Positions 1 to 64,000 of a DNA stretch of 64,000 nucleotides are shown here, piece after piece. Source of the stretch: a virus; IMG/VR virus record IMGVR_UViG_3300049139_000233, positions 1 through 64,000 of that record; one strand, given 5' to 3'. The translations under genes were made by a program, and so were the position numbers. The number at the start of each line of letters is the position of its first letter. Positions within the stretch are counted from its first letter, which is position 1. Under the pieces are notes generated by a model that was given only the letters and a program-made list of their open reading frames with translations, made no database searches and was not told the DNA's origin.

Positions 1-32
1 CGACGACGAACCTGCCGGCCGACTTCTCCCCG

Positions 33-470
33 GTGGCCGAGGCGGAGCGCATCACCCGGCTGCACGCGGCGGCCCGCCTGCTGGAGGACCCCCGGTGGAG
101 CCGGCAGCGCGCAGCGCTGCTCCGGGCGTCCGGCGAGGCCGTGGCCCACCACCTGGACGGCGTGCGAGACGTCCTCATCGAGCGCGGGTGGACACAGGAC
201 GCGTTCTGGAGCGAGGCCGGCGCCGTGTGCCTGGTGCGCGCCCTGTCCGTGGCGGCGGACCTCGGCTACGGCGACAGCGCCGACGTGCCGTTCAAGGACT
301 ACCCGTTCACCACGTACCACGTGGCCAACCGGTACCTGGACCTGATGGTGCAGGTGCGCACCGGCCGGCCCGGCGCGGCGATGCCGTGGAACGACGAAGC
401 CGGCCGCACCGTCGGCGAGGTGCTGGAACTGGTGGCCGACGCCGCCGCGTTCGCCCGCAGCTACGCCTGA
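33..470 (+). CDS. hypothetical protein, paralog of 5051..5551; frame is open to the window edge so it may be 5' truncated
   Basis: ORF track 33..470 (GTG). Balanced composition, unlike the Arg/Pro-rich shadow frames. Shares an HLD..L(I/L)E(R/K)RGW block with 5051..5551. A hairpin follows the stop. Confidence 0.75.
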   Translation: MAEAERITRLHAAARLLEDPRWSRQRAALLRASGEAVAHHLDGVRDVLIERGWTQDAFWSEAGAVCLVRALSVAADLGYGDSADVPFKDYPFTTYHVANRYLDLMVQVRTGRPGAAMPWNDEAGRTVGEVLELVADAAAFARSYA

Positions 471-485
471 CCGGCTGTCGCCACC

Positions 486-516
486 GAAGCCCCGGGACAC
501 TGTGTCCCGGGGCTTC
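486..516 (+). terminator. GC-rich hairpin, intrinsic-terminator-like
   Basis: Inverted repeat gaagccccggga / tcccggggcttc lies right after the stop at 470. No T-tract. Confidence 0.55.
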
Positions 517-548
517 GTCGTGCCCGGGGTTGTGTCCGGCCACGAACT

Positions 549-566
549 ATGGTTTAATTAATTCAT
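549..566 (+). promoter_or_regulatory. AT-rich 18-bp palindrome, copy 1 (operator/promoter candidate)
   Basis: Sequence atggtttaattaattcat, identical to the reverse complement of 37428..37445. Sits between a hairpin and the next ORF. Confidence 0.6.
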
Positions 567-676
567 CGGGGCGCCGGCCGGGTGGAACGGGCCGCGACCG
601 CCGCCGAGGCGGGGAAGCCGGCCCGGCCGGCGTCCCGGACAGACCAACTCACAGTCCACGGAAGAAGGAACCGACC

Positions 677-1021
677 ATGACCGCGAAGACGTACGACGAG
701 CACAAGGCCGAGGCACTGCACAACGGCTTCCCCGAGCTGCTGGCGCACAAGGTCGCCGAGATCCGGGCCCGACGCCCCCAGCCGGCTGGAGACGTCCGCA
801 CCTTCACCGTGATCTACACCGGAGTGAACGAGCCGATCGTCCACGCGGCCGGCTGCACGCACAACCTCCGCGACTCCCTGGCCGGCGCGCACACCACCGA
901 GGACATCACCGGCACGCTGGAGGACGTCGGCCGCCAGGTCTACGCGGACATGCTGGACGAGGGTTCCATGGACCCCGGGGACTGCGTCCCGAACCTGCGC
1001 GTGAAGCCCTGCGCCCGCTGA
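677..1021 (+). CDS. hypothetical protein (114 aa)
   Basis: Internal ATG of track ORF 95..1021, preceded by the leader ggaagaaggaaccgacc. The upstream part of the track ORF is Arg/Pro/Gly-rich shadow. Confidence 0.8.
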   Translation: MTAKTYDEHKAEALHNGFPELLAHKVAEIRARRPQPAGDVRTFTVIYTGVNEPIVHAAGCTHNLRDSLAGAHTTEDITGTLEDVGRQVYADMLDEGSMDPGDCVPNLRVKPCAR

Positions 1022-1145
1022 ACCACCCCGGCCCCGGCCGCCGCGCCGGGGCCCTGCACCTCCTGACCAAAGAATCAAGGAAGCGAATCCCCGTTTCGGC
1101 CGTATGATCCGTGCGGCCGTGGGGCTGGAGAGAAGGACGACCATC

Positions 1146-1358
1146 GTGCAGACCACCGTTCAGAGCCGCGACGAGCGCATCACCGACCCGGGGTTCGCCA
1201 CCGCCATGGACACCACCGAGGCGGCGATAGCCGAACTGCGCGGCCTCGGCGTGCCGATGGACAAGGCCATCGTGGTGGTGCAGCGCGTCTACGGCGCCGG
1301 CCGGGACCGGGGCCTGCACCTCGGCCTGCGCATGGCCGACATCCCGCCGGCGTCCTGA
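1146..1358 (+). CDS. hypothetical protein (70 aa; alternative start 1104)
   Basis: Track ORF 1104..1358. An in-frame GTG at 1146 is preceded by gagaaggacgaccatc (SD-like). Confidence 0.65.
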   Translation: MQTTVQSRDERITDPGFATAMDTTEAAIAELRGLGVPMDKAIVVVQRVYGAGRDRGLHLGLRMADIPPAS

Positions 1359-1389
1359 CCATCACCGACCAAGGAACGAGGAACCGACC

Positions 1390-1821
1390 ATGCCCGACAC
1401 CACGTTGTCCGACCGCATCGCCGACACGCTGGCCCGCGCTTACGACGGGCAGCCGCTCGCCGACCTGCGCGACGAGCACGCCGCGCTCCACCGGGAAGCC
1501 GCAGGCACCGTCGTGGACGCGCTCATGAGGGGTGCGGAGATCTCGTCCTTCCGGATCGCGGTCCTGCCTGCCGGGCACCCGTTGCGGGACTTCGCCTCGA
1601 TCACCGTCCGCCTGTGCTCTTCCGGACTCTGGCAGGTGGACCGTCTTGGGTTCCTGCTGGACCGGACCGGCCGGTGGGAGCAGGGGGCGAAGCGCTCTCC
1701 GGAGTGGCGCGCTGCGCGGGAGTTCACCCTGGACGAGGCGCTGCGGCTGGCCCGCGAGGCGGCGCCGTCGGTGCGGGTCGGTGACTCCACGGTCAGGGAC
1801 GAGCTGGGGGCAGCCCCCTGA
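1390..1821 (+). CDS. hypothetical protein (143 aa)
   Basis: Track ORF. The ATG is preceded by the full conserved leader accgaccaaggaacgaggaaccgacc. Confidence 0.85.
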   Translation: MPDTTLSDRIADTLARAYDGQPLADLRDEHAALHREAAGTVVDALMRGAEISSFRIAVLPAGHPLRDFASITVRLCSSGLWQVDRLGFLLDRTGRWEQGAKRSPEWRAAREFTLDEALRLAREAAPSVRVGDSTVRDELGAAP

Positions 1822-1842
1822 CCGTGGAGTCGGAAACTTACC

Positions 1843-1871
1843 GGGTCCCGGGGTTGCGTATCCCGGGACCC
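1843..1871 (+). terminator. GC-rich hairpin
   Basis: Stem gggtcccggg / cccgggaccc after the stop at 1821. Confidence 0.5.
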
Positions 1872-1872
1872 T

Positions 1873-1890
1873 TTGGTTTAATTAAATCAG
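1873..1890 (+). promoter_or_regulatory. AT-rich palindrome, copy 2
   Basis: Sequence ttggtttaattaaatcag, 37 nt upstream of the ATG at 1927. Confidence 0.55.
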
Positions 1891-1926
1891 TGGCCGGGTG
1901 GACCGGCCGGAAACGAGGAACCGACC

Positions 1927-2154
1927 ATGACCGCGTACCGCATCGACTTCGCCCCCGTCGGCCAGGACTTCAACGCGAAGCCCGCCATCATCACGGCGGA
2001 CGACCGCGACGAGCTGATCCAGGAACTCGCCTGGTACGTCAACCACGTCAGCCGGGGAACCATCGGCGGTGACCTGAACGACGACATGCGGGGCGGCCGG
2101 CTCATCAACGACAACGAGGCGGACTGCGGCACCTTCACCGTCACCGCCCTCTGA
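1927..2154 (+). CDS. hypothetical protein (75 aa)
   Basis: Track ORF with leader aaacgaggaaccgacc before the ATG. Confidence 0.85.
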   Translation: MTAYRIDFAPVGQDFNAKPAIITADDRDELIQELAWYVNHVSRGTIGGDLNDDMRGGRLINDNEADCGTFTVTAL

Positions 2155-2159
2155 CCTGA

Positions 2160-2190
2160 GCGTCGCCCGGGTCTACGGTCCGGGCGACGC
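2160..2190 (+). terminator. GC-rich hairpin
   Basis: Stem gcgtcgcccgg / ccgggcgacgc immediately after the stop. Confidence 0.55.
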
Positions 2191-2221
2191 TCAGTCTCAC
2201 GATCCCGGAAACGAGGAACCC

Positions 2222-2413
2222 ATGAGCGAGCGATACGAGGTCCGTACCGTCGAGGCTGACCCGTCCACAGGAGAGGTCGACTTCTACAAGGACCCTCCCG
2301 AGCCGGTGTACTACATCTACGACTCCGTGAAGGACCGCCCCGTCCCGTTCAGCAACTCGCACGACGAAGCACAGACACAGCGCTGGTGCGCCGACCGCAA
2401 CAGCCGCTCCTGA
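2222..2413 (+). CDS. hypothetical protein (63 aa)
   Basis: Track ORF with leader ggaaacgaggaaccc before the ATG. Confidence 0.8.
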   Translation: MSERYEVRTVEADPSTGEVDFYKDPPEPVYYIYDSVKDRPVPFSNSHDEAQTQRWCADRNSRS

Positions 2414-2453
2414 CGCACGACGGCCGGCCGGGAGCCGTGATCCCGGCCAACGA

Positions 2454-2552
2454 GGGCCTGTAGCTCAGTCAGGCAGAGCACCGTCGAGCGCGAACCTTGG
2501 TCGGTTCCATCGCGCTCCGGAAGACTCCGGTTCGAGTCCGGACGGCCCACCA
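2454..2552 (+). tRNA. tRNA-like element or pseudogene: canonical D-arm, T-arm and CCA, but a ~40-nt hairpin replaces the anticodon arm and the acceptor stem has a bulge
   Basis: GGGCCTG-TA-GCTC AGTCAGGCA GAGC ... TCCGG TTCGAGT CCGGA CGGCCC-A-CCA. U8, A14, G18G19, T54T55C56 and A58 are all in place. No 5-bp/7-nt anticodon arm can be drawn. Confidence 0.45.
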
Positions 2553-2588
2553 CGACAGGAAAGACGACGACCACGGAAACGAGGAGAC

Positions 2589-2708
2589 ATGACCATCAAC
2601 TTCCTGCCCGACGACTACAGCCGGGCCACGCAGACGACCGTGGTGGTCCCGGTTGTCCGGCCGAGCAGTGACGCGCTCACCGATCCGTCTGCGGCCGAGA
2701 CGTCCTGA
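2589..2708 (+). CDS. hypothetical small protein (39 aa)
   Basis: Below the track cutoff. ATG preceded by ggaaacgaggagac. Nearly all third codon positions are G/C. Confidence 0.5.
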   Translation: MTINFLPDDYSRATQTTVVVPVVRPSSDALTDPSAAETS

Positions 2709-2740
2709 TCCGACAGGTGGAGGACTGACCTGTCCCAACG

Positions 2741-2775
2741 CGAAGCCCCGGGGCCGTCCTGGCTCCGGGGCTTCG
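2741..2775. terminator. bidirectional GC hairpin between convergent genes
   Basis: Stem cgaagccccgg / ccggggcttcg between the + ORF ending at 2708 and the - ORF ending at 2797. Confidence 0.55.
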
Positions 2776-2796
2776 GCGTGCCTGCGGCCGTGTTCG

Positions 2797-3624
2797 TCAC
2801 CGCTGCGTGAGGCGTTCGATCTTTCCGGCGAGGTCGGCGACCTGTGCGACGAGGATCCGGCCCTGCTCGGGGTCGGCTTCCAGTGCGTCGGCGATGACCC
2901 GGCCACGCAGGGCCCGGTGCGCACCGCGCAGCGCGGCCAGGCCCTGCTCCAGCCGGACGAGGGCGCGGGCTTGCTCGGGGGTGTGTTCCGCCGGCGGGTC
3001 CGCTTCGGTGTCGTCCTCGCCGGCCGGTGCCAGCGCCGGCCGGGGTACGTAGTTGAGGCGGTCGGCCGCGTCCCGTATGGCCTTCGCCGTGACCTTCTCG
3101 CCGGTCTGCCGGACGGCTGCGACGACTTCCCGTACGGCTGTCTCGCCGTGCGCCTCAAGCACCGGGGCGAGGACGCGGGCCTGCGACTCCACGGGCGCCG
3201 TGTCGAAAATTTTCGACATGACGAGCATGACCGGGGCGGCGTCGATGAGCTGGTACGCGCGGGTGCGGTCCATGTCCCACCGTTGGCTGATGTACTCCTC
3301 GAACGTCGCGTGGGTGACCTTGTAGAGTCCGCCGCCCTCGTCGCGGATGGCGCGCAGGGCCGTCCCGGCCTCCACAACGAACCGTGCGCGGGCCGCCTTG
3401 AGGGAGTTGCCGGCGGTCTCCTTGGCCGCGTCGATGGCGGCCTCGAACGCGGCGAGACGTTCGGCGTCGGTCCCGGTGACGGTGGCCGGGTCTACGGGCT
3501 TCGGGGCGAAGGGGTCCGGCACAGCGGGCTCTGCGGGCAGCAGCGGATTTGCGGCCGGTGCGGCAACGCGGGAGCGGGCGCCGGTGAGCAGGGCGGCGCG
3601 GTTGACCCGGGGCCTGGCGCTCAC
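2797..3624 (-). CDS. ParB-like / HTH centromere-binding partition protein (putative)
   Basis: Track ORF. 4-nt overlap with the upstream ParA gene. HTH-like ATFEEYISQRWDMDRTRAYQLIDAA. No canonical ParB N-terminal box recognised. Confidence 0.6.
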   Translation of the reverse strand: MSARPRVNRAALLTGARSRVAAPAANPLLPAEPAVPDPFAPKPVDPATVTGTDAERLAAFEAAIDAAKETAGNSLKAARARFVVEAGTALRAIRDEGGGLYKVTHATFEEYISQRWDMDRTRAYQLIDAAPVMLVMSKIFDTAPVESQARVLAPVLEAHGETAVREVVAAVRQTGEKVTAKAIRDAADRLNYVPRPALAPAGEDDTEADPPAEHTPEQARALVRLEQGLAALRGAHRALRGRVIADALEADPEQGRILVAQVADLAGKIERLTQR

Positions 3625-4298
3625 CGGGTCACCCAGTCCAGAAGCTCGTCGGCGAGCAGCGCCATGGGGCTCCCGGTCTCCACCCGGGGCGTACGGCCGA
3701 ACGCCTGTGCGTAACCGTCGCGGCCGTCACTGCGGGGGACTTCGGTGCGCAGCACTGTGAATCCTGCGGCTTCCAGATCCTCGCGGGTCTCCTTGGCCGA
3801 GGACGCGGACCGGTTGACCATCGTCATGAGCAGCACGAGGCGCGGTGCGGGTACGCCCACGGCTTCCAGTTGCTCCACGGCCTTGAGCACCGAGCCTGCG
3901 CGCTCCAGCTCTATCGGTGTGGGCTGTACGGCGAGGACGACAAGGTCCGAGGCGGCCAGGACGGCGAAGTGCCGGTTGCCGGACTTCCGTTCCCACGCCC
4001 CGGTGTCAATGAGCGCCAGGCCGTGCTCCGGAGTCAGGCGCCGGGCCTCGTCGGCGATGCGTGACGCGGCGGGCGCGCGGTAGACCGGGGCCCCGAGGTC
4101 GGCGACGTCGGACCAGGTGTACAGGCTGCCGTCCTCCTGCTCTCCCGGGTCGTCGGCGTCGAGGCCTACGGCAGGGACGCCCGTTCCGGTCCAGTGCGCG
4201 AGCAGGTGGCCGCTGGTGGTCGACTTGCCGCTCCCGCCTTTGCCGATGATGCCGATGCGCCGGCCGTCGGCCGGTAGACGTGGGTGTGGTGGGTTCAT
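3621..4298 (-). CDS. parA: ParA/Soj-family partition ATPase
   Basis: Deviant Walker A IIGKGGSGKST. Start trimmed to the ATG at 4298, preceded by ggaacgaggcagat. Confidence 0.85.
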   Translation of the reverse strand: MNPPHPRLPADGRRIGIIGKGGSGKSTTSGHLLAHWTGTGVPAVGLDADDPGEQEDGSLYTWSDVADLGAPVYRAPAASRIADEARRLTPEHGLALIDTGAWERKSGNRHFAVLAASDLVVLAVQPTPIELERAGSVLKAVEQLEAVGVPAPRLVLLMTMVNRSASSAKETREDLEAAGFTVLRTEVPRSDGRDGYAQAFGRTPRVETGSPMALLADELLDWVTR

Positions 4299-4397
4299 AT
4301 CTGCCTCGTTCCTCGGTCGGTGGTCAGGGCACGAGGGTAGCGACCGCTGGGACGCTTGCACTGGAAGGGTCCGGTGTATTGCCCCGGCGCACGACCT

Positions 4398-4415
4398 ATG
4401 ATTTAATTAAGTCAT
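4398..4415. promoter_or_regulatory. AT-rich palindrome, copy 3 (divergent region upstream of parA)
   Basis: Sequence atgatttaattaagtcat, 100 nt upstream of the parA start. Confidence 0.55.
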
Positions 4416-4666
4416 CGGTCGGACAGTCCGGCCGAGGCGAGGACGCGCTGAGCCTGGCGCGGCTGGCCCGGACGGACTCGATGGGCTTCGGCACGATCGT
4501 CTACTGGGGCGGCGTCGAGATCACCGACTGAACCTCCCGGGGCCGTTCGGCCCCGACCCGCTTCCGTGGGATAACGAAGTCCGCCGGACCGCAGGCCCGG
4601 AGGCGCCGGCCCACAACCGGCCGGGAGCGCTCATCGCATCACCGACCAAGGAACGAGGGACCGACT

Positions 4667-4939
4667 GTGCGGACAACGTGGGCGGGATGGGCCCCGCAGG
4701 ACATGACGGACGCGGCCGAGCTGGAAGGGCACGTCGGGCTGCGCGCCCTCGCGGTCCCCGAGCAACGGCTGGTGGAGTCCCTGCCGTACTACAGCGCCTT
4801 CAGCGACTACCAGGTGCACGTCACCGGCTGCGCCGACTGTCGGCGCGACGACCGGCCGGACTGCCCCGAGGGTGAAGGGCTGCTGGTCGTCTCCCGCATC
4901 GGCGTGGAGGAGCAGCAGCGCATGGCCGCGCAGAACTGA
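4667..4939 (+). CDS. hypothetical protein (90 aa)
   Basis: Track ORF (GTG) preceded by accgaccaaggaacgagggaccgac. Confidence 0.8.
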   Translation: MRTTWAGWAPQDMTDAAELEGHVGLRALAVPEQRLVESLPYYSAFSDYQVHVTGCADCRRDDRPDCPEGEGLLVVSRIGVEEQQRMAAQN

Positions 4940-4957
4940 CGCCGGCGCACCGGCCGG

Positions 4958-4991
4958 AAGGGCCCCGGGGCTTGACGCCTCCGGGGCCCTT
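4958..4991 (+). terminator. GC-rich hairpin
   Basis: Stem aagggccccgg / ccggggccctt after the stop at 4939. Confidence 0.55.
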
Positions 4992-5008
4992 TGATTTAAT
5001 CAATTCAT
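4991..5008 (+). promoter_or_regulatory. AT-rich palindrome, copy 4
   Basis: Sequence ttgatttaatcaattcat, 43 nt upstream of the ATG at 5051. Confidence 0.55.
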
Positions 5009-5050
5009 CGCCCGGGGACTGCCGGGCCGACCACGGAATGAGGAACCGTC

Positions 5051-5551
5051 ATGACTTCTGCTGCCCTCCCGGTGGACGACTCGCGCATCCAGATCCTCGT
5101 CGCGCGCAGCATCTCCAACTCCCCCGACTTCTGGACGGGGTCGTCCGGCGAGCGTGTCGGCCGCGAGGACGTCGCAGCCCACCTGGACGCCGCCCTCGCC
5201 CTGCTGGAGAAGCGCGGATGGTCGCGGACCTACGGCAGCTCGGACCCGGAGGTTCCCGAGGTCAACGAGTCGTCCTCGGTCAAGGCGATCCTGCTCGGAC
5301 TCGTGCGGATGGTGCGGGACCTGACGACCGACCACGGCCCGCTCACCGTGTCCGAGGCCCTGAGCCGGACGTCGGACACGGCCGGCGACATCGACACGCA
5401 GCTCGTGGCGTGCCGTGTCCTGGACGAGGTGGTCCGTGCCCACACCGGCTGGCCGCTCGCCCTCCAGAGCGCGTGGACGTCCAAGCGCGGCCGGACGTGG
5501 GACGAGGTGCGCGGCCTGATGGTCACCGCCGCCAAGGCCGCTCGTCCCTGA
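5051..5551 (+). CDS. hypothetical protein (166 aa), paralog of 33..470
   Basis: Track ORF with leader cacggaatgaggaaccgtc. Shares a motif block with the first ORF. Confidence 0.85.
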   Translation: MTSAALPVDDSRIQILVARSISNSPDFWTGSSGERVGREDVAAHLDAALALLEKRGWSRTYGSSDPEVPEVNESSSVKAILLGLVRMVRDLTTDHGPLTVSEALSRTSDTAGDIDTQLVACRVLDEVVRAHTGWPLALQSAWTSKRGRTWDEVRGLMVTAAKAARP

Positions 5552-5570
5552 CCTGGCCGAACGAACTGTA

Positions 5571-5600
5571 GGGCCCCTGGGGTTGTGACCCCAGGGGCCC
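5571..5600 (+). terminator. GC-rich hairpin
   Basis: Stem gggcccctgggg / ccccaggggccc. Confidence 0.55.
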
Positions 5601-5602
5601 TT

Positions 5603-5620
5603 ATGATTTAATCAATTCAT
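5603..5620 (+). promoter_or_regulatory. AT-rich palindrome, copy 5
   Basis: Sequence atgatttaatcaattcat, 44 nt upstream of the ATG at 5664. Confidence 0.55.
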
Positions 5621-5663
5621 CAGCCGGACATACCGCCCGGCCAGGACCAAGGAACGAGGAATC

Positions 5664-5825
5664 ATGACGGACCCGCGCATCCTGCTCATGCAGCCCGTGG
5701 ACGAGCCGCTGTACGGCGAGGCGTCCAAGACCGCCGCCCGCGCCCTGCGCGCCCCGGTGGACGAGCCGCTGTACGGCTGGACCGCCCGCGTCATCGGCCA
5801 GGCCCTGCGCCGGCCGGCCGCCTGA
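5664..5825 (+). CDS. hypothetical small protein (53 aa) with an internal PVDEPLYG duplication
   Basis: Below the track cutoff. Leader ccaaggaacgaggaatc before the ATG. GC3-rich. A hairpin follows. Confidence 0.6.
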   Translation: MTDPRILLMQPVDEPLYGEASKTAARALRAPVDEPLYGWTARVIGQALRRPAA

Positions 5826-5830
5826 ACCGA

Positions 5831-5858
5831 CGGCCCGGGGCCGTTTGGTCCCGGGCCG
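5831..5858 (+). terminator. GC-rich hairpin
   Basis: Stem cggcccggg / cccgggccg after the stop at 5825. Confidence 0.45.
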
Positions 5859-5906
5859 CTCCCGTGGCCTAATCGGGAACACCGCCGACCAAGGAAAGCA
5901 GGACAC

Positions 5907-6344
5907 ATGGACACACTCACCGCTCCCGGCGTCGTGCCGGACACCTCTCTGCGGCTCGCGCTGGACGACCCCAAGCCGGTCATGTCCGTCCAGGCGCCGG
6001 GCGCCGGCGGGTACAGCGCCGTGCTGCTGGCCGCCGACTGGCTGCTGCCGCTGGCCGCGTGGTTCGCCGGCGAGGCGCAGCCGGCTTCCGTCGGGGACCT
6101 GCCCGGCACCCTCTACGGCCGCACGCTCGACGTCCGGGGCGACGAGGCGGCCATCGTGTGGAACACGCACACCTGGGCCCGCCTGGACTGCATCCTGCCG
6201 TTCGGCACCGCCCGGGTGACCATCGGTCCGCGCGGCAAGGCGTACGGCACCGTCGTGATGCTGGAGCCCGAGGCCCGCCAGGACGTCGCGGCGTGGCTGC
6301 GCCGGGCGGACGCCGAGGACCGGGCCCGCCCGGCCGCTGCCTGA
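5907..6344 (+). CDS. hypothetical protein (145 aa)
   Basis: Track ORF with leader gaccaaggaaagcaggacac. Confidence 0.85.
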   Translation: MDTLTAPGVVPDTSLRLALDDPKPVMSVQAPGAGGYSAVLLAADWLLPLAAWFAGEAQPASVGDLPGTLYGRTLDVRGDEAAIVWNTHTWARLDCILPFGTARVTIGPRGKAYGTVVMLEPEARQDVAAWLRRADAEDRARPAAA

Positions 6345-6428
6345 GCCGGCCGTTCGGCGATCCGCGCACCCGCTGGCACACTCCGTGCCGTTACACCGCT
6401 GACCTGTCCCCCTCCAGGTCGCGGCCCC

Positions 6429-6460
6429 GGTGCCCCGTCCACTCCCCCGGACGGGGCACC
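6429..6460 (+). terminator. GC-rich hairpin
   Basis: Stem ggtgccccgtcc / ggacggggcacc. Confidence 0.5.
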
Positions 6461-6497
6461 TGCACCACTGGACCAAGGAACAGGGGAGGGCCCCGAT

Positions 6498-7505
6498 ATG
6501 GGCACCATCACCATCATTCACACTCGCGCCGGCGGAACGCTGCTGGAAGGTTCCTGCAAGGGCGACGGCGTCCTGGAACTCGTCCGGCCGCACGGGTTCC
6601 GCTGGTTCCCGTCCCTGGGCTGCCTGGGCATCCAGCGCTCGCGGGACCGGGCCGCGCAGATGTGGCGCATCAACGGAGCCAGGGCGGCCCTGGAGGCGGC
6701 CGGCTGGACGGTGGTCGTCACCGTCGATGAGGACACCGCGCGCACGTTCGCCGAGGCGGAAGCCACCCGCGAGCAGCGCTCCGGAGAGCGGGCCGCCCGG
6801 CTCGCCGAGGGCGCGGCCCGCGCAACGGCCGCGTCGGAGGCCGGGTACCGCCGGGCTCACGAGATAGCCGACGCCATCCCGCCGGGGCAGCCGGTGCTGC
6901 GCGGGCACCACAGCGAAGGGCCGCACCGCCGGGCGCTCGCGCGGATGGACTCGGGGATGCGCCGGTTCGTGGACGAGGGCGAGAAGGCCGAACGCCTCGC
7001 CGAGCGGGCGGAGACGGCCGCCGCCTACACCGGGCGCCGCACCGACCCGGCCGTCACGCTGCGGCGTATCGAGAAGCTGGAGGCGGACCGCCGCCGGGTG
7101 GAGCGGTCCTTGTCCCGGTGCACGCCGGGCTCGGACTACGCGGCCGAACTGACGCGGCAGCTCGCCGAGCTGGACGACCAGCTCGGCCACTGGCGGGCCG
7201 TGGTCGCGCGTGCCGAGGCGGAGGGGTTCAAGGTCTGGTCCCGGGCCGACTTCCGCAAGGGCGACTTCGTCCAGTACCGGGGGACCTGGTACGAGGTGCT
7301 GCGGGTCAACCCGAAGAGCCTGACGATCCCGCACATTCACATCGGCGTCGGCCGGGACGTGGTGCGCGAGGGCGACGGCGGACGGCTGAGCGGCTGGCGG
7401 TGGACCGCGCCGTACACCGACGGAATCACCGGGCGGATGAGCGCTGAGGAGATGTCCGAACGCGAGCGCGGCGAGGAGCCGGGACCGCCAGTCCAAGGTG
7501 CCTGA
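6498..7505 (+). CDS. DUF3560-like protein (335 aa)
   Basis: Track ORF. PPGQPVLRGHHSEGPHRRA..MRRF matches the GQP(I/V)LVGHHSE signature I associate with DUF3560 proteins of plasmids and phages. Confidence 0.8.
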   Translation: MGTITIIHTRAGGTLLEGSCKGDGVLELVRPHGFRWFPSLGCLGIQRSRDRAAQMWRINGARAALEAAGWTVVVTVDEDTARTFAEAEATREQRSGERAARLAEGAARATAASEAGYRRAHEIADAIPPGQPVLRGHHSEGPHRRALARMDSGMRRFVDEGEKAERLAERAETAAAYTGRRTDPAVTLRRIEKLEADRRRVERSLSRCTPGSDYAAELTRQLAELDDQLGHWRAVVARAEAEGFKVWSRADFRKGDFVQYRGTWYEVLRVNPKSLTIPHIHIGVGRDVVREGDGGRLSGWRWTAPYTDGITGRMSAEEMSERERGEEPGPPVQGA

Positions 7506-7817
7506 CCGGTTATCAATCATGGCCAGAACCGAGCGTTAAGTGATCGTCATGAACGGCCCTGTTCCGGACACCCGGGGCAGGGCCGTCGTCGTCACCTGCT
7601 CAACTTCCCTACAACGTGCGCAAGTTGGTATCCGGTAGATCTCGATTGTGTGCAATCCGTGAAGCCGATTGCCTCTGAGCTGCGGTAACTCACAATCGGA
7701 AACATGCCTATCACTTAATGTGAGGGCGGTCGCTACTCGCGTGTGTGCCGTTCCAAACTCGTGTTCACACGGCAATAGTTCAGTCTGAAAGTGTCACTGC
7801 GTCCGAGGAGATATTTG
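7506..7817. other. ~310-bp low-G+C non-coding island with nested inverted repeats, upstream of whiB
   Basis: Visibly AT-richer than its flanks. ttaagtgat (7536..7544) pairs with atcacttaa (7710..7718), and cgattgtg (7643..7650) with cacaatcg (7691..7698). Confidence 0.5.
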
Positions 7818-8219
7818 GTGATACAGGGACTCGTGGGCGGCTATGCCGCATCAGAGGTGCGATGGCAGGACGACGCCCTGTGCAACGGGGCCCCGCTGGA
7901 GCTGTTCGTCCCCGACAAGGAAGACGATGACGGCCTGAAGCGAGCCAAGATCTACTGCGACCCGTGCCCGGTCCGGGCAATCTGTCTGCGCTACGCATTG
8001 ACCTACGGTCAGCGGGGGTACTGGGGTGGCACGGACACGGCCGAGCGCAGACGGCTGAAGGCGAAGAAGGACCGGGCCAAGTGCCCGTCGTGCGAGTCCC
8101 GTCGAGTGGTCGACATGGAGGAGAGCGACGACGCGCTGTGCCTGGCCTGCGGACTGTCGTGGCTGACCAGCTCGGCCGCGCAGCCCCGGACCCGCACCAC
8201 GGTGCGTCCGGCGGCCTGA
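7818..8219 (+). CDS. whiB: WhiB-family Fe-S transcription factor with a C-terminal C4 zinc-ribbon extension (track start 7791)
   Basis: C-x21-CDPCPVRAIC followed by GYWGGT, then CPSC-x14-CLAC. GTG at 7818 lies 7 nt after GAGGAG. Confidence 0.85.
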   Translation: MIQGLVGGYAASEVRWQDDALCNGAPLELFVPDKEDDDGLKRAKIYCDPCPVRAICLRYALTYGQRGYWGGTDTAERRRLKAKKDRAKCPSCESRRVVDMEESDDALCLACGLSWLTSSAAQPRTRTTVRPAA

Positions 8220-8254
8220 CGGCCCTCCCCGGTGCCAGCGGGGAGGGCCGTCAG
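8216..8254. terminator. 15-bp-stem bidirectional hairpin
   Basis: Stem ctgacggccctcccc / ggggagggccgtcag overlapping the whiB stop. Convergent with the - strand block. Confidence 0.65.
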
Positions 8255-8341
8255 TAGGGACAACGTAATGGCCGGGCGGTTCACTCAGTGAGTGGCCGCC
8301 CGGTCTTCTTGGTGCACATTTGCCTCTCAAACAGGATTTCC

Positions 8342-9430
8342 TTACGCGGCGCGCACCTCCGGAGCGTCCTGCACGCCGCGCGCCCGCTCCCACGCCTCCC
8401 ACCACCGCCACGCGTTGGCGGACAGCCGCAGGCCCTCGGCCACCTCCCGGCCGGCCGCCGCCCGCTCCTCGCGCAGTGCCGGGCTCTCCACCAGCCGCCG
8501 CAGCTCCCGGTACCAGCGGCGCGGTGTGTCGGCGAGGGCGCCGGCGCCGCGTTCGTGCAGCCGGACGTACTCCGCCCGGGGCGAGGCCACCCACGGGATC
8601 CCCAGCGCGCTCATCTCCAGCGGCTTGAGCCACGACTTCGCGGCGTTGAACACCGTGTCCGCGAGCGGGGCGACGCCGACCCCGACGTCCCCCGCCACGG
8701 CGGCCGGCCAGTCCGCCGGGCTCACCCCGGTACGCCCCGGCGGATCCTGGGGCAGGCCGAACGCCGCTCCGACGCCGACCGGGTCGCCGACGACGCGGAA
8801 GGACGCGCCCTCGCCCACCAGCCGCGCGACGGCTCCGCCGAGGGCGGAGGGGTCGTCCGGGTGCGAGGCGAGGGACGCCGGCCAGCCGATGGTGCCCTGG
8901 TCCACGCGGGGCACGCCGTAGTAGCTGTCCGGCAGGTGGTTGTAGATCACGTGGCCCCGGCCGTGCCGGGCGTAGCGCTCCAGCAGCGCGGGTGTGGACA
9001 CGGTCACCAGCGTGGCGTCGCGGCACGCGGCGGCGAGGTGCCGCCAGGAGTGCCGGTGGATTTGCCGGGTGCGCGGGTCGTACCGGCCGGCGAAGCGCGG
9101 GTGCATCGACTCGTACGCCGGATTGCGCGGATGGACGGTGGACAGGTCGTCGTCCACGTCGACCACGACGGCGATGCCCTTCGCGCGCAGCAGCGGCACG
9201 GCCTCGGCCATCCACTGGTGCGTCAGCCGCTGGAAGACCAGGACGTCCACGTCGCCGACGTCCAGGACGTCCTCCACGTGGTCGCCGGCGCCGATGCGCA
9301 GCTTCAGCCCCCGGTCGGCGGGCGGGCGGATCTCCACGTCATGGCCGGCTGCCGCCAGCAGCTCGGCCGGCCAGATGAGGCGGAAGTGCCCGCAGCCGCC
9401 CGTGTCCGCCGGGTATACGACGACTCGCAT
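8342..9430 (-). CDS. GT-B-type glycosyltransferase (putative)
   Basis: Track ORF of 362 aa. N-terminal MRVVVYPADTGGCGHFR and the overall pattern resemble GT1/GT4-like enzymes. By-eye call only. Confidence 0.7.
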   Translation of the reverse strand: MRVVVYPADTGGCGHFRLIWPAELLAAAGHDVEIRPPADRGLKLRIGAGDHVEDVLDVGDVDVLVFQRLTHQWMAEAVPLLRAKGIAVVVDVDDDLSTVHPRNPAYESMHPRFAGRYDPRTRQIHRHSWRHLAAACRDATLVTVSTPALLERYARHGRGHVIYNHLPDSYYGVPRVDQGTIGWPASLASHPDDPSALGGAVARLVGEGASFRVVGDPVGVGAAFGLPQDPPGRTGVSPADWPAAVAGDVGVGVAPLADTVFNAAKSWLKPLEMSALGIPWVASPRAEYVRLHERGAGALADTPRRWYRELRRLVESPALREERAAAGREVAEGLRLSANAWRWWEAWERARGVQDAPEVRAA

Positions 9431-9466
9431 TCCTCGGTCTCCGTTCCCTGGTCCTCGCCGGGCGCG

Positions 9467-9691
9467 TCAGGCGCCCGGGGTCTCCTCGCCGGCCTTGCTG
9501 CCGGGCGCCGTCCGGGACTTGGCTGTGCGGCCCCTGGAAGGCCTCTCCTCCTTCGCGGCGTCCGTGGTACCGCCGCTGTCCTCGACGGCCCGCAGACGGG
9601 CGTCCATGGCCTCCAGGCGCTCCTCCAGCGACGCCGTGGCCCGCGCCACCGCGTCATCGATGACGGACCGCATCCGCGCTTCCTGCGACAT
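9467..9691 (-). CDS. hypothetical coiled-coil protein (74 aa)
   Basis: Internal ATG of track ORF 9467..10345, preceded by ggaaggag. Starts 2 nt after the endolysin stop. Confidence 0.7.
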   Translation of the reverse strand: MSQEARMRSVIDDAVARATASLEERLEAMDARLRAVEDSGGTTDAAKEERPSRGRTAKSRTAPGSKAGEETPGA

Positions 9692-9693
9692 GC

Positions 9694-10797
9694 TCAGGAC
9701 TCCTTCCAGACCAGCACGGTCAGCACCACGCTGGTGACGGTGACCGGCTGGGCGGCCGTGTTGAGCAGCCGTATCCGCATGTGCCGGCCGGGGCCTATCC
9801 GCTTGGTGAGCGGGATGACGGCGAACGTGCCGCCCTCGGTGCCGTGGATCTCGTGGACCGGGTGGTCCTGCGCGAAGGTGTCGCCGTCGTACTCCGACAT
9901 GCGGACCTGGACGACCTCGCCGGCCGGCAGGCCGGACAGGGCGACGCTGACGGTGCCGGTGAACCGGGCCGGGCCGCGTGCCCACACGGTGCCGCCGGTG
10001 GCGTGCTGACCGGGCTCGTCGGTCCACTCCCGGGTGAACTCCACCGAGTCCCAGGTGCCGGGCCGCAGGGTGTAGTCCTCGGTCACGCCGAGGTTCACGT
10101 ATTCGGGCATGCCGTCCTCCGATCCGGTCGTGCTGCCGGGGCTCCAGTCGGGGCCGTGCTCCAGGCGTTCGGCGACGTCGGCGCGGAACCGTTCGGGCGT
10201 GAACTCGAACCGGCCCCGGGAGCCGTAGCCCTCCACCGGGCCGCGCGGATCGATCTTGCCTTCCACCGACGTCTCCTTGTGGCAGGCGACCGACTCCGCC
10301 GACCAGCCATGGTGTCGGCAGACAGCGGTGACGATGCGCACCCACGCGTCATACTGCGCGCGCGGGTAGACATCCGTGCCGTTGCCCAGGTTCTCCGTCT
10401 CCACGCCGTACGCGACGTCGTTGCCGTCGATGGTCCCGGTGGCCCGGTTCGGCGCCGGGTGCGTCGCGTGCTCGTCGCGGAAACTCTGGTAGGCGTTGAC
10501 CGCCATCGGTCCGGCGTGGTTCGCGCGGCCGGCCGAACACATCGTCGCCACCCCGCTCTTCGCGAGGTGGATGTGCGCGAGCGGCGCCGGAAGGCCGGGC
10601 ACGCCGCGCTCCGCCACCAGGGCCCGGCTGTCGCGCCCGGCCGTGTGGTGGTTGAGGATGAGGCGAACCGGGCCGAACGGCAGGCCGGTCTCGTCGTCGC
10701 GCTCCCTGGTGCGCCACCCGGGATACTCCTCGACGCGGACGCCCTCGGCGCGCAGGATCCGCAGCCACTGATCGGGGGTCAGGGGTGCCGCCATCAC
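9694..10797 (-). CDS. endolysin: N-acetylmuramoyl-L-alanine amidase (PGRP/Amidase_2-like) plus an uncharacterised C-terminal domain
   Basis: ILNHHTAG ... GVETEN ... VACHKETS...KIDP pattern. Sits in the lysis cassette next to holin-like genes. Confidence 0.85.
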   Translation of the reverse strand: MMAAPLTPDQWLRILRAEGVRVEEYPGWRTRERDDETGLPFGPVRLILNHHTAGRDSRALVAERGVPGLPAPLAHIHLAKSGVATMCSAGRANHAGPMAVNAYQSFRDEHATHPAPNRATGTIDGNDVAYGVETENLGNGTDVYPRAQYDAWVRIVTAVCRHHGWSAESVACHKETSVEGKIDPRGPVEGYGSRGRFEFTPERFRADVAERLEHGPDWSPGSTTGSEDGMPEYVNLGVTEDYTLRPGTWDSVEFTREWTDEPGQHATGGTVWARGPARFTGTVSVALSGLPAGEVVQVRMSEYDGDTFAQDHPVHEIHGTEGGTFAVIPLTKRIGPGRHMRIRLLNTAAQPVTVTSVVLTVLVWKES

Positions 10798-11096
10798 GCA
10801 CGCTCCGGAAAGTGCCAGGTGCCGCCTTCGCGCCCGATCTCGGACTGCATGACGCCACGGTTGAAGAACACGCCCGTCGGGTTGAGTACGGCCAGGCCGA
10901 CGGGCACCGAGATGTTGTGCCGCGCATCCTCGGGCACGTCCGGCGGGTACTCACCAACCTCCGTGATGATCGCCGCGCGGCACTGTGATGGGTACGCCTG
11001 GCTGCCGTCCTCGCGGACCGGTGTGCCAAGGCTGACGTAGTGGACGACCTGCCCGACGGACGGGCGGGGTGTGTCAGGTGTCTTCTGGTGCGCCAC
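10794..11096 (-). CDS. hypothetical protein (100 aa)
   Basis: Track ORF with a 4-nt overlap onto the endolysin start. Confidence 0.7.
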   Translation of the reverse strand: MAHQKTPDTPRPSVGQVVHYVSLGTPVREDGSQAYPSQCRAAIITEVGEYPPDVPEDARHNISVPVGLAVLNPTGVFFNRGVMQSEIGREGGTWHFPERA

Positions 11097-11394
11097 GGCG
11101 CGCTCCCTTGATCTGCGTGTGGCCGACGAGCCACGCCTGGTAGGTCATCAGGACCCCGAACAGGGCGGCCAGGATCCCGCGCAGGAAGCGCAGGAACTCC
11201 GCGTCGGGGCGGTAGACGGTGAGGCAGATGGAGATGGCCATGAACGCGGCGATGGCGAGCGCCTTGATGACGAGGAGCCGGCCGACGCGGTCACGCCACC
11301 ACCGGGCGAACAGGCTGTAGACGGCGACGAACACCAGGCACCCGACGAGCGCCAGCGCACTGCCCCATACGTTCACGGCCTCCCCGCCCGTCAT
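11074..11394 (-). CDS. holin-like membrane protein (about 3 TM segments)
   Basis: Hydrophobic stretches WGSALALVGCLVFVAVYSLF, LLVIKALAIAAFMAISICL and ILAALFGVLMTY. Charged C-terminus. Confidence 0.75.
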   Translation of the reverse strand: MTGGEAVNVWGSALALVGCLVFVAVYSLFARWWRDRVGRLLVIKALAIAAFMAISICLTVYRPDAEFLRFLRGILAALFGVLMTYQAWLVGHTQIKGARRGAPEDT

Positions 11395-11621
11395 CGGAAC
11401 TTGCCCCCCAGCGCATCACGGACCAGTGGGGCGAAATGGTTTCTCTCGCCCAGCCTGCGCAGGGTACGGGAAATCTCTCGAATCTCCGACGTACGTTCGC
11501 GTGCTGCGGCTATCTCCCGCTCCAGGCATTCGAGAGCGTCCTGAGCTGCCTGCACGTCGTCGTCCGGCGGCGCCTGTTCGCACTCACTCTTCCGACGTCT
11601 GCGCCAGAGCACGGCCGCCAC
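11391..11621 (-). CDS. hypothetical protein (76 aa; start uncertain)
   Basis: Track ORF that overlaps the upstream gene by 38 nt. Helical, charged sequence. Confidence 0.5.
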   Translation of the reverse strand: MAAVLWRRRRKSECEQAPPDDDVQAAQDALECLEREIAAARERTSEIREISRTLRRLGERNHFAPLVRDALGGKFR

Positions 11622-11904
11622 CTCCCCGGTTGAGCCGGGCCGCCTCGGAGACGGCGTCCAGTACCCGCTCGGTCGTCCGCGCGGTACCCATCAGCAGGTC
11701 GAGCTGCGACTGCTGAAGGTCGATCATCTCCTGGCGCCCCTCCGCGAGGGTCCGCCAGACATCGATCTGCTTGTCCTTGTCCTGGACCACGAGGTCCACG
11801 GTGCTGCGCGGAACCAGCAGGCCCCGCAGCACCATGAGGACGACGAGCAGAACGACGCCGCCGGCGCCGAGCGTGGGGGTGAGAAACGCGGTGAGCCCGT
11901 CCAT
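11584..11904 (-). CDS. membrane-anchored coiled-coil protein (lysis-associated, putative)
   Basis: N-terminal TM GAGGVVLLVVLMVLRGLLV followed by a coiled coil. First gene after the fibre genes. Confidence 0.7.
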   Translation of the reverse strand: MDGLTAFLTPTLGAGGVVLLVVLMVLRGLLVPRSTVDLVVQDKDKQIDVWRTLAEGRQEMIDLQQSQLDLLMGTARTTERVLDAVSEAARLNRGGGGRALAQTSEE

Positions 11905-11917
11905 GCCGTCCGCCGCC

Positions 11918-12481
11918 TTACAGGGGGAGTACCCACAGGCGCCGGTCGGCAGCCTGCCCGGTGCCCGATGAGACGTTGTACTGAAGGGTGAAGGTGTTGA
12001 GCCCCGGCGTCAGGCCGACAGCGAGGTCGGTGACGCCGCCGCGCAGGTTCAGCCCGGTGCTGCCGGCCGCGCCGGAGTTGGACACCGAGTAGCCGAGCGA
12101 GCGGGTGGTGGAGGCCGTGCGAGTGGTCGCGCCCGAGATGGCGTAGCTCATCTCCACGCGGGCGGTCGTGGACTCGATGCGCAGCAGCGCGCGGTAGCCG
12201 ACGAGGGCCGAGACGCCGGTGTTCACGGTGACCGACGGCCCGGGGCTGCCGGTGGCCGGGTTGCCGAACGCGGTCGTCGTGATGTCGACGGTCGCGGTGT
12301 CGAACGCCTCGGCGGGGGTGCGTTCGGCGATCTGGTTCGTCGCCGACACGGCGAAGATGGAGCCGGGGGTGGTGGCCTTCGCCGGGGCGGTCTCGTTGAG
12401 GTTGTCGCGGACGTAGGTGTTGAACTGGCTCGCCTGGAAGATGCTGCCCGCCACGGCGGTGAAGGGTGCCGTCCATGCCAT
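11918..12481 (-). CDS. tail fibre / receptor-binding paralog C (187 aa)
   Basis: Internal ATG of track ORF 11918..13528. Starts MAWTAPFTAVAG and ends RRLWVLPL, like the two paralogs upstream. Confidence 0.8.
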   Translation of the reverse strand: MAWTAPFTAVAGSIFQASQFNTYVRDNLNETAPAKATTPGSIFAVSATNQIAERTPAEAFDTATVDITTTAFGNPATGSPGPSVTVNTGVSALVGYRALLRIESTTARVEMSYAISGATTRTASTTRSLGYSVSNSGAAGSTGLNLRGGVTDLAVGLTPGLNTFTLQYNVSSGTGQAADRRLWVLPL

Positions 12482-12498
12482 CGGCGGACGCTCCTTTC

Positions 12499-13050
12499 CT
12501 ACAGCGGCAGGACCCAGATGCGACGGTCCAAGACCGTCCCGGTCCCGCTGCTGACGTTGTATTTGAGGGTGAAGACGTTCAGGCCGGGCGTCAGGCCGGT
12601 GGCGAGGTCGGTGACGCCGACGCGGCAGGTCATGCCGCTTGCGGAGTTGGACAGGGAGTAGCCGAGGGAGGCGTTCGTGGTCGCCTCGCGTTCGGTGGCC
12701 CCGGAGATGGCGTAGGCGGCCTCGACGCGGGCCGTGGCCGAGGGGACGCGGACCGCGACGCGGTAGCCGACGATCGCGCTCACGCCGGTCTGCATCGGGG
12801 CGGACGGTCCGGCGGGGCCGGTGGACGGGTCGCCGAACGAGGTCGTCGTGACCTCGGCCGAGGTGTTGTCGGAGTAGGCGTCCGGCGTGCGCTGCGCGAC
12901 CTCGTTGAAGCCCGAGGTCGCGAAGATGCTGCTGACGAGGGACGCCTTGGCAGGCATCGTCTCGCGCAGGTTGTCGCGGATGAAGGTGTTCACCTGGGCG
13001 GCGGTGAGGATGCTGCCCGCCACGGCGGTCATGGGTGCGGTCCACGCCAC
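12499..13050 (-). CDS. tail fibre / receptor-binding paralog B (183 aa)
   Basis: Track ORF. MAWTAPMTAVAG ... RRIWVLPL. Confidence 0.85.
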   Translation of the reverse strand: MAWTAPMTAVAGSILTAAQVNTFIRDNLRETMPAKASLVSSIFATSGFNEVAQRTPDAYSDNTSAEVTTTSFGDPSTGPAGPSAPMQTGVSAIVGYRVAVRVPSATARVEAAYAISGATEREATTNASLGYSLSNSASGMTCRVGVTDLATGLTPGLNVFTLKYNVSSGTGTVLDRRIWVLPL

Positions 13051-13053
13051 GGC

Positions 13054-13350
13054 TCACGCCCCCAGGTCCGGCGGGGCGGGGTTCAGGTTGTCCTCGGTCA
13101 CCACGGGCGCGGAGGCGGGGAGCTGCGGGTAGTCCGCGCTCCGGATGCCGGTGAAGACCGTGTTCATCTCCGCGTCGGTGGCCAGGCCCTTGGTGAACAG
13201 GATGCGCAGGACACCCCCGATCAGCACGCACACGGTGGTGAGCACGGCGCGCATCGGCAGGTCCGCCTGGCGGACGTCGTAGCCGAGTTTCAGGCTGACG
13301 TCGTGTGCGGTGGCGCGCAGGGTGGTCGCGTAGGTCTTGACGGTCGCCAC
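13054..13350 (-). CDS. hypothetical protein between fibre paralogs (98 aa)
   Basis: Track ORF with a hydrophobic core AVLTTVCVLIGGVLRILF. Confidence 0.7.
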   Translation of the reverse strand: MATVKTYATTLRATAHDVSLKLGYDVRQADLPMRAVLTTVCVLIGGVLRILFTKGLATDAEMNTVFTGIRSADYPQLPASAPVVTEDNLNPAPPDLGA

Positions 13351-13359
13351 GGGCGCTCC

Positions 13360-13899
13360 TCACAGGGGGATGACGGATATCTCGCGGTTGCGGAAGGTGG
13401 CCGTGTTGGAGCCGACCCGGTACTGCATGGCGAAGGTGTTGACCCCGGGGGTCAGGCCGGTGAAGACGTGCGTCATGCCGTAGCGGACGGAGTTGTTGGC
13501 GGTGATGCCGTCGGCCTGGATGCTCCACGCGTCGCTGGCGGCGACGGTGCTGGCTCCGGTGACGCGGACGGACGACCAGCTCGCCGAGTCCGAGACGTTG
13601 TTGGCCACCTGCGCGGCGAAGAACACGATCGCGATGGTGCCGGTGGTCACGCTGACGGACGGGCCCGGGGTGGCCAGGTCGGTGTACGCGGAGGACGCGG
13701 TGGTCTCCGGGGTGGGGACGAACGCCTGCGACGGCACGCGGGTGGCGATGGCGTTGGGCCCGGTGGAGACGAAGAGCTGGGACGGCGCGGTCGCTTTGGC
13801 GGGTGCGGTCTCGTTGAGGTTGTCGCGGACGTGCGTGTTGAAGGCGGCGGCGGTGAAGGTCGCGCCGGCGACGGCGGTCATGGGTGCTGTCCAGGCCAT
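13360..13899 (-). CDS. tail fibre / receptor-binding paralog A (179 aa)
   Basis: Track ORF. MAWTAPMTAVAG ... REISVIPL. Confidence 0.85.
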   Translation of the reverse strand: MAWTAPMTAVAGATFTAAAFNTHVRDNLNETAPAKATAPSQLFVSTGPNAIATRVPSQAFVPTPETTASSAYTDLATPGPSVSVTTGTIAIVFFAAQVANNVSDSASWSSVRVTGASTVAASDAWSIQADGITANNSVRYGMTHVFTGLTPGVNTFAMQYRVGSNTATFRNREISVIPL

Positions 13900-13945
13900 C
13901 GTTCAGGCCACCTCCCGGACGCGGTTATCGAAACGGATTCGTTTC

Positions 13946-14030
13946 TGTACCCCGTGTACCCTCACGTCCGTATGACCCTTATACGAGGCCAGATTTTTGG
14001 TTATACCTCGAAGGCGGTACAGGCGGTACA
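13946..14030. repeat. 85-bp iteron element, copy A: TGTACC-n3-TGTACC / 55 nt / GGTACA-n3-GGTACA
   Basis: Same length and architecture as 60037..60121, with shared internal blocks tccgtatgaccct and gttatacc-cgaaggcggtaca. Lies in a 226-bp AT-richer non-coding gap. Confidence 0.7.
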
Positions 14031-14125
14031 CATCTACTCCCGGCTTGCTCACCTGGGGATTTTCACGCTTAACCCTTATAGGGCCTAACGTTCCCGGGCC
14101 CTGCGCGCGGCCCCGGAACGCTCCG

Positions 14126-14491
14126 TCAGCGCACCCCGTGCTCCGCGCTCTCGTCCTCCAGATCCCGCACACTCTGCCCGTGCGGCAGGCCGAAACGGAT
14201 CGCCACCGGATGGTCCGCCGGGTACCAGTTCCGCGTGTCCGGCACCGGCCGCCGGGACAGTACGGCCAGGATCGCGTGCGGGTCGTCGGGCCACGCCACC
14301 GGCGCCTGCATGCCGCAGTGCGAGCAGGCGTAGAAGTCGACCGGCACGTCCCTCGGCCCGCCGATGCGGCTCGGCCGGTACAGGAACTCGACGTTGCCGC
14401 ACTGGCCGCCGGGACGCGGGCAGTCGGCCACCCAGTCCCCTGCGTACACGTACGCCCTCGCCACCGGGGTCCGCTCGTGCGGTACCTCCAT
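14126..14491 (-). CDS. hypothetical Cys-containing tail-module protein (121 aa)
   Basis: Track ORF. CPRPGGQCGN ... CSHCG. Confidence 0.75.
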   Translation of the reverse strand: MEVPHERTPVARAYVYAGDWVADCPRPGGQCGNVEFLYRPSRIGGPRDVPVDFYACSHCGMQAPVAWPDDPHAILAVLSRRPVPDTRNWYPADHPVAIRFGLPHGQSVRDLEDESAEHGVR

Positions 14492-14504
14492 GCCACCTCA
14501 CCTC

Positions 14505-17354
14505 TCATGTGCCGAGCCGCCCCCGGTCGAACTGGCCCTGGACCGGGTCATCGAAGACGAACACCTCGTCCGGGTCGTCGGCCGCCACCAGGTCGAACTG
14601 CCCCTGGTCGAACCCGGATCCGCGCTGGTCAAAGGTGAACGGATTTCCCGAAATCACCAAATCCTGCTCGCACCCCAGCACCACCGCGTGCACCGGGGCC
14701 CGGCCCGGCCGGCCGTACCGGCGCACCGTGTGCGTGACCCGCTCCACAAAGAAGTCGTCGTCCAGGCCCAGCTCGTCGTTGCGGATGTGGATCCGGTCGG
14801 AGACCGTGCGCTTGAGCACCTGCATGAAGTGCGCCGGATCCTGAGCGGCCACCCGGAGCTGCACCGTGGGCCGGCGGCGCGCGTAGTGCAGCAGGATCAT
14901 GTTCGCTATCGCCTCTGCGTCGGCCGCGCTCGCCCACGGCGCCGCCTCCGGGTACGACCGTTCCCCGTGCCGGGAGACCGATCCCGGATCGCTGAGGGAC
15001 ACCTTCGTCGTGCGCTGCACCGCGAGCGTCCGGGCCCGCAGTTGTATGTCGGTCACCGTCACCGGCCCGCCGACGGCGCGCAGAGTCAGCCGTGCCGAGG
15101 CGCCCGACGACCGGCTGAGCAGCACGTCGAGCGTCCCCGCACCCGGGCTGGTGTACGTCACGTCCCGCCCCGGCACCGGGGTGATCGCGTCCATGAACGG
15201 GTCCGACGTGCTCACCTCCACGTCCGCTGACTGCCCCGCCTCCAGGTGGTAGGTCGACTCGTCCTCCCACACCACCTCGAACTGGCCCGACGGCACCCGC
15301 TCCTCCACGTCGAACGTGACCGCGTTGACGATGTCGCGCCAGCCGTGCGAGTAGGTGAACGGGCTGGTGAAGCTGTAGCTGCCGTCCGGCGCGGTCGTCG
15401 CCTCACAGTCGCCCAGCGCCCCGGCCGTGAACGTGGCGCGCACCGTCCGCGACGCCTGGCGCTGGATTCGGTGGTGCCGGTCCCGGAAAACGAAGGTCCC
15501 CGACGGGTCCACGTAGGCGACCGCCGGCGGGCCCTCGCTCTTGACCAGGTCGTTGACGGCGGACAGGGCGTCCACGCCCTCCAGCCACCAGTACGGCACC
15601 ACCGACGCGCCCCGGTCGATGTCCCGCCCGCCGGTCCACCCCGCCAGGTCCAGCACGGTGTTGACGAGGTCCCCGGTGTGCCGTGAGGCGTACACCGCCG
15701 TGGACAGCTTCACCCCGGACAGGTCGTTGAGCCCGTCAAGGAAGGACAGCTCCACCGTCCGGTCGCCGAAGTCGGCCCGCACGTCGAAATCATCGATGCG
15801 CCCCCGGAACAGCGGGACGCGCTCGCCGTTGAAGTCGACGGACGCGACCAGGACCCGCGCCGGATCCAGGTCCCCGTACAGCGGGGAGGCTGTGTTGTCC
15901 GGGCTGTAACGGCGGTGGGAGTTGTTGAGGGTGAAGCCGGCCGACCCGACGGCTGCCGGGCTGAGCTGGCGGTCCTGGTCCCGGCCGTAGCTGACGGAGA
16001 TGTCGGAGACGATGTCCCCGGTCACGTCCTCACCGGTGCCCACGACGGACGCCGGATCCGACAGGGCCGCCCAGTCGTCCAGCCGTACATCGTCGGCCCA
16101 CACGCGCAGCCCTGCCGCCGGGGTGCCGCCGCAGTCCACCAGGACAGCCGCGAGCGCCGCGCCGTCTGGGGCGGGGAAGAATCCGTCCGCGTACTGCCAG
16201 TCCCCCACCGCCGGGGTGAAGAAGTTGGCGGACGTGGACAGGTAGGCGCCGGACGCGCTGTACCAGTTGACGGAGAAGCTGAGCCCGCCCGGCATCGCCG
16301 ACTCCGACCACACCCACCCCGACGCCCGGTAGACGCGGCCGGGTACCACCGCGACCTTGTCCGACTCGATGCGCGGCCCCGCCGCGCCGCCGGTGGTCAG
16401 CAGCCCGGAGAACGCGCCCCGCCGCATCCGCGTACGGGACCGCTCGAACGCGGCGCCGCCGTACGGCGTCCACCCGCCCTCCGTCTCGAACCCCGGGTTG
16501 CCGTTGAGCGGCCCGGGTACGGCGTCCCAGTCGATCGTGAACCGGTAGACGGGCAGGCCCTCGTCCGCGCACAGGTTCCACCCGCCCGGCTCCGACAGCA
16601 CCGACGCCCCGTGCGCCGTCGCGGTCACCGACGCGGTGCCGGGCAGTGCGTACGTGGCGGCCGTCACCGGCTTGAGCGCCAGGGACCACATCGTGGACCC
16701 GCCCTGGCAGATGGCGTCCCCGCCGGCGGACGTCGTGGACCGCTGCGTCTGCGTGCCCGGAGCGAGGCCTGCGGCGGAGTCGTAGAGCGCGGCGAACAGC
16801 TCGCCCAGCGCGCTGTCGTCCACCCGCTCGGTGTTGGTGCCGCCGGCGGCGGTGACGGTGCGGGCCGCCCAGGCGCTGCCGGTGCGCAGCGTGACGAGCC
16901 AGTCCTGGTCGGCGACGGTGGCGAGCTGCGGGTGGAGCTGCGTCGCGGCCGTCCCCGCCGTGCCGTTGCCCGCCCACTTCTCGATGGGCCCCGCCGGGTC
17001 CACGCCGCTGTAGGCGACGGTGAAGGCGAGGACGTACGGCGAGCCGGTGGGCCAGGGCTCCTTGGAGAAGGTGAACGTCGCCGCCGGCGTGGAGCCGGTG
17101 GCGACGCGGTAGTACACGCGCGTCTGGGCACGGGCCACCGTGGAGCCCGGCGACGACTGGCCGGCGCTCGCCTTGCCGAGCAGGGTCCACCCCGACGGCA
17201 CGCCGGTGGGGCCCTGGTTGTTGTCGTAGACCAGGACGAGCAGCAGCAGGTCCCCGGCCGCGTGCCCGGCGGGCATCTGGACGGTCTGCGTCGCACCGGC
17301 TGTCGCGGTGTCGGCTTTCAGGCGGGGGCCGACGGCCCGGAACGCAACGGGCAT
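14505..17354 (-). CDS. minor tail protein: N-terminal region plus carbohydrate-binding-module-like segment fused to a Dit-like (distal tail) domain
   Basis: First gene after the tape measure (1-nt overlap). NGNPGFETEGGW...GRVYRASGWVW is CBM4/9-like. ISVSYGRDQDRQLSPAAVGSAGFTLNN is typical of actinophage Dit-like proteins. Confidence 0.85.
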   Translation of the reverse strand: MPVAFRAVGPRLKADTATAGATQTVQMPAGHAAGDLLLLVLVYDNNQGPTGVPSGWTLLGKASAGQSSPGSTVARAQTRVYYRVATGSTPAATFTFSKEPWPTGSPYVLAFTVAYSGVDPAGPIEKWAGNGTAGTAATQLHPQLATVADQDWLVTLRTGSAWAARTVTAAGGTNTERVDDSALGELFAALYDSAAGLAPGTQTQRSTTSAGGDAICQGGSTMWSLALKPVTAATYALPGTASVTATAHGASVLSEPGGWNLCADEGLPVYRFTIDWDAVPGPLNGNPGFETEGGWTPYGGAAFERSRTRMRRGAFSGLLTTGGAAGPRIESDKVAVVPGRVYRASGWVWSESAMPGGLSFSVNWYSASGAYLSTSANFFTPAVGDWQYADGFFPAPDGAALAAVLVDCGGTPAAGLRVWADDVRLDDWAALSDPASVVGTGEDVTGDIVSDISVSYGRDQDRQLSPAAVGSAGFTLNNSHRRYSPDNTASPLYGDLDPARVLVASVDFNGERVPLFRGRIDDFDVRADFGDRTVELSFLDGLNDLSGVKLSTAVYASRHTGDLVNTVLDLAGWTGGRDIDRGASVVPYWWLEGVDALSAVNDLVKSEGPPAVAYVDPSGTFVFRDRHHRIQRQASRTVRATFTAGALGDCEATTAPDGSYSFTSPFTYSHGWRDIVNAVTFDVEERVPSGQFEVVWEDESTYHLEAGQSADVEVSTSDPFMDAITPVPGRDVTYTSPGAGTLDVLLSRSSGASARLTLRAVGGPVTVTDIQLRARTLAVQRTTKVSLSDPGSVSRHGERSYPEAAPWASAADAEAIANMILLHYARRRPTVQLRVAAQDPAHFMQVLKRTVSDRIHIRNDELGLDDDFFVERVTHTVRRYGRPGRAPVHAVVLGCEQDLVISGNPFTFDQRGSGFDQGQFDLVAADDPDEVFVFDDPVQGQFDRGRLGT

Positions 17355-20300
17355 CAGGCAGTCCCTCCCAGCTCACGGGGCAGCCGGCGCTTGCGGCGGA
17401 GCTGGTCCAGCGACTCCACCAGCCAGTTCTCCGTCTCCTGCCGGGAGCCGATCACGCCATGGTTCTCCACGGTCAGGTGGACGACGCTGCCGCCGGCCGT
17501 CGCGGCCTGGCGCACCGAGGCGCGGTGGCTGCGGATCCGCGTCCCGGCGGGCAGCTTCATCAACTCCGGGCCCATCTCGCCCGTCCAGTGCCACCCGGAC
17601 GTGGCGCCGTCGGTGCCGAGGGCGTAGCCGCCGGGGCGGTTGTAGGCCCGGGGCAGCGAGCCGTACGCCGACAGCGCGTAGCGCATCGAGGCGTAGATGT
17701 TGGCGAGCGGGTTGATGGAGGTGCCGTACATGAACGGCCCTGTCTTGCGGAACCGTCCGGCGTGCGCCTGGAAGGTGGGGCGGATCACCTGCATGAGACC
17801 CACCGACGGGTAGCCGCGCCGGGCGTTGATGTCCCACAGGTTGACCGCGCGCGGGTTGCCGCCGGACTCCTGGTTCATGCGGCGCAGGGTGATGCCGGTG
17901 TAGGCGGCCGGCTGGCCCACGAGGCGCAGTGCCTGCTGCACGACGCCGGACCAGCGCTTCACCCCGGCGCCGCCGATGTCGACGTTGCCGCCTCCGCCGA
18001 ACCCGAGCAGGTCCGAGCCGACCGACCGCACCGCCCGGACGAGGCCGTCCACGGCCATGCGCGGGATCCGGGCCGCCATCCGGGCCCACGGGCTGGAGCC
18101 GATCGCTGCCGTGATGCCCCGCAGCGGACGCATCAGCAGGTCCTTGGCCTTGTCCACCGGGTCGGACAGGAAGTCCAGGGCGCCCTTGCCGAAGTCCAGC
18201 CCCTTCTCGAACGCGGACCCGATGGCGCCCTTGATGGAGCCGAGGATGCCGCCTTCCGCGTAGAAGTGCGCGCCGGCCGCCTCCCACAGGCCCCGCGCCC
18301 GCGTTGCGTACTTGGGATCCGTCGGGATGACGTACTCCGGGTAGCGCGGATTGCCCTCGCCGACGATCGCTGTCGGCTTGTTGAACACGCCGGGCACCGC
18401 GCGGCCGACGGTGCCGCCCGCCGCGAGCAGCTTCACCTTCTTCAGCCGGTTGTCCAGGCCGATCCAGCCGGCGATCCGGCCCCAGATGTTGACCAGGCCC
18501 CGGTTCCACACCCGGTCCAGCACCCAGTTCACGGGCGCCTTGGTCCGGCTGCGGATGCCGCTCCACAGGGACCCGATGCCGTTGCGCATCTCCCGGAAGT
18601 AGCCCGTCACGCGGTCGCGCAGTGTCCGCGCCCAGCCGGGGATCGTGCGGGTGAAGAAGCTGCCGATGGGCGAGAAGACCCGGGACCGGATGGAGTTGTA
18701 GGCCCCGGTGAGTCCGTCGCGCAGGCTCCGCCAGGCGCCGACCACCTTGTCCCGCGCGTTGCGGGCCCCGGCCGGGATCCGCCGGGTGAAGAAGTCCCCG
18801 ATCGGCGTGAACACCCGGGCGCGTACCGAGTTGTAGACCCCGGTGAGCCGGTCGCGCAGGCCCCGCCAGGCGCCCGTCACGCGGTCGCGCAGGGATCCGG
18901 CCCAGCCGGGGATCGTGCGGGTGAAGAAGTTTCCGATCGGCGACAGGACGCGGGCTTTGATGGTGAGCCAGATGGCCGTCAGGTTCGCCATCAGGTGGCG
19001 CCAGGCCGCCTCTACACGGACGCGCAGGGCCACGGCGGCAGCGGGCAGAGTCTGCGTGAAGAACCGGCCGATCGGCGCGAGCACCTTGGAGTACAGCAGG
19101 TCCCAGGCGCCGGTGAAAAATCTGACGAACGGCCCGGAGAACCAGGCTCCGACGGCCCGTGCGGCGTCCGCGACGGCGCCCAGCGCGCTCTTGACGATGT
19201 TGCGGAAGGTCTCCGACTTCTTCCACAGCAGCACGAACACGGCGCCGAGGGCGACGAGAAGGCCGATGACGATGCCGATGGGGGAGGAGAGCATGGCCAC
19301 GGCCAGGACGCGGAAGGCGGCCGTTGTCAGCACGATGGCCAGGCGGACGACCACCAGCGCGTACCGGAAGGCGAGCAGGGCCACGCGTCCGGCGCGCATC
19401 GCCATCGTCTGGAGCCACGTCGCCGCCGCTGCCGCCCGGGTGGCCACGGTCGTGGCCACGAGCTGGACACGGTGCGCGATCATGACGGCGCGGCTCGTGT
19501 AGACGGCGCCGCTGCTGGCCGTCACCGAGGTGGTGAACAGCCACGTCGCCGCCGTCGCCGCTGCCTGGTATACGCGGTACAGCTTCAACGCCGCGTTGAC
19601 GGCGAGGATCGCGGGGACGAGAAGTTCCAGCACCGGCGTGGGGATGGCGGCCACGATGTCGGCGAAGATCTGGAGCATGAGAAGGCCGAAGCCTGCCATC
19701 GGTCCGGCGGCCGAGGCGACGTCCGCCAGGGCGGACCCGAACTCTCTGATGGGCGGGATCGCTCCGCGTGCCCGCTCCATGAACGTGGCGAAACCCTCCG
19801 ACTGCCCGAGGTTGGCGCCGAAGTTGGCGAACCGTTCCGTCAGTTCGACCATGCCGCCGGACATGTCCGACTGCACCGGCATGAAGGCGTTGATCATGCC
19901 GACTACGCCGACGGTGATGTTCTTGATCGTCGTCAGGAAGTTACCCAGCGCGCTGCCCGCGTTGCCCTGGAGGTTCCGGCCGAACTCGGAGAAGACCCGG
20001 CCCGCCTGGCCCTCACCGAACGAGGACGTGAACTCCTTGATCTCCCGGGCCCCGATACGCACGAACGGCGTCAGCTTGGGCAGGACGTCGCGGATCTTCT
20101 CGATGCCCGCCGTGAACAGCGGCATCGTGGTGCCGGACAGGCTGTCCGACCACTTGTCGATGTCGTCCTTCAGCCCCTGGAACGACTTGGCCGTCTGACG
20201 GGTGGCCGGGGTCATCGCGGCCATCTTCTCGTCGTAGATGGCCTGCGACTTGCGCGCCGTCTCGGTGGCCGTGGTGACACCGCTCAGCGCGCGGTTGTAC

Positions 20301-20701
20301 TCCTGCGCCTTGGCCTTGGCCTCCGCCGACATGTCGGCAGTGACCTTGATCTGCTGGCCGTACTTGACGCCCAGATCCTTCGCCAGCCGCTGCGCGTGGG
20401 CCTTGGCGAGAGCAGCCTTCTCCTGGGCCTCCTCGGCCGACTGAAGTTTCTCACTGGCCTCGGTGATCTTCTGGAACTGCGGGACGACTGCCGCGCCGAA
20501 CGCCCCGGCCGCCGCGCCGGCCGACGCCAGGGTCGCCGTCATCGCGCCGACGCCGGCGGACACGGCGGCCGTCACCGGCAGAATCGCAGTCGACAGGGCG
20601 GAGGCGCCGATGCGCCCCAGGCCCTGAACCGCCTTCATCGCCGGTGATGTGTCCGCGTCGATGCGGACGAACCCTGCCCCGATCAGCGTGCCGACGGGCA
20701 T
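17354..20701 (-). CDS. tape measure protein with a C-terminal lytic transglycosylase (SLT) domain
   Basis: 1115 aa with central hydrophobic segments and 45-aa repeats. RRMNQESGGNPRAVN...GLMQV SLT signature. Chaperone genes lie upstream. Confidence 0.9.
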   Translation of the reverse strand: MPVGTLIGAGFVRIDADTSPAMKAVQGLGRIGASALSTAILPVTAAVSAGVGAMTATLASAGAAAGAFGAAVVPQFQKITEASEKLQSAEEAQEKAALAKAHAQRLAKDLGVKYGQQIKVTADMSAEAKAKAQEYNRALSGVTTATETARKSQAIYDEKMAAMTPATRQTAKSFQGLKDDIDKWSDSLSGTTMPLFTAGIEKIRDVLPKLTPFVRIGAREIKEFTSSFGEGQAGRVFSEFGRNLQGNAGSALGNFLTTIKNITVGVVGMINAFMPVQSDMSGGMVELTERFANFGANLGQSEGFATFMERARGAIPPIREFGSALADVASAAGPMAGFGLLMLQIFADIVAAIPTPVLELLVPAILAVNAALKLYRVYQAAATAATWLFTTSVTASSGAVYTSRAVMIAHRVQLVATTVATRAAAAATWLQTMAMRAGRVALLAFRYALVVVRLAIVLTTAAFRVLAVAMLSSPIGIVIGLLVALGAVFVLLWKKSETFRNIVKSALGAVADAARAVGAWFSGPFVRFFTGAWDLLYSKVLAPIGRFFTQTLPAAAVALRVRVEAAWRHLMANLTAIWLTIKARVLSPIGNFFTRTIPGWAGSLRDRVTGAWRGLRDRLTGVYNSVRARVFTPIGDFFTRRIPAGARNARDKVVGAWRSLRDGLTGAYNSIRSRVFSPIGSFFTRTIPGWARTLRDRVTGYFREMRNGIGSLWSGIRSRTKAPVNWVLDRVWNRGLVNIWGRIAGWIGLDNRLKKVKLLAAGGTVGRAVPGVFNKPTAIVGEGNPRYPEYVIPTDPKYATRARGLWEAAGAHFYAEGGILGSIKGAIGSAFEKGLDFGKGALDFLSDPVDKAKDLLMRPLRGITAAIGSSPWARMAARIPRMAVDGLVRAVRSVGSDLLGFGGGGNVDIGGAGVKRWSGVVQQALRLVGQPAAYTGITLRRMNQESGGNPRAVNLWDINARRGYPSVGLMQVIRPTFQAHAGRFRKTGPFMYGTSINPLANIYASMRYALSAYGSLPRAYNRPGGYALGTDGATSGWHWTGEMGPELMKLPAGTRIRSHRASVRQAATAGGSVVHLTVENHGVIGSRQETENWLVESLDQLRRKRRLPRELGGTA
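18525..19064 (-). repeat. four tandem 135-nt (45-aa) coding repeats inside the tape measure gene
   Basis: gtgaagaag (FFT codons) recurs at 18651, 18786, 18921 and 19056, an exact 135-nt period. Confidence 0.7.
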
Positions 20702-20908
20702 CTACAACACCACCCCTTGAGCCGCGAGGAACGCCTGGGAGGCGTCCTCGTCGCCGTGCCACCACCACGGCGCTCCCTCTTCCACCTCCACCGGATCGGG
20801 CGCGGTCTGTCCGGGGCTCAGCCACAGACGGACTTCCAGGTCGGAGTCCAGTCGTTGCTGCGCGGCGTCCTCGGGTTCGTCCTTGCCCGGCTCCGCCCGC
20901 TGGCTCAT
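20702..20908 (-). CDS. tail assembly chaperone, T segment (likely expressed as a G-T fusion by -1 frameshift)
   Basis: Acidic 68-aa ORF. Its frame is -1 relative to 20926..21357 and stays open upstream across the end of that ORF. Confidence 0.6.
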   Translation of the reverse strand: MSQRAEPGKDEPEDAAQQRLDSDLEVRLWLSPGQTAPDPVEVEEGAPWWWHGDEDASQAFLAAQGVVL

Positions 20909-20925
20909 CTCGTAGTAGACGACGT

Positions 20926-21357
20926 TCAGGAAACGATCGATGGGGAGGCTGCGGAGATCGACACCTCGCCCGGTGTACTGGCCGTCGAGGAAGTGCCAGA
21001 TGCCGGGACGGGAGGCCCACCCGGCGAGGAGAAGGACGGCTCGGTAGGGCGGAGCCCGTACTGCTCCATCAGCCAGGTGACGATCTCCTCCACCTGGTCG
21101 ATCTCGATGGGGTTCTCGCGGTCGCGCATGCGCTCGTTGAAGCGCTCCAGCGACTCGGGCATCAGCACGACGTCCAGCAGGGCGCGGAACGCTTTGAGCT
21201 GCTGGTCGACGGTCGTCGTGGTGTCCATGTTCTGGAACTCCGTGGCGAAGCCCAGCAGCACCTCGGCCGGGACGCCCCGGGCGGCCTGGAAGACGTCGTC
21301 GTCCACGCGGAAGAAGATGTCCGTCCGCTTCTTACTGAAGTCGCGCATCTCGGTCAT
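20926..21357 (-). CDS. tail assembly chaperone G (143 aa)
   Basis: Internal ATG of track ORF 20926..21519. Acidic and helical. Sits immediately upstream of the T segment and tape measure. Confidence 0.7.
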   Translation of the reverse strand: MTEMRDFSKKRTDIFFRVDDDVFQAARGVPAEVLLGFATEFQNMDTTTTVDQQLKAFRALLDVVLMPESLERFNERMRDRENPIEIDQVEEIVTWLMEQYGLRPTEPSFSSPGGPPVPASGTSSTASTPGEVSISAASPSIVS

Positions 21358-21497
21358 GCGCGCACGGTAAGCCCGGCGCACCCCATGATCGTTCCGGTGT
21401 TCTGCAGGCCGGTGCCCGGCGGCCGGTGTAGAGTCGTCGCGAAGGGGTGCCCGGCCGCCCCGACGCCTTCGGGCCAAGGTTCTCCGAATCGCCGGGT

Positions 21498-21531
21498 GAA
21501 CATCCCCCAGTGGTCCCACAGGGGGATGTTC
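21498..21531 (-). terminator. hairpin after the head-tail genes
   Basis: Stem gaacatccccc / gggggatgttc just downstream of the stop at 21538. Confidence 0.5.
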
Positions 21532-21537
21532 CTCGTC

Positions 21538-21903
21538 TCAGCCCATGCGCAGGGCCTTGGTCATGAAGTCGTTCGGCTTCGTGCCCGGGTGGTTCACGAC
21601 GCGGGCGAACACGGTCCCGCGCTTGGTGGTGAACCGCAGCACCTGCCGGGTGCGCGGGTAGATGCGGTGCGGCCTCGTGCCCTTGATGACGTACATCGTC
21701 GCCGGGTGGTTGGACTCCACGCGCACGTGCCGCCCGACGACGACGGCGCGCACCCGGCGTCCCATCTTCCCCGGGGCCATGCGGCGCGCGTTGCGCTGCA
21801 CCCGCCGGGCCTTGCGGATCAGCTCCTGCATCACGGGCGACTTCGGCGACAGCAGCAGGTCGTTGACCCCGCCGGCGCGGATCTCGATGCGCGCGGCCGG
21901 CAC
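21538..21903 (-). CDS. HK97 gp10-like head-tail joining / tail completion protein
   Basis: C-terminal VVNHPGTKPNDFMTKAL resembles the gp10-family signature. Confidence 0.7.
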   Translation of the reverse strand: MPAARIEIRAGGVNDLLLSPKSPVMQELIRKARRVQRNARRMAPGKMGRRVRAVVVGRHVRVESNHPATMYVIKGTRPHRIYPRTRQVLRFTTKRGTVFARVVNHPGTKPNDFMTKALRMG

Positions 21904-21904
21904 G

Positions 21905-22405
21905 TCAGCCCCGCACCAGGCACACGCGCACGGTGAGGTTGACGCCGACGCAGCCGCCCTCCGGGCCGACCGGCTCCACCGGGGTGACGAGGTAGTCCAG
22001 CACCTCTTCGGTCTCCTTGAGCCGGCACATCGCGGCGGCCACAGAGTCCAGCATCTCGGTGGCGTCCTGGAGCAGCAGGCCGGCCGCCGTGTCCAGCTCG
22101 TCGGCCGGCGGGGCCGCCTCCACGCCGTCGGGGTTCGGCGCGCAGCGCACCACGGCCACGGTGAACTGCCCTACCTCGTACGGCGGCTGGCAGGCGCCCG
22201 TCACCGTCTCGGACTCCTCGGGGAACACCTCGGACAGGTACAGCCGGGACAGCGATACGGCGAGCATCCCGCCACAGTCGCACTGATCCCAGGCGATCTC
22301 CCCAGGCACCTGGCCGACGCGGCCCGGCCTGGAGGTGAGACCGTCACGGACCGCCGTGACGAGATGCGTGCCGACGCCGTACCAGCGCGCAGGGCCGGTG
22401 ATCAC
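21905..22405 (-). CDS. head-tail connector protein (stopper-like, putative)
   Basis: Track ORF, position in the module, IAWDQCDCGGML motif. Confidence 0.6.
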   Translation of the reverse strand: MITGPARWYGVGTHLVTAVRDGLTSRPGRVGQVPGEIAWDQCDCGGMLAVSLSRLYLSEVFPEESETVTGACQPPYEVGQFTVAVVRCAPNPDGVEAAPPADELDTAAGLLLQDATEMLDSVAAAMCRLKETEEVLDYLVTPVEPVGPEGGCVGVNLTVRVCLVRG

Positions 22406-23169
22406 AGCCGCCTCCCCAGGATCCGGTCGACGTCACCGATGCGTGGCCGCCGCGTGAGCCCGTGCGGGTTCTCGGAGGCGAGGAACAGGTCCACCAGGTA
22501 CAGCCCGGTCCGGCCTTCCTTCAGGAGCTGACCCATGTCCGGGTACTGGATGGTGACGCCCTGGCGGACGAGCTGCGTCACGCCGGGAGGCAGGCGGCAG
22601 TCCACGCCCTTGGCGGCCTTGGAGATCTCGCAGGCCAGCTCCCCCACGGCCAGGCGCCCGGAGTCGGGCACCGGCTCGCCGATCTCGGCCGTCACCGACC
22701 ACGTGCCCGGCTCGGTGTCGTCCAGGGCGAGGTTGTTGCAGCGCGGCCAGGCGGCGCCGTCGGTGCGGATCAGGTCCTGGCCGGTGAGCCGGTAGGCGCC
22801 GGTGGCCATCGGCGTGCCGTCCAGCCTCACCTCCACCACGCGCTGCGTCAGGACGGGCAGGCGGATGCTGGAGAGGTTCGCGCACGAACAGCCTCCCCGG
22901 CACCCGCCGCAGTAGGGCAGGCGGTAGAAGTCCCACGGCGGCGCCGCGTAGCCCGTGGGCCACTCCCACAGCGGGTAGGCGGCCCAGTCCCCGCAGTCGT
23001 CCGCGCAGGGCCGCAGCCGCGCCGTGCACAGGCCGAACCGGCGCCCGGACAAGGCCCACAGGATGCGCGTGGCCGCGCTGACGGCGTATCCGGTCACCTC
23101 CGGGGACAGCGCGGACGCGTCGCACGTCCAGGTGATCGGCCAGTCCTCGCAGCTCAACACCTCGGCCAC
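22402..23169 (-). CDS. head-to-tail adaptor (putative)
   Basis: ILWALSGRRFGLCTARLRPC motif is common in actinophage adaptors. 4-nt overlap downstream. Confidence 0.65.
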   Translation of the reverse strand: MAEVLSCEDWPITWTCDASALSPEVTGYAVSAATRILWALSGRRFGLCTARLRPCADDCGDWAAYPLWEWPTGYAAPPWDFYRLPYCGGCRGGCSCANLSSIRLPVLTQRVVEVRLDGTPMATGAYRLTGQDLIRTDGAAWPRCNNLALDDTEPGTWSVTAEIGEPVPDSGRLAVGELACEISKAAKGVDCRLPPGVTQLVRQGVTIQYPDMGQLLKEGRTGLYLVDLFLASENPHGLTRRPRIGDVDRILGRRL

Positions 23170-23178
23170 GGTGCCCCC

Positions 23179-23661
23179 TTACGCGGTGAACCGGACGATC
23201 CCGGAGTCCGACCAGACCACGGTGAAGTTGCCCGAGACGACGGACTGCGCGCCGCCGAAGTACAGGAACGCGACACCCTGGTCGGCGACAGTGCCGCCGG
23301 TGACGGAGTCGTCGTAGAGGAGACAGCCGTAGGCGTCGGTCAGGGTCAGGGTTCCGGCGGCGGGCAGGTCGGCCGCGTCGAACACGACCGTCCCCGGCTC
23401 CGGAGCAGTGAACGTCTTCCCGGTCAGGGCCCGTCCGCCGGCCGGCCAGTTGGTGCCGCCGGTGACCTCGCGCGCGGTCGTCCAGGTGCCCGTGCCGTAC
23501 CCGGCGGATGCGACGGCCGCGTCCATGTCCGGGGTCACCGTGTTGTTGAACAGGGCGACCTTGGCCGTGTCGGAGTCCAGGCCGGTGTACCCGGTCCCGG
23601 ACGCCTGCATCATCGGGCCCCGGATCCACTCCCGGAGCACGCGGCTGTCCGTCCACGCCAT
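23179..23661 (-). CDS. virion structural protein, function unresolved (160 aa)
   Basis: Track ORF within the structural operon. Confidence 0.75.
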   Translation of the reverse strand: MAWTDSRVLREWIRGPMMQASGTGYTGLDSDTAKVALFNNTVTPDMDAAVASAGYGTGTWTTAREVTGGTNWPAGGRALTGKTFTAPEPGTVVFDAADLPAAGTLTLTDAYGCLLYDDSVTGGTVADQGVAFLYFGGAQSVVSGNFTVVWSDSGIVRFTA

Positions 23662-23665
23662 CGGC

Positions 23666-23959
23666 TCAGTCCCTTCTCACTCGCGCGGAGGGCGCGTAGA
23701 CCACGCGGTCCTGTCCGTCGTCGCGCGTCGTCACCACGGCCATGACCGGCCGCCCCGTGCCGTCGTAGCGCACGTCCTCGCCGCCCACGTAGTCCTCGCG
23801 CACCACGGCCCGCACCTCGCAGCGCACGCCGTCCAGGACCATCGGGGCGAGGATCCCGGCGAGCCCGGGGCAGGTGTGGAAACGGTTGTCTGCCCCAACC
23901 GTCACGGCGGTGGCCGTGCAGTTGGGGCAGACCCAGTGCTGCCGTGCGTCCAGGATCAC
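23666..23959 (-). CDS. small Cys-containing structural-module protein (97 aa)
   Basis: GTG at 23959 forms a GTGA overlap with the upstream stop. CPNC ... HTCP. Confidence 0.6.
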   Translation of the reverse strand: MILDARQHWVCPNCTATAVTVGADNRFHTCPGLAGILAPMVLDGVRCEVRAVVREDYVGGEDVRYDGTGRPVMAVVTTRDDGQDRVVYAPSARVRRD

Positions 23960-24651
23960 GACAGGGTCAGCGGGTTGACCTGCGGGTCGGGCGGCGGCGT
24001 CGTGGTGATGTTCCACAGCCAGTGCTCGCCCTCCTGCGCCGTCTCCCCGGCCGGCAGCCACGACGTGGAGCCGGGGCCGCTGCCCCAGCCGACGGTCGGC
24101 GCCGTGGACACGGCCTGCGTCTCGGACTGCACCTGGAGCGTGGACCGGCCGTTCTCCACGGTGTACGTGCCGATGCGGGACGCGCCGACGTTGGGCCACG
24201 CGTTGTAGATGTACCGCTGCGCGCCCGACGGATCGCACGCCCCGGACCCCGCCACCCGCTGCCACACCTCCAGCGAGTACCGGTTGGACGGCGAGCCCTC
24301 CGCGAAGGCGAAGCCGGTGCCGGTCACGCCGGCGCCGTTGACGGTCAGCTCACGCGCGCTCGCGAGGTACGCCACACCGGTGGTGTTGATCTCACAGAAG
24401 TCGATGGTGAGCTGCATGCGCTTCAGGACGGGGTCGTCCTTCTGGTTGACGCACGGCGTGCCGTCGGCGGTCCTTTCGAAAAATTCTTCGCCGTCCTCGT
24501 ACTGCGGTTCCATCTGCACCTGCACGAACCCCTTGGTCACCACGACCAGGGAGCCGGTGCCGGTGACCGGGTTGCCGCAGGCGTCCACGCGGACGATCCG
24601 GGCGTGCGTGCCCTTGATCGCGGTGGCGGCCGAAGCCACGGTTGCTACCAC
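23956..24651 (-). CDS. structural protein, possible major tail/tube protein (low certainty)
   Basis: Track ORF of 231 aa. The beta-rich pattern (VRVDACGNPV.., QLTIDFCEI) reminds me of tail tube proteins. Confidence 0.4.
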   Translation of the reverse strand: MVATVASAATAIKGTHARIVRVDACGNPVTGTGSLVVVTKGFVQVQMEPQYEDGEEFFERTADGTPCVNQKDDPVLKRMQLTIDFCEINTTGVAYLASARELTVNGAGVTGTGFAFAEGSPSNRYSLEVWQRVAGSGACDPSGAQRYIYNAWPNVGASRIGTYTVENGRSTLQVQSETQAVSTAPTVGWGSGPGSTSWLPAGETAQEGEHWLWNITTTPPPDPQVNPLTLS

Positions 24652-24661
24652 TGTTCACCCC

Positions 24662-25552
24662 TTACGCGGGTACGCCGAGAGTCATGAGCGCGGCCAGGTG
24701 TACGCACTCCCAGCCGAACAGGTACGTCCGGCTGGCCTGCTTGCGGACGGTGTTGGTGGCCCGGTCGAACGTGCCCGGGAAGTCCCGGACGGCCACGTCG
24801 GAGCGGTAGCCGAACAGGGCTCCGGTGGCGTAGAGCCACACCGACCCCGACGGTGGGACCGCACCGTCGGGGCCTGTCCCGGAGTAGCCGGCCGCCGCGA
24901 CGATCCGGTGTCCTCCGGGCGTGCGCAGCGAACCGTCCTCGTCGTCCTTGCGGACGAGGTTGCGTGCCTTCAGCGTGGCCAGGCCCGCCACCGGCACGTG
25001 GACCACACCCAGCCCGCCGTACTGCTCCGCGAGTGCCGCGTCCAGCCGGCCGATGACCACGGCCGCGTCGTCGGTGGCGGTCACCACGGTGTCGGCAGCC
25101 GTCTGGAGCCGGATGCCCTGCGGGTCGTCCAGCACAGTGTCGGCGGCCAGGTGCGGCCACACGGTCGCCTGCCCGCCGGCCTGCCCGGTCCAGAACGCGC
25201 GGGACACCTGGAACGCCTCGCTGCGCTCCAGGGCCTCGGCCGCCTGGTCCACGTCCGGCAGGCCGATGAGCGAGCAGTCGAACGCGGCGTAGACCGTGAA
25301 CGCCGTGGCGCCCCGGTCCTCCCCGCCTGCGGTCGGTTCGATCGGCTGGGCGGGCGGCGCCTCGCCGCCGGTGCCCGTGACGGCGATGCACTCGTCCGCG
25401 TACGTCGTCGCGGCGCCGCCGCACCAGTCCGTCCAGGTGACGCCCTGCTGCCAGTGCGGGCCCGTCGGGCCCGGGTGCTGCGCCGCGTCCCAGAGGGCGT
25501 TGGGGAGCGCGACGAAGCCCGGCCCGTCGACTATGCCCCGGATACCGGCCAC
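24662..25552 (-). CDS. virion structural protein next to the capsid gene (296 aa)
   Basis: Track ORF. Function not resolved by eye. Confidence 0.75.
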   Translation of the reverse strand: MAGIRGIVDGPGFVALPNALWDAAQHPGPTGPHWQQGVTWTDWCGGAATTYADECIAVTGTGGEAPPAQPIEPTAGGEDRGATAFTVYAAFDCSLIGLPDVDQAAEALERSEAFQVSRAFWTGQAGGQATVWPHLAADTVLDDPQGIRLQTAADTVVTATDDAAVVIGRLDAALAEQYGGLGVVHVPVAGLATLKARNLVRKDDEDGSLRTPGGHRIVAAAGYSGTGPDGAVPPSGSVWLYATGALFGYRSDVAVRDFPGTFDRATNTVRKQASRTYLFGWECVHLAALMTLGVPA

Positions 25553-25593
25553 GTCACGCTCCCCTCACTTCCTGCTCACTCACCGGCTGCTGG

Positions 25594-27381
25594 TCAGATC
25601 TGCGCGGCTGCCGCGATACCGGCCGTGCCGGCTCCGTTCACCTGGAAGGACGCCCGGTACAGGCGGGACTCGTGGCCGACCCTGGCGACCAGGTGCGCCT
25701 CCTCCGCCCACAGGGCGGTGAAGTCGTTCTCCGCGTTCAGCACGCTGTCGCGGATCACGCCGAGGTCGAGCTGGAGGCCGTTGCCGTGCAGGAACGTGCC
25801 CGCCGCGTAGAGCATGAAGTCCACGCTGGTGGGCCAGGCCGTCATGTTCGCGCCGGTGCGGCCGAACTGGCTGGTGCCGCGCACCTGCCAGTCGGACACG
25901 AACTGCGGACGCACGGCCCGGTCGGTGAACCAGGCGGTGATCTGCGCGTCCGACACCGACTCGCGCTCCACCCCCGTCCGCCAGGCCAGGTCGGCCCGGA
26001 TGACGGAGAGGACCCAGCGCGGCAGGACGACCTCCAGCACCGCGTCCTCACGCATGGCGAACTTGGCGCGGTAGTCGATCGCGGCCAGCTCCACGCCGTT
26101 GAGCAGCGTCTGCGTGGCCGGGGCAGTCCCGCCGAAGGAGATCGCCGAGGTGGACCGGGCGACCATGAGGGAGATCAGCCGGGCGTTGATGACGTGCGCG
26201 TACGCGGCGCGCAGCAGCCGGATGAAGTTCTGCGTCGCCTCCGGGTACGCGTCGTCGGTGAGGTTGCCGGCGGTCAGGCTGATGCCGTACGCCTCCAGCC
26301 GGTCCTCATCGAACGTCGGGCACGGCACGCGCAGCGTCGGCTTGTTCACCGAGCCGGTCACCGTGGCGATGTCGTCGTCCTCGGTCCACAGCCACGGGTC
26401 CGAGGCGTTGGAGAAGGCGACACCGAAGCCGCCCATGCCCGTCGCCGGGTTGGACCCGCCCGCCTGGAAGAACACGTCACCGATGGCCGGGGACACCGGG
26501 TAGCGGATGCCGCCCCGGGAGACACCGACGGTCGGCAGGTCGATGAGCCCGACCGGTGCTTCCGCGATGTTGAAGAAGTCGTAGCTCGTGTCCGACGGCG
26601 CGCACCAGCCACCGCCGGCGAGCAGCGCGTCCGCCTTGCTGCCCTCCTGCGTCATGGAGTGCCACAGCTCCTCCACGGTGGACGCGCTGGTGCGGTCGTC
26701 CACGGTGTGCTCGAACTGGTTGCGCACCGACGCGACCAGGTGGCGCGGCGCCCCGCGCTCGCCGTACTGCGTGGTGGGGACGGCCTTGGCCTTCGCGCGG
26801 AACGCCTCGGACAGGGCCTCCAGGGTCGGCAGCGACTGACCGGCCCCGACGCCGGGGATGTCCACGGACGCGGTGACCGCCATCGTCTGCGCGCTCGGCG
26901 CCTTCGGCTGCGGTGCGCGCTCGCGCACCTGCGACAGGGAGGCAACGCGCTTGCGGACGGCGTCGGTGCCCTGGTCGCCGAACAGGATGCTGGCCACGCC
27001 CTTGGCGGTGGCCTCGGTCAGCGCGGCGAGGTCGACACGGCCGCCGGCGGTGACGGAGGCGGCGCCCTCGCCCCCGTCACCACCTTCGCCGCCCTCGCCA
27101 CCGTGGACGGACTGACGCAGGAGAGCCATCTGACGGGCCCTCTCCTGCTGGGCTATGGTCGCCTGCTCGGTCGCGCGGACCTCGCGCACGCGCAGCTCGG
27201 CGCGGATGCGGTCCAGGTCGCCCGTCAGGCGCTGGGAGTAGGCGATGTGTTCGGGCGAGAGGCTGTCGAGTCCGGCGATGCGGTCGAACTCCGCCACCGC
27301 CTGTGTCTCCAGCTCCCGCAGATCGGCCTCGCCCACCAGGGAGAGGTCGTCAGGTGCGGTGAAAAGCTCCGGCTCCGGCAC
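25594..27381 (-). CDS. major capsid protein with an N-terminal scaffold-like (delta) coiled-coil domain
   Basis: GGWCAPSDTSYDF and KPTLRVPCPTF capsid-type motifs. ~200-aa coiled-coil and GGEGGEGGDGGEG N-terminal region. GTG at 27381 lies 5 nt after GGAGG. Confidence 0.8.
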   Translation of the reverse strand: MPEPELFTAPDDLSLVGEADLRELETQAVAEFDRIAGLDSLSPEHIAYSQRLTGDLDRIRAELRVREVRATEQATIAQQERARQMALLRQSVHGGEGGEGGDGGEGAASVTAGGRVDLAALTEATAKGVASILFGDQGTDAVRKRVASLSQVRERAPQPKAPSAQTMAVTASVDIPGVGAGQSLPTLEALSEAFRAKAKAVPTTQYGERGAPRHLVASVRNQFEHTVDDRTSASTVEELWHSMTQEGSKADALLAGGGWCAPSDTSYDFFNIAEAPVGLIDLPTVGVSRGGIRYPVSPAIGDVFFQAGGSNPATGMGGFGVAFSNASDPWLWTEDDDIATVTGSVNKPTLRVPCPTFDEDRLEAYGISLTAGNLTDDAYPEATQNFIRLLRAAYAHVINARLISLMVARSTSAISFGGTAPATQTLLNGVELAAIDYRAKFAMREDAVLEVVLPRWVLSVIRADLAWRTGVERESVSDAQITAWFTDRAVRPQFVSDWQVRGTSQFGRTGANMTAWPTSVDFMLYAAGTFLHGNGLQLDLGVIRDSVLNAENDFTALWAEEAHLVARVGHESRLYRASFQVNGAGTAGIAAAAQI

Positions 27382-27557
27382 TGAAACCTCCGTGGGAGTG
27401 GCCGAGATCAAGTCGGCGCGCACCGTACATACAAACGGCCGAATCGCCAAAAGCCACACAGGCTCTGACGATCCGGCCGTCTGCGCTGGTCAGCCGCCGA
27501 TCGGCGCCGGCGGGGGCGGCGGGGGCGGGGCGGGCTTGCTGCAACCGCACATGTGGA

Positions 27558-30503
27558 TCACTCCTCTCCGTGTACCTGGCGGGACAGGGACTTGAGGACG
27601 CGGCGGTACGCCCACTGGTCCAGCTCGGCCTCGGTCAGGCCGTCGTGGAGCTGGGGGATACCCGCCGCGACGAGGGCGAGCTGCTGGCTGGAGGCCAGGT
27701 GGGTGCGCAGCTTGGGCACCGGGAAGCCCGGCACGTTCACCGCGAGCAGGCCCACCAGCCGCAGCGATCCGCCGATGCGCCGCCAGTCGCCGGACACCTG
27801 CCCGGCCGCGCGCAGTTCGCGGATGCGGGACTCCGAGGTGCCGGGACGGATGGACCCCGCGACCCAGATGCCGTGCGCGTCGTTGCCGACGGCGACGTCT
27901 GCCACGGCCGCACCCGTGTTGTCGTAGTGGTCGGCGGCGGCCCGGTAGCCGTAGGTCAGCGGCGCGTGCCCGGTGCCCACGGTGATCTGGCCGACCTGGA
28001 CGGAGTCACCGTCCTCGGTCCACACGTTGCCGGTCATGAAGTACGGGTGCGCCTCCTCGTGCGGCGGCGTCACGCATACACCCGCCTGCCCGATGTGGCA
28101 GGTCCCCCACAGTGCGGCGTGCCCGTAGACCCGGCCCTCGGGCGTGACGGTGATGCCGGTCGGGACGGACAGGGCCGGGTTGGTGAACCACGCCGCCGGC
28201 GGGCGCACGGGCGCCTCTACCGTCATGGCCCGCACACGCGGGGCTCGCGTCTCGCGCACCGCGCCGATCGGCTCACCGCCGGCGACAACCGCACCGGTGT
28301 CCGCGTCCAGCAGGGCGATGTACGCCTCGGCGAACGCCGGAATGTCCACGAGCGTCGCCGCGCGGATGCGGCCCTTGTTGAAGACGACCTTCTCCGGGGA
28401 CGCGAACAGCATGTCGAACGGGTCCGGGCCCTCGCCGTCGGCGTCCGGGTCGGCGGGCCACACCAGCTCCATGTCGGCGTCCTTGATGGAGTCGACGTCC
28501 ACGGACACACCGCGCAGGAACTGCCCCTTGATCTTCCCGTGCACGGTGCGGCCATCCTCGGTCGACAGGTCCAGCACACCTTCGCCCATGATCAGGCCGC
28601 CGTCCTCGCGCCAGATCTTGTCGATCCGGCCCACGTTGACGGCGATGGTGCGGGGCTCGCCGCCGTGGCTGTCCTCCTTGTTCCAGCGCAGCGGCAGCGG
28701 CAGGTCTGCCCACGTCAGGGCCTCGGGCTTGAACTCGCGGCCGTCGCCGGTCTCGATGCCCTCCACGGTGAGCGGGCCGCGCCACGGCGCGGTCTCGCCG
28801 TCGGCGCCGATCTCCGCAGCCGGCCGCCCCTCCACCTCCAGAGCATCGGCCGCCGCACCGTGGGCCAGGGTCTCGGCCTGTCCGGCCGCCTTGGCCTCAC
28901 CCGTCTTGACGCATTCGCCGTCGGGGCCCGGTTCCATGCCGGGAGGGCACTGCGCCCCCTCGTCCTGGTTCTCCTTCAGCCGCTTGTCCGCCGGCGTGCC
29001 GGGGTTCGGCTCGCCCTTGGCCAGGGCTTCGGTCGCTTCGGTCGTCATGACCTGCTCTCCTTCCGCCGCGTCCAGTGCGGCCGGTTCGGTGTCGGCACTC
29101 GCCGTGGTCGCCGTGCTCCTGACCTCCTGCCAGACGGCGACGATGAAGCCCCGGCACGCGTTGCCGTAGCGGGCCCCGGTGCAGTCCCGGTAGCCCATGA
29201 CCGGGTACTCGGCCACGGCGGCGTCCAGGGTCGTGAATGTGCGGCCGTCGATCGCCTTGCAGGGGCCGCACGTCCGGCTGTCCAGGATCTCGGAGGCGAC
29301 GTAGCTGGACGCGGGCGGAGCGGCCGTCATCACCGCGTGCCGCCCCGCGTTCTGCGCGGCCGTCATCGCCTGGCCGACGGACGCGCGCACCGTGGTGTCG
29401 TCCACCGTGGACAGCTCGCGGTCCACTTCGGCGGCCACCTGCTCCGACGGGGCGGACGTGCGCAGCAGCCCGGACAACTTCCGCTTGGCGGCCGTCAGCA
29501 GCGCGCCGGACATCAGGTCGCTGGCCAGCTCGGCGACGGAGACCAGCAGGCGCCGGCCGGTGAGCGCCGCCGTGACCGCGTCCTCGTCGCCGTCGGGCAG
29601 CGACCAGTCCGGCACACGCACGCCCTGCGCCTCGGCCTCGCGCTGGCAGGCCCGGCCCGCCTTGACCGCGAACTCCTCCATCAGGCTGACCAAGGTGGCG
29701 GTCGCCGCCTGCCGGTCCAGGGACAGCTCCAGCAACGCGTCCAGGTCGTCGTCGGCCAGGTCCCGAGTGATCTGCTGCCGCAGGTCCAGGCGCCACGCGG
29801 CCGTGACGGACCGCAGCGCGCGCAGGGCCCCGGCCGTCGCCGCCTCCCACTCCGCGTGCACCCCGGCGAAGTCGGCGCGGCTGGCCTCCTCCAGCTCGGT
29901 CGGCTCGCGGCGCAGCGGCCCGGCGGCGGCCGTGACCGGGTCGCCGGTCAGCGGGATGTCGTGGTCCTCGTCGCCGAAGGAGACGCGGATCCGGTCGAAC
30001 GTCACCGGGCCCAGTCGCTGCTCCAGCTCGGGCAGGAACGCGGGGTCGTCGCTGTAGGCGGCGCAGACGTGGGCGACCCAGGGGGTGTGCTGCTCGGGGA
30101 CGTTCGCGGCCGTGGCCCACACAGCTTCCTCGGCCATCTCGTGCGCGGCGCTCAGCGACACCCCGTCAGGGAGATTCCCGACGGACCACACCCAGGACGG
30201 CTCGTCGCCGTCACCGTTCCAATGCGCAGCGCCGAACACCTTGGCCGTGATGGGTGGCAGATCCCGGGACAGCATCCGCATCTCCTCCACCAGGGCCGTG
30301 CGCGCGTCGGCGTCGTGTGCGTCCGTTTTGCCCAAGTAGTAGAGCGTGCAGTGCAGTTCCTCGGCCGGCTCGCCGCCGGGTATCGCCAGACGCTCGGCGT
30401 CCTCGGGCGTCGGCATGAGGGCGATCATGCAGCCCTGCGTGTGCGAGCCGTCGGCGGCGGCCGTCAGCGTCGGCGGGTGCGGGTGGTCACTGTGCGGGGG
30501 CAC
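27558..30503 (-). CDS. fusion protein: 2H phosphoesterase (LigT-like) + MuF-like head morphogenesis domain + prohead protease (alternative start 30428)
   Basis: MIALMP..LHCTLYYLG..WVAHVCAAY (2H). SRTCGPCKAIDGRTF..CRGFIVAVW (MuF C-terminus). LPLRWNKEDSHGG..GVSVDVD..ATLVDIPAFAEA (S78-like). Sits between portal and capsid. Confidence 0.8.
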   Translation of the reverse strand: MPPHSDHPHPPTLTAAADGSHTQGCMIALMPTPEDAERLAIPGGEPAEELHCTLYYLGKTDAHDADARTALVEEMRMLSRDLPPITAKVFGAAHWNGDGDEPSWVWSVGNLPDGVSLSAAHEMAEEAVWATAANVPEQHTPWVAHVCAAYSDDPAFLPELEQRLGPVTFDRIRVSFGDEDHDIPLTGDPVTAAAGPLRREPTELEEASRADFAGVHAEWEAATAGALRALRSVTAAWRLDLRQQITRDLADDDLDALLELSLDRQAATATLVSLMEEFAVKAGRACQREAEAQGVRVPDWSLPDGDEDAVTAALTGRRLLVSVAELASDLMSGALLTAAKRKLSGLLRTSAPSEQVAAEVDRELSTVDDTTVRASVGQAMTAAQNAGRHAVMTAAPPASSYVASEILDSRTCGPCKAIDGRTFTTLDAAVAEYPVMGYRDCTGARYGNACRGFIVAVWQEVRSTATTASADTEPAALDAAEGEQVMTTEATEALAKGEPNPGTPADKRLKENQDEGAQCPPGMEPGPDGECVKTGEAKAAGQAETLAHGAAADALEVEGRPAAEIGADGETAPWRGPLTVEGIETGDGREFKPEALTWADLPLPLRWNKEDSHGGEPRTIAVNVGRIDKIWREDGGLIMGEGVLDLSTEDGRTVHGKIKGQFLRGVSVDVDSIKDADMELVWPADPDADGEGPDPFDMLFASPEKVVFNKGRIRAATLVDIPAFAEAYIALLDADTGAVVAGGEPIGAVRETRAPRVRAMTVEAPVRPPAAWFTNPALSVPTGITVTPEGRVYGHAALWGTCHIGQAGVCVTPPHEEAHPYFMTGNVWTEDGDSVQVGQITVGTGHAPLTYGYRAAADHYDNTGAAVADVAVGNDAHGIWVAGSIRPGTSESRIRELRAAGQVSGDWRRIGGSLRLVGLLAVNVPGFPVPKLRTHLASSQQLALVAAGIPQLHDGLTEAELDQWAYRRVLKSLSRQVHGEE

Positions 30504-32328
30504 GGCCGGTCACCGCCCTCGGCCGCAGAGACGTGGAGATCATGGCGGTGGTGTCGGCGTAGGGGCTGCGGCCGTCGATGACCAGCCGGCCGAAGGCGTC
30601 CAGGTGGCACAGGTACGTGCCGCTGCTGCCCGGCCGGACCGACGGCGCCGCCGTGGCGACCGCGTGCGTGAACGGGCACGAGTACTCGTGCTCACCGCAG
30701 ATGCCCGGGTGGAGCAGGTCCCACCGGCCGGCCGCGCCGACGCGCAGCATGTGCTGCGTGCGGGCCTGCTGCACGAGACGCTGAGCCCGCTCGGCCGTCG
30801 CCTGCTGCGCCGGCGGGCCCGTCTCGTCCTGCGTCGGCGGCGGTTCGTCGCCCCGGGCCGGCCGCGCCGGTGCGGCCTCCTCGGACGACTGCTCGCCTCC
30901 GGGCGGCGGAGTGTTGCCCTGCTGCACGGCCTCGGCGGTGCCAGGGTCCTGCGGGGAGACGGGGACGATCTGCGGGACGTCCTCGCCGATGAGCTGTGCG
31001 AGGGCGGACGCGGCGCCCGACGGCAGGGTGTGGATGATGACCTTGAGAGCCTGCTCTTTCAGGTCGTCGTCCGTCGGCTTGTCCGCCTCGCTGAACCCCA
31101 GCTCCCGGCGGTACGCCTCGCCGGATATCTCCAGCCGGTCGTACGCCAGCGTCGCGTTGCCGCTCCGGTCCGGCCGCAGGGCCAGCTCGGACATGTCGTA
31201 CCAGACGACCCAGGCGGAGGGGTCCTCGCCGGACGCGTCCAGCCGGGGCTGGAGGTAGCCGCGTGTGAGGGCGTCGCAGATCAGCTCGACGGTGGGCGCG
31301 ATGTGCGTCTTCAGCGCGCCCTCTTCCAACTGCCAGGCAGACCAGTGGTTGACGTCGCCCATGCCCAGCAGCACTTCGGCGGGCATGTCCAACTTGGTGG
31401 CCAGACGCTTGATCGCGCTGTCGCGCTTCTCGATGATCTTCTCATCGATCTTCAGGGTGAAGTCGACGTGCTTGACCTTGTCCAGCGCATCGGCCGGGCC
31501 GACCAGCGGAATCGGCACGACGGCGGACGCGGTGCCCGGGTTCTGGATCGCGGTGGCCGCCACCTCGATCCACTCCGCCATCAGCGGGTTGGGCTCGTCG
31601 GCGAACTCGTCGCGGACCGGGAACGACAGCTCATCGGGGAGCAGCACCAGGCCCGCCGACGCGAGCCGTGACAGGTACTCGGACGTGATCTTCCGGTTGA
31701 CCAGCTCCAGCTCCCGCATGATCTCCCGGGCGCTGCGGGCCGGGGAGTCTGCCATGTGGTAGAAGCGGTCGTGCGGTCGCCAGATACGCACCACGTGGTG
31801 GTCGTCGGCCAGCTCCCGCCAGTCCTGGCCGGTGGTGACGCTGTCCTCGTCCATCACCTGGTACCGGCCGGACTGGACGCGGATCTCGTCCACGGAGCGA
31901 ACCTGCCAGCGCTCCGTTTTCCCCACGGTCTCGCCGACCAGGTAGCCCTCACCGGGCAGGGAGAGCTGAACGGCGATGCGTTTCATGAGCTGCGCCTGGC
32001 CGGCGACGCCGCCGCCAAGGCGCATCATCAGCTCGGCGGCCGTTCCGGTCGACACGATCTCGGGCTCGTCAGAGTCCGGGGTGATGCGTCCGGCGCGCAG
32101 GCGCACCCGGCTGAGCATGTTGCTGAACCACCACACACCGTAGTTGAACTCGCCCAGGGTCTCGTGGAACTGCCAGACCTCGTCCTGCCACTTCTCGGTG
32201 CGCCGCAGGAACTTGGTTTCGGGGCCGCGCGGCTCAGATGCAGCAGCGGTCAGGGCCTCGGGCTCGACGGCGGGCAGGGGCGCGGGCGCGTGGACACCTC
32301 GCCCCCGGAAAACGTCGTACCACGGCAC
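30487..32328 (-). CDS. portal protein
   Basis: 613 aa, directly upstream of the MuF/protease and capsid genes. WQDEVWQFHETLGEFNYGVWWFSNMLSRVRL is portal-like. Confidence 0.85.
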   Translation of the reverse strand: MPWYDVFRGRGVHAPAPLPAVEPEALTAAASEPRGPETKFLRRTEKWQDEVWQFHETLGEFNYGVWWFSNMLSRVRLRAGRITPDSDEPEIVSTGTAAELMMRLGGGVAGQAQLMKRIAVQLSLPGEGYLVGETVGKTERWQVRSVDEIRVQSGRYQVMDEDSVTTGQDWRELADDHHVVRIWRPHDRFYHMADSPARSAREIMRELELVNRKITSEYLSRLASAGLVLLPDELSFPVRDEFADEPNPLMAEWIEVAATAIQNPGTASAVVPIPLVGPADALDKVKHVDFTLKIDEKIIEKRDSAIKRLATKLDMPAEVLLGMGDVNHWSAWQLEEGALKTHIAPTVELICDALTRGYLQPRLDASGEDPSAWVVWYDMSELALRPDRSGNATLAYDRLEISGEAYRRELGFSEADKPTDDDLKEQALKVIIHTLPSGAASALAQLIGEDVPQIVPVSPQDPGTAEAVQQGNTPPPGGEQSSEEAAPARPARGDEPPPTQDETGPPAQQATAERAQRLVQQARTQHMLRVGAAGRWDLLHPGICGEHEYSCPFTHAVATAAPSVRPGSSGTYLCHLDAFGRLVIDGRSPYADTTAMISTSLRPRAVTGRAPAQ

Positions 32329-32388
32329 GGCATACCTCCCCGGGTCGGATCGTGGGGCATGGTAGCCGCGATCATCCGAATAGCCGTT

Positions 32389-33120
32389 TTACGGACGCCC
32401 TGGGCGGTACTGCTTGCCCGGCCCCCGCCGGCGGTTGTCGCGCTGCTCCTGCAACTCTCCGAAGGTCGCCCTGCCTTGGAGCCGGCGCAGGTGGCGGATG
32501 TTGTTCGCCGGGATGCCGACCCTCGGCGGGCCGTAGACGGCCAACAGGTCGGACTCCTCCTGCGAGGCGTAACCGGCCGCAGCGATGGCGTCCTCATCGG
32601 GGAAGACGTCTGCGTGCCGGTCCTGATCGCGGTCGATGAGGTGGTCCTGCGTGCCGCCCAGGGAGTAGCACCACCTGAAGTTCCCTGGCGGGTCCGGTTC
32701 CACGCGCTCACGGAACAGGGCCACTTCCTTGGTGTACGCGTAGAAGGCGGTCGCGGGGGTGGCGCGGATGATCCGCAGCCAGGCGTCCAGGTACTCCGGG
32801 CTCAGGAAGTCGCCGCTGTCGTGGATGCGGACGTGGCGGTCCCGGTAGCGCGGGTGGGTCAGCTCCTCCGCCATCCGCCGTTCCCAGCCGGGCAGGTCAT
32901 CGAGGATCATCGCGAGGTTGCTTTCGTGCGCGGCGAGGACGTTCGGGAAGCGGTAGGTCCCTGACCTGGCGTAACAGAGTTTCGCGCAGGAGCCTGCCGA
33001 CGGGCAGGTGTTGTACGTCCGGCCGTCGGGGAGCCGGCCGGCCCACGCCGGCAGACTCCAGTTGAAGATGCCTTCGCGGCGCAGCTCGCTGTTCTGGCGC
33101 AGCAACCAGTCCCGGGACAC
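32389..33120 (-). CDS. GP88-like Cys-rich protein (TCPSAGSCAKLCYA motif); track start 33219
   Basis: GTG at 33120 is preceded by gcaggaggcagc. The motif resembles the GP88 / DUF5131-type CYA box. Function unknown. Confidence 0.7.
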   Translation of the reverse strand: MSRDWLLRQNSELRREGIFNWSLPAWAGRLPDGRTYNTCPSAGSCAKLCYARSGTYRFPNVLAAHESNLAMILDDLPGWERRMAEELTHPRYRDRHVRIHDSGDFLSPEYLDAWLRIIRATPATAFYAYTKEVALFRERVEPDPPGNFRWCYSLGGTQDHLIDRDQDRHADVFPDEDAIAAAGYASQEESDLLAVYGPPRVGIPANNIRHLRRLQGRATFGELQEQRDNRRRGPGKQYRPGRP

Positions 33121-33268
33121 GCTGCCTCCTGCTGCCGTTCGCACGGGAGTCCCGCCGACCACCACAGCGACGGGACTCCCGCACCCCTGTGCACCCAGAC
33201 CCGAGGAAGTCGGGGTCAACGGGCGGCACCATACGCGTGACGGGCGATATCACCTACTCGCACAGGAA

Positions 33269-33295
33269 AGCCCCGGGACTGGATGTCCCGGGGCT
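33269..33295 (-). terminator. hairpin agccccggga / tcccggggct (copy 1 of a duplicated ~49-nt terminator block)
   Basis: Directly after the stop at 33311. A near-identical block occurs at 33647. Confidence 0.6.
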
Positions 33296-33310
33296 CACGA
33301 GGCGCGGTGG

Positions 33311-33547
33311 TCAGGCGCGGGCGAGGGCGTCCATCGCTTCCTGCTCGTTGGTCCACAGCCCGTCCGCGTCGGCGGGGTTGGTGACCAGCGCGTTGCGGAT
33401 GTCGCGTGCGACGAAGAAGCCCGGGGTCTTCATCGGGAGGACGGCGCCCTTGTATTCCGTGCCGGCGTAAACGGCCTTGGCGAACGGGGTGATGGAGACG
33501 CGGTAAGCGGGGGTGGTGTCCGTGGCGGTGACGAAGCGAGTGTTCAT
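33311..33547 (-). CDS. hypothetical protein (78 aa)
   Basis: Internal ATG of track ORF 33311..33676, preceded by gaccaaggaatgaggaaccgacc. Confidence 0.8.
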   Translation of the reverse strand: MNTRFVTATDTTPAYRVSITPFAKAVYAGTEYKGAVLPMKTPGFFVARDIRNALVTNPADADGLWTNEQEAMDALARA

Positions 33548-33594
33548 GGTCGGTTCCTCATTCCTTGGTCTGTCGGTCCGGTAACCCCGCCCCG

Positions 33595-33612
33595 ATGACT
33601 TAATTAAACCAT
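33595..33612 (-). promoter_or_regulatory. AT-rich palindrome, copy 6
   Basis: Sequence atgacttaattaaaccat, 48 nt upstream of the start at 33547. Confidence 0.55.
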
Positions 33613-33646
33613 AGTTCTCGTACCTGGACAACCCCGGACACAACGA

Positions 33647-33673
33647 AGCCCCGGGACTGGATGTCCCGGGGCT
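33647..33673 (-). terminator. hairpin, copy 2 of the duplicated terminator block
   Basis: Same 31 nt as 33269..33299. Follows the ATP-grasp stop at 33689. Confidence 0.6.
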
Positions 33674-33688
33674 CACGCGGCGCGGCGG

Positions 33689-34696
33689 TCAGGCGTCTGC
33701 ACCCCCTCGCTGCCACGCAGCCCCGGATGATGCGCGGTGGCCACCACCAGGGACGTAGACGTGGGTCGCGAGAGCGGTCTGCACGAGGTGGTCGGAGATG
33801 GCCCGCGCGATGACCATGCCGGTGGCGGCCTCCACGAACCCCCACTGGCCGGCCGGGTTCGCCTCCAGGAACCACCACGTGCCGTCCCGGTCGACCGCGA
33901 AGTCCAGGGCCGCGTACTCCAGGTGCAGCTCGCGCATCAACCGCATGACCTTGTGGGCCAGCGGCTGGCTGAGCCCCACGGCCTCGAACCTCAGACCGTC
34001 CTCGGGCACGGCCCGCCAGTCGAGCGCGTTGCCCGCAGTGATCCGGCACGGGAACATCCGGTCGCCGACCACGGTCAGCCGGATGTCGTACGCCTTGTCC
34101 ACCGGCTGCTGGAAGTAGCACATGGACTGGCGCACGCTGTCGGCGCCTTCCTTGATCTCCCCGGCGGTCACCATCCGCGCCTGGACGAACCGGTCGGGGT
34201 GGGCCGTGAGCGTCTTGCACACGACCCGTCCGCCCTGCTCGCGGGCGAACTCGGCGGCCTGGGCCGGGTCGTTGGTGTACAGCGCCGGCGGGGTGCGGAA
34301 GCCGAGCGATGCGGCCAGCCGCAACTGCCGGGGCCCCGGCCGGGCCTGGAGAGCCCGGACGGGGTGGTTGACCCAGAGCACGTTGTCGAGGCCGTACAAG
34401 AAGTCGTCCAGGATGACCCGGGACTCCTGCTGCTCCCACGTGCCGGGCGGCTCCGGGTGCCACCAGAACACCGACACGACCGACTGGGAGAGCGTGGTGC
34501 GGTGCTCGTCCTCAACCCGGAACCGCAGCGGTTCCCCGTCCGAAAGGCCCGTCATCCGCAGGACCCCCGGACGTGCGAGGTCTGCGGGGTCGATGCGGTG
34601 CACGACGACCTCGCGCTCCTGGATCTGCCGTATCACCAGGTCGGCACCGAGGTCGTCGGGCGCGGTGACCACGAGCACAGTCGGCGGGAGTGGCAT
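33689..34696 (-). CDS. ATP-grasp RiPP maturase (graspetide / microviridin MdnC-MvdD-like ligase)
   Basis: N-terminal VLVVTAPDDLGADLVIRQI..VHRIDPADL and C-terminal YAALDFAVDRDGTWWFLEANPAGQW. The ATG overlaps the precursor stop (TGATG). Confidence 0.8.
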   Translation of the reverse strand: MPLPPTVLVVTAPDDLGADLVIRQIQEREVVVHRIDPADLARPGVLRMTGLSDGEPLRFRVEDEHRTTLSQSVVSVFWWHPEPPGTWEQQESRVILDDFLYGLDNVLWVNHPVRALQARPGPRQLRLAASLGFRTPPALYTNDPAQAAEFAREQGGRVVCKTLTAHPDRFVQARMVTAGEIKEGADSVRQSMCYFQQPVDKAYDIRLTVVGDRMFPCRITAGNALDWRAVPEDGLRFEAVGLSQPLAHKVMRLMRELHLEYAALDFAVDRDGTWWFLEANPAGQWGFVEAATGMVIARAISDHLVQTALATHVYVPGGGHRASSGAAWQRGGADA

Positions 34697-34953
34697 CAGT
34701 CGTCGTCCTTCTTCAGTCCGGTGGCGTTGTGGGTCATGGTCGGGCCGACCAGCATGTACGAGGTCGAGAAATCGTCGTCCTTGCGGAACCCCTGGTGGTT
34801 GTGCGTGTGCGTGGTGGCCCGGATGTCGGCGACGTCCACCACGGCGTCACCGGACGAGGTGACGTTGAGCTGGCGGAGCGGGTCGTAGGTGAACGCAGGC
34901 GTCCGGTCGGCGGGCGGCGCGGGGGTCTCGGCGAGAAGCGCGAAGGCAGTCAT
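34696..34953 (-). CDS. graspetide precursor peptide with two tandem core motifs (85 aa; track start 35037)
   Basis: TTHTHNHQGFRKDDD and TMTHNATGLKKDDD at the C-terminus. ATG at 34953 is preceded by gaagggttacttc. Translationally coupled to the ATP-grasp gene. Confidence 0.7.
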   Translation of the reverse strand: MTAFALLAETPAPPADRTPAFTYDPLRQLNVTSSGDAVVDVADIRATTHTHNHQGFRKDDDFSTSYMLVGPTMTHNATGLKKDDD

Positions 34954-35048
34954 GAAGTAACCCTTCGAGTGGGGCCGTTCGGGCACGGCCCGTTCCTGTG
35001 TTCCGTGTTCCGTGCGCGTCGCCGGGCGGGTCGACAATCCCGGCGATC

Positions 35049-35066
35049 ATGGATTAATTAAACCAT
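35049..35066 (-). promoter_or_regulatory. AT-rich palindrome, copy 7 (upstream of the graspetide cassette)
   Basis: Sequence atggattaattaaaccat, the reverse complement of 37572..37589. Confidence 0.55.
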
Positions 35067-35149
35067 GGTTGTGTGATGCACGCAACCCCTGAACACGCCA
35101 AAGCCCCGGTGCCTTTCCGGCCCGGGGCTCAGGGTTGGGTGGCAGCCGG

Positions 35150-36430
35150 TCACAGCCGCGCGGCCACCTGCTCGCGCAGCTCGGCGGCGGCCGGCGAGTC
35201 GGGGACCGACGGCAGCCGTGCAGCCACCGTGGCCAGGCCGTCGGAGATCTTCGTGGACTGAACGCCGGCGGAGCACTCCAGGAAGTCGGACCACGTCGCC
35301 AGCGCCTCGCCCGTGTTCCCCCGCTTGAGCTGCACGTGACCGAGGTCCGCCAGCACGATGGCGCGGGTACGCCGGCGGTCCAGACCGTGGATGTCCAGGG
35401 AGAGGTGCAGGTGCTCCTCGGCGGCGGCCAGGTCGCCGAGCCGGGCGAGGATCATCCCCGATTCGTGAGCCCACCGGCCGTGGCTGTAGTGGCTCGCCCA
35501 CGACTGCCCCGGCGCGGCCGGTGCGTGCTCCATGGCGCCCTGCGCGGCGGACAGCATCCGAGCCGCCGTGGCACGGTCGCCGTCGGCGGCCTTCGCGCGG
35601 GCGAGCGTGTTGCGGTAGTAGGCCAGGGCCTTCGGGTTGTCCAGTCGCCGCCCGCGCTCCTCGCACGCCTCCGCCAGACGCACGGCGGTGGGGACGTGGC
35701 CGAGGTCGATGGCCTGGTCCGCGAGACCGCGCAGCGCCGTCGCTGCCAGCTCGTTCTCCCCGGCCTCGGTGGCCAACCGCACGCTGTGCACGAGGTAGCG
35801 CTGGCTCAGCCCCACACTGCCCTCGTCCCGGGCCATCCACCCGATGAGGTGCACCAGTTCCGCCGTCGCCGCGAACAACTCGCGGCCGACCTTCTCGGTG
35901 TACTTCCCGTCCAGCCAGCGGCGAACGTCCTCGGTCAGGTAGCGCACGGCGAGGTGCCGCGCGTGCCCGCCGCCCAGCTCCGACGCCGCGTCGCCCAGGG
36001 TGCCGGTCATCGTGCGCACGGCGGAGACCTCGCCCATGCCGACGGCCACCGGCCCCGGGCGCGCCACGCGCCGGGTGACCGCGTCGGTGTCCGGCAGGTC
36101 GAGCGCTGCGAGCCCGGCGGCGGCCGACGCGGTCAGGAAAGTGCGGCGGTCCACGTCGTCTCCCCCAAGGGTCATCACAGAGGTCACGGTGTCGTCCGGG
36201 GCCGGGCTGTCTCCGCCCCGTGAGAGGTCCAGGCCCAGGGCCTGCTCGATGTACGGCAGCCATTCCACCGGCACGCGCCGGCCGGTCTCCCACCGGTACA
36301 CCTGCTGACGGTCGCAGAACCCCCGGCTGCCCCAACGCAGTTCCGATAACTGGTCCGCGAGGGCGGCCTGGCTGCACCGTGGCCGCCGGGCCTCTCGGGC
36401 GGCGCGGATGCGTTCGCCGATTGTCGACAT
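35150..36430 (-). CDS. XRE-family HTH regulator with a C-terminal TPR-like domain (prophage repressor candidate)
   Basis: N-terminal IGERIRAAREARRPRCSQAALADQL..QQVYRWETG HTH. Long helical-repeat C-terminus. Divergent operator-bearing intergenic region. Confidence 0.8.
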   Translation of the reverse strand: MSTIGERIRAAREARRPRCSQAALADQLSELRWGSRGFCDRQQVYRWETGRRVPVEWLPYIEQALGLDLSRGGDSPAPDDTVTSVMTLGGDDVDRRTFLTASAAAGLAALDLPDTDAVTRRVARPGPVAVGMGEVSAVRTMTGTLGDAASELGGGHARHLAVRYLTEDVRRWLDGKYTEKVGRELFAATAELVHLIGWMARDEGSVGLSQRYLVHSVRLATEAGENELAATALRGLADQAIDLGHVPTAVRLAEACEERGRRLDNPKALAYYRNTLARAKAADGDRATAARMLSAAQGAMEHAPAAPGQSWASHYSHGRWAHESGMILARLGDLAAAEEHLHLSLDIHGLDRRRTRAIVLADLGHVQLKRGNTGEALATWSDFLECSAGVQSTKISDGLATVAARLPSVPDSPAAAELREQVAARL

Positions 36431-36464
36431 GTCGTTTCCTCGGTCTCTGGTCTGTGGTCCACAT

Positions 36465-36498
36465 CTGGCCTACGCCTGGCCTACAGTCTGGCAGCTAC
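36465..36498. promoter_or_regulatory. three direct repeats CTGGCCTAC / CTGGCCTAC / CTGGCAGCTAC at ~11-nt spacing (operator candidate)
   Basis: Located in the 124-bp divergent region between the repressor and 36555..36935. TTGACT-17 nt-TACGGA lies just downstream. Confidence 0.45.
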
Positions 36499-36554
36499 TC
36501 CCGGACCGGGGCAGGGCGTTGACTGGTCATCACACGACGACTACGGAGGACAGC

Positions 36555-36935
36555 ATGCCCGGCACCCTCGCCCTTCCCACCTTGACGAAGACCGCCCGCC
36601 GCGCGGCGGAGATCCACGGCGCCTGGGCGGCCGACCCTGCGATGCCGGACGTCGCCGGGTGCATGGCCGACGCCGTCCGGGTCCTCGCCATCCGGGCCGC
36701 CGTGCACGAGACGACCGGCGACGCCAGTGCGGCGGCCCTCCCGGCGCCGGCGGCCGTGGAGCTGTCCGGCCGGCTGCTGGAGCGCCAGTTCCCCGAGCTG
36801 TCCCAGGTCGCGGAGCGCAGCGGACACGCCCTCGTCCACGGGGCCGACGGCGGCCGGTGGGAGCCCGGCGACTTCCTGCACCGCGTCTACGCCGAGGCGT
36901 TCGGCCCGGTGACGGGGCGGCACTGGCCGGTGTGA
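36555..36935 (+). CDS. hypothetical protein divergent from the repressor (126 aa)
   Basis: Internal ATG of track ORF 36408..36935, preceded by ggaggacagc. Confidence 0.75.
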   Translation: MPGTLALPTLTKTARRAAEIHGAWAADPAMPDVAGCMADAVRVLAIRAAVHETTGDASAAALPAPAAVELSGRLLERQFPELSQVAERSGHALVHGADGGRWEPGDFLHRVYAEAFGPVTGRHWPV

Positions 36936-36952
36936 CAGCGGCCGGACAACGG

Positions 36953-36990
36953 CGAAGCCCCGGGACCTGTGGTGGAGTCCCGGGGCTTCG
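36953..36990. terminator. bidirectional hairpin
   Basis: Stem cgaagccccgggac / gtcccggggcttcg between convergent genes. Confidence 0.6.
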
Positions 36991-37002
36991 CCGTGCCTGC
37001 GG

Positions 37003-37380
37003 TCAGGGGCGGGGGACTTCCTTCTCCACGCGGCCGACGGCGTCCAGGCCGGTCATCACCAGGTGGATGCTGTTGGCGATGTCCATGAGCAGGTCACCGG
37101 CCCGGCCGCGCTCCTCACTCACCTCGCGAGTCTCGATGGTGCGGTGGTTGATGCGGCGGACACCGGCGAGGCGGGAGCCGGTGCGGCCAATGCGGGCGGC
37201 CAGGCCGGACAGCGGGTTGTTCTCGTCGTAGCGGTAGCCGTAGCCGTCGGCGGTGATGTAGTCGATGATGCCGGGGATGCCGTAGACCTTGTGCTCGGCC
37301 AGGGTGTCCGCGTAGTGGCTCAGGATGGCGCCGATGTAGAGCATGGCGGGGGCGGCGGCGCGGGTGGCGGTGGCGGTCAT
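37003..37380 (-). CDS. hypothetical protein (125 aa)
   Basis: Internal ATG of track ORF 37003..37479, preceded by gaccaaggaatgaggaaccgaag. Confidence 0.8.
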   Translation of the reverse strand: MTATATRAAAPAMLYIGAILSHYADTLAEHKVYGIPGIIDYITADGYGYRYDENNPLSGLAARIGRTGSRLAGVRRINHRTIETREVSEERGRAGDLLMDIANSIHLVMTGLDAVGRVEKEVPRP

Positions 37381-37427
37381 CTTCGGTTCCTCATTCCTTG
37401 GTCGGTCGGTGCGGTGTCCCCGTCCCG

Positions 37428-37445
37428 ATGAATTAATTAAACCAT
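37428..37445 (-). promoter_or_regulatory. AT-rich palindrome, copy 8
   Basis: Sequence atgaattaattaaaccat, 48 nt upstream of the start at 37380. Confidence 0.55.
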
Positions 37446-37571
37446 GGGGTCTCGCAAAGAACAACCCGGAGGATGGCACGGAACCTGTCTGCCGCAGAAT
37501 CGCTCCTGGCGAAGCGCAAAACGTGTGTTTTGAGCGCGCCCGGTTCTCGGGGTTGCGCGGCAGGGGTCGGC

Positions 37572-37589
37572 ATGGTTTAATTAATCCAT
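37572..37589 (+). promoter_or_regulatory. AT-rich palindrome, copy 9
   Basis: Sequence atggtttaattaatccat, 30 nt upstream of the ATG at 37619. Back-to-back with copy 8. Confidence 0.55.
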
Positions 37590-37618
37590 GGGTTCACCGA
37601 CCAGGGAACGAGGACCGC

Positions 37619-37849
37619 ATGAGCGCTCAGACCACCACGTGCACGGAGAAGACGGCCAGCCGATGGCACTCGCCCGACCCGTTCGGGGTCTGGGGTGAGC
37701 GTGACCCGAACCCGGTGGACCCGGGCCCGTACCGCGACGGCGAGACCATCGAGTGCCGGACGTGCGGTGCCACCGTCGTCGTGACGCACCGGATCACCAA
37801 CAAGCGCGCGACCGGCACGCAGTACGTCGGCGACCTCGCCGCGCACTGA
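37619..37849 (+). CDS. hypothetical protein (76 aa)
   Basis: Internal ATG of track ORF 37343..37849, preceded by ccagggaacgaggaccgc. Confidence 0.8.
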   Translation: MSAQTTTCTEKTASRWHSPDPFGVWGERDPNPVDPGPYRDGETIECRTCGATVVVTHRITNKRATGTQYVGDLAAH

Positions 37850-37860
37850 CCTCAGACGCG

Positions 37861-37895
37861 GAGAAGCCCCGCCGGACCGCCCGGCGGGGCTTCTC
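37861..37895 (+). terminator. GC hairpin
   Basis: Stem gagaagccccgccgg / ccggcggggcttctc. Confidence 0.55.
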
Positions 37896-37939
37896 CGCTT
37901 CCCAGGCAGCCCACAGGCTGGAAGGTAGGCTCATCGTAC

Positions 37940-39022
37940 GTGACCACCACGATCACGACCACCGGCGCCGGCAGTCCCCTCCTCGCCTCCGCGATGCACG
38001 ACCACCTCGCCTCCCTGCGCGAGCGGCTTGGCGTGGTCCGGCCGCGCGACCGCCGCACCCGCCGGCTCAGCCCGCCGGTGTACCGGCTGGACCTGCTGCA
38101 CGAGCTGGTGGAGCGCGAGACGTTCGAGCACGTCGTCACCTGGCTGCGGTCGCGCCGCTCCGACGGCACCGCCCGGGAGTACGCGGATGACGTCCGGCAC
38201 TGGGCCCTGGCCGGGCGGGAGTTGTGCGGCACCGAGCCGTGGTACCTCGGCTCCATCACCCCGGACGTCATTCCGGTGTGGCGCGGATGGGCGACGGAGG
38301 ATCTGGGGCTGCGCGGCCGGCGGGTCAACCGGCTCTGCTCCTCTCTCACCTCGCTGATCGAATGGGTGAAGTACCAGACCCGCCAGGAGCTGATCCACCC
38401 CATCACCCGGTACGACCGGTTCAAGGTCGACCCGGACGACGAGTCGTCCATGACCCCGATCCTGGAAGTCGCCGAGCTGCAAGCCGTGCTGAACGCGTGC
38501 GACACGGCCCGGCAGGCGTTCGCGGTCTCCCTGATCTACACCCTGGCAGGCCGCGTCTCGGAGTGCTGCGACGCCGGCGCGGATGACCTGTCCTCGGAGT
38601 CGGGGACGTGCGTGCTCACCTTGCGGCGCAAGGGCGGCAAGACGGTGCCGTTCCCGCTGCCGGCGGAGCTGTGCGAGCTGGGCGCGGCGGCCTGGCGGGG
38701 CAGCACGAGCACGGCGCTCCTGCTCGATGACGACGGCCGGCCGATGGACCGGCACGCGGTGGACCGGCTGCTCAACCGCCTCGGCCGGACGGCCGGTGTC
38801 CTGCCCGGCCGGGACCTCACCCCTCACGTCCTGCGCGCGAGCAAGCTGACCCACATGTACGACGAGGGCACGGCGCCGGACGACATCCGCCGGTTCGCCG
38901 ACCACGCGAACGTCTCCACGACCATGCGGTACATCCGGCGCCGCACGAACGCGGGTCTGCGCGCGAAGCACACGCAAGCGGCCGTGAAGGTGTACGAGGG
39001 CCTGGTGAACCGGTTCCTGTGA
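37940..39022 (+). CDS. int: tyrosine integrase / site-specific recombinase
   Basis: LAGRVSE (R), HVLRAS (H-x-x-R), HANVSTTMRYI (H..Y) catalytic pattern. 360 aa. Confidence 0.85.
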   Translation: MTTTITTTGAGSPLLASAMHDHLASLRERLGVVRPRDRRTRRLSPPVYRLDLLHELVERETFEHVVTWLRSRRSDGTAREYADDVRHWALAGRELCGTEPWYLGSITPDVIPVWRGWATEDLGLRGRRVNRLCSSLTSLIEWVKYQTRQELIHPITRYDRFKVDPDDESSMTPILEVAELQAVLNACDTARQAFAVSLIYTLAGRVSECCDAGADDLSSESGTCVLTLRRKGGKTVPFPLPAELCELGAAAWRGSTSTALLLDDDGRPMDRHAVDRLLNRLGRTAGVLPGRDLTPHVLRASKLTHMYDEGTAPDDIRRFADHANVSTTMRYIRRRTNAGLRAKHTQAAVKVYEGLVNRFL

Positions 39023-39030
39023 CACGACGA

Positions 39031-39058
39031 AGCCCCGGAGTCACGGGACTCCGGGGCT
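39031..39058. terminator. bidirectional hairpin
   Basis: Stem agccccggagtc / gactccggggct between int and the convergent gene. Confidence 0.55.
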
Positions 39059-39080
39059 GGTCTGCGGGCAGGGACCGTGG

Positions 39081-39362
39081 TCAGGCGCGGGAGACGCGTA
39101 CGTAGGTGCCGGTGACGGCGTCGCCGGCGACCCAGTTGCCCTCACGCTTCCAGCCGTTCGCGGTGAGGACGGAGTCCGCCTCGGCGTACGGGCCGTCGGG
39201 CTCCGCGCCCATGACGTAGTCCACGCTGTCGCCGGTCAGCCGGATCGTCTCCGACAGCACGGCGTCCTTGCCTTCCCGGCCGCCGTACATCGTGACGCCC
39301 TCGAAGACCTCCACGCGGGCCGTGTCGTCGGATTCAGCGGTGAGGTACGCGCGAGTCTGCAT
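39081..39362 (-). CDS. hypothetical protein (93 aa)
   Basis: Internal ATG of track ORF 39081..39425, preceded by ggaggaactgacc. Confidence 0.8.
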   Translation of the reverse strand: MQTRAYLTAESDDTARVEVFEGVTMYGGREGKDAVLSETIRLTGDSVDYVMGAEPDGPYAEADSVLTANGWKREGNWVAGDAVTGTYVRVSRA

Positions 39363-39388
39363 GGTCAGTTCCTCCGTGGTCCGTGTTC

Positions 39389-39406
39389 CTGATTTGATTA
39401 AATCAT
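39389..39406 (-). promoter_or_regulatory. AT-rich palindrome, copy 10 (degenerate)
   Basis: Sequence ctgatttgattaaatcat, 27 nt upstream of the start at 39362. Overlaps the exonuclease stop. Confidence 0.45.
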
Positions 39407-40674
39407 GCTTCGGCCGGGACGGCAACCCCGGCCGCCATCTCCCGCAGCCGGTCCACGACCGCGCGGCAGTCCGACGCGGCCCGGTGGTCCCCGCCGTACA
39501 GCGGCTGCCAGCGGTAACCGCCGTGGTAGTCGGACCACTCCCCCACCCAGTCGGAGTAGGGCACCATCACGTCCTCGAACCGCAGCGTCTCCAGCCACGC
39601 GGCGGCCGAGGCGGCGGGGTCGTCGTGCCCGGCCTCGCGGTAGTGCAGCGTCAGCTCGTGCCGCAGCCGGCCGACGTCGAACCCCCGGTTGTAGACCAGG
39701 CACCGCCGGTTGATCAGTGCGCCGGTGAGCTGCACCAGGACTTCTCCGAACCGGGGCTTCCCCCGCACGTCCGCGTCGGTGATGCCGTGGACGTCTGCCG
39801 CCTCGGCCGGAATCGGCTCGCCCGGGTCGAGCAGCGTGTCCACCAGGACCTCGCCGCCGACGGTCACCACGGCGATGTCCACGATGCGCGCCCCGTCGTG
39901 CAGCCCGGACGTCTCCGTGTCCAGGACGACCGTGCGCGGATCGGCGAGGGCGTCCCGCGCCCACGCCGACAGGTCCGCGACCTCACAGCGACGGGCTTCA
40001 TCAACCCGGCGCGCGTTCTCCGCGTCCTCGCGGCGCCGGGTCTCCTGCCAGCGGCCGTACGCCTCGGCACACGGCGGGCACCGCCGTGGTTCCCGCCAGG
40101 TCCCGGCCGCCCGCGCAGCGTCGATCTCCTCGTCCGTCACCGTCTGCGCCGTGCACTCGTGGCCCGGGTATCCGGGGCAGGTACGGCGCCACGCGGCGGC
40201 CCGCTCGTCGGCGAGCTGCTTGCAGAGCGCATAGCGGATCCGGCACGGGTCGCACGACGGCCAGCCGTGCACGTCCCTCGGCAGCGCGGCCCCGGCCTCG
40301 CGCCGGCACCTCTCGCAGGTGCGTGCCCACCGGTCCTGCGCTTCCTGCTGCGCCCGTGTCTGGCAGTCGGTGCACCGGGTGTAGACGACGTACCCGCGCA
40401 CCTCCTTGCACTCCGGGCAGGTGCGGCGGGACGTCATCGCGGTGCGCTGCTTCGCGGACAGCGGGCGCATCGCCGCTGCGCCGGCGGGGTCGTACATCGG
40501 GAACTCGCCCCAGCCGTGTCCGCGCCGGTACACCCGCAGCAGGGCCACCGGCTCCTGGCCGTCGGCCGGCTTGAGCCGGTCCGCCTTCAGCTCCGTCCGG
40601 GTGCGCAGATGCTGGTGGTGCTCGGGGATGTCCCGGCGCTCATAGACCGGGAGCGACGTGGTGGTGTCGGTCAT
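39403..40674 (-). CDS. multi-zinc-finger N-terminal domain fused to a DnaQ-like DEDDh 3'-5' exonuclease
   Basis: Several CxxC pairs in the N-terminal half. VVLDTETSGL (Exo I), VYNRGFDVGRL (Exo II), GGDHRAASDC (Exo III, H-x4-D). Confidence 0.8.
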   Translation of the reverse strand: MTDTTTSLPVYERRDIPEHHQHLRTRTELKADRLKPADGQEPVALLRVYRRGHGWGEFPMYDPAGAAAMRPLSAKQRTAMTSRRTCPECKEVRGYVVYTRCTDCQTRAQQEAQDRWARTCERCRREAGAALPRDVHGWPSCDPCRIRYALCKQLADERAAAWRRTCPGYPGHECTAQTVTDEEIDAARAAGTWREPRRCPPCAEAYGRWQETRRREDAENARRVDEARRCEVADLSAWARDALADPRTVVLDTETSGLHDGARIVDIAVVTVGGEVLVDTLLDPGEPIPAEAADVHGITDADVRGKPRFGEVLVQLTGALINRRCLVYNRGFDVGRLRHELTLHYREAGHDDPAASAAAWLETLRFEDVMVPYSDWVGEWSDYHGGYRWQPLYGGDHRAASDCRAVVDRLREMAAGVAVPAEA

Positions 40675-40709
40675 ATCGGGAAGGTACCGCGAGGCACTGA
40701 CAACCGAGG

Positions 40710-40943
40710 TCAGTTCGGGGCGCGCAGTCGGTAGTCCGGGCACTTGCCGGGGTCACCCCACGGCGCCTTGTGAGGCTTGGTGCTTCCGCACCAGGGGCAC
40801 GGGAGCACCGGGCGGGCCTGGCTTCCCTCGATCCCGCAGTACCCGGCGTCGCCGAACTCGGCGTTGCTGTAGACGACGATGGCCGGACGGCCGCAGGTGC
40901 ACAGCTCGCCGGGTGCGGCGAGTCGCTCTGTCGAGTCGGTCAC
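40710..40943 (-). CDS. small zinc-binding protein (77 aa)
   Basis: Track ORF. CTCG ... CPWCG. Confidence 0.7.
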   Translation of the reverse strand: MTDSTERLAAPGELCTCGRPAIVVYSNAEFGDAGYCGIEGSQARPVLPCPWCGSTKPHKAPWGDPGKCPDYRLRAPN

Positions 40944-41191
40944 CGCCCGGCCTCTCGAACGCCGGCGACGACCCCGTCCAGGAACGCGTACACGCTCGCT
41001 CGGTCCATTGGGCTCTGGCCACTGCCGCCCACGTGCACCGAGTACCTGTCGTCGTCCAGGTCGATGACGTGGATGCGCAACCCGGTCTCACAGGCCGCGA
41101 CGCCAGCGGTCCACTGAACCTCCAGATGAGGGGGCCAGTTCGGGTCATACGGCGGGTTGTGGCTGCCATCGGGGTTCCGCGTCACGTCCAT
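40940..41191 (-). CDS. hypothetical protein (83 aa; start uncertain)
   Basis: Internal ATG of track ORF 40940..41299, chosen to avoid overlap with the upstream gene. Confidence 0.6.
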   Translation of the reverse strand: MDVTRNPDGSHNPPYDPNWPPHLEVQWTAGVAACETGLRIHVIDLDDDRYSVHVGGSGQSPMDRASVYAFLDGVVAGVREAGR

Positions 41192-41222
41192 GGCCTGCAG
41201 ACTACCGGCCGCCGACGGCCCG

Positions 41223-41654
41223 TCAGGCCCATTCCCGCGAGGCGAGCAGGGCCGCGCCGGCCCACACTGCGCCCCACACGAGGGCAGGGGCTGGGACACC
41301 GACGGTGAGGGCGACGGCGGCGGTGACGGCGGCGGACAGCCAGCCGGACACGCACCACGGGCAGGTGATCAGCTCGGCCAGCCAGTACGGGGACCAACGG
41401 ACCCGGCGCACGTACCGGTTCGTCTGGCCGTCGATGAGCGTCAGCGTGCCGAGCTGAGGGTGCCGGACGAACGGCTCGTCGTCCGTCGGACGGGCCGGGG
41501 CCCACTTCTCCTGCTCCGGTTCCGTCAGCGGGCGCCAGCCGCCGGCGAGGCGGTCGCGCAGCCAGAGCACCGGCGGGAAGGTGTCGCGGGCGGCGAGGCG
41601 GGAGGCGCGGTACGAGGCGAGGATCATGCAGGCGATGAGCAGCCAGGTGGGCAC
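41223..41654 (-). CDS. DUF1360-like membrane protein
   Basis: TM segments plus LITCPWCVSGWLSA motif. Confidence 0.7.
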   Translation of the reverse strand: MPTWLLIACMILASYRASRLAARDTFPPVLWLRDRLAGGWRPLTEPEQEKWAPARPTDDEPFVRHPQLGTLTLIDGQTNRYVRRVRWSPYWLAELITCPWCVSGWLSAAVTAAVALTVGVPAPALVWGAVWAGAALLASREWA

Positions 41655-41769
41655 TGTCGTGGCTCCGTGGTCCGTGGACGGGACGCCCTGTCGGGCGACG
41701 TGTTGGAGGTGGTCACCAGGCCGAGCGCCCCGCCGTAGGAGAGACGTTCCGCCTGGTGTGCCGGTTGCG

Positions 41770-42135
41770 TCAAGCGACGAGACGTCCGGGCGGGGAGACC
41801 TGTGCCGGCTGCGGCGCGGTGACGTTCGGCCGGGTGACGAACCACGCGACGATCAGCATCGCGGCGCCGACGACCTTCGCCTGCGTCTCGGAGTCCCACC
41901 CGAACCCGAAGTACGCAACGAGCGACACCCCGGCGACCACGAGGCCGTTCAGGGCGGCGATGATGCCGTCCCCCACCTGTACGGCGACGATGACGCCGAG
42001 AACGGCCGCGACGATGGCGGTGATGATGGACTGGAGCTGCGGGTCGAACCCGAGACCGAACGCGCTCAGGATCTGCCACACCGCGCCGACGGCCGCCATC
42101 CACACGGCCGGCTCCCGGCCGTAGACCTTGCCCAT
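41770..42135 (-). CDS. polytopic membrane protein (121 aa)
   Basis: Track ORF. GGAGGA 5 nt before the ATG. Three to four hydrophobic helices. Confidence 0.8.
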   Translation of the reverse strand: MGKVYGREPAVWMAAVGAVWQILSAFGLGFDPQLQSIITAIVAAVLGVIVAVQVGDGIIAALNGLVVAGVSLVAYFGFGWDSETQAKVVGAAMLIVAWFVTRPNVTAPQPAQVSPPGRLVA

Positions 42136-42150
42136 GATTCCTCCGTTGAC

Positions 42151-42432
42151 TCAGTGGTCGGGCCGGGCCAGGGCGCGGTCCAGCTTGTCCTCGATGCGTT
42201 CCAGGTCCCGGGCGTCGGCCGCGAACAGCCAGTGCTTCGCACCCATCAGCAGGACCGCCTGGAAAACAAGCTGGAACCACTCGCTCTGCCAGTTCTCGAA
42301 CGTCGCCGACCAGAATTCCGACCAGCCCTCTTGCCGGATCTTGGGCTGCATGGCGATGAGCTGGCCGGCCCACGACCCGGCGAACAGCAGGACGAGGATG
42401 TAGACCGCGCCCCAACGGCGGAAGTGACGCAC
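42151..42432 (-). CDS. membrane protein (93 aa)
   Basis: GTG at 42432 preceded by gggagggtcg. Two hydrophobic helices. Confidence 0.65.
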   Translation of the reverse strand: MRHFRRWGAVYILVLLFAGSWAGQLIAMQPKIRQEGWSEFWSATFENWQSEWFQLVFQAVLLMGAKHWLFAADARDLERIEDKLDRALARPDH

Positions 42433-42490
42433 CGACCCTCCCGAGGTAGACCCGGGCAGGGTAGGGCAGATCCGTCGATTCACCGACTCG

Positions 42491-42754
42491 TCACAGCAGC
42501 CCGCCGGTCGGCACGGTGACCGTGCTGGGCTTCCGCGCCGGCGGTGGGGCTGCGGCGGCCTTCGCGCACCAGGGGCACCGGTCCACCGGGGTGTGGTGGT
42601 GCTGCACGTGAACGGCCTGGCGGCAGATGCACCGGTCGCGGCCGAGGACGCGCACCGCCGCATCAGCGGCGGAGAGGACGGCCCGGGGGTCGGTGATGCC
42701 GTGCTCGCGCAGGGCCTGGGCTATGGAGGTGAGCAGGGGGTCGTCGTTCACCAT
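42491..42754 (-). CDS. hypothetical protein (87 aa)
   Basis: ATG at 42754 shares 1 nt with the upstream stop. C-terminal CxC ... CPWC. Confidence 0.65.
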   Translation of the reverse strand: MVNDDPLLTSIAQALREHGITDPRAVLSAADAAVRVLGRDRCICRQAVHVQHHHTPVDRCPWCAKAAAAPPPARKPSTVTVPTGGLL

Positions 42755-43008
42755 CACGCTCGCTCCTTCCACTCCCGGAAGTACGTGTCGGCGGCGTCCT
42801 CTTCACCGCTGTCCCGGTCCGGGTCCAGTCCGAGAGCAAGGGCGAGGGCGCGGCGCAGGCCGCTGACTTCCCCGGCGATTGTCAGCTTGACGTGGAGGTC
42901 AGCCCCGGCAGCGGAGCCGAATACAGATGACCTTTCGTACCGGTCCTGAACCTCGGCGATGTGCCTGCACAAGGCGTCGATGTACTCCGGGGGTGCGGCG
43001 TACGTCAT
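42754..43008 (-). CDS. hypothetical protein (84 aa)
   Basis: Internal ATG of track ORF 42754..43257, preceded by gaccaaggaatgaggagacc. Confidence 0.8.
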   Translation of the reverse strand: MTYAAPPEYIDALCRHIAEVQDRYERSSVFGSAAGADLHVKLTIAGEVSGLRRALALALGLDPDRDSGEEDAADTYFREWKERA

Positions 43009-43067
43009 GGTCTCCTCATTCCTTGGTCCGAGTGATTTGGTTAAGCCGTACCCGGTAAAACACTGTG

Positions 43068-44438
43068 TCACCCGATCGTCCGCGTAGCAGAGGCGAGGCC
43101 CCTGGACGACACCGTGCCGGTCACCGTCGGCTTCACGATCCGCTGGTGCCAGGCCGGCCAGACCATCGCGTCCAGCCGGTCCGGTGACCAGTCCAGCTCG
43201 TCGTACCAGGTGCAGAGCTGGTCTTCCAGTTCTTCGTACGTCCCGGCCATGTGCCAACGGCCCTGCTCGGTCAGGGCGCTCACCGGTTCCGCGCGGACCT
43301 TCTTGCCCCTGGTTGCGCGCACCACCTTGATGGGGATGTTGATGCCCATGGCGTCGGCGGCGGCCCGGATGGTGTTGACTGCCATGTCTCCGCCGAAGTT
43401 GACCTCCACGCAGATGTCGTCAGCCTCGTAGTCGATGGCCGCCTGCACCGCGCGCCGGCCCCAGCCGTCCGGCGACAGGCGGCAGGTGCGGTCGGCGAGC
43501 ACGTAGCCGTGGGCGAGGTTCACCTTCCGGCCGTCGGTCCGGACGTGCTCCAGCATCGCTTTGCCGTCCACGATGATGCCCTGTTCGCCCCGGCCGCCCG
43601 AGGGGTCCACGCCCACGGACTTGCGCACCATGTGCGGCAGGTCGCTGGGGCGCACACGCGTGGTGTCGAGCATCGCGCGGGTCCACAGCGCGTTCTCGTC
43701 CTGGTCGATGACCTCCGCGTACAGCTCCTGACGGCCGATCTGCGTACCGCCGTACGCGTCCTCCAGCGCAGTCCGGATGTCCTCGGGCAGGTGGGGGTTG
43801 TCGTACGTCGTCGCCCGGGTGACGACCGTGTTCGGTATCTCACCGGCCGTCAGCCGCTTGATGAGGGCACGCGGCTTGGGGGTGGTGGAGGCGACCCAGT
43901 GCGGGCGGGTCCCGGCGCGCAGACCGAAGCGCATCTGGTCCCACGTCTGGTCCAGGTACCTCCACGCCGCCAGCTCCTCGGCCCACACAACGCACCGGTT
44001 ACCGCCGGACCGCAGGCGTTCGACGTCCTCGGGTGAGTGCGACCCGAATACCTTCGCCTCGCTCCCGTTCGGCCAGCGGATGACTGTGCCGCCCTGCGCC
44101 GTGGTCATCCGCGCCTCGGGGCTGTGCACCCGAAGCCCGGAGGGCCCCGCGTAGCAGGACGTGACCGCGTCGCCGAGGGTCGGGGCGATGATGCCGACCC
44201 AGTGCGGGACGGGACCGGGCAGGCACGGCGGGCCCGTGACGTGCTCGTGGATGTACCGCGCGCAGGCGTCGGTCTTTCCGGCGCCGCGTCCGGCCATCAG
44301 CAGCCAGCCGTACCAGTCACCGGGCGGCGGGACCTGGTGGGGCAGCGGGGTCCATCGCGGCTCGGTCAGGGTGCGCGCGTGCATGAGCAGCTTCTCCGCC
44401 GCGCGGGTCCTCAGCCTCGCATCCACCATGCCGGTCAT
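43068..44438 (-). CDS. terminase large subunit (track start 44585)
   Basis: Walker A LMAGRGAGKTD, Walker B-like CVVWAEE, C-terminal nuclease-type region (VGVDPSGG.., NFGGDM). Start trimmed downstream of the hairpin 44556..44593. Confidence 0.85.
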   Translation of the reverse strand: MTGMVDARLRTRAAEKLLMHARTLTEPRWTPLPHQVPPPGDWYGWLLMAGRGAGKTDACARYIHEHVTGPPCLPGPVPHWVGIIAPTLGDAVTSCYAGPSGLRVHSPEARMTTAQGGTVIRWPNGSEAKVFGSHSPEDVERLRSGGNRCVVWAEELAAWRYLDQTWDQMRFGLRAGTRPHWVASTTPKPRALIKRLTAGEIPNTVVTRATTYDNPHLPEDIRTALEDAYGGTQIGRQELYAEVIDQDENALWTRAMLDTTRVRPSDLPHMVRKSVGVDPSGGRGEQGIIVDGKAMLEHVRTDGRKVNLAHGYVLADRTCRLSPDGWGRRAVQAAIDYEADDICVEVNFGGDMAVNTIRAAADAMGINIPIKVVRATRGKKVRAEPVSALTEQGRWHMAGTYEELEDQLCTWYDELDWSPDRLDAMVWPAWHQRIVKPTVTGTVSSRGLASATRTIG

Positions 44439-44555
44439 TGTCGGACGTCCCGGGCAGCGCGGTTTCCGGAGACGTGACGAGGCCCGCACAGGACGGGGGT
44501 GCCTGGCGGGCCTCGGTCTGCCGGTTGGAGTCAGCAGTGGTTCCGAGTGTACGCG

Positions 44556-44593
44556 GGAGAGCCCGTGCCGGGTCGTGGTCGGCACGGGCTCTC
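44556..44593 (-). terminator. GC hairpin after the hydrolase gene
   Basis: Stem ggagagcccgtgccg / cggcacgggctctc. Confidence 0.55.
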
Positions 44594-44670
44594 TGCGGCG
44601 GGCTACGGGGTGAGGCGGCCCCCGCTCCGGTCCTTGGCGCCGGCCCGCGCGGCCGTCTGCGGCGCCCTGC

Positions 44671-45726
<1,056 letters not shown>

Positions 45727-46551
45727 TCAGACGGTGGCCGGCTCGGGCAGCAGGCCGTGCTCGCGCGCCTTGCGCAGGGCGGCGGGCAGGCGTGAGCCCT
45801 TCTCCATCCACGCCACATCCAGGCGCCGGTACGCCTCGGACAGCCGGGTGGAGCAGGTGCCCCGGGCGAGGCCGAGGCGCTGCGCCGTCTCGGCGAGGGT
45901 GGCTCCGGACTCCATCTCCAGCAGCACCCTGGCCTGCGTGTCCGACAGCCGGACCTCGCTCTGCGGGCTGCGGGGGCGCGGCGGCGGCTCGCTGCGCAGG
46001 AGGCCGCGCATCCGGGCCTCACGCAGGGCCACCTCGCGGCGGACCGCAGGCGGGAGCTGGGAGACACCGAGTGCGGCGTAGGCCTCGGCGGTGAGGGTCT
46101 TCACGGTCCGGTGGCTGACGTTCCACGCCTGGCACACCTGCGCCTGTGTGCGCCCCGCGTCGAACGCGCGCAAGAGGCGTACGTGCGGCTCCGTGAGCCG
46201 GACCGGGCGGCGGGTGGCGGCGTCGGCTTCCATGCGTTCTCGGTTGCCTCGCTTGCAGGCGGCGCACACGGGCTCGTCTCGTTTGATGTGGCGCCGGTAG
46301 GCGGCGAGGAGCCCGCAGTCCTCGTACGGGCCGATGTGCCCGGCCAGCAGGCCGTCCCGGACGGCCTGCGCGGCGGTGGTCACACCCATCACCTCATAGA
46401 TCCGGGCGCAGGTTTTCCGTATGACGCTGGGCGCCCGGTTCGTCTTGCGGGCGATGTCCGCACAGGTGTGCCCGGTGGACAGCAGCCACAGGATGCGTCG
46501 TTGACCTTCCGTCAGGATGACGACCGGTGACGCGGAGTCCATGCGGACCAC
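45727..46551 (-). CDS. DNA-binding protein with three LuxR/GerE-type HTH repeats
   Basis: LTEGQRRILWLL..ADIARK.., LTEPHVRLLRAF..QAQVCQAW.., LSDTQARVLLEM..LAETAQRL... No receiver domain. Confidence 0.75.
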   Translation of the reverse strand: MVRMDSASPVVILTEGQRRILWLLSTGHTCADIARKTNRAPSVIRKTCARIYEVMGVTTAAQAVRDGLLAGHIGPYEDCGLLAAYRRHIKRDEPVCAACKRGNRERMEADAATRRPVRLTEPHVRLLRAFDAGRTQAQVCQAWNVSHRTVKTLTAEAYAALGVSQLPPAVRREVALREARMRGLLRSEPPPRPRSPQSEVRLSDTQARVLLEMESGATLAETAQRLGLARGTCSTRLSEAYRRLDVAWMEKGSRLPAALRKAREHGLLPEPATV

Positions 46552-46693
46552 CCCTTTCCGTAGATTGGAGTGGACCCCGGGTCACGTCCACTGACCCGGG
46601 GTCCTGTCGACCGGCACCGGCCCGGGGTCTCTCCTCCGGGTCCACCGGGACACTCATTTAGTTAAATCCCCGATCGGTGGTTTTGTTAAACCA

Positions 46694-47776
46694 TCACAGG
46701 CCCAGCCACAGCGGATGGTCCAGGGACCAGCGCACCGTGCGCTCCAGCGACTCCTCCAGCGGAACCGGAGGCTTCCAGCCGAGGGCGGCGAGCCGCGAGC
46801 CGTCCAGGGCGTAGCGCAGGTCGTGGCCGGGCCGCGAGGAGTGGAAGGACACCGGCTCGATGAGGTCGTCCACGATGGCCGGGTCCAGGCCCATCACGCG
46901 GCCGACCAGGTGCACCAGCTCCACGTTGTCGACTTCGCGCTCACCGACGATGTGGTACCGCTCGGGCCGGGTGAACGCCCCGTCGCTGTACCGCGCCGGG
47001 CCGGCGGCAATGCGGTACGTCTCCCCGCTCAGCGTCTGCACGTCGGGCGACCCCTCGGTGTACCGGCGCGTCAGGTGCAGCCAGGCGTCGGCGAGGTTGC
47101 GCGCGTGCAGGTAGAACCGGGAGCCCGGGGTGCCGTCGGGAGCGGTGTGCACCGTGACCGGCCGGCGATCGCGCAGCCGGCTGACGATCATGGGGAGGAA
47201 CTTCTCCCGGTCCTGCATCTCCCCGATGATGTTCATGGTGTTGGTGATGACGACCGGCACGTCGTAGGTCCGCCAGTAGCTGACCGCGATGGCCTCTTGG
47301 GCGGCCTTGGACGCGCTGTACGGGTTGGACGGCACGACCGGCTCCCACTCCGTGTGCCGGTGGTCGCCGTAGGCCGGGCCGTACACCTCGTCGGTGGACA
47401 TCTGGAGGAACACCCTCGGCCGGACGGACCGCGCGACCTCCAGGATGTTGAGCATCAGGGCGACGTTGTTCTGAACGAACGCTGCCGGGTCGGATATCGA
47501 CCGGTCGACGTGCGACTCGGAGGCGACGTTCATGATGACGTCGCAGCCCTCGAACTGGTGCAGGGTCAGCGGGTCGGCCGGCGCCCGCATGTCCCAGTGG
47601 ACGACGTGCACGCGTTCGGACCAGTCGGTGTCGCACACCGCCGACGCGATGCGCGCGGGGAGCCCCTTGTGCCGGAAGGACACCGGGCAGGTGATCTCCC
47701 AGTCCGTGTTCGCCAGCAGGTGGCGCAGGACGTGGCTACCGACGAAACCCGACGCGCCCGTGAGCAGGACGTGCAT
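46694..47776 (-). CDS. NAD-dependent sugar 4,6-dehydratase/epimerase (RmlB-like SDR)
   Basis: VLLTGASGFVGSH Rossmann motif, MSTDEVYG, YSASKAAQE (YxxxK). ATG preceded by cacggaacgaggagtggcc. Confidence 0.8.
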   Translation of the reverse strand: MHVLLTGASGFVGSHVLRHLLANTDWEITCPVSFRHKGLPARIASAVCDTDWSERVHVVHWDMRAPADPLTLHQFEGCDVIMNVASESHVDRSISDPAAFVQNNVALMLNILEVARSVRPRVFLQMSTDEVYGPAYGDHRHTEWEPVVPSNPYSASKAAQEAIAVSYWRTYDVPVVITNTMNIIGEMQDREKFLPMIVSRLRDRRPVTVHTAPDGTPGSRFYLHARNLADAWLHLTRRYTEGSPDVQTLSGETYRIAAGPARYSDGAFTRPERYHIVGEREVDNVELVHLVGRVMGLDPAIVDDLIEPVSFHSSRPGHDLRYALDGSRLAALGWKPPVPLEESLERTVRWSLDHPLWLGL

Positions 47777-47847
47777 GGCCACTCCTCGTTCCGTGGTCTG
47801 TGAGCGTGGCCGGATGGTAGCCAGGGACTCCGAAATCACCGAACGTG

Positions 47848-47882
47848 CAGAACCCGCCCGGTGCGGCGCCGGGCGGGTTCTG
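47848..47882 (-). terminator. GC hairpin
   Basis: Stem cagaacccgcccgg / ccgggcgggttctg. Confidence 0.55.
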
Positions 47883-47973
47883 AAGCGAGGCCGTGCGCAC
47901 GGGACAGATGAGCCGCGCGCCGCAGCGTCTGCCGCGTTGGTACCCGGTGCGGCGTCCGGCTACTCCCCGGCCG

Positions 47974-48450
47974 TCACCACGGGTGGATACACAGCTTGAA
48001 CTGCGCGTAAAGGATCTTGCGGGGCACCTTGTCGTTGTGGCGGACCATCACCCCGAGCGGCACCCCGCGCTTGACGCCGATCTCGTGGTGCTTGGTGAAC
48101 CACTGGTAGCCGCCGGTCGGGTACCGGTCGTCCCGCGCGGTGTCGTTGCGCGGGTCGGCAGTCAGCCCGAGCGGGTCCCGGATGAAGTGGTCCCTGATCT
48201 CGTTGTAGGTCCCGGCCTCCCACTGGAACTCCGCCGTCAGGTGCCCCCAGCCGTCGCACGACGGCCAGATGAGCCCGGACCGATCGTCGCCGCTGGCGGC
48301 CGTGATCCCGTCCGGCTGGAGGGGTTCGTGCATCCCGTACGGGTCGAACTGGTCCTCATCGAACGGGAACCTCAGCAGCGTGTCGGTGAGCGGCGGTATC
48401 TCCTGATCCGGCGATGCGGACAGCGAGCACACTTGCACGGTCACGGTCAC
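47974..48450 (-). CDS. hypothetical protein (158 aa)
   Basis: GTG at 48450 lies 7 nt after GGAGG. The upstream part of track ORF 47974..48927 is Arg/Gly/Pro shadow. Confidence 0.7.
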   Translation of the reverse strand: MTVTVQVCSLSASPDQEIPPLTDTLLRFPFDEDQFDPYGMHEPLQPDGITAASGDDRSGLIWPSCDGWGHLTAEFQWEAGTYNEIRDHFIRDPLGLTADPRNDTARDDRYPTGGYQWFTKHHEIGVKRGVPLGVMVRHNDKVPRKILYAQFKLCIHPW

Positions 48451-48452
48451 GG

Positions 48453-49097
48453 TCAGTCCTCCCGGGGTTCGTCGTCGGTCGTCTCGGACACCACTTCGCC
48501 CTCCAGCGTCCGCAGGTGCGCGCCGGCGGCCTCCAGCATCCGCTGCCGCTGCGCGGGCTCCAGCTCGACGGCGTTCGCACCGGCCAGGATCGCCTCCACC
48601 ACCACGGTGGTCTCCTCGTCCACCCGGCGGTCGAGCGCGATGGTCAGCCGCTCCGAGGAATCGGTGCCGTCGATCTTGGCCTGGCGTTCCTCGATGCGCA
48701 GCAGCCGGTCCACGGCCGCCAGCACCGGCGCGTCGTCCCGCAGGGGGTTGCCGTCGTCGTCGCGCACGATCTGGCCCGCGTGCAGCACGTAGTGCGGCCG
48801 GGCGAGGACCGCGTGGACCTGGCGGCGCAGGCCGTCCAGCCGCATCCGCGCCGCCTCGCGGTACTCCTCCAGCCCCATGGCCAGCTCGCGGTTCGCCTGC
48901 TTCAGCGCGCGAGAGACGTCCACGCACGCAGCGGCGGCCGACGGGTTGCCGTCGGAGTCCAGATAGTGCGGCGCCATCTGCTCGGCGACCTGCTGCCAGG
49001 ACAGGCCCCGGTTCTTCAGCTCGATGGCACGCGCCCGGCGCTGCGCCACCATCGCCCGGTGGCTCGGCTGGTGGCTGGGCGGATCACCCTTCGCCAT
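48453..49097 (-). CDS. terminase small subunit-like HTH protein (putative)
   Basis: RRARAIELKNRGLSWQQVAEQM HTH followed by a coiled coil, typical of actinophage TerS. It lies 4 kb from TerL. Confidence 0.5.
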   Translation of the reverse strand: MAKGDPPSHQPSHRAMVAQRRARAIELKNRGLSWQQVAEQMAPHYLDSDGNPSAAAACVDVSRALKQANRELAMGLEEYREAARMRLDGLRRQVHAVLARPHYVLHAGQIVRDDDGNPLRDDAPVLAAVDRLLRIEERQAKIDGTDSSERLTIALDRRVDEETTVVVEAILAGANAVELEPAQRQRMLEAAGAHLRTLEGEVVSETTDDEPRED

Positions 49098-49128
49098 AGT
49101 CCTTAGCCTCCCTAACAGTTAACGATGC

Positions 49129-49731
49129 TCACCAGCCCCGCCGGGCGCCGCGCGACGGAGTGCCGATGAGATCGAACAGGTCCGCGCGCTGCTGCGGGTC
49201 GTCCAGGAACACCCCGGTGTACGAAGCGGTGACCATCACCGCCCCCGGCTTCCGCGCACCCCGGTGGGCCAGGCACCCGTGCTCCGAGCGGATCACGCAG
49301 GCGGAGCCGAGGGTGTCCAGATGCTTGTCGAGTGCGTCGGTGACCTGCTTGGTGAGCTGTTCCTGCGTCTGGAGGCGCCGGGCGTAGACGTCCAGGACCC
49401 GGGGCAGCTTGGACAGACCTGCCACCCGCGCGCCCGGGGTGGGCAGGTAGGCGATGTCCGCCGTGCCCGTGAACGGCAGCAGGTGGTGCTCACAGACGGA
49501 CGTGAACTCCACCCCGGTCACCGCGATGGGCTGCCCGCCGCGCTCCACGTCGAAAGTGCGCTCCAGCAGCTCGCCGGCGTCCAGGGCGTAGCCGGCCGTG
49601 AACTCCTCCAGTGCCCGGAGCATACGGGCCGGCGTTCCGGCCAGGGCCTCGGAGTCGGGGTCCAGGCCCCGCCCGGCGAACCAGGTCCGCAGGCCGCTGA
49701 CGAACAGGTTGTGCGCGGTCGTCTCGCTCAT
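49129..49731 (-). CDS. folE: GTP cyclohydrolase I
   Basis: FTSVCEHHLLPF motif. 4-nt overlap with queE. Confidence 0.85.
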   Translation of the reverse strand: MSETTAHNLFVSGLRTWFAGRGLDPDSEALAGTPARMLRALEEFTAGYALDAGELLERTFDVERGGQPIAVTGVEFTSVCEHHLLPFTGTADIAYLPTPGARVAGLSKLPRVLDVYARRLQTQEQLTKQVTDALDKHLDTLGSACVIRSEHGCLAHRGARKPGAVMVTASYTGVFLDDPQQRADLFDLIGTPSRGARRGW

Positions 49732-50444
49732 CGGCCTCTCTCATCTCCCCACGCGTGGACGTGCAGGCGCGTGGTCACGTTGAATCCGGCTCGGATCGCG
49801 GGCTCCGCGATCTCGGACAGGTGGCGGGACAAGGTGGCGGAGTCCGTGCCCTCGGGCATGACCCACACCCGGCGGGCGGGGATCCCGTGTGCGGCCGTCA
49901 GCTCCACCGTTCCGGCGACGTCGCCGGCGTCGCGGCACACGACCTTGAACGCCGCCTTCCCCGTGGCGGCCAGGGCCTTGAGCGCCGTGCCGTTGACGCG
50001 CCGGTCCCCGGCGACCCCGGAGTGCGCCAGCTTGGGCGAGACGACGAACCGGGTCAGCAGCCGAGCCGTCTCCTCGCTCGGTTCCACCGTGCCGTTCGTC
50101 TCCGCCTCCACCCGGATCCCGGCGCCGGTCAGGCCGCGCAGAACAGCTCCCCAGCCCGGGTAGCCCTGCTGGAGCAGGGGTTCGCCCCCGGAGACGATGA
50201 CGAACCGGACTCCGGTGGCCAGCAGCCGGTCCACGATCATGTCCGCGTCCATGCGCCGCAGCTCAGCGCGCAGGTCGTGCCGCGAGGCGTCCCACGTCCA
50301 CGGGGTGTCACACCACGAGCAAGTGAGGTTGCAGCCGCCGAGCCGCAGGAACGCACACCGCTGGCCCAGCGTCGGGCCCTCGCCGGACACCGTCGGCCCG
50401 AAGATCTCCGAGACGACCAGGGACGGCCGCGCCGGCGCGGTCAC
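49728..50444 (-). CDS. queE: 7-carboxy-7-deazaguanine synthase (radical SAM)
   Basis: GEGPTLGQRCAFLRLGGCNLTCSWCDT cluster motif. Confidence 0.85.
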   Translation of the reverse strand: MTAPARPSLVVSEIFGPTVSGEGPTLGQRCAFLRLGGCNLTCSWCDTPWTWDASRHDLRAELRRMDADMIVDRLLATGVRFVIVSGGEPLLQQGYPGWGAVLRGLTGAGIRVEAETNGTVEPSEETARLLTRFVVSPKLAHSGVAGDRRVNGTALKALAATGKAAFKVVCRDAGDVAGTVELTAAHGIPARRVWVMPEGTDSATLSRHLSEIAEPAIRAGFNVTTRLHVHAWGDERGR

Positions 50445-50878
50445 GGTGACTCACCCGTCCAAGACGCCTCGTTGACGGCCGTCTCCCGCACGTCTACGTT
50501 CACCACGCGGGCGCCGTTGGCGTGGTCCACTGTGGCGAGGATCCCCGAGGCGACGGACGCCAGCAGCTCTGCTGTCGCCTCCACCGTCGGCCACGAGTCC
50601 TCGAACTCGAACACCTTGGAGCCCATCGAGCACAGCACGGGCAGCAGCGGGTCGGCAGTACCGAGCATCGCGCCGTGGTCCAGGTGGTGATCGATCCACT
50701 CGCGAACGGCGCGCTTGAACGCGCCGAACTCCACGACGATGCCGTCCGCGTTCAGGGCCGGGGCCGCCACGGTGATCTCCACCCACCAGGAGTGGCCGTG
50801 CAGGTTGAAGCACTTGCCGCCCAGCTCGGGCAGCCGGTGGGCGGTCTCGAAGTTGTGCCGGACCGTGACGCTGTTCAT
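50441..50878 (-). CDS. queD: 6-carboxy-5,6,7,8-tetrahydropterin synthase
   Basis: FETAHRLPELGGKCFNLHGHSW motif. Internal ATG of track ORF 50441..51370, with an ATGA overlap onto queC. Confidence 0.85.
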   Translation of the reverse strand: MNSVTVRHNFETAHRLPELGGKCFNLHGHSWWVEITVAAPALNADGIVVEFGAFKRAVREWIDHHLDHGAMLGTADPLLPVLCSMGSKVFEFEDSWPTVEATAELLASVASGILATVDHANGARVVNVDVRETAVNEASWTGESP

Positions 50879-51549
50879 GCCGCGTACTCCGTGGGGTCGG
50901 TGAGCCCGGCGTCGGCAAACGCCTCCTTGCGCTCGGTGCACGTCCCGCAGGTGCCGCAGTGCACGGCGCCACCCTTGTAGCAGGACCAGGACATGCCCAC
51001 CGGGGCGCCGATGCGCTCCGCGTAGGCGGCTATCTCCGTCTTCGTCATGCCGACGAACGGAGTGACGATCTGTGGGACGTGCAGACCCTTGAGCGCGACA
51101 GCCGCCAGCTCCCGCAGCGCGTCCACGAACTCGGGGCGGCAGTCCGGGTACACGGCGCGGTCGCCGGCGTGAATACCGAGGCCGATCAGCTCCGCGCCCC
51201 GGGCCGAGGCGACCCCCAGCGCGATGGACGCCATGATGGCGTTGCGGTTGGGCACTACGGTGGACTTCATCGACTCGTCCTCGTAGTGACCGTCCGGGAC
51301 GTCCACGGTCTCGTCGGTGAGGGAAGAGCCGGGCAGCAGCGGGGCGAGGGAGGACAGGTCCACCGTGCAATGCTCCGCGCCGAGGTAGCCGGCGATCCCG
51401 GCCGCCGCCTCCAGCTCCCGGGCTCGGTGCCGCTGGCCGTAGTTGAAGGACAGCAGCAGCAGGTCGTACTCCTTGCGCACGTAGTGTGCCGCCAGAGTCG
51501 TTGAGTCCATGCCCCCGGAGAACGAGAGCACGGCGAGCGGTTTGGTCAC
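50875..51549 (-). CDS. queC: 7-cyano-7-deazaguanine (preQ0) synthase
   Basis: VLSFSGGMDST PP-loop and C-terminal CGTCGTCTERKEAF zinc motif. Confidence 0.9.
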   Translation of the reverse strand: MTKPLAVLSFSGGMDSTTLAAHYVRKEYDLLLLSFNYGQRHRARELEAAAGIAGYLGAEHCTVDLSSLAPLLPGSSLTDETVDVPDGHYEDESMKSTVVPNRNAIMASIALGVASARGAELIGLGIHAGDRAVYPDCRPEFVDALRELAAVALKGLHVPQIVTPFVGMTKTEIAAYAERIGAPVGMSWSCYKGGAVHCGTCGTCTERKEAFADAGLTDPTEYAA

Positions 51550-52454
51550 GGAGTTTCCTTCCGTAGGTCAGCGGCGATGGCCTGGGCCGCCGGGGTGAAG
51601 TTGCTGATGGTCGTGTCGGCGAGGAACAGACAGGTGCCGCGCGAGGTCCAGCCGGGCGGCGGTGCGACGTCGTGGCGTTGCTGAAGCCATCGCCCGAGCC
51701 GGTGGTACGCGACGGCCGGGGTGCCGCGCATCATCCGGTCCTCGCGGCGGAACTGTTCAGGTGCCTTACCGGTCTTGAGGCCGAAACCGGGACGGCCGAC
51801 AACAGCAGGGTCGGCGCCGTGCGCGCGGATAAGCCGTGCCTGCCGGCGCACCCTCTCCGGATTGCCTGCCGACACCTGAACGATGCGCCCCGCACGGCCG
51901 TCAAAGAGCTTGAACAGGCCGAACTTGGCTCCATGACTCCAGGTGGACGAGTCCACGCTGTAGAACGGCAGCGAGGACATGACCGTGATGTTGGTCTGGC
52001 CGAAGCCGTGGAAGACGGTTCCGTGCGCGGCTCCGATGCGGAAGCAACGCACCAGCCAGCGCATGACCTCGCCGTACATCCGCGTGTACGGCACCATGCC
52101 GCCCAGAGCGACGTACCGGTACTGCGCACACAGCTTCTCCAGCCGCTCCCACGGAGACCCGACGTGGAAGACGGGGAGTACCTTCAGGCCCATGTCCTCC
52201 AGCGCGAGGGTGTTGCGCTGAGTCGCGTCCGGGTCGCCGATGACGTCCAGGGTCGCCGCCGTGGTGACGAGGTGCTGCCAGTCCTTCAGCCAGGCCGCGT
52301 AGTCGGCAAGGCGAATGGTCGAGCCGAGCGTGGCGGCAGAGAAGGCTCCCGAATCGGCGAACACCTCCACGGGGGCTCCGCCGGCGGCGTCCGCGATGGC
52401 CTGGAGATCCTTGCCCCGGCCGTAGTGGAACGACATCAGGAAGCGGAACGTCAC
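51546..52454 (-). CDS. dpdA: DpdA-like DNA-guanine transglycosylase, paralog 1 (302 aa)
   Basis: VFADSGAFS, LGGMVPY and PFYSVDSSTW TGT/DpdA-type motifs. GTG at 52454 in a GTGA overlap with paralog 2. Confidence 0.8.
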   Translation of the reverse strand: MTFRFLMSFHYGRGKDLQAIADAAGGAPVEVFADSGAFSAATLGSTIRLADYAAWLKDWQHLVTTAATLDVIGDPDATQRNTLALEDMGLKVLPVFHVGSPWERLEKLCAQYRYVALGGMVPYTRMYGEVMRWLVRCFRIGAAHGTVFHGFGQTNITVMSSLPFYSVDSSTWSHGAKFGLFKLFDGRAGRIVQVSAGNPERVRRQARLIRAHGADPAVVGRPGFGLKTGKAPEQFRREDRMMRGTPAVAYHRLGRWLQQRHDVAPPPGWTSRGTCLFLADTTISNFTPAAQAIAADLRKETP

Positions 52455-53380
52455 ACCACACCCCCTGGGGCGTTGTCCCGCTCGATCCTCAACGCACGTG
52501 CAGCCTGCTTGAACCGGGCCGGGTTGGCGTCCGCGAGGAAGAGGACCGTCCCCGGGTGCTCCCAGCCGAGGGGCGCGGGTACCTGGTGGCGTTTCGCCAG
52601 CCACTGCCCAAGACGGTAGAAGGCCACGGCCGGAGCCCCGCGCATCATCTGCGTCTCGACTGCGTGCTGCTTTGGAGTCCTGTGGGGGGACTGGGCGAAG
52701 CCCGGCCGGCCGACCAGAGCCGGGTCCGCCCCGTGAGAGCGCATCAGCGTCGCGTACCTGCGCGCCTGCGCCGGGTGGGAGACCTGCACCTGCACGATCC
52801 GGGCCTTGCGCTCGTCCCACAAAGGGAGCTGGCCGAAGCGTGAGCCCGCGCCCCAGGCGGAGGAGTCGACACTGTAGAACGGCAACGCGGCGAGGGTGGC
52901 AACCTTGGTTTGTCCGAACCCGTGGAACACGGTCCCTTGCTCCGCTCCGATGCGGAAGCACCGGATGAGCCACCGCAACACCTCATCGGAGTACTTGGCG
53001 TACGGCACCATGCCGCCAAGCGCGAGATACGGGTACGCCTTGCACAGCCTCTCCAGCTCGGACCAGGGCGAACCGACGTGGAAGGTGGGCAGGACGGTAA
53101 GGCCGGCCGACAGTAGAGCCTCAGTGTTGCGGTGCGTGGCGTCTGGGTCGCCGATGACGTCCAGGGTCGCCGCCGTGGTGATGACCTGGGACCACTCCTC
53201 CAGCCAGGCCGCGTAGTCCTTCAGGTGCACAGTGGCGCCGACGTTGGCGACGGAGAAGGCGCCCGAGTCGGCGAAGACCTCCACCGGTCCGCCGTAGAGC
53301 GCACGCAGCTCCATCACCAGCTCCGCCAGATCGACGTTGCGGAAGAAGGCGTAGGAGAGCAGGCAGCGCAGCGGGGTCAC
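52451..53380 (-). CDS. dpdA: DpdA-like DNA-guanine transglycosylase, paralog 2 (309 aa)
   Basis: VFADSGAFS, LGGMVPY and PFYSVDSSAW. GTG at 53380 in a GTGA overlap with the upstream ParB-like gene. Confidence 0.8.
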   Translation of the reverse strand: MTPLRCLLSYAFFRNVDLAELVMELRALYGGPVEVFADSGAFSVANVGATVHLKDYAAWLEEWSQVITTAATLDVIGDPDATHRNTEALLSAGLTVLPTFHVGSPWSELERLCKAYPYLALGGMVPYAKYSDEVLRWLIRCFRIGAEQGTVFHGFGQTKVATLAALPFYSVDSSAWGAGSRFGQLPLWDERKARIVQVQVSHPAQARRYATLMRSHGADPALVGRPGFAQSPHRTPKQHAVETQMMRGAPAVAFYRLGQWLAKRHQVPAPLGWEHPGTVLFLADANPARFKQAARALRIERDNAPGGVV

Positions 53381-54063
53381 TCGGCCGCCTTCACCCGCTG
53401 CACCAGGAACATGAAGCGCACCGAGTCGTCGGACGGGTCCTCGCAGTCCTTCGTCAGCTCCATGAAGTCGTCCCGGACGGCCGGCGGAACGCGCACCCGG
53501 ATGACGGGCCACAGGTCGGTCTCCTGGGGCTCGCCGTACTCCTCGGCGAGGTCGTCCAAAGACGGAGGGGGTTCGACGGCCGGAGGCAGTGAGGTGAACA
53601 GGTCCGCGTCGGACGGCTCGTACCCGGTGCCCACCAGGTCGTCCTCCAGCGAGGCGAGCAGGGCCGCCAGGGACGCGTCGTCGTAGGTGCCGTCGTCGGC
53701 GGCCTTGTTGTCCACCAGGTTGATGCGCGTGGCGGTCGCGTCGTCGCACTCGATGAGGTGCGCGAGCGCCGTCGGGTCGTCGGCGTCCACGTCCACGCAG
53801 AGCTGGCACGGCCGGTCGTTGGACAGCTCCCAGTCCTGGCACGCCTCGCGGCCGGACTCCTCGTGCCGCAGCAGCGCGAGGTACGTGTGGTTCCCGGCGA
53901 GGATGCTCAGGGTCTCGCCGTGCCGGCGCACCGTGAGCGGCTTGTACTGGCCGTTCGCGCGCAGGGAGTCGAGGATCACGTCCACGTTGCCCCGGCGTGC
54001 GTTGCCCTCGAACGGCGTGAGGTCTTCCAGGGGGACCCGCTCGGTCCCGATGGTCGTGGTCAT
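53377..54063 (-). CDS. ParB/Srx N-terminal-domain protein (DpdB-like candidate)
   Basis: PFEGNARRGNVDVILDSLRANGQYKPLTV..ILAGNHTYLAL. ATG at 54063 lies 7 nt after GGAGGA. Confidence 0.75.
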   Translation of the reverse strand: MTTTIGTERVPLEDLTPFEGNARRGNVDVILDSLRANGQYKPLTVRRHGETLSILAGNHTYLALLRHEESGREACQDWELSNDRPCQLCVDVDADDPTALAHLIECDDATATRINLVDNKAADDGTYDDASLAALLASLEDDLVGTGYEPSDADLFTSLPPAVEPPPSLDDLAEEYGEPQETDLWPVIRVRVPPAVRDDFMELTKDCEDPSDDSVRFMFLVQRVKAAE

Positions 54064-54138
54064 CGTTGCGTCCTCCACCTGGTCGACGGACGCGGCGATG
54101 TTAAGACCGCACAGGGTCATGATCGTTCCGGAGCACGG

Positions 54139-54172
54139 CGAAGCCCCGGGCCGCGAGGGCTCCGGGGCTTCG
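54139..54172 (-). terminator. GC hairpin
   Basis: Stem cgaagccccgg / ccggggcttcg. Confidence 0.55.
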
Positions 54173-54187
54173 TGGTCTGCCGGACAG

Positions 54188-54379
54188 TCAGTCCGGCGGG
54201 GCTTCCGTCACAGTGACGCAGGGCGAGTCGTCGCGGTCGTAGAACGCGTCCTCAATCCAGCCGGCCGCGACGCGGGGCAGCTCGCGGTCTTCGTAGTAGT
54301 ACTCCTCGCGCGCCATCCGTCCGGAGTCCGGACCGTTCCAGACGATGTCCACGACCAGCCGCGTACGCCGCTCAGCCAT
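54188..54379 (-). CDS. hypothetical acidic protein (63 aa)
   Basis: Track ORF. Confidence 0.7.
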   Translation of the reverse strand: MAERRTRLVVDIVWNGPDSGRMAREEYYYEDRELPRVAAGWIEDAFYDRDDSPCVTVTEAPPD

Positions 54380-54758
54380 CGATCCTCAGCTCCTTCATGC
54401 GCTCACGGGAGGTCAGTTCCTTGCAGCCGCACGGCCCGACCCCGGGGACGTGGTCCGGGCACGGATCGCTGTGCCGCAGGTGGCCGCAACCAGGGCACAC
54501 CTGTTCCCCCGCTGACTGAACCGTACGGCCCGGGATGGCCACGCCGCGCATGAACGCGAACAGGTCCCCCTTGCAGCCGGGACACAGCTCCCGGTCCCGC
54601 AGCTCACCGTCCTCGGTCGGCAGGCGGGGCCGGGTCCAGCCGTCCGGCAGCTCGGGCCGCGCCGTCGGGATACCGGGGCCGGTGAGTCCGGCGAACAGCA
54701 TCACGCTGCCGGTCTGCTCCTGGAATCCGCAGCGGTCGCACTCCAAGTGGACGCTCAC
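54372..54758 (-). CDS. Cys-rich zinc-finger protein (128 aa)
   Basis: GTG at 54758 preceded by gaggtggtctgaa. CDRCG, CPGCKG, CPGCGH, CGC. Confidence 0.7.
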   Translation of the reverse strand: MSVHLECDRCGFQEQTGSVMLFAGLTGPGIPTARPELPDGWTRPRLPTEDGELRDRELCPGCKGDLFAFMRGVAIPGRTVQSAGEQVCPGCGHLRHSDPCPDHVPGVGPCGCKELTSRERMKELRIDG

Positions 54759-54759
54759 T

Positions 54760-55059
54760 TCAGACCACCTCGCCGTTGACCGTGGGTTCCGGAGCGTGGT
54801 CTCCCTCGCACCGGGTGCCGCACTTCTGGCACTCGGCGGCCACTTCCTCACAGGCCGCGACGATGACGTGCGCCGGGACAGCAGTGTCGAACTTAAGGGT
54901 GTAGGCCTCTCCCGGGGCCGTAACCCGAGAGTCGGTCATCGTGACGGACCACCGCGCGCCGTTCTTGTGCCAGGCCAGATAGTCGCCGTCCGGAGTCCAG
55001 CCGTGGAACTCCTCCAGCTCCTCCGACACGTCCTCACGGGCACTCCAGTCACCGCTCAC
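54760..55059 (-). CDS. hypothetical protein (99 aa)
   Basis: Track ORF. Confidence 0.75.
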   Translation of the reverse strand: MSGDWSAREDVSEELEEFHGWTPDGDYLAWHKNGARWSVTMTDSRVTAPGEAYTLKFDTAVPAHVIVAACEEVAAECQKCGTRCEGDHAPEPTVNGEVV

Positions 55060-55670
55060 GCTTCAGCCCTCGTTTCCTTGATCCTCCGGCCGGCCGCGTG
55101 GTCGGCGTCGCGCCGGGCGTGCTCCGAGCCGTCGTAGTCGACGCGCAGGCCGTCGTCGCCGACCGTGGTCCGGCTGCCGAGGCACAGGGCGACGTCGTCC
55201 GGCGTCAGCCGGGTGCGGGTGACGGACGTGATCTCCAGCGCCTTGGCCACCTCGTCGCCATACAGCACGACGAACTTACCGCCACGATTCATCGCCTTGT
55301 CGTAGTACGCGGCCGGCTTGCGCCCCAGCGCCCTCTCCAGCCGCTCGCGCGCCCGGTGCGAGTTGACCGCCAGGACGGTGCCTTTCGGCTCCACCATGAG
55401 GACATGCGCCCGCTCGGGGATCTCCTGCGTCTCCACGCGACCGTCGTGGCCCCGACAGGTGATGACGTCGCCGTCCCGGGCCGTCACGGTCCACGCGGTG
55501 CCGCCGGGCGGCTCGCACCCCATGAGGGGCCGCACCTGGCCGTCCCGGCCCACGGTGTACGCCGTGAACGCCCCGAGGCCCGACACGAACACGTCCCCGA
55601 CGGCCAAGTCCCGGGCGGGCCGGTCGCGCAGGTCGCTCCAGTCGTAGCCGTGTCCCCCGGTCTCGCTCAT
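55056..55670 (-). CDS. hypothetical protein (204 aa)
   Basis: Internal ATG of track ORF 55056..55988, preceded by caaggaagcgaggaacgaggaa. Confidence 0.8.
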   Translation of the reverse strand: MSETGGHGYDWSDLRDRPARDLAVGDVFVSGLGAFTAYTVGRDGQVRPLMGCEPPGGTAWTVTARDGDVITCRGHDGRVETQEIPERAHVLMVEPKGTVLAVNSHRARERLERALGRKPAAYYDKAMNRGGKFVVLYGDEVAKALEITSVTRTRLTPDDVALCLGSRTTVGDDGLRVDYDGSEHARRDADHAAGRRIKETRAEA

Positions 55671-55900
55671 TCCTCGTTCCTCGCTTCCTTGGTCGTGGCG
55701 CAGGGGCACAGGCCCCAGCGCGTCTCGCGCACCGTCCACCGCTTGTCCCCGCACCGCCAGCAGGCGGGCAGTCCGCGCACCGTGCGGCACGGACCGCAGA
55801 ACGCCCGTGCCTGGTCCAGGGCCGCACAAGATACGCAGGTGGTCGGTAGGGGTGCGATGCGTGTGTGCGCCAGTCGTCGCCCGCCGATGATTGCGCTCAC
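55667..55900 (-). CDS. Cys-rich small protein (77 aa)
   Basis: GTG at 55900 preceded by caaggaagcgagggccggggc. CVSC..CGPC..CWRCG..CPC. Confidence 0.65.
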   Translation of the reverse strand: MSAIIGGRRLAHTRIAPLPTTCVSCAALDQARAFCGPCRTVRGLPACWRCGDKRWTVRETRWGLCPCATTKEARNEE

Positions 55901-56262
55901 GCCCCGGCCCTCGCTTCCTTGATCGGCAGTTGCAGGGGCGGCCGGGTGCAGTGCTCCCACCGCGCCGGTGCGCACCTGGCCTTCCCACGGTCCAGGGGCC
56001 AGGGCTTCGCCTCCCGGCCGCACCGGCCGCAGACGTACAGCCACGTCCCGTCCTCGTTCAGGTGCGCGTGGCGGCCGGCGTCCCGGTTGGCGCGCAGCCG
56101 CCGGGCGACCTCGAACCGGGCGCCCGAGGCGCGGCACTCCAGGCGCCGCGCGCTGGCAAGGGCCGTCTGGTTGCCCTTGTGCCGGTACAGCTTGCCCGTG
56201 GTGGTGAAGGAGACGGGATTGCCGCACAGGGGGCACGTCCCGCCGTGGCTGGCGTATCCCAT
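55897..56262 (-). CDS. zinc-finger protein (121 aa)
   Basis: Track ORF. CPLCG ... CGRCG. Confidence 0.7.
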   Translation of the reverse strand: MGYASHGGTCPLCGNPVSFTTTGKLYRHKGNQTALASARRLECRASGARFEVARRLRANRDAGRHAHLNEDGTWLYVCGRCGREAKPWPLDRGKARCAPARWEHCTRPPLQLPIKEARAGA

Positions 56263-56265
56263 CGC

Positions 56266-56925
56266 TCAGCCCTCCACCGGGTTGGCCGCGATGACGGCGC
56301 GGATCGCCTTGAGCGACGGGGTGTCGTGCGGGGACCGGCGGTCCGGCGTGACGGACAGGCCGAACGAGGTCCGACGGGCGACGCCCGGGGCGACGAAGTA
56401 CGACAGGTCGTACTGCCAGCGGCGTCCCTCGTCGGCCGCCCGGCTCACCCGGACGTTCAGGACGAACCCGTCCTCACGCGGCACCCACGCCTGCTGCGCG
56501 GTCCAGCCGTTGGCCTCGGCGAGCGTGAACAGTTCCGCGACCGGCTTCGGCAGGGCGTATCCGTCCGGAGCCGTGTTCACGACGCCGGCCTTCAGCCGTC
56601 GCAGCGTGACGTCCTGGACGTGCTGCTCGGCCGGGGTCAGGGCGTTGTCGCGCTCCAGCGCGGCGGCCAGGGTGACGGTCCGGTCCGTGTAGCGGCAGGT
56701 CCACCCGGTGCCGAAGGCGTCCTGGATCACTGGGTGCCTCTTGCCGTCCAGGCCCCAGGTCGACTTCGGCTCGTGCGTGCCGAGGCGGCCGTCCCGGACC
56801 GGAGCCGTACTGCCGCACGGGCACAGGGCCTCCACGCGACGGATCAGGTCGTACCACGTGTTCGGGACCAGGATCTCCGGGTCGTATGTCTCCCCGGCTG
56901 ACAGGGTCTCCAGCAACGTCGTCAT
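56266..56925 (-). CDS. hypothetical protein (219 aa)
   Basis: Internal ATG of track ORF 56266..57288, preceded by ccaaggaactgaggaaggcatc. Confidence 0.8.
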   Translation of the reverse strand: MTTLLETLSAGETYDPEILVPNTWYDLIRRVEALCPCGSTAPVRDGRLGTHEPKSTWGLDGKRHPVIQDAFGTGWTCRYTDRTVTLAAALERDNALTPAEQHVQDVTLRRLKAGVVNTAPDGYALPKPVAELFTLAEANGWTAQQAWVPREDGFVLNVRVSRAADEGRRWQYDLSYFVAPGVARRTSFGLSVTPDRRSPHDTPSLKAIRAVIAANPVEG

Positions 56926-57146
56926 GATGCCTTCCTCAGTTCCTTGGTCTCGATGGCCTGGAGTATCGCCGCGTAGTCGTCGGCGCGCTGCTGCACGTCG
57001 CGTATCTGCCGGCCCAGTGCGAGGAACCGGGGACTGGTGGCCACGCACCCGCGCTGGGCCGCGCGCAGCGTCTCGGCCTTGTCGGTGAGCTGTGCGTGCT
57101 TCAGCCGCAGCTCGCTCAACGTCTTGGGGCTCAGGGTCTTCACCAT
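56922..57146 (-). CDS. hypothetical coiled-coil protein (74 aa)
   Basis: Internal ATG of track ORF 56922..57197. Shares 1 nt with the upstream stop. Confidence 0.65.
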   Translation of the reverse strand: MVKTLSPKTLSELRLKHAQLTDKAETLRAAQRGCVATSPRFLALGRQIRDVQQRADDYAAILQAIETKELRKAS

Positions 57147-57670
57147 CAGCCGGCCTCGCTCTCCGGGATCGGTTTGACGTGGGTGAGGGCGATGCACGCA
57201 CCGTGCCCGGTGACCCAGACGACTGCGGTGTGTCCGCCGAGGACGGACGCCGCGCTGCGGGTGCGTCCCTTCTGCCCGGCGCCCTCACGCACCCCGGTCC
57301 AGTAGCGCACCGCCCGGCCCTCCGGATACGTCAGGTTCCACGCGGCGACGTGTTCCGCCGGCGTCGGGCCGTCGTTGGCGACGCGGGTACCGTTGCGCAG
57401 GGCCGCGTCCAGGGACGCAAACTCTTTGCGGTACAGGTGGTGTCCGTCGTGGGTGTAGCCGTTCACCTGGTAGCGGGCGCCGTCGTCGCTGTAGTCGAGT
57501 ACGGCCTGGCCGTACGTTCCGACGACCTTCGGATGTGCGTCCCCCGCCCCACCGGGCCGCCAGTCGTGGCCAGCCTTGTCGGTGTACTGCCGGCGGTCGA
57601 TGGTCTTCCGGGCCCGCTCGATGCGGTCGATGCCGTTGGCGAGGGCGCCCAGATCGTAGGTGTCCTGCAT
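57146..57670 (-). CDS. hypothetical protein (174 aa)
   Basis: Internal ATG of track ORF 57146..57715, preceded by accaaggaaggcaggacc. Confidence 0.8.
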   Translation of the reverse strand: MQDTYDLGALANGIDRIERARKTIDRRQYTDKAGHDWRPGGAGDAHPKVVGTYGQAVLDYSDDGARYQVNGYTHDGHHLYRKEFASLDAALRNGTRVANDGPTPAEHVAAWNLTYPEGRAVRYWTGVREGAGQKGRTRSAASVLGGHTAVVWVTGHGACIALTHVKPIPESEAG

Positions 57671-57715
57671 GGTCCTGCCTTCCTTGGTCGTGGCCGGTCC
57701 GCAGACCCAGGCCAT

Positions 57716-57733
57716 TCGATTTAATTAAACCAT
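57716..57733 (-). promoter_or_regulatory. AT-rich palindrome, copy 11
   Basis: Sequence tcgatttaattaaaccat, 46 nt upstream of the start at 57670, just after the hairpin 57740..57778. Confidence 0.55.
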
Positions 57734-57739
57734 GGCAGG

Positions 57740-57778
57740 GGTGCGGGGACAACCCTCTTACGGAGTCGCCCCCGCACC
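57740..57778 (-). terminator. GC hairpin
   Basis: Stem ggtgcgggg / ccccgcacc after the stop at 57782. Confidence 0.5.
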
Positions 57779-57781
57779 AAC

Positions 57782-57988
57782 TCACGGGTGGGCGGCCAGG
57801 CGCAGCCGTTCCCCGCCCTCCGCCCGCAGGACGGCTATGGCCAGGGCCTCATCGACGGCCAGGCCGGACGCCTCACACAACCGCCACCCGCCCGGACCGT
57901 GCCCCGGGACGTACCCCCGGAGCGAGTCGGCCGTCCGGCGCGTGTCCACCAGGTCCCCGCACAGCGGGCACTCGATCGCGTCGTTCAT
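57782..57988 (-). CDS. small zinc-ribbon protein (68 aa)
   Basis: Internal ATG of track ORF 57782..58363, preceded by gaaggactgacggcc. CPLCG. Confidence 0.65.
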   Translation of the reverse strand: MNDAIECPLCGDLVDTRRTADSLRGYVPGHGPGGWRLCEASGLAVDEALAIAVLRAEGGERLRLAAHP

Positions 57989-57993
57989 GGCCG

Positions 57994-60900
57994 TCAGTCC
58001 TTCGCGTAGCAGTCGGCCCACGACCGGGCGGCCTTGGAGGCGCCGGCGGTGATGGGAACGCCTTTGAATTCGAACGTGAACGCCTCCAGCACGGCCTCCC
58101 GGACGCCGTCGACCAGGTGCTCGGGGACGCACAGCACGACCTCGTCGTGCACGACGCAGCGCAGCCACTCCAGGGCCTCGGGCAGCATGTCCGTCAGCCT
58201 CAACAGGCCTTCGCACATGATGTCGCGGGCGCCGCCCTGGCCCATGAGCGCCGGGGCCTGCGTCCAGGCGCGGTCCGGGTTGGCACGCATGAGACGGCCG
58301 AAGCCGTTGTCCAGCAGCTCGCCGGCCGCTGCCCGGTCGCGCACCTCCTGGCGCCAGGCGCACAGCCCGGGGTACTGCGCGTTCATCTGGTCATCGAACT
58401 TCTGCGCCAGCTCCAGCTCCACGCCCGAGTTGGCGATGCCCTTGACGGACATGCCGTAGTTCCAGCCGTGGCCGATGCGCTTGGTGTAGTCGCGCCACTC
58501 GCAGGTGTGCTTCGGCCCGATGCACTCACACCGGGAGCGGCCGAACACAGCGTCGGTGACCATGCTGTGCGCGTCGACCCCGGGCGCGAAGTTCTGCATG
58601 TACGCCGGGTCCTGGCAGTGGCCGGCGATGGCGCGCATGTCGACCTGGTCCATGTCGAAGCAGATCAACAGGTGGCCGTCGTCGGCGATGAGCGGGCGCC
58701 GCTGGTGCACCTTCCCGCCGCGCTTGCCGATGTTGGTCACCGACGGGCGTACGTAGGCCCACCGGCCGGACCCCTGAAGGTCGCCGACCTGCGGGTGGAC
58801 CCGGTCGCCGATCAGGTGGTCCATGATCTCCTGATACTTCTGCACCGAGGACGTCACGGTGACGATGTGGCCGCACATCTCGCGCAGCGCGTCCACGTCG
58901 GCGCCACGCTCGGCGAACACCCTCAGCACGTTCGGGTTGAGCATGGCGGGTACCTGCCGGGCGCCGGCGCCCTTGCCGAGCATGTAGGACGCCTCGCCCA
59001 GCGCGTCCTTGTTCAGCGCGATGTCCCCGGACGGCGTCTTGGGGTAGTGCTGCACACCGCGCTCGGCGAGGGCCCTGATGACCGCCTCCTTGCCCACGGT
59101 GGTGGACAGCGGAGACTTGACGGGCACCTCGGTGAACACCCGGTTCTTGCCCCGGCCCTTGCCCTCGGTCTTGGTCAGCGGGATGCCGCAGTTGTCGTGC
59201 AGCCACTCCAGCGACGCCTGCCGCTTAGCGGCCTCCTCCTCGACCATCTCGCGCAGCACGGGGACGTCGACCTTCCAGCCGGTCAGGGTCGGCCGGTGCT
59301 GGATGTGGGCCACGCGCATCTCGCGCCGCACGTAGTCCGACGGCTCGCCCAGGGCGCGCCGCACGCCCCGGGTGGCCTGGAGGTCGCCGCTGAAGTAGGT
59401 GCTCAGCTCGTTGACCGGGATGCGCCCGTATCCGAGGTCGGTGCGCTCCTCCTTGGTCAGCGACTTGCCGCCAGCCTCGGCCGGGCCGTACTTGAAGGCG
59501 AGCGCGGCCAGGTCGTCCGTCTTGCCGTTGACCCCGTACCGCAGAGCCGTCTTGTCCAGGCCGTAATAGCCCTTCTCGGCCCACGGCTTCTCGTGCGCGG
59601 CGCCGGGCGGGTTGATGGTCTGCTCCCAGCGCAGGGTGTCCACCGCCTTGGCAGCCAGCTTGTCGTAGTCGGCGCCGTGGTGGATGGCGAGGGCCATCAG
59701 GTCGAACCCGAGCAGGTTGTGACCGTACAGCTCGTCGGCGTCCTCCAGTCGCTTGATCAGCTCGTCCACGGAGTTGACGACGACCTCGGTGCCGTCCTCG
59801 GTGACGTAGCCGGCCAGCCGGACGTACGGGTCGCCGCCGAGATCCTTGTGCGTGAACAAGTGCTTGGCGGAGTGGGTCTCCAGGTCGAACCCGACGCAGC
59901 CCCCGGCGCGCGGGACGGCCTCGGCCTCGGGCGGCGGGGACGGGGCGGGGACGGTGGCCACGGGCGCGCTCACGGGTTCCGCTTCCGCGAACGGATCACC
60001 GTTGAACGGGTCCGCATCGGGGGCGGCCCCGGACCGTGTACCGCCTGTACCGTCTCCTCCGTATGACCCTATAGGAGAGCCATTTTCTGTGTTATACCCC
60101 GAAGGCGGTACAGGGGGTACACCGTTGTCGCCACCCTCGTTGACCTCGTCGTTTTCGTACGGGTCCTGGAAGCGCACACCCAGCCAGGCGTAGTAGTTGA
60201 CGCCCGTCGTGCTGCCCGGGGACAGCGTTGACCGCCCGTCCCGCGCCCGGATCTTCTTCCGCGTGACGCCGTTCCGCGAGCACTCGTCGTGGCTTCCGAA
60301 TCGGCTGACGAACGTGCGGTCCGTCCACTCCCGGTGGCCCTTGTCCTCCAGGTACTTGTTGAAGACCTCGTGCAGCTCCTTGGCGAGGATGTGGCTGTTC
60401 CAGTCGAACGTCAGGACGTCTCCGATGAACGACAGCACCAGGTCCGACTCGCGGCGCCAGTCCAGCGTGTCGTCCTCCACCCGCTTCGGCGGCGGCGGCA
60501 TGATCTGCCCGGCCGCGTACCACCGGCGCGCCCCGGCCACGGCCCACGCCAGGACGGCCTCGGGCACCCTCTCGTCCGTTGCGAGGCGCTGCCGCAGCGT
60601 CCCGTCACCCGGCTTGTCGTTCGGGCCCGTGCACGGCTCTCCCGGCTTCCTGAACGTGTACGGGAAGGACAGCAGGGCGAGGCGCCGCCACGTGCCGTGG
60701 TCGGTCTCGTCCACCAGCGGCCGGTGGTTGGTGTTGATGACCAGCGTGTGCGACGTCGTGAACGTCACCGGGTCCTGCCGCATCCGGCGCGCCTTGATGG
60801 CCTTCGTGCCGGCGAGCTGTTTGGCGCGGTTGACGTCCAGCCGCTTGGCCTCCGGGGTCTCCTCCAGCACCGCGAGGCGGGCCCCCATGAAGTCCATCAT

Positions 60901-62367
60901 CTCGGTCGGGTGGTTGTCGGACGCGTTGCCGAGCAGGGCCCGGTGCGAGACGACGGTGTGATAGCCGCCCTTCTCGCCGAACGCGCGGGCGATCGCGTCC
61001 ATGACCGTCGACTTGCCGTTGGAGCCGCCGCCCTGGAGCAGCATGATGATGTCGTCCGGCGGGATGTGGCCGGTGGCCGCCTGGCCGATGCGGAGCTGGA
61101 ACCAGTCCATCACGTCCTCGGGGACGGCCTCCAGTGCCTTCTCCCAGTCGGGGTGGCGGGCGCCGGGGACGTAGTCCGCCGCCGTGATCTTCGTCATCAG
61201 CCGGTCGGGGTCGTGCGGGGTGAGCACGCCGGTCTTGAGGTCCAGGATGCCGTTCTGGCAGTTGAGGGCGTCGGGGTCGTAGTCGAAATCCGAGGCCGCC
61301 GACTCCAGGATGCCCCGGCTCAGCTTGAGCAGGTTGCCCAGCTTGGATGCGGCGAGCGCACCGCGCCAGCCGTCCATCTGGCTGCGCAGGTCCTTGTTCG
61401 GCTCGTTGCGCTGCTGGTCGAGCACCCGCTGGAAGCCGGCGAGTGCCCACTGCCGGATGTCCTCCATGACGGCGGCGTCCGTGCACTCGGTCCACACCTT
61501 GCCGTCCCAGCGCATCCACCCGAGCCCGGCGGCCCAGCGGTAGCGGCCCTCCAGCGCTTCGGAGCACACCGTGTCGGCGAGAACGGCGTCGCTGAATGCG
61601 GCGTCGCGGGTGTTGTCGCTCGGCATCTCGGCGGTGGCCGCGTCGCGCAGGCCCTCCAGCGTGCCGCCGGCGTGGAAGTAGTCGTCCACGCCCTTGACCT
61701 GCGCCCCGTTCACTTCCTCGGGGACGATCAGGTAGCGGATGTCGGTGGCGCCCTTGGACTCCAGCCACATGCCGAGCCGGCGCATGGCCATGAGCACCAT
61801 GCGGTTGTGCCGGGCGTCGGAGTCGAAACAGATGACGACGGTGCGGCCCTTGAGAGGGATGTCCTCCCAGTCCCCGAGGGTGCCCAGGCGGGAACGCCAG
61901 TTGAAGACGCCGGACAGGCTCACGACCGGCAGTCCCTTGGAGGCGAGGGAGTCCGCCTTCTTCACGCCCTCGGTGATCCACAACGGGGCCGACGCCATGC
62001 GCACGGCGTTCGCCATGAGCGGCGGGACGTCCAGGCGCGGCTTCGTGCCGACGGGGGACGCGTATTTCATCATCTTGTCGCCGCTGCCGCTGCTGTGCGG
62101 CTGCGGCTGGCCGGGCTTGAACTGAGCGCCGATGCGCTCACCGGTCACCCGGTACAGCGGGATGAGCAGGCCGGGGAACGCGGTGTCCTCGCGCCAGGCC
62201 CACACCGGGATGGACTCCTCGCGCAGCCGCGCGCGGTCCTCGTCGCTGCCGTACAGGGTTTCGTAGCCGCGTGCGTCGCGGTGCTCCGGGGCGATCTCGC
62301 TGGCGTCCAGCTCCGCCAGGTGGTGGTCCGACAACTGCCCCGCGTTCGTGTCCACGTACGTGGTCAT
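57994..62367 (-). CDS. fused replicase: Toprim primase-like domain + P4/D5-type SF3 helicase + family A DNA polymerase with 3'-5' exonuclease (1457 aa)
   Basis: WITEGVKKAD..ICFDSDA (Toprim). GGGSNGKST / VLEETPE (Walker A/B). FDLETHS, GHNLLGFDL (exo). CFDMDQVDMR, KRIGHGWNYG, VVHDEVV (Pol A/B/C). ATG at 62367 preceded by accaaggaatcgaggaaacaccg. Confidence 0.85.
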   Translation of the reverse strand: MTTYVDTNAGQLSDHHLAELDASEIAPEHRDARGYETLYGSDEDRARLREESIPVWAWREDTAFPGLLIPLYRVTGERIGAQFKPGQPQPHSSGSGDKMMKYASPVGTKPRLDVPPLMANAVRMASAPLWITEGVKKADSLASKGLPVVSLSGVFNWRSRLGTLGDWEDIPLKGRTVVICFDSDARHNRMVLMAMRRLGMWLESKGATDIRYLIVPEEVNGAQVKGVDDYFHAGGTLEGLRDAATAEMPSDNTRDAAFSDAVLADTVCSEALEGRYRWAAGLGWMRWDGKVWTECTDAAVMEDIRQWALAGFQRVLDQQRNEPNKDLRSQMDGWRGALAASKLGNLLKLSRGILESAASDFDYDPDALNCQNGILDLKTGVLTPHDPDRLMTKITAADYVPGARHPDWEKALEAVPEDVMDWFQLRIGQAATGHIPPDDIIMLLQGGGSNGKSTVMDAIARAFGEKGGYHTVVSHRALLGNASDNHPTEMMDFMGARLAVLEETPEAKRLDVNRAKQLAGTKAIKARRMRQDPVTFTTSHTLVINTNHRPLVDETDHGTWRRLALLSFPYTFRKPGEPCTGPNDKPGDGTLRQRLATDERVPEAVLAWAVAGARRWYAAGQIMPPPPKRVEDDTLDWRRESDLVLSFIGDVLTFDWNSHILAKELHEVFNKYLEDKGHREWTDRTFVSRFGSHDECSRNGVTRKKIRARDGRSTLSPGSTTGVNYYAWLGVRFQDPYENDEVNEGGDNGVPPVPPSGYNTENGSPIGSYGGDGTGGTRSGAAPDADPFNGDPFAEAEPVSAPVATVPAPSPPPEAEAVPRAGGCVGFDLETHSAKHLFTHKDLGGDPYVRLAGYVTEDGTEVVVNSVDELIKRLEDADELYGHNLLGFDLMALAIHHGADYDKLAAKAVDTLRWEQTINPPGAAHEKPWAEKGYYGLDKTALRYGVNGKTDDLAALAFKYGPAEAGGKSLTKEERTDLGYGRIPVNELSTYFSGDLQATRGVRRALGEPSDYVRREMRVAHIQHRPTLTGWKVDVPVLREMVEEEAAKRQASLEWLHDNCGIPLTKTEGKGRGKNRVFTEVPVKSPLSTTVGKEAVIRALAERGVQHYPKTPSGDIALNKDALGEASYMLGKGAGARQVPAMLNPNVLRVFAERGADVDALREMCGHIVTVTSSVQKYQEIMDHLIGDRVHPQVGDLQGSGRWAYVRPSVTNIGKRGGKVHQRRPLIADDGHLLICFDMDQVDMRAIAGHCQDPAYMQNFAPGVDAHSMVTDAVFGRSRCECIGPKHTCEWRDYTKRIGHGWNYGMSVKGIANSGVELELAQKFDDQMNAQYPGLCAWRQEVRDRAAAGELLDNGFGRLMRANPDRAWTQAPALMGQGGARDIMCEGLLRLTDMLPEALEWLRCVVHDEVVLCVPEHLVDGVREAVLEAFTFEFKGVPITAGASKAARSWADCYAKD
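60037..60121. repeat. 85-bp iteron element, copy B, embedded in the helicase-polymerase linker coding region
   Basis: TGTACC-gcc-TGTACC / 55 nt / GGTACA-ggg-GGTACA. Collinear with 13946..14030. Confidence 0.7.
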
Positions 62368-62423
62368 CGGTGTTTCCTCGATTCCTTGGTCCGTGCTTCC
62401 TTGGTCTGCTGGGGCGTGGGCAC

Positions 62424-62906
62424 TTACGTTCTCCTCCCCTTCCGGCCGGCCGGGCGCCGACTGTCGAACCGGGCCGCTGAAGCGGCGTCCCACGCCGGCC
62501 GGAACTCGGGGCCGGTCCACATGCGGTGGACGTCGGCGACCATGCCGCTCGGGTGCCAGACGCGGACGGTGTGATCCCGCCCGCAGACGTCACCCTGGCG
62601 GTGCAGGCCGCGCACCGTGAACAGCATCAGACCGGTCTTGGTGACGAGACCCTTCCAGCGTGGGTCGTCAAAGGTATCCGCGAGCGGCTTTATCTCCATC
62701 CACGCCTGGTCAGCGCCCTGATGGGGCCTGATGCGGAAGTCCGGCAGGTACCCGCGCGAGCCGACGCGGTACGCCTGCGGCTCGTACTCCCACGGGATGC
62801 CCGCGTGCTCGAAGAACACGATCCACCGGGCCTCCAGCCGGGAGCGTGTGACGACCCCGTGCACGGCGGTGGGTATCGGCCGGACGACCTGGTACAGGCT
62901 GTTCAT
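62424..62906 (-). CDS. PD-(D/E)xK nuclease (Hjc/TnsA-N-like; resolvase candidate)
   Basis: SRLEARWIVFFEHAGIPWEYEP...YLPDFRI...WMEIKP motif series. ATGA overlap with the upstream gene. Confidence 0.7.
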   Translation of the reverse strand: MNSLYQVVRPIPTAVHGVVTRSRLEARWIVFFEHAGIPWEYEPQAYRVGSRGYLPDFRIRPHQGADQAWMEIKPLADTFDDPRWKGLVTKTGLMLFTVRGLHRQGDVCGRDHTVRVWHPSGMVADVHRMWTGPEFRPAWDAASAARFDSRRPAGRKGRRT

Positions 62907-63133
62907 GACGGTGAGCCCGTGGGCGCCTGTGAGGTCGTCGGGGCGGGCACGGCCACGGGTGTGTTGCGGGCGATCCGCCACGCCTCGGACTCCTCCTCGG
63001 AGATCCACACCCGGCCGTTGCCGCTCTTGTGCTTGGTCAGCGGGATGTCCGGGTCGTCCAGCCAGCGGTACACCGACCCGGTGTGCACGCCGTGCCGGTC
63101 TGCCACCTGCGCGACGGTCAGAAAGCCTTCCAC
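62903..63133 (-). CDS. excisionase/MerR-type HTH DNA-binding protein
   Basis: LTVAQVADRHGVHTGSVYRWL. First gene of the - strand replication block. Confidence 0.75.
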   Translation of the reverse strand: MEGFLTVAQVADRHGVHTGSVYRWLDDPDIPLTKHKSGNGRVWISEEESEAWRIARNTPVAVPAPTTSQAPTGSPS

Positions 63134-63149
63134 TGTTCCTCCTTGACGA

Positions 63150-63197
63150 TGTGTAAGTGCGCGTCACGATGATACCCGCGTTTACACACGCTTACAC
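63150..63197. promoter_or_regulatory. GTGTAA / TTACAC half-site cluster in a divergent control region
   Basis: tgtgtaag at 63150..63157 faces ttacaca at 63182..63188 and cttacac at 63191..63197. Confidence 0.4.
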
Positions 63198-63361
63198 GAG
63201 GGGTACCATATCGGACGTGGGGCCCGACGGAGCCCCGCCGACCACTGACCAAGGAATCCCGGGACGCCGGGCACAGATGAGGTGCCGCCACCGGCGCCCG
63301 CGCATCCCCTGTGAGGTGCGGGTTCGGTGATTGTGCACCCCGCTGGGAGGATCACGGACCC

Positions 63362-63685
63362 ATGACCAAGGAACAGGCCGCCTACGCGGCGGCGCTCAAC
63401 GCGATCGGCTCGGACATCCTGGACTCTGAGGGCGAGGACGCGTACCTGGCGGACCACCTCGGTGAGATGCGCCGGCGGGCCGCCCACTCCACCGGCCCGC
63501 ACGCCGACTGCCCGCGCTGCTGGTGGACCGTCCCCTGCGGCGGACCGGCGGACGGCGAGCACTTCGCCGACCTGTGGGAGCACCTGATCGTCCGTCACGG
63601 CGCCGACCCCCGTTACGCCGACGAGCCCGCGCGCACGGCCTGGCGCCACGCGGAGGCGGAGTACAGGGCAACGGTGACCGCATGA
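63362..63685 (+). CDS. hypothetical protein (107 aa)
   Basis: Internal ATG of track ORF 63311..63685, preceded by gggaggatcacggaccc. Confidence 0.8.
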   Translation: MTKEQAAYAAALNAIGSDILDSEGEDAYLADHLGEMRRRAAHSTGPHADCPRCWWTVPCGGPADGEHFADLWEHLIVRHGADPRYADEPARTAWRHAEAEYRATVTA

Positions 63686-63780
63686 GCGACGAGACGATGT
63701 ACCGGGGCTTCCGGATCCCCGACGCGCAGGCCCGGGAGCTGCTGGAGGCGGTACGGAAGGACGAGGAGGAGAACCGGTGA
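63682..63780 (+). CDS. hypothetical small protein (32 aa)
   Basis: ATGA overlap with the upstream stop and GTGA overlap with the downstream start. GC3-rich. Confidence 0.5.
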   Translation: MSDETMYRGFRIPDAQARELLEAVRKDEEENR

Positions 63781-64000
63781 GTCCCGCGAGCGAGACCCTG
63801 CAACTCCGCCCGTATCAGCGCGAGTGCATCGACGCGATCCGGGCCGCGTGGGCCGACGGGATGCAGCGGCCGGCCGTCGTGCTGGCCACCGGCATGGGCA
63901 AGACGGTCATCTTCTCCCGCATGGCGGCCGAGCACGTCGCGGCCGAGGGGACGCGGGTCGTCATCCTCGTGCACCGCGACGAGCTGGCCGACCAGACCCT
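63777..64000 (+). CDS. SF2 (DEAD/DEAH-type) helicase, 3' truncated by the window
   Basis: My own translation: LQLRPYQRECIDAI..VVLATGMGKTVIFS (Q-like motif plus Walker A). Not in the ORF track because there is no stop in the window. Confidence 0.75.
   Translation, partial: MSPASETLQLRPYQRECIDAIRAAWADGMQRPAVVLATGMGKTVIFSRMAAEHVAAEGTRVVILVHRDELADQT

Follow-up and report, generated by a model that had tools for sequence, protein, structure and literature searches.

Does a tailed phage carry its own graspetide pathway, and which partner, phage or host, would such a peptide serve? These questions are raised by two overlapping genes in a 64,000-nucleotide window, the whole stretch of viral DNA that we analysed (positions 1 to 64,000 of IMG/VR record IMGVR_UViG_3300049139_000233). 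We conclude, with a probability of roughly 0.8, that the pair is a functional two-gene graspetide (omega-ester/omega-amide RiPP) operon and a long-standing cargo of a temperate Streptomyces-type siphophage lineage. This figure covers the identification as a phage-carried graspetide operon and nothing else, the cross-link topology and a protease-inhibitor role being much less certain.

The carrier is a tailed temperate phage. Terminase, portal, major head protein, tail, lysin and integrase genes lie on one element, together with a primase-PolA fusion. The features needed for orientation are as follows.

43068-44585: terminase
30487-32328: portal
35150-36430, minus strand: NsdA-family HTH-TPR regulator, directly upstream of the pair (NF053720, 299 bits)
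34696-34953, minus strand: precursor gene, 85 aa (MTAFALLAETPAPPADRTPAFTYDPLRQLNVTSSGDAVVDVADIRATTHTHNHQGFRKDDDFSTSYMLVGPTMTHNATGLKKDDD; TIGR04186 20.5 bits, PF14404 20.1 bits)
33689-34696, minus strand: graspetide-type ATP-grasp macrocyclase, 335 aa (TIGR04187 257.9 bits), its start overlapping the precursor stop

The first-pass annotation had the cassette wedged between terminase and portal. Both genes do flank it, but about 10.7 kb separates them, and an RNase T-like exonuclease, a tyrosine integrase and regulators are encoded there as well. The direct neighbours of the pair, which lies on the structural-gene strand, are the NsdA-like HTH-TPR regulator, a small ORF and a GP88-family gene. 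Because the pair lies internally, with terminase on one side and portal on the other, we rejected the possibility that prophage calling had captured host flank. A megablast search with the cassette and its surroundings (12 kb) returned no match among 50,697 phage records, and the portal is at most 36% identical to that of any deposited phage, so the window has no annotated close relative.

The precursor coordinates of the first-pass annotation proved correct to the base, as did the positions of two C-terminal core copies and the overlap of the precursor stop with the ligase ORF. The precursor TGA and the ligase ATG share one base, 34696 (TGATG), which fits translational coupling of the two genes. 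Also as claimed, the cassette flanks contain no protease, transporter or methyltransferase, and no leader peptidase, exporter or immunity gene is encoded with the cassette.

Profile searches of both ORFs place the downstream enzyme among graspetide maturases. The best family was TIGR04187 (GRASP_SAV_5884 ribosomal peptide maturase), although its 350-bit cut-off was not reached; MvdC (138 bits) and MvdD (90 bits) followed, and the non-RiPP families scored far lower (rimK_fam 44 bits against a cut-off of 143, LysX 29 bits). All six PDB sequence matches are graspetide ligases (9bou, 5ig8, 7m4s, 5ig9, 7mgv and 7drm). An AF2 model with a pLDDT of 89.8 gave PruB of S. coelicolor (9bou, E 1.6e-28) as its best Foldseek match, and ranks 1-32 were all graspetide ligases (PruB, AMdnB, MdnC, MdnB, CdnC and PsnB). 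RimK, LysX and ArgX fell below these 32 chains, with RimK and LysX appearing from rank 33 at E ~1e-15. The earlier description of the enzyme as MdnC/MvdD-like thus stands as far as a graspetide-type ligase is concerned, but its nearest characterised relative is PruB, of the prunipeptin type from Streptomyces.

Residues K161, Q196, K201, R206, T208, D226, R228, D265 and N280 are invariant. K161, R206/T208, D226, R228, D265 and N280, unchanged in the 40 ligase homologues of alignment A4, are presumed to bind nucleotide and Mg. W227 and E278 are invariant in alignment A1, and E278 is nearly so in A4. A conserved C-terminal GHR(A/Q)SS tail is confined, among aligned relatives, to the ligase clade and its sister P0030. 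An enzyme of RimK-like or other type acting on a non-RiPP substrate, with the small upstream ORF incidental, would account for the sole PHROG match (phrog_2599, E 6e-13, labelled 'ribosomal protein S6 glutaminyl transferase') and for a Pfam search that yielded no significant ATP-grasp match. We consider this very improbable and reject a RimK-like function on the profile scores and the fold ranking above; moreover, the upstream ORF is conserved and coupled, with donor/acceptor cores behind a leader of the Strep_pep type. Among ATP-grasp ligases, the enzyme belongs to the graspetide type, not to the RimK- or glutathione-synthetase-like ones.

The precursor reads as a leader followed by two cores.

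34816-34953, minus strand: leader, residues 1-46, with a conserved FALL...DRTP.(F/Y)x(Y/F)D...Q(L/V)N motif
34771-34815, minus strand: core repeat 1, residues 47-61, T-T-H-T-H-N-H-Q-G-F-R-K-D-D-D (TTHTHNHQGFRKDDD), from the homologue alignment
34741-34770, minus strand: variable linker ending in an invariant G70-P71, from the homologue alignment
34699-34740, minus strand: core repeat 2, residues 72-85, T-M-T-H-N-A-T-G-L-K-K-D-D-D (TMTHNATGLKKDDD), forming the C-terminus, from the homologue alignment

Both copies conform to the consensus [TS]xTHNxxGx[KR]KDDD, and the internal repeat scores 50 (BLOSUM62, ungapped) versus 21.5 +/- 4.1 for shuffled sequences, with 1 of 2000 shuffles reaching 50. 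The two cores are kept in 18 precursor homologues. Across these 19 sequences T-H-N, K and DDD are unchanged in both cores despite a dS of ~0.5. In the homologue alignment, T50, H51, N52, G55, D59, D60 and D61 of core 1 are invariant, with T48 and K58 nearly so; the invariant positions of core 2 are T74, H75, N76, K81, K82, D83, D84 and D85, and those of the leader are A5, L6, L7, P11, D16, R17, P19, D24, Q28, N30, G35, V38 and D40. The start codon was set by the homologues, all of which open M/V-T-(x)-FALL. The frame has a GC3 of 0.88 and a median dN/dS of 0.45.

The best matches of the precursor, TIGR04186 (GRASP_targ) and PF14404 (Strep_pep), fall below cut-offs of 25 bits each and span mostly the leader, reaching into the first core (residues 9-61 and 1-50). 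They nonetheless appear to be specific: the leader is homologous to that of a PF14404 precursor encoded beside a PruB homologue at locus L097 (blastp 1e-5, hhalign 86%), and in direct comparison the homology with this true family member is restricted to the leader. In an AF2 model, residues 22-24 and 29-31 pair into a small hairpin and 10-residue blocks average pLDDT 74-80 over residues 11-40, but both cores are disordered (pLDDT < 50), and the model thus favours no cross-link topology. In single-core relatives the leader runs straight into FGP plus core, and comparison of the sequences points to core 2 as the ancestral core, which these relatives retained. With a graspetide-type ligase and a conserved, two-core precursor bearing a Strep_pep/PruA-type leader, the first-pass identification of a graspetide cassette is borne out. 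In each core the conserved Lys directly adjoins the DDD triplet, an awkward placement for a lactam.

How might the two proteins act together? The ligase would bind the leader motif F/Y-x-Y/F-D-x-x-x-Q-L/V-N, its presumed recognition element, and with ATP would turn side-chain carboxylates of the DDD triplet of each core into acyl phosphates. Two conserved hydroxyls ([ST]-x-T) would capture these, possibly along with the conserved Lys. Our preferred topology, a proposal of much lower certainty made by analogy, is a small stem-loop per core with esters T3-D12 and T1-D14 around the N-x-x-G turn. One peptide would then carry two bicyclic modules, for a total of 4-6 dehydrations. Since neither a peptidase nor an exporter is encoded, the product, leader-attached or trimmed by host proteases, would be expected to work in the cytoplasm or to leave the cell on phage lysis.

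We then asked how long the pair has resided in phages. Its clade is rare, tight and monophyletic, with ~29 enzymes and 18 precursors, all named 'hypothetical protein' in the source databases and without a precomputed Pfam match. Scanning JGI metagenomes and a set with a single genome for each species gave one close relative, L028, and the others were reached via exact-protein look-ups; S. africanus and Streptomyces sp. NRRL S-455 carry relatives. In six related IMG/VR viral contigs (64-96 kb) the pair again lies next to the portal gene, with identities of 78-80% for the ATP-grasp enzyme and 82-85% for the portal; the terminase value, 81%, comes from L001, the sole locus with a terminase in range. 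The pair is therefore about as diverged as the phage backbone, which indicates an old resident cargo and makes the earlier label 'moron' misleading. Recent acquisition was rejected on this divergence and on composition, in which the cassette resembles the rest of the phage with no anomaly.

Phage or mobile-element genes were present in all nine contexts examined. L003 and L043 are clearly phage or prophage, and L002, L042, L044, L096 and L098 carry integrase, recombinase, Lsr2, DUF3987, IS605 or small-terminase genes. The two genes keep their order and their close junction (a gap or overlap of 0-2 nt) on different backbones. The pair reads as a long-resident cargo that also reached other phage backbones. 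Single-core relatives sit also in elements that may not be phages. PLSDB contained no close relative, so a plasmid origin of this clade is unsupported. Many IMG/VR matches of 33-37% identity sit at contig ends, and for one of them, L083, a plasmid record of equal length carries a matching ATP-grasp gene at the same position; these matches were therefore not counted as phage-borne.

Could the pair be inert, hitch-hiking cargo from a bacterial chromosome or plasmid, no longer under selection? The cassette can decay, as the loss of the precursor in L044 (with IS605 upstream) and the degenerate first core of L043 demonstrate, and distant graspetide clusters are common on Streptomyces plasmids in PLSDB. 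Set against this, the ~29 enzymes and 18 precursors have intact frames, and residues of the cores and those presumed to be catalytic stay invariant at dS ~0.5 with dN/dS ~0.45. The position is constant across the lineage and the composition is shared with the rest of the phage, and we judge the inert-cargo reading improbable.

Among characterised systems, the closest to the phage pair is PruA/PruB (prunipeptin, Streptomyces; PF14404, TIGR04186, TIGR04187; 9BOU), PruB being the best match in both sequence and fold. The leaders are homologous (FAL...(Y/F)xYD...QLNV...G), and Thr-rich donors, a Lys and a C-terminal acidic run are found in both. The prunipeptin cluster reportedly consists of a precursor and an ATP-grasp ligase, without peptidase or exporter; the pair at L097 likewise comprises two genes with neither. 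The phage ligase differs in being 32% identical to PruB and 34-38% identical to the PruB group. The phage precursor carries its core motif twice, in contrast to a single C-terminal TTTSTAGSKTHFDD, a reference core that we read at a locus with a ligase 85% identical to PruB, and not in the published PruA. Unlike the chromosomal prunipeptin pairs, the phage clade resides in phages and mobile elements.

Several cores on a single precursor, served by a single ligase, recall the plesiocin and thuringinin types (groups 2 and 3 of Lee et al. 2020), whose stem-loop or hairpin ester topology is the model we adopted for the phage cores; PsnB (7drm) is also a fold match of the phage ligase. Multi-core graspetides of this kind bear motifs such as TTxxxxEE (PMC11626197). 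Plesiocin and thuringinin types differ from the phage pair in their leaders, cores and Glu acceptors, in an often present C39 peptidase/ABC exporter, and in their sources (Bacillus, myxobacteria and proteobacteria). Microviridins (MdnA/MdnB/MdnC), the benchmark for protease inhibition, have the ligase fold (5ig8, 5ig9) and the ester-plus-amide chemistry in common with the phage pair. They are distinguished by two dedicated ligases, a PFFARFL leader, a TxKxPSDx(E/D)(D/E) core, an acetyltransferase and a transporter, and by a cyanobacterial or Bacteroidetes origin, with 22-27% identity.

To our knowledge, all characterised graspetides come from cellular genomes and are protease inhibitors. RiPP pathways as cargo of mobile elements have precedents: sublancin is carried on SPbeta. 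Class I lanthipeptide clusters have been reported in Streptomyces prophages (PMC10023795), and grasp-with-SPASM graspetide clusters on Porphyromonas ICEs (bioRxiv 10.64898/2026.08.04.741601). According to the ICE preprint, graspetide clusters in general had gone unrecognised as cargo of mobile elements. These cases differ from the present one in RiPP class or element and in their exporters, and none is a graspetide in a tailed-phage genome. We found no description of a phage-encoded graspetide in the literature searched, in keeping with the first-pass annotation, but unannotated graspetide-like cassettes do exist in IMG/VR and in two GenBank phage records, KF114876 (Leptospira LE1-like) and MT835913. 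In the latter two, a precursor with 3 or 5 T...D/E cores overlaps a downstream graspetide-type ATP-grasp gene, and the Leptospira leader contains a TYD...LN motif like that of our cassette. Identity with our cassette is 26-29%, and the cores are TKTxTxxExDD and T/SxxxxQEGxDD. Downstream, each overlaps an ORF of 207 or 383 aa that looks like a membrane protein from its hydrophobic stretches, judged by eye. One is a ParB-bearing phage-plasmid-like element, the other an unverified metagenomic scaffold.

The flanking signals bear on when the pair would be expressed.

35101-35130, minus strand: GC-rich hairpin GCCCCGG...CCGGGGC, 3' of the upstream regulator gene, read from the sequence
35057-35085, minus strand: candidate promoter of Sigma-70/HrdB type with extended -10, a repeated module
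35048-35067, no strand: 20-bp palindrome CATGGTTTAATTAATCCATG overlapping the -10, 100% complementary to a copy at 37571-37590
34954-35047, minus strand: 5' untranslated leader, in which a Shine-Dalgarno-like GAAGGG lies 9-14 nt ahead of the start codon
33647-33673, minus strand: terminator-like hairpin with a 12-bp GC stem and 5-nt loop, followed by TTCGTTGTGT, ending the operon

The candidate promoter comprises a -35 TTGCGT (35085-35080), a 17-nt spacer ending in TGG (35065-35063) and a -10 TTTAAT (35062-35057). Eight near-identical copies of the module occur in the window, with TTG, TG and TTTAATTAA invariant, and in L049, L050 and L051 it is conserved at a distance of ~395-434 nt upstream of the ATP-grasp gene; from this eight-fold repetition and the likeness to consensus we infer promoter function. 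The hairpin at 35101-35130 appears to be a terminator-like insulator ahead of this promoter, and the hairpin-then-promoter order recurs at other copies of the module. Both the AT-rich palindrome and the downstream hairpin noted in the first pass were recovered. The palindrome, whose core motif has 12 matches in the window versus 0 expected, is a possible operator for a dimeric phage regulator. The 71-nt stretch with the downstream hairpin folds at -40.9 kcal/mol (z = -3.7), and a 57-nt copy, 91% identical, follows the next gene at 33261-33317. Simple promoter and terminator scans of 33100-36700 called nothing; the former missed the module because its -35 matches at 3 of 6 positions, and the latter missed the hairpin because it lacks a T-run. 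These signals thus emerged from repetition and alignment, and their arrangement indicates that the pair is transcribed as an insulated unit, between a promoter-like module and a terminator-like hairpin of its own.

Such autonomy, near integrase and regulator genes, would suit lysogenic conversion, in which a prophage-expressed peptide helps the lysogen as a protease inhibitor or as a signal affecting competitors, superinfecting phages or Streptomyces development. The pair adjoins a regulator of a family named for the transcriptional repressor NsdA, the cassette has moved between unrelated phage backbones, and the prophage lanthipeptides cited above offer a parallel. The absence of exporter and immunity gene speaks against a benefit to the host, and the palindrome across the -10 hints at some state in which the unit is repressed; we regard this reading as doubtful, though far from negligible. 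The NsdA-family neighbour possibly regulates the cassette and is not kept in all relatives. It is found at 88% identity in L028, L047 and L052; prophage L043 has an upstream HTH_31/TPR protein, likened to it by Pfam domains alone, and L001 has a GntR regulator in its place.

Alternatively, the cross-linked peptide, made in infection, may serve the phage itself. It might block a host protease (Lon-, Clp- or FtsH-type) or a protease-based defence, or shield released virions from the plentiful proteases that Streptomyces secretes. Consistent with a phage benefit, the pair stays beside the portal on the structural-gene strand and has diverged roughly like the backbone, the missing exporter and peptidase fit an intracellular role or lysis release, and the same promoter module would drive seven other small phage units. 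Phage inhibitors of host proteases exist, T4 PinA and lambda CIII among them, and set a precedent. Conversely, a PADLOC-DB search gave no defence match for the ligase, precursor or direct neighbours, known anti-defence families gave no match to the cassette, and the single-core relatives extend to possibly non-phage elements; a benefit to the phage is accordingly a tentative proposal. Together with the expected site of action, inhibition of proteases, suggested by what other characterised graspetides do, is the most speculative part of our account, and the lysogenic-conversion and counter-defence inhibitor roles suggested in the first pass are likewise speculation.

What does the operon mean for these phages? 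A compact, self-contained two-gene, two-core pathway is conserved in a phage lineage, within an expanding RiPP class, and it provides a new core scaffold for graspetide chemistry that is testable with two genes. There is also a warning for annotation. The clade falls below both curated cut-offs and is labelled 'hypothetical', with a RimK-like PHROG label, and phage-borne graspetide cassettes have therefore probably been overlooked, two further ones lying unannotated in GenBank phage records. A Streptomyces phage lineage, possibly extrachromosomal, may have long kept a graspetide pathway because its two-module peptide serves the phage, an idea we put forward with considerable reserve. If true, phage-encoded graspetides would have their first example, and a RiPP would for the first time be shown to act as a phage effector instead of a bacteriocin. 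The cassette offers a concrete system for the role of a RiPP in a phage, be it lysogenic conversion, anti-defence or virion protection.

The putative graspetide genes form a compact pair on the minus strand, laid out as follows.

34696-34953, minus: precursor ORF of 85 aa, read from sequence
34771-34815, minus: core repeat 1, TTHTHNHQGFRKDDD, in the C-terminal part of the precursor
34699-34740, minus: core repeat 2, TMTHNATGLKKDDD, at the C-terminal end of the precursor
33689-34696, minus: ATP-grasp ORF of 335 aa, read from sequence
35048-35067, no strand assigned: upstream palindrome, from repeat analysis
33647-33673, minus: downstream hairpin, from folding

The precursor C-terminus consists of two copies of a 14-15-residue motif, and its TGA overlaps by one base the ATG of the ATP-grasp ORF, in keeping with translational coupling of the two genes. 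Re-examination of 33647-35066 on the minus strand confirmed the two-core ORF, core positions and stop-start overlap described in the first-pass annotation, and the palindrome and hairpin it placed on either side are both real. With a GC3 of 0.85-0.88, both frames show the GC distribution over codon positions that is characteristic of genuine genes at the 71% GC of this sequence. The internal repeat of the precursor scores 50 versus 21.5 ± 4.1 in shuffles, a value reached in 1 of 2000, and the 71-nt stretch around the downstream hairpin folds with -40.9 kcal/mol (z = -3.7).

Profile, PDB and Foldseek results all place the ligase with RiPP maturases, as had been proposed, and not in RimK or glutathione-synthetase-like clades. 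Among NCBIfam models, TIGR04187 ("ATP-grasp ribosomal peptide maturase") scores highest with 257.9 bits, still short of its curated cut-off of 350; MvdC (138), MvdD (90), RimK (44) and LysX (29) follow. All six PDB sequence matches at E < 0.001 are graspetide ligases (9bou, MdnB, AMdnB, MdnC, CdnC and PsnB). An AF2 model built from an alignment of 40 homologues (pLDDT 89.8, pTM 0.85) has PruB of S. coelicolor (9bou) as its top Foldseek match (E 1.6e-28, 32% identity); the first 32 chains are graspetide ligases, with RimK, LysX and ArgX only thereafter at E ~1e-15. A RimK-like ligase was therefore rejected, given 44 versus 257.9 bits and a Foldseek rank below 32 graspetide chains. K161, R206/T208, D226, R228, D265 and N280 are invariant among the 40 homologues, with E278 nearly so, and these appear to be the Lys/Arg/Asp/Asn positions typical of nucleotide and Mg binding by ATP-grasp enzymes. 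In PHROG the protein matches a single family, described as "ribosomal protein S6 glutaminyl transferase", a name that standard phage annotation would wrongly transfer to this gene. The C-terminal tail (33689-33760, residues about 313-335) is disordered, with pLDDT below 50, and carries a conserved P-G-G-G-H-R-A-S-S motif common to aligned clade members and the sister ligase P0030 and absent from other aligned relatives.

The precursor just misses the cut-off of 25 bits for both TIGR04186 (20.5) and Pfam Strep_pep PF14404 (20.1). A search of 5.8 billion proteins returned 18 relatives of 85-91 aa, none bearing a name beyond "hypothetical protein". In the resulting 19-sequence alignment, invariant positions comprise A-L-L, P11, D16-R17, P19, D24, Q28, N30, G35, V38 and D40 in the leader, T50-H51-N52, G55 and D59-61 in core 1, and G70-P71, T74-H75-N76, K81-K82 and D83-85 at the second core, so that donor Thr and acceptor Asp residues are conserved in both. 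Pairwise dS is about 0.3-0.9, with a median dN/dS of 0.45. The family is rare, since only 13 of 1.84 billion cluster representatives matched in a profile search. These include single-core forms of 45-64 aa with the leader fused to FGP-[ST]-[MY]-T-x-N-S-x-G-x-K-K-D-D-D; judging from these sequences, the ancestor probably had one core, which was later duplicated. Looser members (TITTNSSGTKKDDD, SYTVNSSGTTKDDD and SMTINSSGSKKDDD) indicate that the core His is replaceable, with [ST]-x-T, N, G, K and DDD constant. AF2 models the leader as a hairpin of modest confidence and the cores as disordered, as is typical of RiPP precursors; the model is silent on cross-link topology.

The closest characterised system is PruA/PruB of Streptomyces. 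PruB is 80-85% identical to a common Streptomyces "ATP-grasp ribosomal peptide maturase" group, one locus of which (L097) encodes a true PF14404 precursor, MQPFALNYARPAAELEVTAPYAYDSGLQLNVLRDGRIAASDLALMRELGTTTSTAGSKTHFDD. The L097 leader aligns with that of the window (blastp 1e-5; hhalign 86% over 36 columns), whereas its core arrangement is unrelated. Sequence comparison thus makes the window pair a diverged sister to the PruA/PruB type, sharing its leader logic and having a new core.

The carrier of the pair is a phage. Phage genes of the window include those for the large terminase, the portal (phrog_776, E 2e-131), the major head protein (phrog_777, E 2e-120), tail proteins, lysins of the amidase and NlpC/P60 types and a tyrosine integrase, together with a 981-aa head-morphogenesis fusion (27558-30503) having an N-terminal RNA-ligase-like region and PHROG portal and head-maturation-protease matches. 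Comparison with deposited phages gave no close relative. Other genes of the window are a GDP-mannose-dehydratase/epimerase-like gene (46694-47839), QueC of the 7-deazaguanine pathway (50875-51549), a 1508-aa DUF3854/D5 primase-helicase/PolA fusion (57994-62520) and tRNA-Ser(CGA) (2453-2551). Between large terminase and portal (36408-43000) lie regulators, small ORFs and the following two genes, an unusual place for an integration module that recurs in the related contig L001.

37940-39022, plus: tyrosine integrase
39403-40743: RNase T/DEDDh exonuclease, with PADLOC matches also to Cas-associated DEDDh and PDC-S48 models

The ligase clade is monophyletic in a neighbour-joining tree. About 29 relatives share at least 61% identity; beyond them identity falls abruptly to 46%, and chromosomal maturases reach 42% at most. 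On six related contigs of 64-96 kb (L001/L048, L028/L047, L049, L050, L051 and L052), a count that takes in IMG/VR viral contigs as well as S. africanus, the pair lies directly upstream of (GP88 and) portal; for two isolate assemblies, the longest recorded contig is as long as the corresponding IMG/VR viral contig. Identity to the window is 78-80% for the ATP-grasp and 82-85% for portal, and the terminase is 81% identical in L001, the sole locus with terminase in range. Because these identities are similar and the composition of the pair is unremarkable relative to the window, the pair is read as old cargo that co-diverged with the phage backbone, and recent capture was rejected.

Beyond this lineage, an 80% identical pair adjoins an integrase in L003, whose phage backbone is a different one and contains holin, amidase and Dit genes, and the pair also occurs in L043, an integrated prophage bearing tape-measure, CHAP, RusA and DnaB genes. 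Integrase, Lsr2, DUF3987, polyvalent-protein or IS605/restriction-modification genes occur near the pair in L002, L042, L044 and L098, and a serine recombinase and small terminase near the sister L096. Two loci read as decay states: L044 (8100-11014) has a ligase without precursor, directly downstream of an IS605-family transposase inside a restriction-modification/IS island, and in L043 (9750-9998) the second core is intact, the first having decayed to AQAVKKDGG. JBQQCR010000003.1 (126,646 bp, labelled plasmid; L003/L004) contains the cassette and neighbours twice, 87,785 bp apart, and probably reflects concatenation or over-assembly of a circular or terminally redundant ~88 kb element, which carries holin, amidase and tail genes. 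An HTH_31-DUF5753 regulator paired with a DUF397 protein recurs 1-7 kb from the ligase in L002, L042, L044, L096 and L098 (non-syntenic), in agreement with the association of this regulator family with actinobacterial graspetide loci (PMC8939145); the window instead has an NsdA-like HTH-TPR regulator directly upstream.

In line with the first-pass annotation, the literature searched yielded no phage-encoded graspetide. A survey of 2112 actinobacterial prophages found clusters in 13, naming class I lanthipeptides and T3PKS (PMC10023795), and Porphyromonas ICEs are reported to carry graspetide clusters, described there as previously unrecognised on mobile elements (2026 preprint, bioRxiv 10.64898/2026.08.04.741601). 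Two GenBank phage records nevertheless hold unannotated graspetide-like cassettes: L045 (KF114876.1, Leptospira phage LE1-like, 2658-4559) has a 106-aa precursor with a ELTYDRKSGLNF leader and three TKTxTxxExDD cores, and L046 (MT835913.1, 2404-5081) a 184-aa precursor with five. In both, a graspetide-type ATP-grasp gene, annotated "RimK-like" in the Leptospira phage, begins before the precursor gene has ended, and an overlapping ORF of 207 or 383 aa follows, whose hydrophobic stretches (by eye) suggest candidate membrane proteins. Graspetide-type ligases occur at 49 IMG/VR loci, many of which are contig-terminal and at least one apparently plasmid, and distant relatives on 89 PLSDB plasmids. 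L083 (IMGVR_UViG_2917802685_000001, 154,158 bp) has exactly the length of Streptomyces sp. RLB1-9 plasmid NZ_CP041653.1 (PLSDB match H21), where an ATP-grasp matches at an identical position, and many other distant IMG/VR matches are only a few kb from the end of their contig; IMG/VR counts of "viral" graspetide loci are therefore inflated. Given these phage, IMG/VR and plasmid loci, the kind of system is not new; what is new here is the core and its setting, conserved in a phage lineage.

Eight near-identical modules (554, 1878, 4403, 33600, 35054, 37433, 37577 and 57721, each about ±30 nt) share the consensus TTGnnn-N14-TGG-TTTAAT-TAA, oriented towards the downstream gene, and are predicted sigma-70-type promoters with extended -10. 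They often have a GC hairpin before and a conserved 5' leader after. Module alignment places the cassette elements as follows.

35085-35080, minus: predicted -35
35062-35057, minus: predicted -10

The module upstream of the precursor is also kept in L049, L050 and L051. The -10 of the modules sits within a 20-bp palindrome, CATGGWTTAATTAAWCCATG, which could be an operator, and the AT-rich octamer TTAATTAA is absent from the window outside the modules; the eight may belong to one regulon spanning the phage, under a common operator. Because a hairpin follows the ATP-grasp gene, with the next promoter-like module immediately beyond, the pair is predicted to be an insulated unit under a control signal common to seven others. 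Terminator-like GC hairpin modules are repeated at 33261-33317, 33639-33695 and 36949-36994 (57-nt copy, 91% identity), and a 122-nt 5' leader at 33491-33612 and 37324-37445 (72% identity, ending ...CCAAGGAAnGAGGAACCGAnnATG). Small genes near the cassette seem to follow a terminator-promoter-leader design, and the ORF at 33311-33676 probably starts at ATG 33547, giving 78 aa.

We propose that the ligase would bind the leader and activate Asp carboxylates with ATP, two hydroxyls per core forming esters and Lys perhaps an amide. The favoured topology would be a stem-loop, with T3-D12 and T1-D14 esters around an N-x-x-G turn, giving two cross-linked modules on each peptide. Since the cassette has no peptidase or exporter, the peptide would be expected to act inside the cell or be released at lysis. 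Characterised graspetides inhibit proteases (PMC11626197; bioRxiv 10.64898/2026.08.04.741601), and by analogy this peptide would be a protease inhibitor, from which the phage or the lysogen may benefit.

Follow-up and report, generated by a model that had tools for sequence, protein, structure and literature searches.

The module gp1-gp6 of Mycobacterium phage Rosebush (cluster B2), also present in CRB2 and relatives, encodes on one strand a ParB-like protein, DpdA, QueC, QueD, QueE and FolE, followed by packaging genes and TerL. In Rosebush DNA, dPreQ0 accounts for 28% of G and is essentially the sole deazaguanine, and the DNA is resistant to restriction enzymes (PMC6884629). Deletion of the DpdA gene of phage CAjan abolished dPreQ0 (PMC6884629). 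Homology of gp1 to dpdB was already suggested in print in 2019 (PMC6392294). A second related module is gp1-gp9 of Microbacterium phage Megan/Nicole72 (cluster EC), with a ParB-like gp1 (annotated as "hypothetical"), two tandem DpdAs, preQ0 genes and TerL. The tandem DpdAs of Megan are annotated, but a discussion of this arrangement was not found.

In Salmonella Montevideo, DpdA, an enzyme of the TGT superfamily, puts preQ0 in DNA and requires the adjacently encoded ParB-fold ATPase DpdB; bacterial DpdA is a monomer and forms no stable complex with DpdB (PMC10164549). Some phage DpdAs, e.g. DpdA2 of nt-1 and VH7D, insert preQ0 in E. coli without a partner (PMC10516641). In the phage pair 5mYOX176/ParB176 (O'Toole et al., PNAS 2026), the gene of a post-replicative DNA-modifying enzyme, a T-dioxygenase, lies next to that of a small ParB-like protein, and experiments showed that the dioxygenase needs this cognate protein on dsDNA (PMC13229309). 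Proteins of the ParB176 type consist of a nucleotide-binding and a C-terminal domain, lack a DNA-binding domain and are specific for their cognate enzyme, and the dependent dioxygenases bear an extra C-terminal extension (PMC13229309). DpdA is not mentioned in that study.

The window analysed here is a stretch of 64,000 nucleotides with a G + C content of about 70%. The presence of genes for a tape measure protein, major capsid protein, portal, TerL and a primase-polymerase fusion identifies it as phage DNA, and the phage is of the Streptomyces type. Seven ORFs on the minus strand (window positions 49129-54063) follow each other in the order ParB-like, DpdA-a, DpdA-b, QueC, QueD, QueE and FolE (Table 1). 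The first-pass annotation had described a tightly coupled operon with overlaps at most junctions. The coupling was found as described, but its extent was understated, as all six junctions are 4-nt start/stop overlaps (GTGA or ATGA).

Table 1 Features of the modification cassette and its surroundings (window coordinates)
Feature	Position	Strand	Remarks
ParB-like protein	53377..54063	-	228 aa; phrog_723 6.9e-40; SD-like GGAGG upstream of ATG at 54063
Left recombination breakpoint of modification cassette	53596..53620		inside ParB-like gene, about codon 148-156
DpdA-a, upstream DNA-guanine transglycosylase paralog (clade a)	52451..53380	-	309 aa; phrog_887 2.6e-41
DpdA-b, downstream DNA-guanine transglycosylase paralog (clade b)	51546..52454	-	302 aa; phrog_887 1e-50
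QueC (7-cyano-7-deazaguanine synthase)	50875..51549	-	224 aa; Pfam QueC 1.4e-59; without amidotransferase fusion
QueD (6-carboxytetrahydropterin synthase)	50441..50878	-	145 aa; Pfam PTPS 1.2e-24; phrog_2389 3.6e-34
QueE (7-carboxy-7-deazaguanine synthase, radical SAM)	49728..50444	-	238 aa; phrog_2076 6.3e-58; Pfam Radical_SAM 2e-10
FolE (GTP cyclohydrolase I)	49129..49731	-	200 aa; Pfam GTP_cyclohydroI 1.1e-53
Right cassette boundary	49098..49128		homology to relatives with other cassettes resumes at 49124, 5 nt past FolE stop
Flanking gene	48453..49097	-	214 aa; phrog_645; conserved, outside cassette

The family matches in Table 1 far exceed what chance would give. QueC and FolE passed the NCBIfam cut-offs (TIGR00364, 185 bits against 150.3; NF006825, 188.7 bits against 174). 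The top NCBIfam matches of QueD (TIGR03367 QueD) and QueE (QueE models) were below the respective cut-offs. The QueC translation shows the SGGMDS PP-loop and a Cys cluster at the C-terminus, and that of QueE the CxxxCxxC motif. The steps from GTP to preQ0 catalysed by FolE, QueD, QueE and QueC are an established pathway, and the gene content suggests that the phage would perform all of them. QueF, a GATase-QueC fusion, ArcS and DpdC were not found within the operon and the scanned neighbour genes. Gene content, the matches to Pfam, PHROGs and NCBIfam and the Rosebush module thus uphold the earlier assignment as a 7-deazaguanine DNA-modification operon. The same applies to preQ0/dPreQ0 as predicted base, since the gene set is that of Rosebush, for which dPreQ0 was measured (PMC6884629). 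By these comparisons, the operon is a predicted dPreQ0 module of the Rosebush type, with a DpdA of the same subfamily and a ParB-like protein of the same family. It differs from Rosebush, which has one DpdA (385 aa, ca. 32% identical to the window copies), in its two diverged DpdAs and in the Streptomyces-type tail of its ParB-like protein. In Megan, QueC is a long form of 455 aa, probably a Gat-QueC fusion, which would give dG+ instead.

Both window DpdAs are related to the DpdA of CAjan (DpdA-a: 33% identity, E 5e-26; DpdA-b: 39% identity, E 2e-32), and their start calls give the same lengths as in the database proteins P0050 and P0001. That there are two diverged copies with three common motifs, as noted earlier, was borne out: the copies are 58% identical to each other (E 1e-127; dN 0.35, dS 0.84) and share DSGAFS, LGGMVPY and FYSVDSS(A/T)W. 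The residues D34-S-G-A, D70, D74, H97, G118, H149-G and D168-S-S vary hardly or not at all among 131 sequences covering every DpdA paralog clade, and the presumed base-contacting residues are identical in DpdA-a and DpdA-b. Divergence lies mostly outside the catalytic core, with 62% identity in the barrel compared to 44% in the C-terminal domain. Directly behind the nucleophile Asp lies a hypervariable hairpin (residues 181-200), and 26 positions are fixed differently between clades a and b. The AF2 model of DpdA-a (pLDDT 95.4) gave actinophage DpdAs as top BFVD matches. Against the PDB, Foldseek returned only generic TIM barrels, with TGT and Salmonella DpdA absent from the top 50, and a PDB-sequence profile search yielded no match. 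The connection to solved TGT/DpdA structures is therefore drawn from the motifs and the homology to phage DpdAs.

The ParB-like protein, whose start call agrees with 228-aa orthologues, comprises an N-domain of the ParB/Srx fold (residues ca. 1-150) and a cassette-specific C-terminal tail (ca. 157-228). In the AF2 model (pLDDT 88.8), two helices of the tail come after an extended segment, a possibly ribbon-helix-helix-like arrangement. The top Foldseek matches in the PDB were ParB CTPase domains (7bnk/6sdk, PadC, Noc, KorB; best E 4e-7), which confirms the fold. Its GxxRxxA box reads AGNHTYLA and lacks the arginines, so that nucleotide binding is uncertain. Membership in the DpdB family was considered and rejected: the protein has only 228 aa, carries AGNHT in place of DGQQR, has no SspE-like C-domain and matched no DpdB model in PADLOC and NCBIfam searches. 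The window DpdAs likewise matched no bacterial DpdA family model, and the operon lacks the restriction genes DpdC-K. Its purpose would be self-protection through dense modification, and not a restriction-modification system as in bacteria. Of the suggested DpdB analogy, at best a DpdB-like way of working stands, while homology in the family sense does not.

The cassette appears to be exchangeable as a unit. Homology in blastn to the syntenic relatives L130 and L132 (86-88% identity) stops at window positions 53620 and 53596, within the ParB-like gene. In syntenic relatives whose flanks are both ca. 80-90% identical at the nucleotide level, the slot is filled by AADT, a PLP enzyme, a kinase and Tet_JBP, or by a C5-methylase, an Asn-synthase-like protein and a methyltransferase. 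The ParB-like N-domain is kept during this exchange and the C-terminal tail is changed; L130 has its Tet_JBP cassette behind an N-domain ca. 85-89% identical to that of the window. The flanking gene beyond the right boundary shows 82-90% nucleotide identity to L130/L132, whose cassettes differ. It found no match in Pfam, and its position ahead of the packaging genes suggests a small-terminase-like HTH protein.

A tie between the ParB-like gene and DpdA function, proposed in the first-pass annotation, is supported by linkage as well as by the tail travelling with the cassette. Of 84 related loci, 82 have the gene next to DpdA and in the same orientation. It neighbours DpdA at 78/79 loci where DpdA has the family C-terminal domain, compared to 6/21 barrel-only matches (Fisher p = 3e-12, a value that overstates independence, as the counted loci are phylogenetically related). 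From gene linkage, cassette swap and the published analogous proteins, we infer an accessory role. The protein would be a cognate factor of this DpdA subclass whose N-domain and tail probably bring DpdA to dsDNA, keep it there or activate it, which would resemble the part of DpdB beside bacterial DpdA and of ParB176 beside 5mYOX176, although here the partner is a transglycosylase, not a dioxygenase. Points against this reading come from the characterised systems, in which bacterial DpdA and DpdB form no stable complex (PMC10164549) and ParB176 is unimpaired by mutations of the NTP site (PMC13229309). Alternatively, the protein could have nothing to do with base insertion. It would then act in partition, at a packaging site, as a nuclease or in regulation, would happen to have a conserved place ahead of the packaging genes, and its N-domain would be merely a homology patch for cassette recombination. 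This fits with the degenerate arginine box, with the partner-independent phage DpdAs (PMC10516641), with the location near terminase genes in many phages and with family members that are not DpdA-specific (Pipefish gp1, at the left genome end, and TurkishDelight gp121/122, both without DpdA). However, at all checked loci the next gene encodes a DNA modifier, be it DpdA, a C5-methylase, AADT/Tet_JBP or a PAPS-reductase/DndC-like protein. Conservation of the DpdA-type tail extends to distant lineages, and in Kutzneria the gene sits between two DpdAs. Neither a ParA partner nor an HTH domain was found in scans of the operon and neighbour genes, and the related arrangement with ParB176 was proved to be an enzyme activator (PMC13229309). 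We consider an unrelated function unlikely.

Regarding the two DpdAs, dN/dS values of 0.18-0.34 (copy a) and 0.18-0.24 (copy b), compared to 0.12-0.27 for QueC, QueD, QueE and FolE, indicate purifying selection on both. In the phylogenetic tree, clade a (78% bootstrap), the core of clade b (100%) and clade c (100%) are separate, and none of 100 bootstrap replicates placed the two window copies as sisters. The a/b pair is kept on about 10 contigs. The DpdAs of Megan are each other's nearest relatives, so their duplication was independent; like that in Kutzneria, it received 100% bootstrap support. On these trees, duplications arose at least three times independently. At least two DpdAs occur in 19 of 95 distinct loci, and the copy number ranges from one to three among related cassettes, with three in a Streptomyces cattleya prophage. 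The duplication in the window thus appears to be old and maintained.

These data bear on the reason for keeping two copies. Eukaryotic TGT also combines two TGT-superfamily paralogs of one genome, QTRT1 and the catalytically lost QTRT2, and acts on tRNA and not on DNA. A heterodimer of this kind had been among the options suggested before; in its strict form it would be obligate, with the ParB-like protein as third subunit of one insertion machine. The genes of DpdA-a and DpdA-b always stand side by side with translational coupling, their pairing is conserved, and TGT-family enzymes may work as dimers (background cited in PMC10164549). The proposal is nevertheless weak, because both copies retain all catalytic residues, as do all 131 members, and show purifying selection; moreover, bacterial DpdA is monomeric (PMC10164549), Rosebush manages with one copy, S. 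cattleya carries three, and the duplications are recurrent. We regard a heterodimer as quite improbable. The sequences fit better with two active enzymes than with a catalytic/non-catalytic pair.

Two active enzymes could differ in substrate instead of DNA context, one using preQ0 and the other an intermediate such as CDG, or acting on RNA/tRNA or single-stranded replication intermediates. The DpdA2 enzymes of phages accept any of preQ0, preQ1 and CDG (PMC10516641), and about 26 related loci without QueC suggest CDG-inserting members of the family. Against this, the conserved active-site positions are the same in both clades, the operon yields a single end product, and the same pathway leads essentially to dPreQ0 only in Rosebush (PMC6884629). 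Such a split is in our view very unlikely, and the same low probability is given to a second copy that is redundant and adds gene dosage without functional divergence. Tandem duplication is an easy mutation and more DpdA could mean denser modification, but the copies are no more than 58% identical, belong to distinct clades of orthologues that many phages have kept, and differ by the 26 fixed positions, whereas redundancy in a size-limited phage genome would end in loss or homogenisation.

Parts of the arrangement are already known, namely the pairing of a ParB-like protein with DpdA (Rosebush gp1-gp2), the dpdB idea of 2019 (PMC6392294) and the tandem DpdAs in the annotation of Megan. The earlier view that no such phage machinery had been described was therefore overstated. 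The new part is the array of long-diverged DpdAs behind a ParB-like gene, which recurs in related phages; in a literature search, no paper analysing or testing a multi-DpdA arrangement was found.

Taken together, the operon is proposed to be a self-contained post-replicative DNA-modification cassette, a mechanism that we regard, graded as a whole, as evenly poised between right and wrong. Based on homology to CAjan DpdA and on the Rosebush module, the DpdAs would swap guanine in phage DNA for preQ0, and the resulting dPreQ0 would block restriction. The translational coupling of the seven genes and their site just upstream of the packaging genes suggest that replicated DNA is modified prior to packaging. 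A DpdA acting singly is motif-specific and reaches only a part of G: that of phage iggy modifies 16.5% of G at a GA motif, and that of CAjan 32% of G at two motifs. For DpdA-a and DpdA-b, we infer differing DNA-context preferences, comparable to phages carrying several methyltransferases, although the presumed base-contacting residues do not differ between the two. Two active paralogs of this kind may modify more G than a single enzyme would and so shield more restriction sites.

All seven genes of the cassette lie on the minus strand, and start and stop codons overlap by 4 nt at 6/6 junctions. The first-pass annotation had described this operon and its motifs, and ORFs, overlaps and PHROG/Pfam assignments bore it out in every detail. 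The four preQ0 enzymes QueC, QueD, QueE and FolE were identified with high confidence (Pfam, NCBIfam, PHROGs). The ParB-like protein and the upstream and downstream transglycosylase paralogs DpdA-a and DpdA-b had no Pfam match at all, while PHROGs gave clear assignments for all three. The sigma-70 promoter scan returned zero promoter-like sites, and the terminator scan two terminator-like sites, both on the opposite (+) strand and no more numerous than in shuffled sequence. The window has a G + C content of approximately 70%, and its phage origin is shown by structural, packaging and replication genes.

Features of the window, with coordinates and the assignments obtained
Feature	Position	Strand	Length and assignment
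tRNA-Ser, single	2453-2551	+	anticodon CGA
Glycosyltransferase	8342-9466		phrog_7162
Tape measure protein	17354-20701
Major capsid protein	25594-27489
Head-associated fusion	27558-30509		983 aa
Portal	30487-32388
TerL	43068-44843		591 aa
Lysin	44671-45726		transglycosylase/NlpC-P60/LysM
HTH-repeat protein	45727-46551		274 aa
Sugar epimerase/dehydratase	46694-47839		NAD-dependent, Pfam 4.8e-45
FolE	49731..49129	-	200 aa
QueE	50444..49728	-	238 aa
QueD	50878..50441	-	145 aa
QueC	51549..50875	-	224 aa
DpdA-b	52454..51546	-	302 aa, phrog_887 'queuine tRNA-ribosyltransferase' 1e-50
DpdA-a	53380..52451	-	309 aa, phrog_887 'queuine tRNA-ribosyltransferase' 2.6e-41
ParB-like	54063..53377	-	228 aa, phrog_723 'ParB-like' 6.9e-40
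Primase-polymerase fusion	57994-62589		1531 aa, DUF3854 / D5_N / DNA_pol_A

Outside the cassette, the 983-aa ORF is an unusual, large head-associated fusion; it has RNA-ligase-like PHROG matches at its N-terminus (residues 14-188), its C-terminal half matches PHROGs annotated as portal, virion structural protein or head maturation protease, and there is no Pfam match. The 274-aa protein, encoded beside the lysin gene directly upstream of TerL, carries three HTH/GerE-sigma70-region-4-like repeats.

CAjan gp35, a DpdA whose function is genetically proven, is 39% identical to DpdA-b (E 2e-32) and 33% identical to DpdA-a (E 5e-26), with alignments spanning the catalytic barrel (residues ~5-179). 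Both copies belong to the same PHROG and keep three conserved aspartate positions, D34 (DSGAF), D70/D74 (LDVIGD) and D168 (VDSS). The roles of these aspartates are those of the general acid in DSGxF, the base-recognition residue and the nucleophile. They may be equated with Asp95, Asp130 and Asp256 of bacterial DpdA by motif analogy, as distinct from structural superposition. The AF2 model of DpdA-a is confident (pLDDT 95.4, pTM 0.92) and barrel-like. Foldseek against the PDB returned generic TIM barrels only (E >= 3e-4); neither TGT nor DpdA was among the best 50, and a PDB-sequence profile search with the DpdA family found nothing. Matches in BFVD were actinophage 'queuine tRNA-ribosyltransferases' with a TM of up to 0.83 and, more weakly, proteins of nt-1 and phiST (phiST E 0.014). 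A canonical TGT was rejected for both copies, as neither matches Pfam TGT and the translations lack the CxCxxC of the Zn-binding CxCxxC...H site. Models of bacterial DpdA (NF041059, PADLOC DpdA) aligned over only ~58 residues at E 0.026-0.085, against a cut-off of 200 bits, and neither PADLOC nor NCBIfam offered a usable assignment of the window proteins to DpdA or DpdB. Based on these comparisons, DpdA-a and DpdA-b are predicted phage DpdAs of the Rosebush/CAjan type (DpdA1).

QueC, QueD, QueE and FolE follow the DpdAs directly in the same overlapping operon. The gene order is that of phage Rosebush, in which ParB-like gp1, DpdA gp2, QueC, QueD, QueE and FolE are followed by TerL. In Rosebush DNA, dPreQ0 makes up 28% of G and several restriction enzymes are resisted; deletion of the CAjan DpdA abolishes dPreQ0 (PMC6884629). 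QueF, DpdC, ArcS or an amidotransferase was found neither in the cassette nor in the scanned neighbours, and QueC is unfused, so dPreQ0 is the expected product. The preQ0 base predicted earlier is therefore supported by gene content and by the Rosebush-type order; the biochemical outline of that prediction was right, and its mechanistic steps beyond gene content are all ones that we infer. The phage Bipper has a Rosebush-like order without QueC, and a pattern of FolE, QueD and QueE only was found in 26/95 loci. Since QueC is missing, such a pathway would end at 7-carboxy-7-deazaguanine (dCDG), as suggested for Bipper. Many related loci from Streptomyces genomes and IMG/VR (L058, L061, L077, L092, L095-L102, L116 and others) place two to three ParB-like genes in tandem ahead of DpdA, and this type likewise contains QueD, QueE and FolE and lacks QueC.

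A search of 5.8 billion proteins yielded 1172 relatives of the DpdAs at E <= 1e-10. In the neighbour-joining tree (100 bootstrap replicates), clade a was recovered at 78% and clades b-core and c at 100% each. The tree assigned the window copies to separate clades, a and b, and they were sisters in 0/100 replicates. One clade-a and one clade-b member occur together on approximately ten contigs; the pair was read directly on four (L004/L008, L086, L087 and L005) and inferred for the others from equal-sized contigs and clade placement. At least two DpdA copies are present in 19/95 distinct loci of the subfamily. The largest array seen is that of a prophage in the S. cattleya chromosome CP003219 (L005, 7602-13516), which comprises a ParB-like gene, three tandem DpdAs, QueC, QueD, QueE, FolE, TerL and portal. 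Its DpdAs measure 301, 305 and 301 aa, one of them falling in clade c and two grouping loosely with clades a and b. In Kutzneria the order is DpdA, ParB-like, DpdA, and the Microbacterium phage Megan carries two DpdAs that were annotated and never discussed. The two copies of Megan are mutual closest relatives (bootstrap 100%), as are those of Kutzneria (100%), which indicates repeated duplication.

Several explanations for the paired DpdAs were weighed. The 58% identity of DpdA-a and DpdA-b, their separate clades and purifying selection led us to reject both an artefact of assembly and a recent duplication. Selection on the two copies is purifying and about as strong as on the rest of the operon, with dN/dS values of 0.18-0.34 for DpdA-a and 0.18-0.24 for DpdA-b against 0.12-0.27 for QueC, QueD, QueE and FolE. 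The first-pass annotation had raised a heterodimer as one possibility, by analogy with eukaryotic TGT; in that pair, QTRT1/QTRT2, one subunit is non-catalytic and the ratio is fixed at 1:1. This analogy proved to be its weakest part, as both copies keep the catalytic residues and related cassettes contain one, two or three copies. In 131 aligned sequences the active-site positions D34-S-G-A, D70, D74, H97, G118, H149-G and D168-S-S are invariant or nearly so. Conserved active sites, purifying selection and the old, separate clades argue against both a catalytic/non-catalytic heterodimer and mere redundancy. The favoured reading is that the cassettes encode two, sometimes three, transglycosylases that would all be active and would differ in their preferences. 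Multi-DpdA arrays are old, conserved and recurrent, and all copies are apparently active. The literature searched contains no discussion of two DpdAs.

Clades a and b share 62% identity in the barrel and 44% in the C-terminal domain. The hairpin immediately after the nucleophile Asp (residues 181-200) varies strongly even inside each clade. It is proposed that this hairpin could read DNA context, since bacterial DpdA has, following its nucleophile, an insertion with the Phe265 wedge, which acts at the DNA (PMC10164549). The single DpdAs described so far are motif-restricted and replace G partially, with 16.5% for the GA motif of iggy, 32% for the two motifs of CAjan and 28% for Rosebush.

The AF2 model of the ParB-like protein (pLDDT 88.8) had ParB CTPase domains, PadC, Noc, KorB and sulfiredoxin as its top Foldseek matches (E 4e-7 to 2e-3), confirming at the level of the predicted structure a ParB/Srx fold for the N-terminal domain. 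A PDB-sequence profile search with the family gave only matches to Noc and Spo0J at E ~0.1. The tail of ~70 aa was modelled as an extended segment and two helices at lower pLDDT (62-94). In place of the ParB arginine box GERRxRA the protein has AGNHTYLA, which aligns with GERRWRA of Noc and has lost the arginines; the box (L/V)AGNHT is nearly invariant across 44 homologues. Pfam detected no HTH domain in the protein, and ParA was found neither in it nor in the scanned neighbours. A canonical partition ParB acting as a CTPase clamp is rejected by the replaced GxxRxxA arginines and by the lack of both an HTH parS-binding domain and ParA in these searches. An N-domain insertion (window 53799-53842, residues ~75-88) carries a conserved C...PCxxC cluster, which together with the nearly invariant Cys106 may form a zinc site. 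The insertion is missing in shorter homologues, such as those of S. cattleya and the database protein P0176.

Bacterial DpdA requires the ParB-like ATPase DpdB, which has an SspE-like alpha-helical C-terminal domain, is roughly twice the size of the window protein and forms a dimer of 80-95 kDa (PMC10164549). In the ParB-like protein the DGQQR (DndB-type) NTPase motif is absent, its equivalent being (L/V)AGNHT, the C-terminus is the ~70-aa tail in place of an SspE-like domain, and a weak MTase_II match was the only one among PADLOC (E <= 1) and NCBIfam (0.1) models, those for DpdB included. Motif, size (228 aa) and models thus reject a true DpdB. The earlier suggestion of a DpdB analogue gains support as a way of working, given the genetic linkage to DpdA, and fails as family membership. 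The idea is not new; in the CRB2 genome paper, mycobacteriophage ORF1 had been put forward as a homologue of dpdB (PMC6392294).

To evaluate this linkage, 127 retrieved loci were scanned by HMM, and the count was taken over the 84 distinct loci with enough upstream sequence. In 82/84, a same-strand ParB-like gene immediately preceded the DpdAs or lay between them. DpdAs with the family C-terminal domain had a ParB-like neighbour in 78/79 loci, compared to 6/21 for barrel-only DpdAs (Fisher p = 3e-12, an optimistic value because the loci are related to each other). Judged by gene neighbourhood, ParB-like linkage defines a putative DpdA subclass marked by the C-terminal domain. Adjacency to DpdA was followed only loosely by an HMM built on the DpdA-type ParB tail (66/17/16/21): in loci with two to three ParB-like genes the tail-bearing copy lies one gene off, and distant lineages, Bipper and Megan among them, fall under the threshold. 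We therefore relied on cassette breakpoints.

The breakpoints were located with two syntenic relatives, the metagenome contig L130 and L132 (Streptomyces sp. NRRL S-455, JOCT01000029), whose flanks on either side of the module are ~80-90% identical to the window in nucleotide sequence. The alignments extend across the ParB-like N-domain, break off at window 53620 or 53596 (codon ~148-156) and begin again at 49124, 5 nt past the FolE stop. The N-domain region of L130 and a second metagenome contig, L131, is 88% identical to that of the window at the nucleotide level. The slot between these points holds the two DpdAs, QueC, QueD, QueE and FolE in the window; an amino-acid:DNA transferase (AADT), a PLP enzyme (PALP), a P-loop kinase and a Tet_JBP dioxygenase in L130/L131; and a C5-cytosine methylase, a GATase/Asn-synthase and a methyltransferase in L132. 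The cassette of phage TurkishDelight (gp121-125) is of the same C5-cytosine methylase type. Pipefish (cluster B3) has no DpdA and carries, two small genes downstream of ParB-like gp1, the PAPS-reductase-domain, DndC-like gene gp4 (L129, 1174-2256), annotated 'hypothetical'; this region may be another DNA-modification cassette.

The ParB-like tails differ with cassette type. The DpdA-type tail (PPPSLDDLAEEYGEP...DLWPVIRVRVPP.VRDDF...DDSVRF) persists in distant DpdA loci, where N-domain identity is only 45-60%. From the breakpoint inside the ParB-like gene and the variation of its tail with the cassette, we conclude that this gene is the first gene of each predicted modification cassette and that its tail belongs to the cassette. 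In closely related phages it heads what is, on these alignments, an exchangeable hypermodification slot, and a single recombination could apparently change the DNA chemistry of a phage.

A comparable partner is known for a phage T-dioxygenase (5mYOX176), which needs a ParB-like protein (ParB176) with a nucleotide-binding and a C-terminal domain and no DNA-binding domain to act on dsDNA; the requirement is specific to cognate pairs, and the ParB-dependent enzymes bear an extra C-terminal extension (PMC13229309, PNAS 2026). Of this architecture, the window protein shows a predicted ParB-fold N-domain and no HTH Pfam match; its tail, modelled at lower confidence, may correspond to the C-terminal domain. 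It is encoded beside a predicted DNA-modifying enzyme, and its N-domain is shared with the gene heading the Tet_JBP cassette of L130/L131, the sequence comparison being with these relatives. Earlier work has recorded ParBc proteins beside or fused to DNA methyltransferases and CmoX, describing their function as unknown (PMC12783734, PMC12704722). DpdA is mentioned neither in PMC13229309 nor in the ParB-fold survey, and ParB is absent from the two main phage-deazaguanine papers.

No close isolated phage was found: one 53-nt QueC match was all that megablast of the region retrieved from 50,697 phage records, and the best phage tblastn match to DpdA-a is 37% identical. The exact DpdA proteins (database entries P0001 and P0050) lie on a 92,595-bp JGI metagenome contig. 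Orthologues at 79-85% identity occur on an IMG/VR contig and on phage-sized contigs of NPDC126497 and NPDC017936, two Streptomyces assemblies that make a Streptomyces host very likely. Compared with the capsids of cluster B mycobacteriophages and cluster EC/EI Microbacterium phages, that of the window shows ~30% identity. The primase-polymerase fusion is conserved in L130 (1-4816), where ~1 kb of inserted sequence at window ~61010, encoding a LAGLIDADG domain, is probably an intein or homing endonuclease. A weak Hint_2 signal in the TerL genes of relatives is absent from the TerL ORF of the window. The sugar epimerase/dehydratase, encoded between cassette and TerL, and the glycosyltransferase are kept whatever the cassette type and may serve virion or cell-wall glycans rather than DNA modification.

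The DpdA/preQ0 module itself was already known; what is added here is the conservation of multi-DpdA arrays, the ParB-linked DpdA subclass and the ParB-headed exchangeable slot. A broader reading for actinophages is offered tentatively, and we consider it rather unlikely that all of its parts hold jointly. The conserved ParB-fold N-domain would anchor the slot and give homology for whole-cassette swaps, the cassettes being of deazaguanine, thymine/5hmU, C5-cytosine and PAPS-reductase type. The cassette-specific tail would couple the ParB-like protein to its cognate enzyme. Two to three ParB-dependent DpdAs with differing sequence preferences would raise G replacement well above the single-DpdA level, and DpdA would be the second enzyme class, after T-dioxygenases, under phage ParB-like activators.

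7-Deazaguanine DNA is a major phage counter-defence, and the findings bear on what sets the sequence specificity and modification density of DpdA and on why some DpdAs need a ParB-fold partner. For the former, they provide conserved pairs and triplets of active-looking paralogs, 58% identical in the window, with a hypervariable hairpin by the nucleophile; if the broader reading is true, such pairs would be a natural map of specificity determinants. For the latter, they provide a small ParB-like protein with a tail that varies with the cassette. The cassette swap shows a route by which close phage relatives alter their DNA chemistry. If the ParB-like protein activates DpdA, the bacterial DpdA/DpdB system (2023) and the phage ParB/T-dioxygenase pair (2026) would be joined in one principle, the control of DNA-modifying enzymes in general by ParB-fold proteins.
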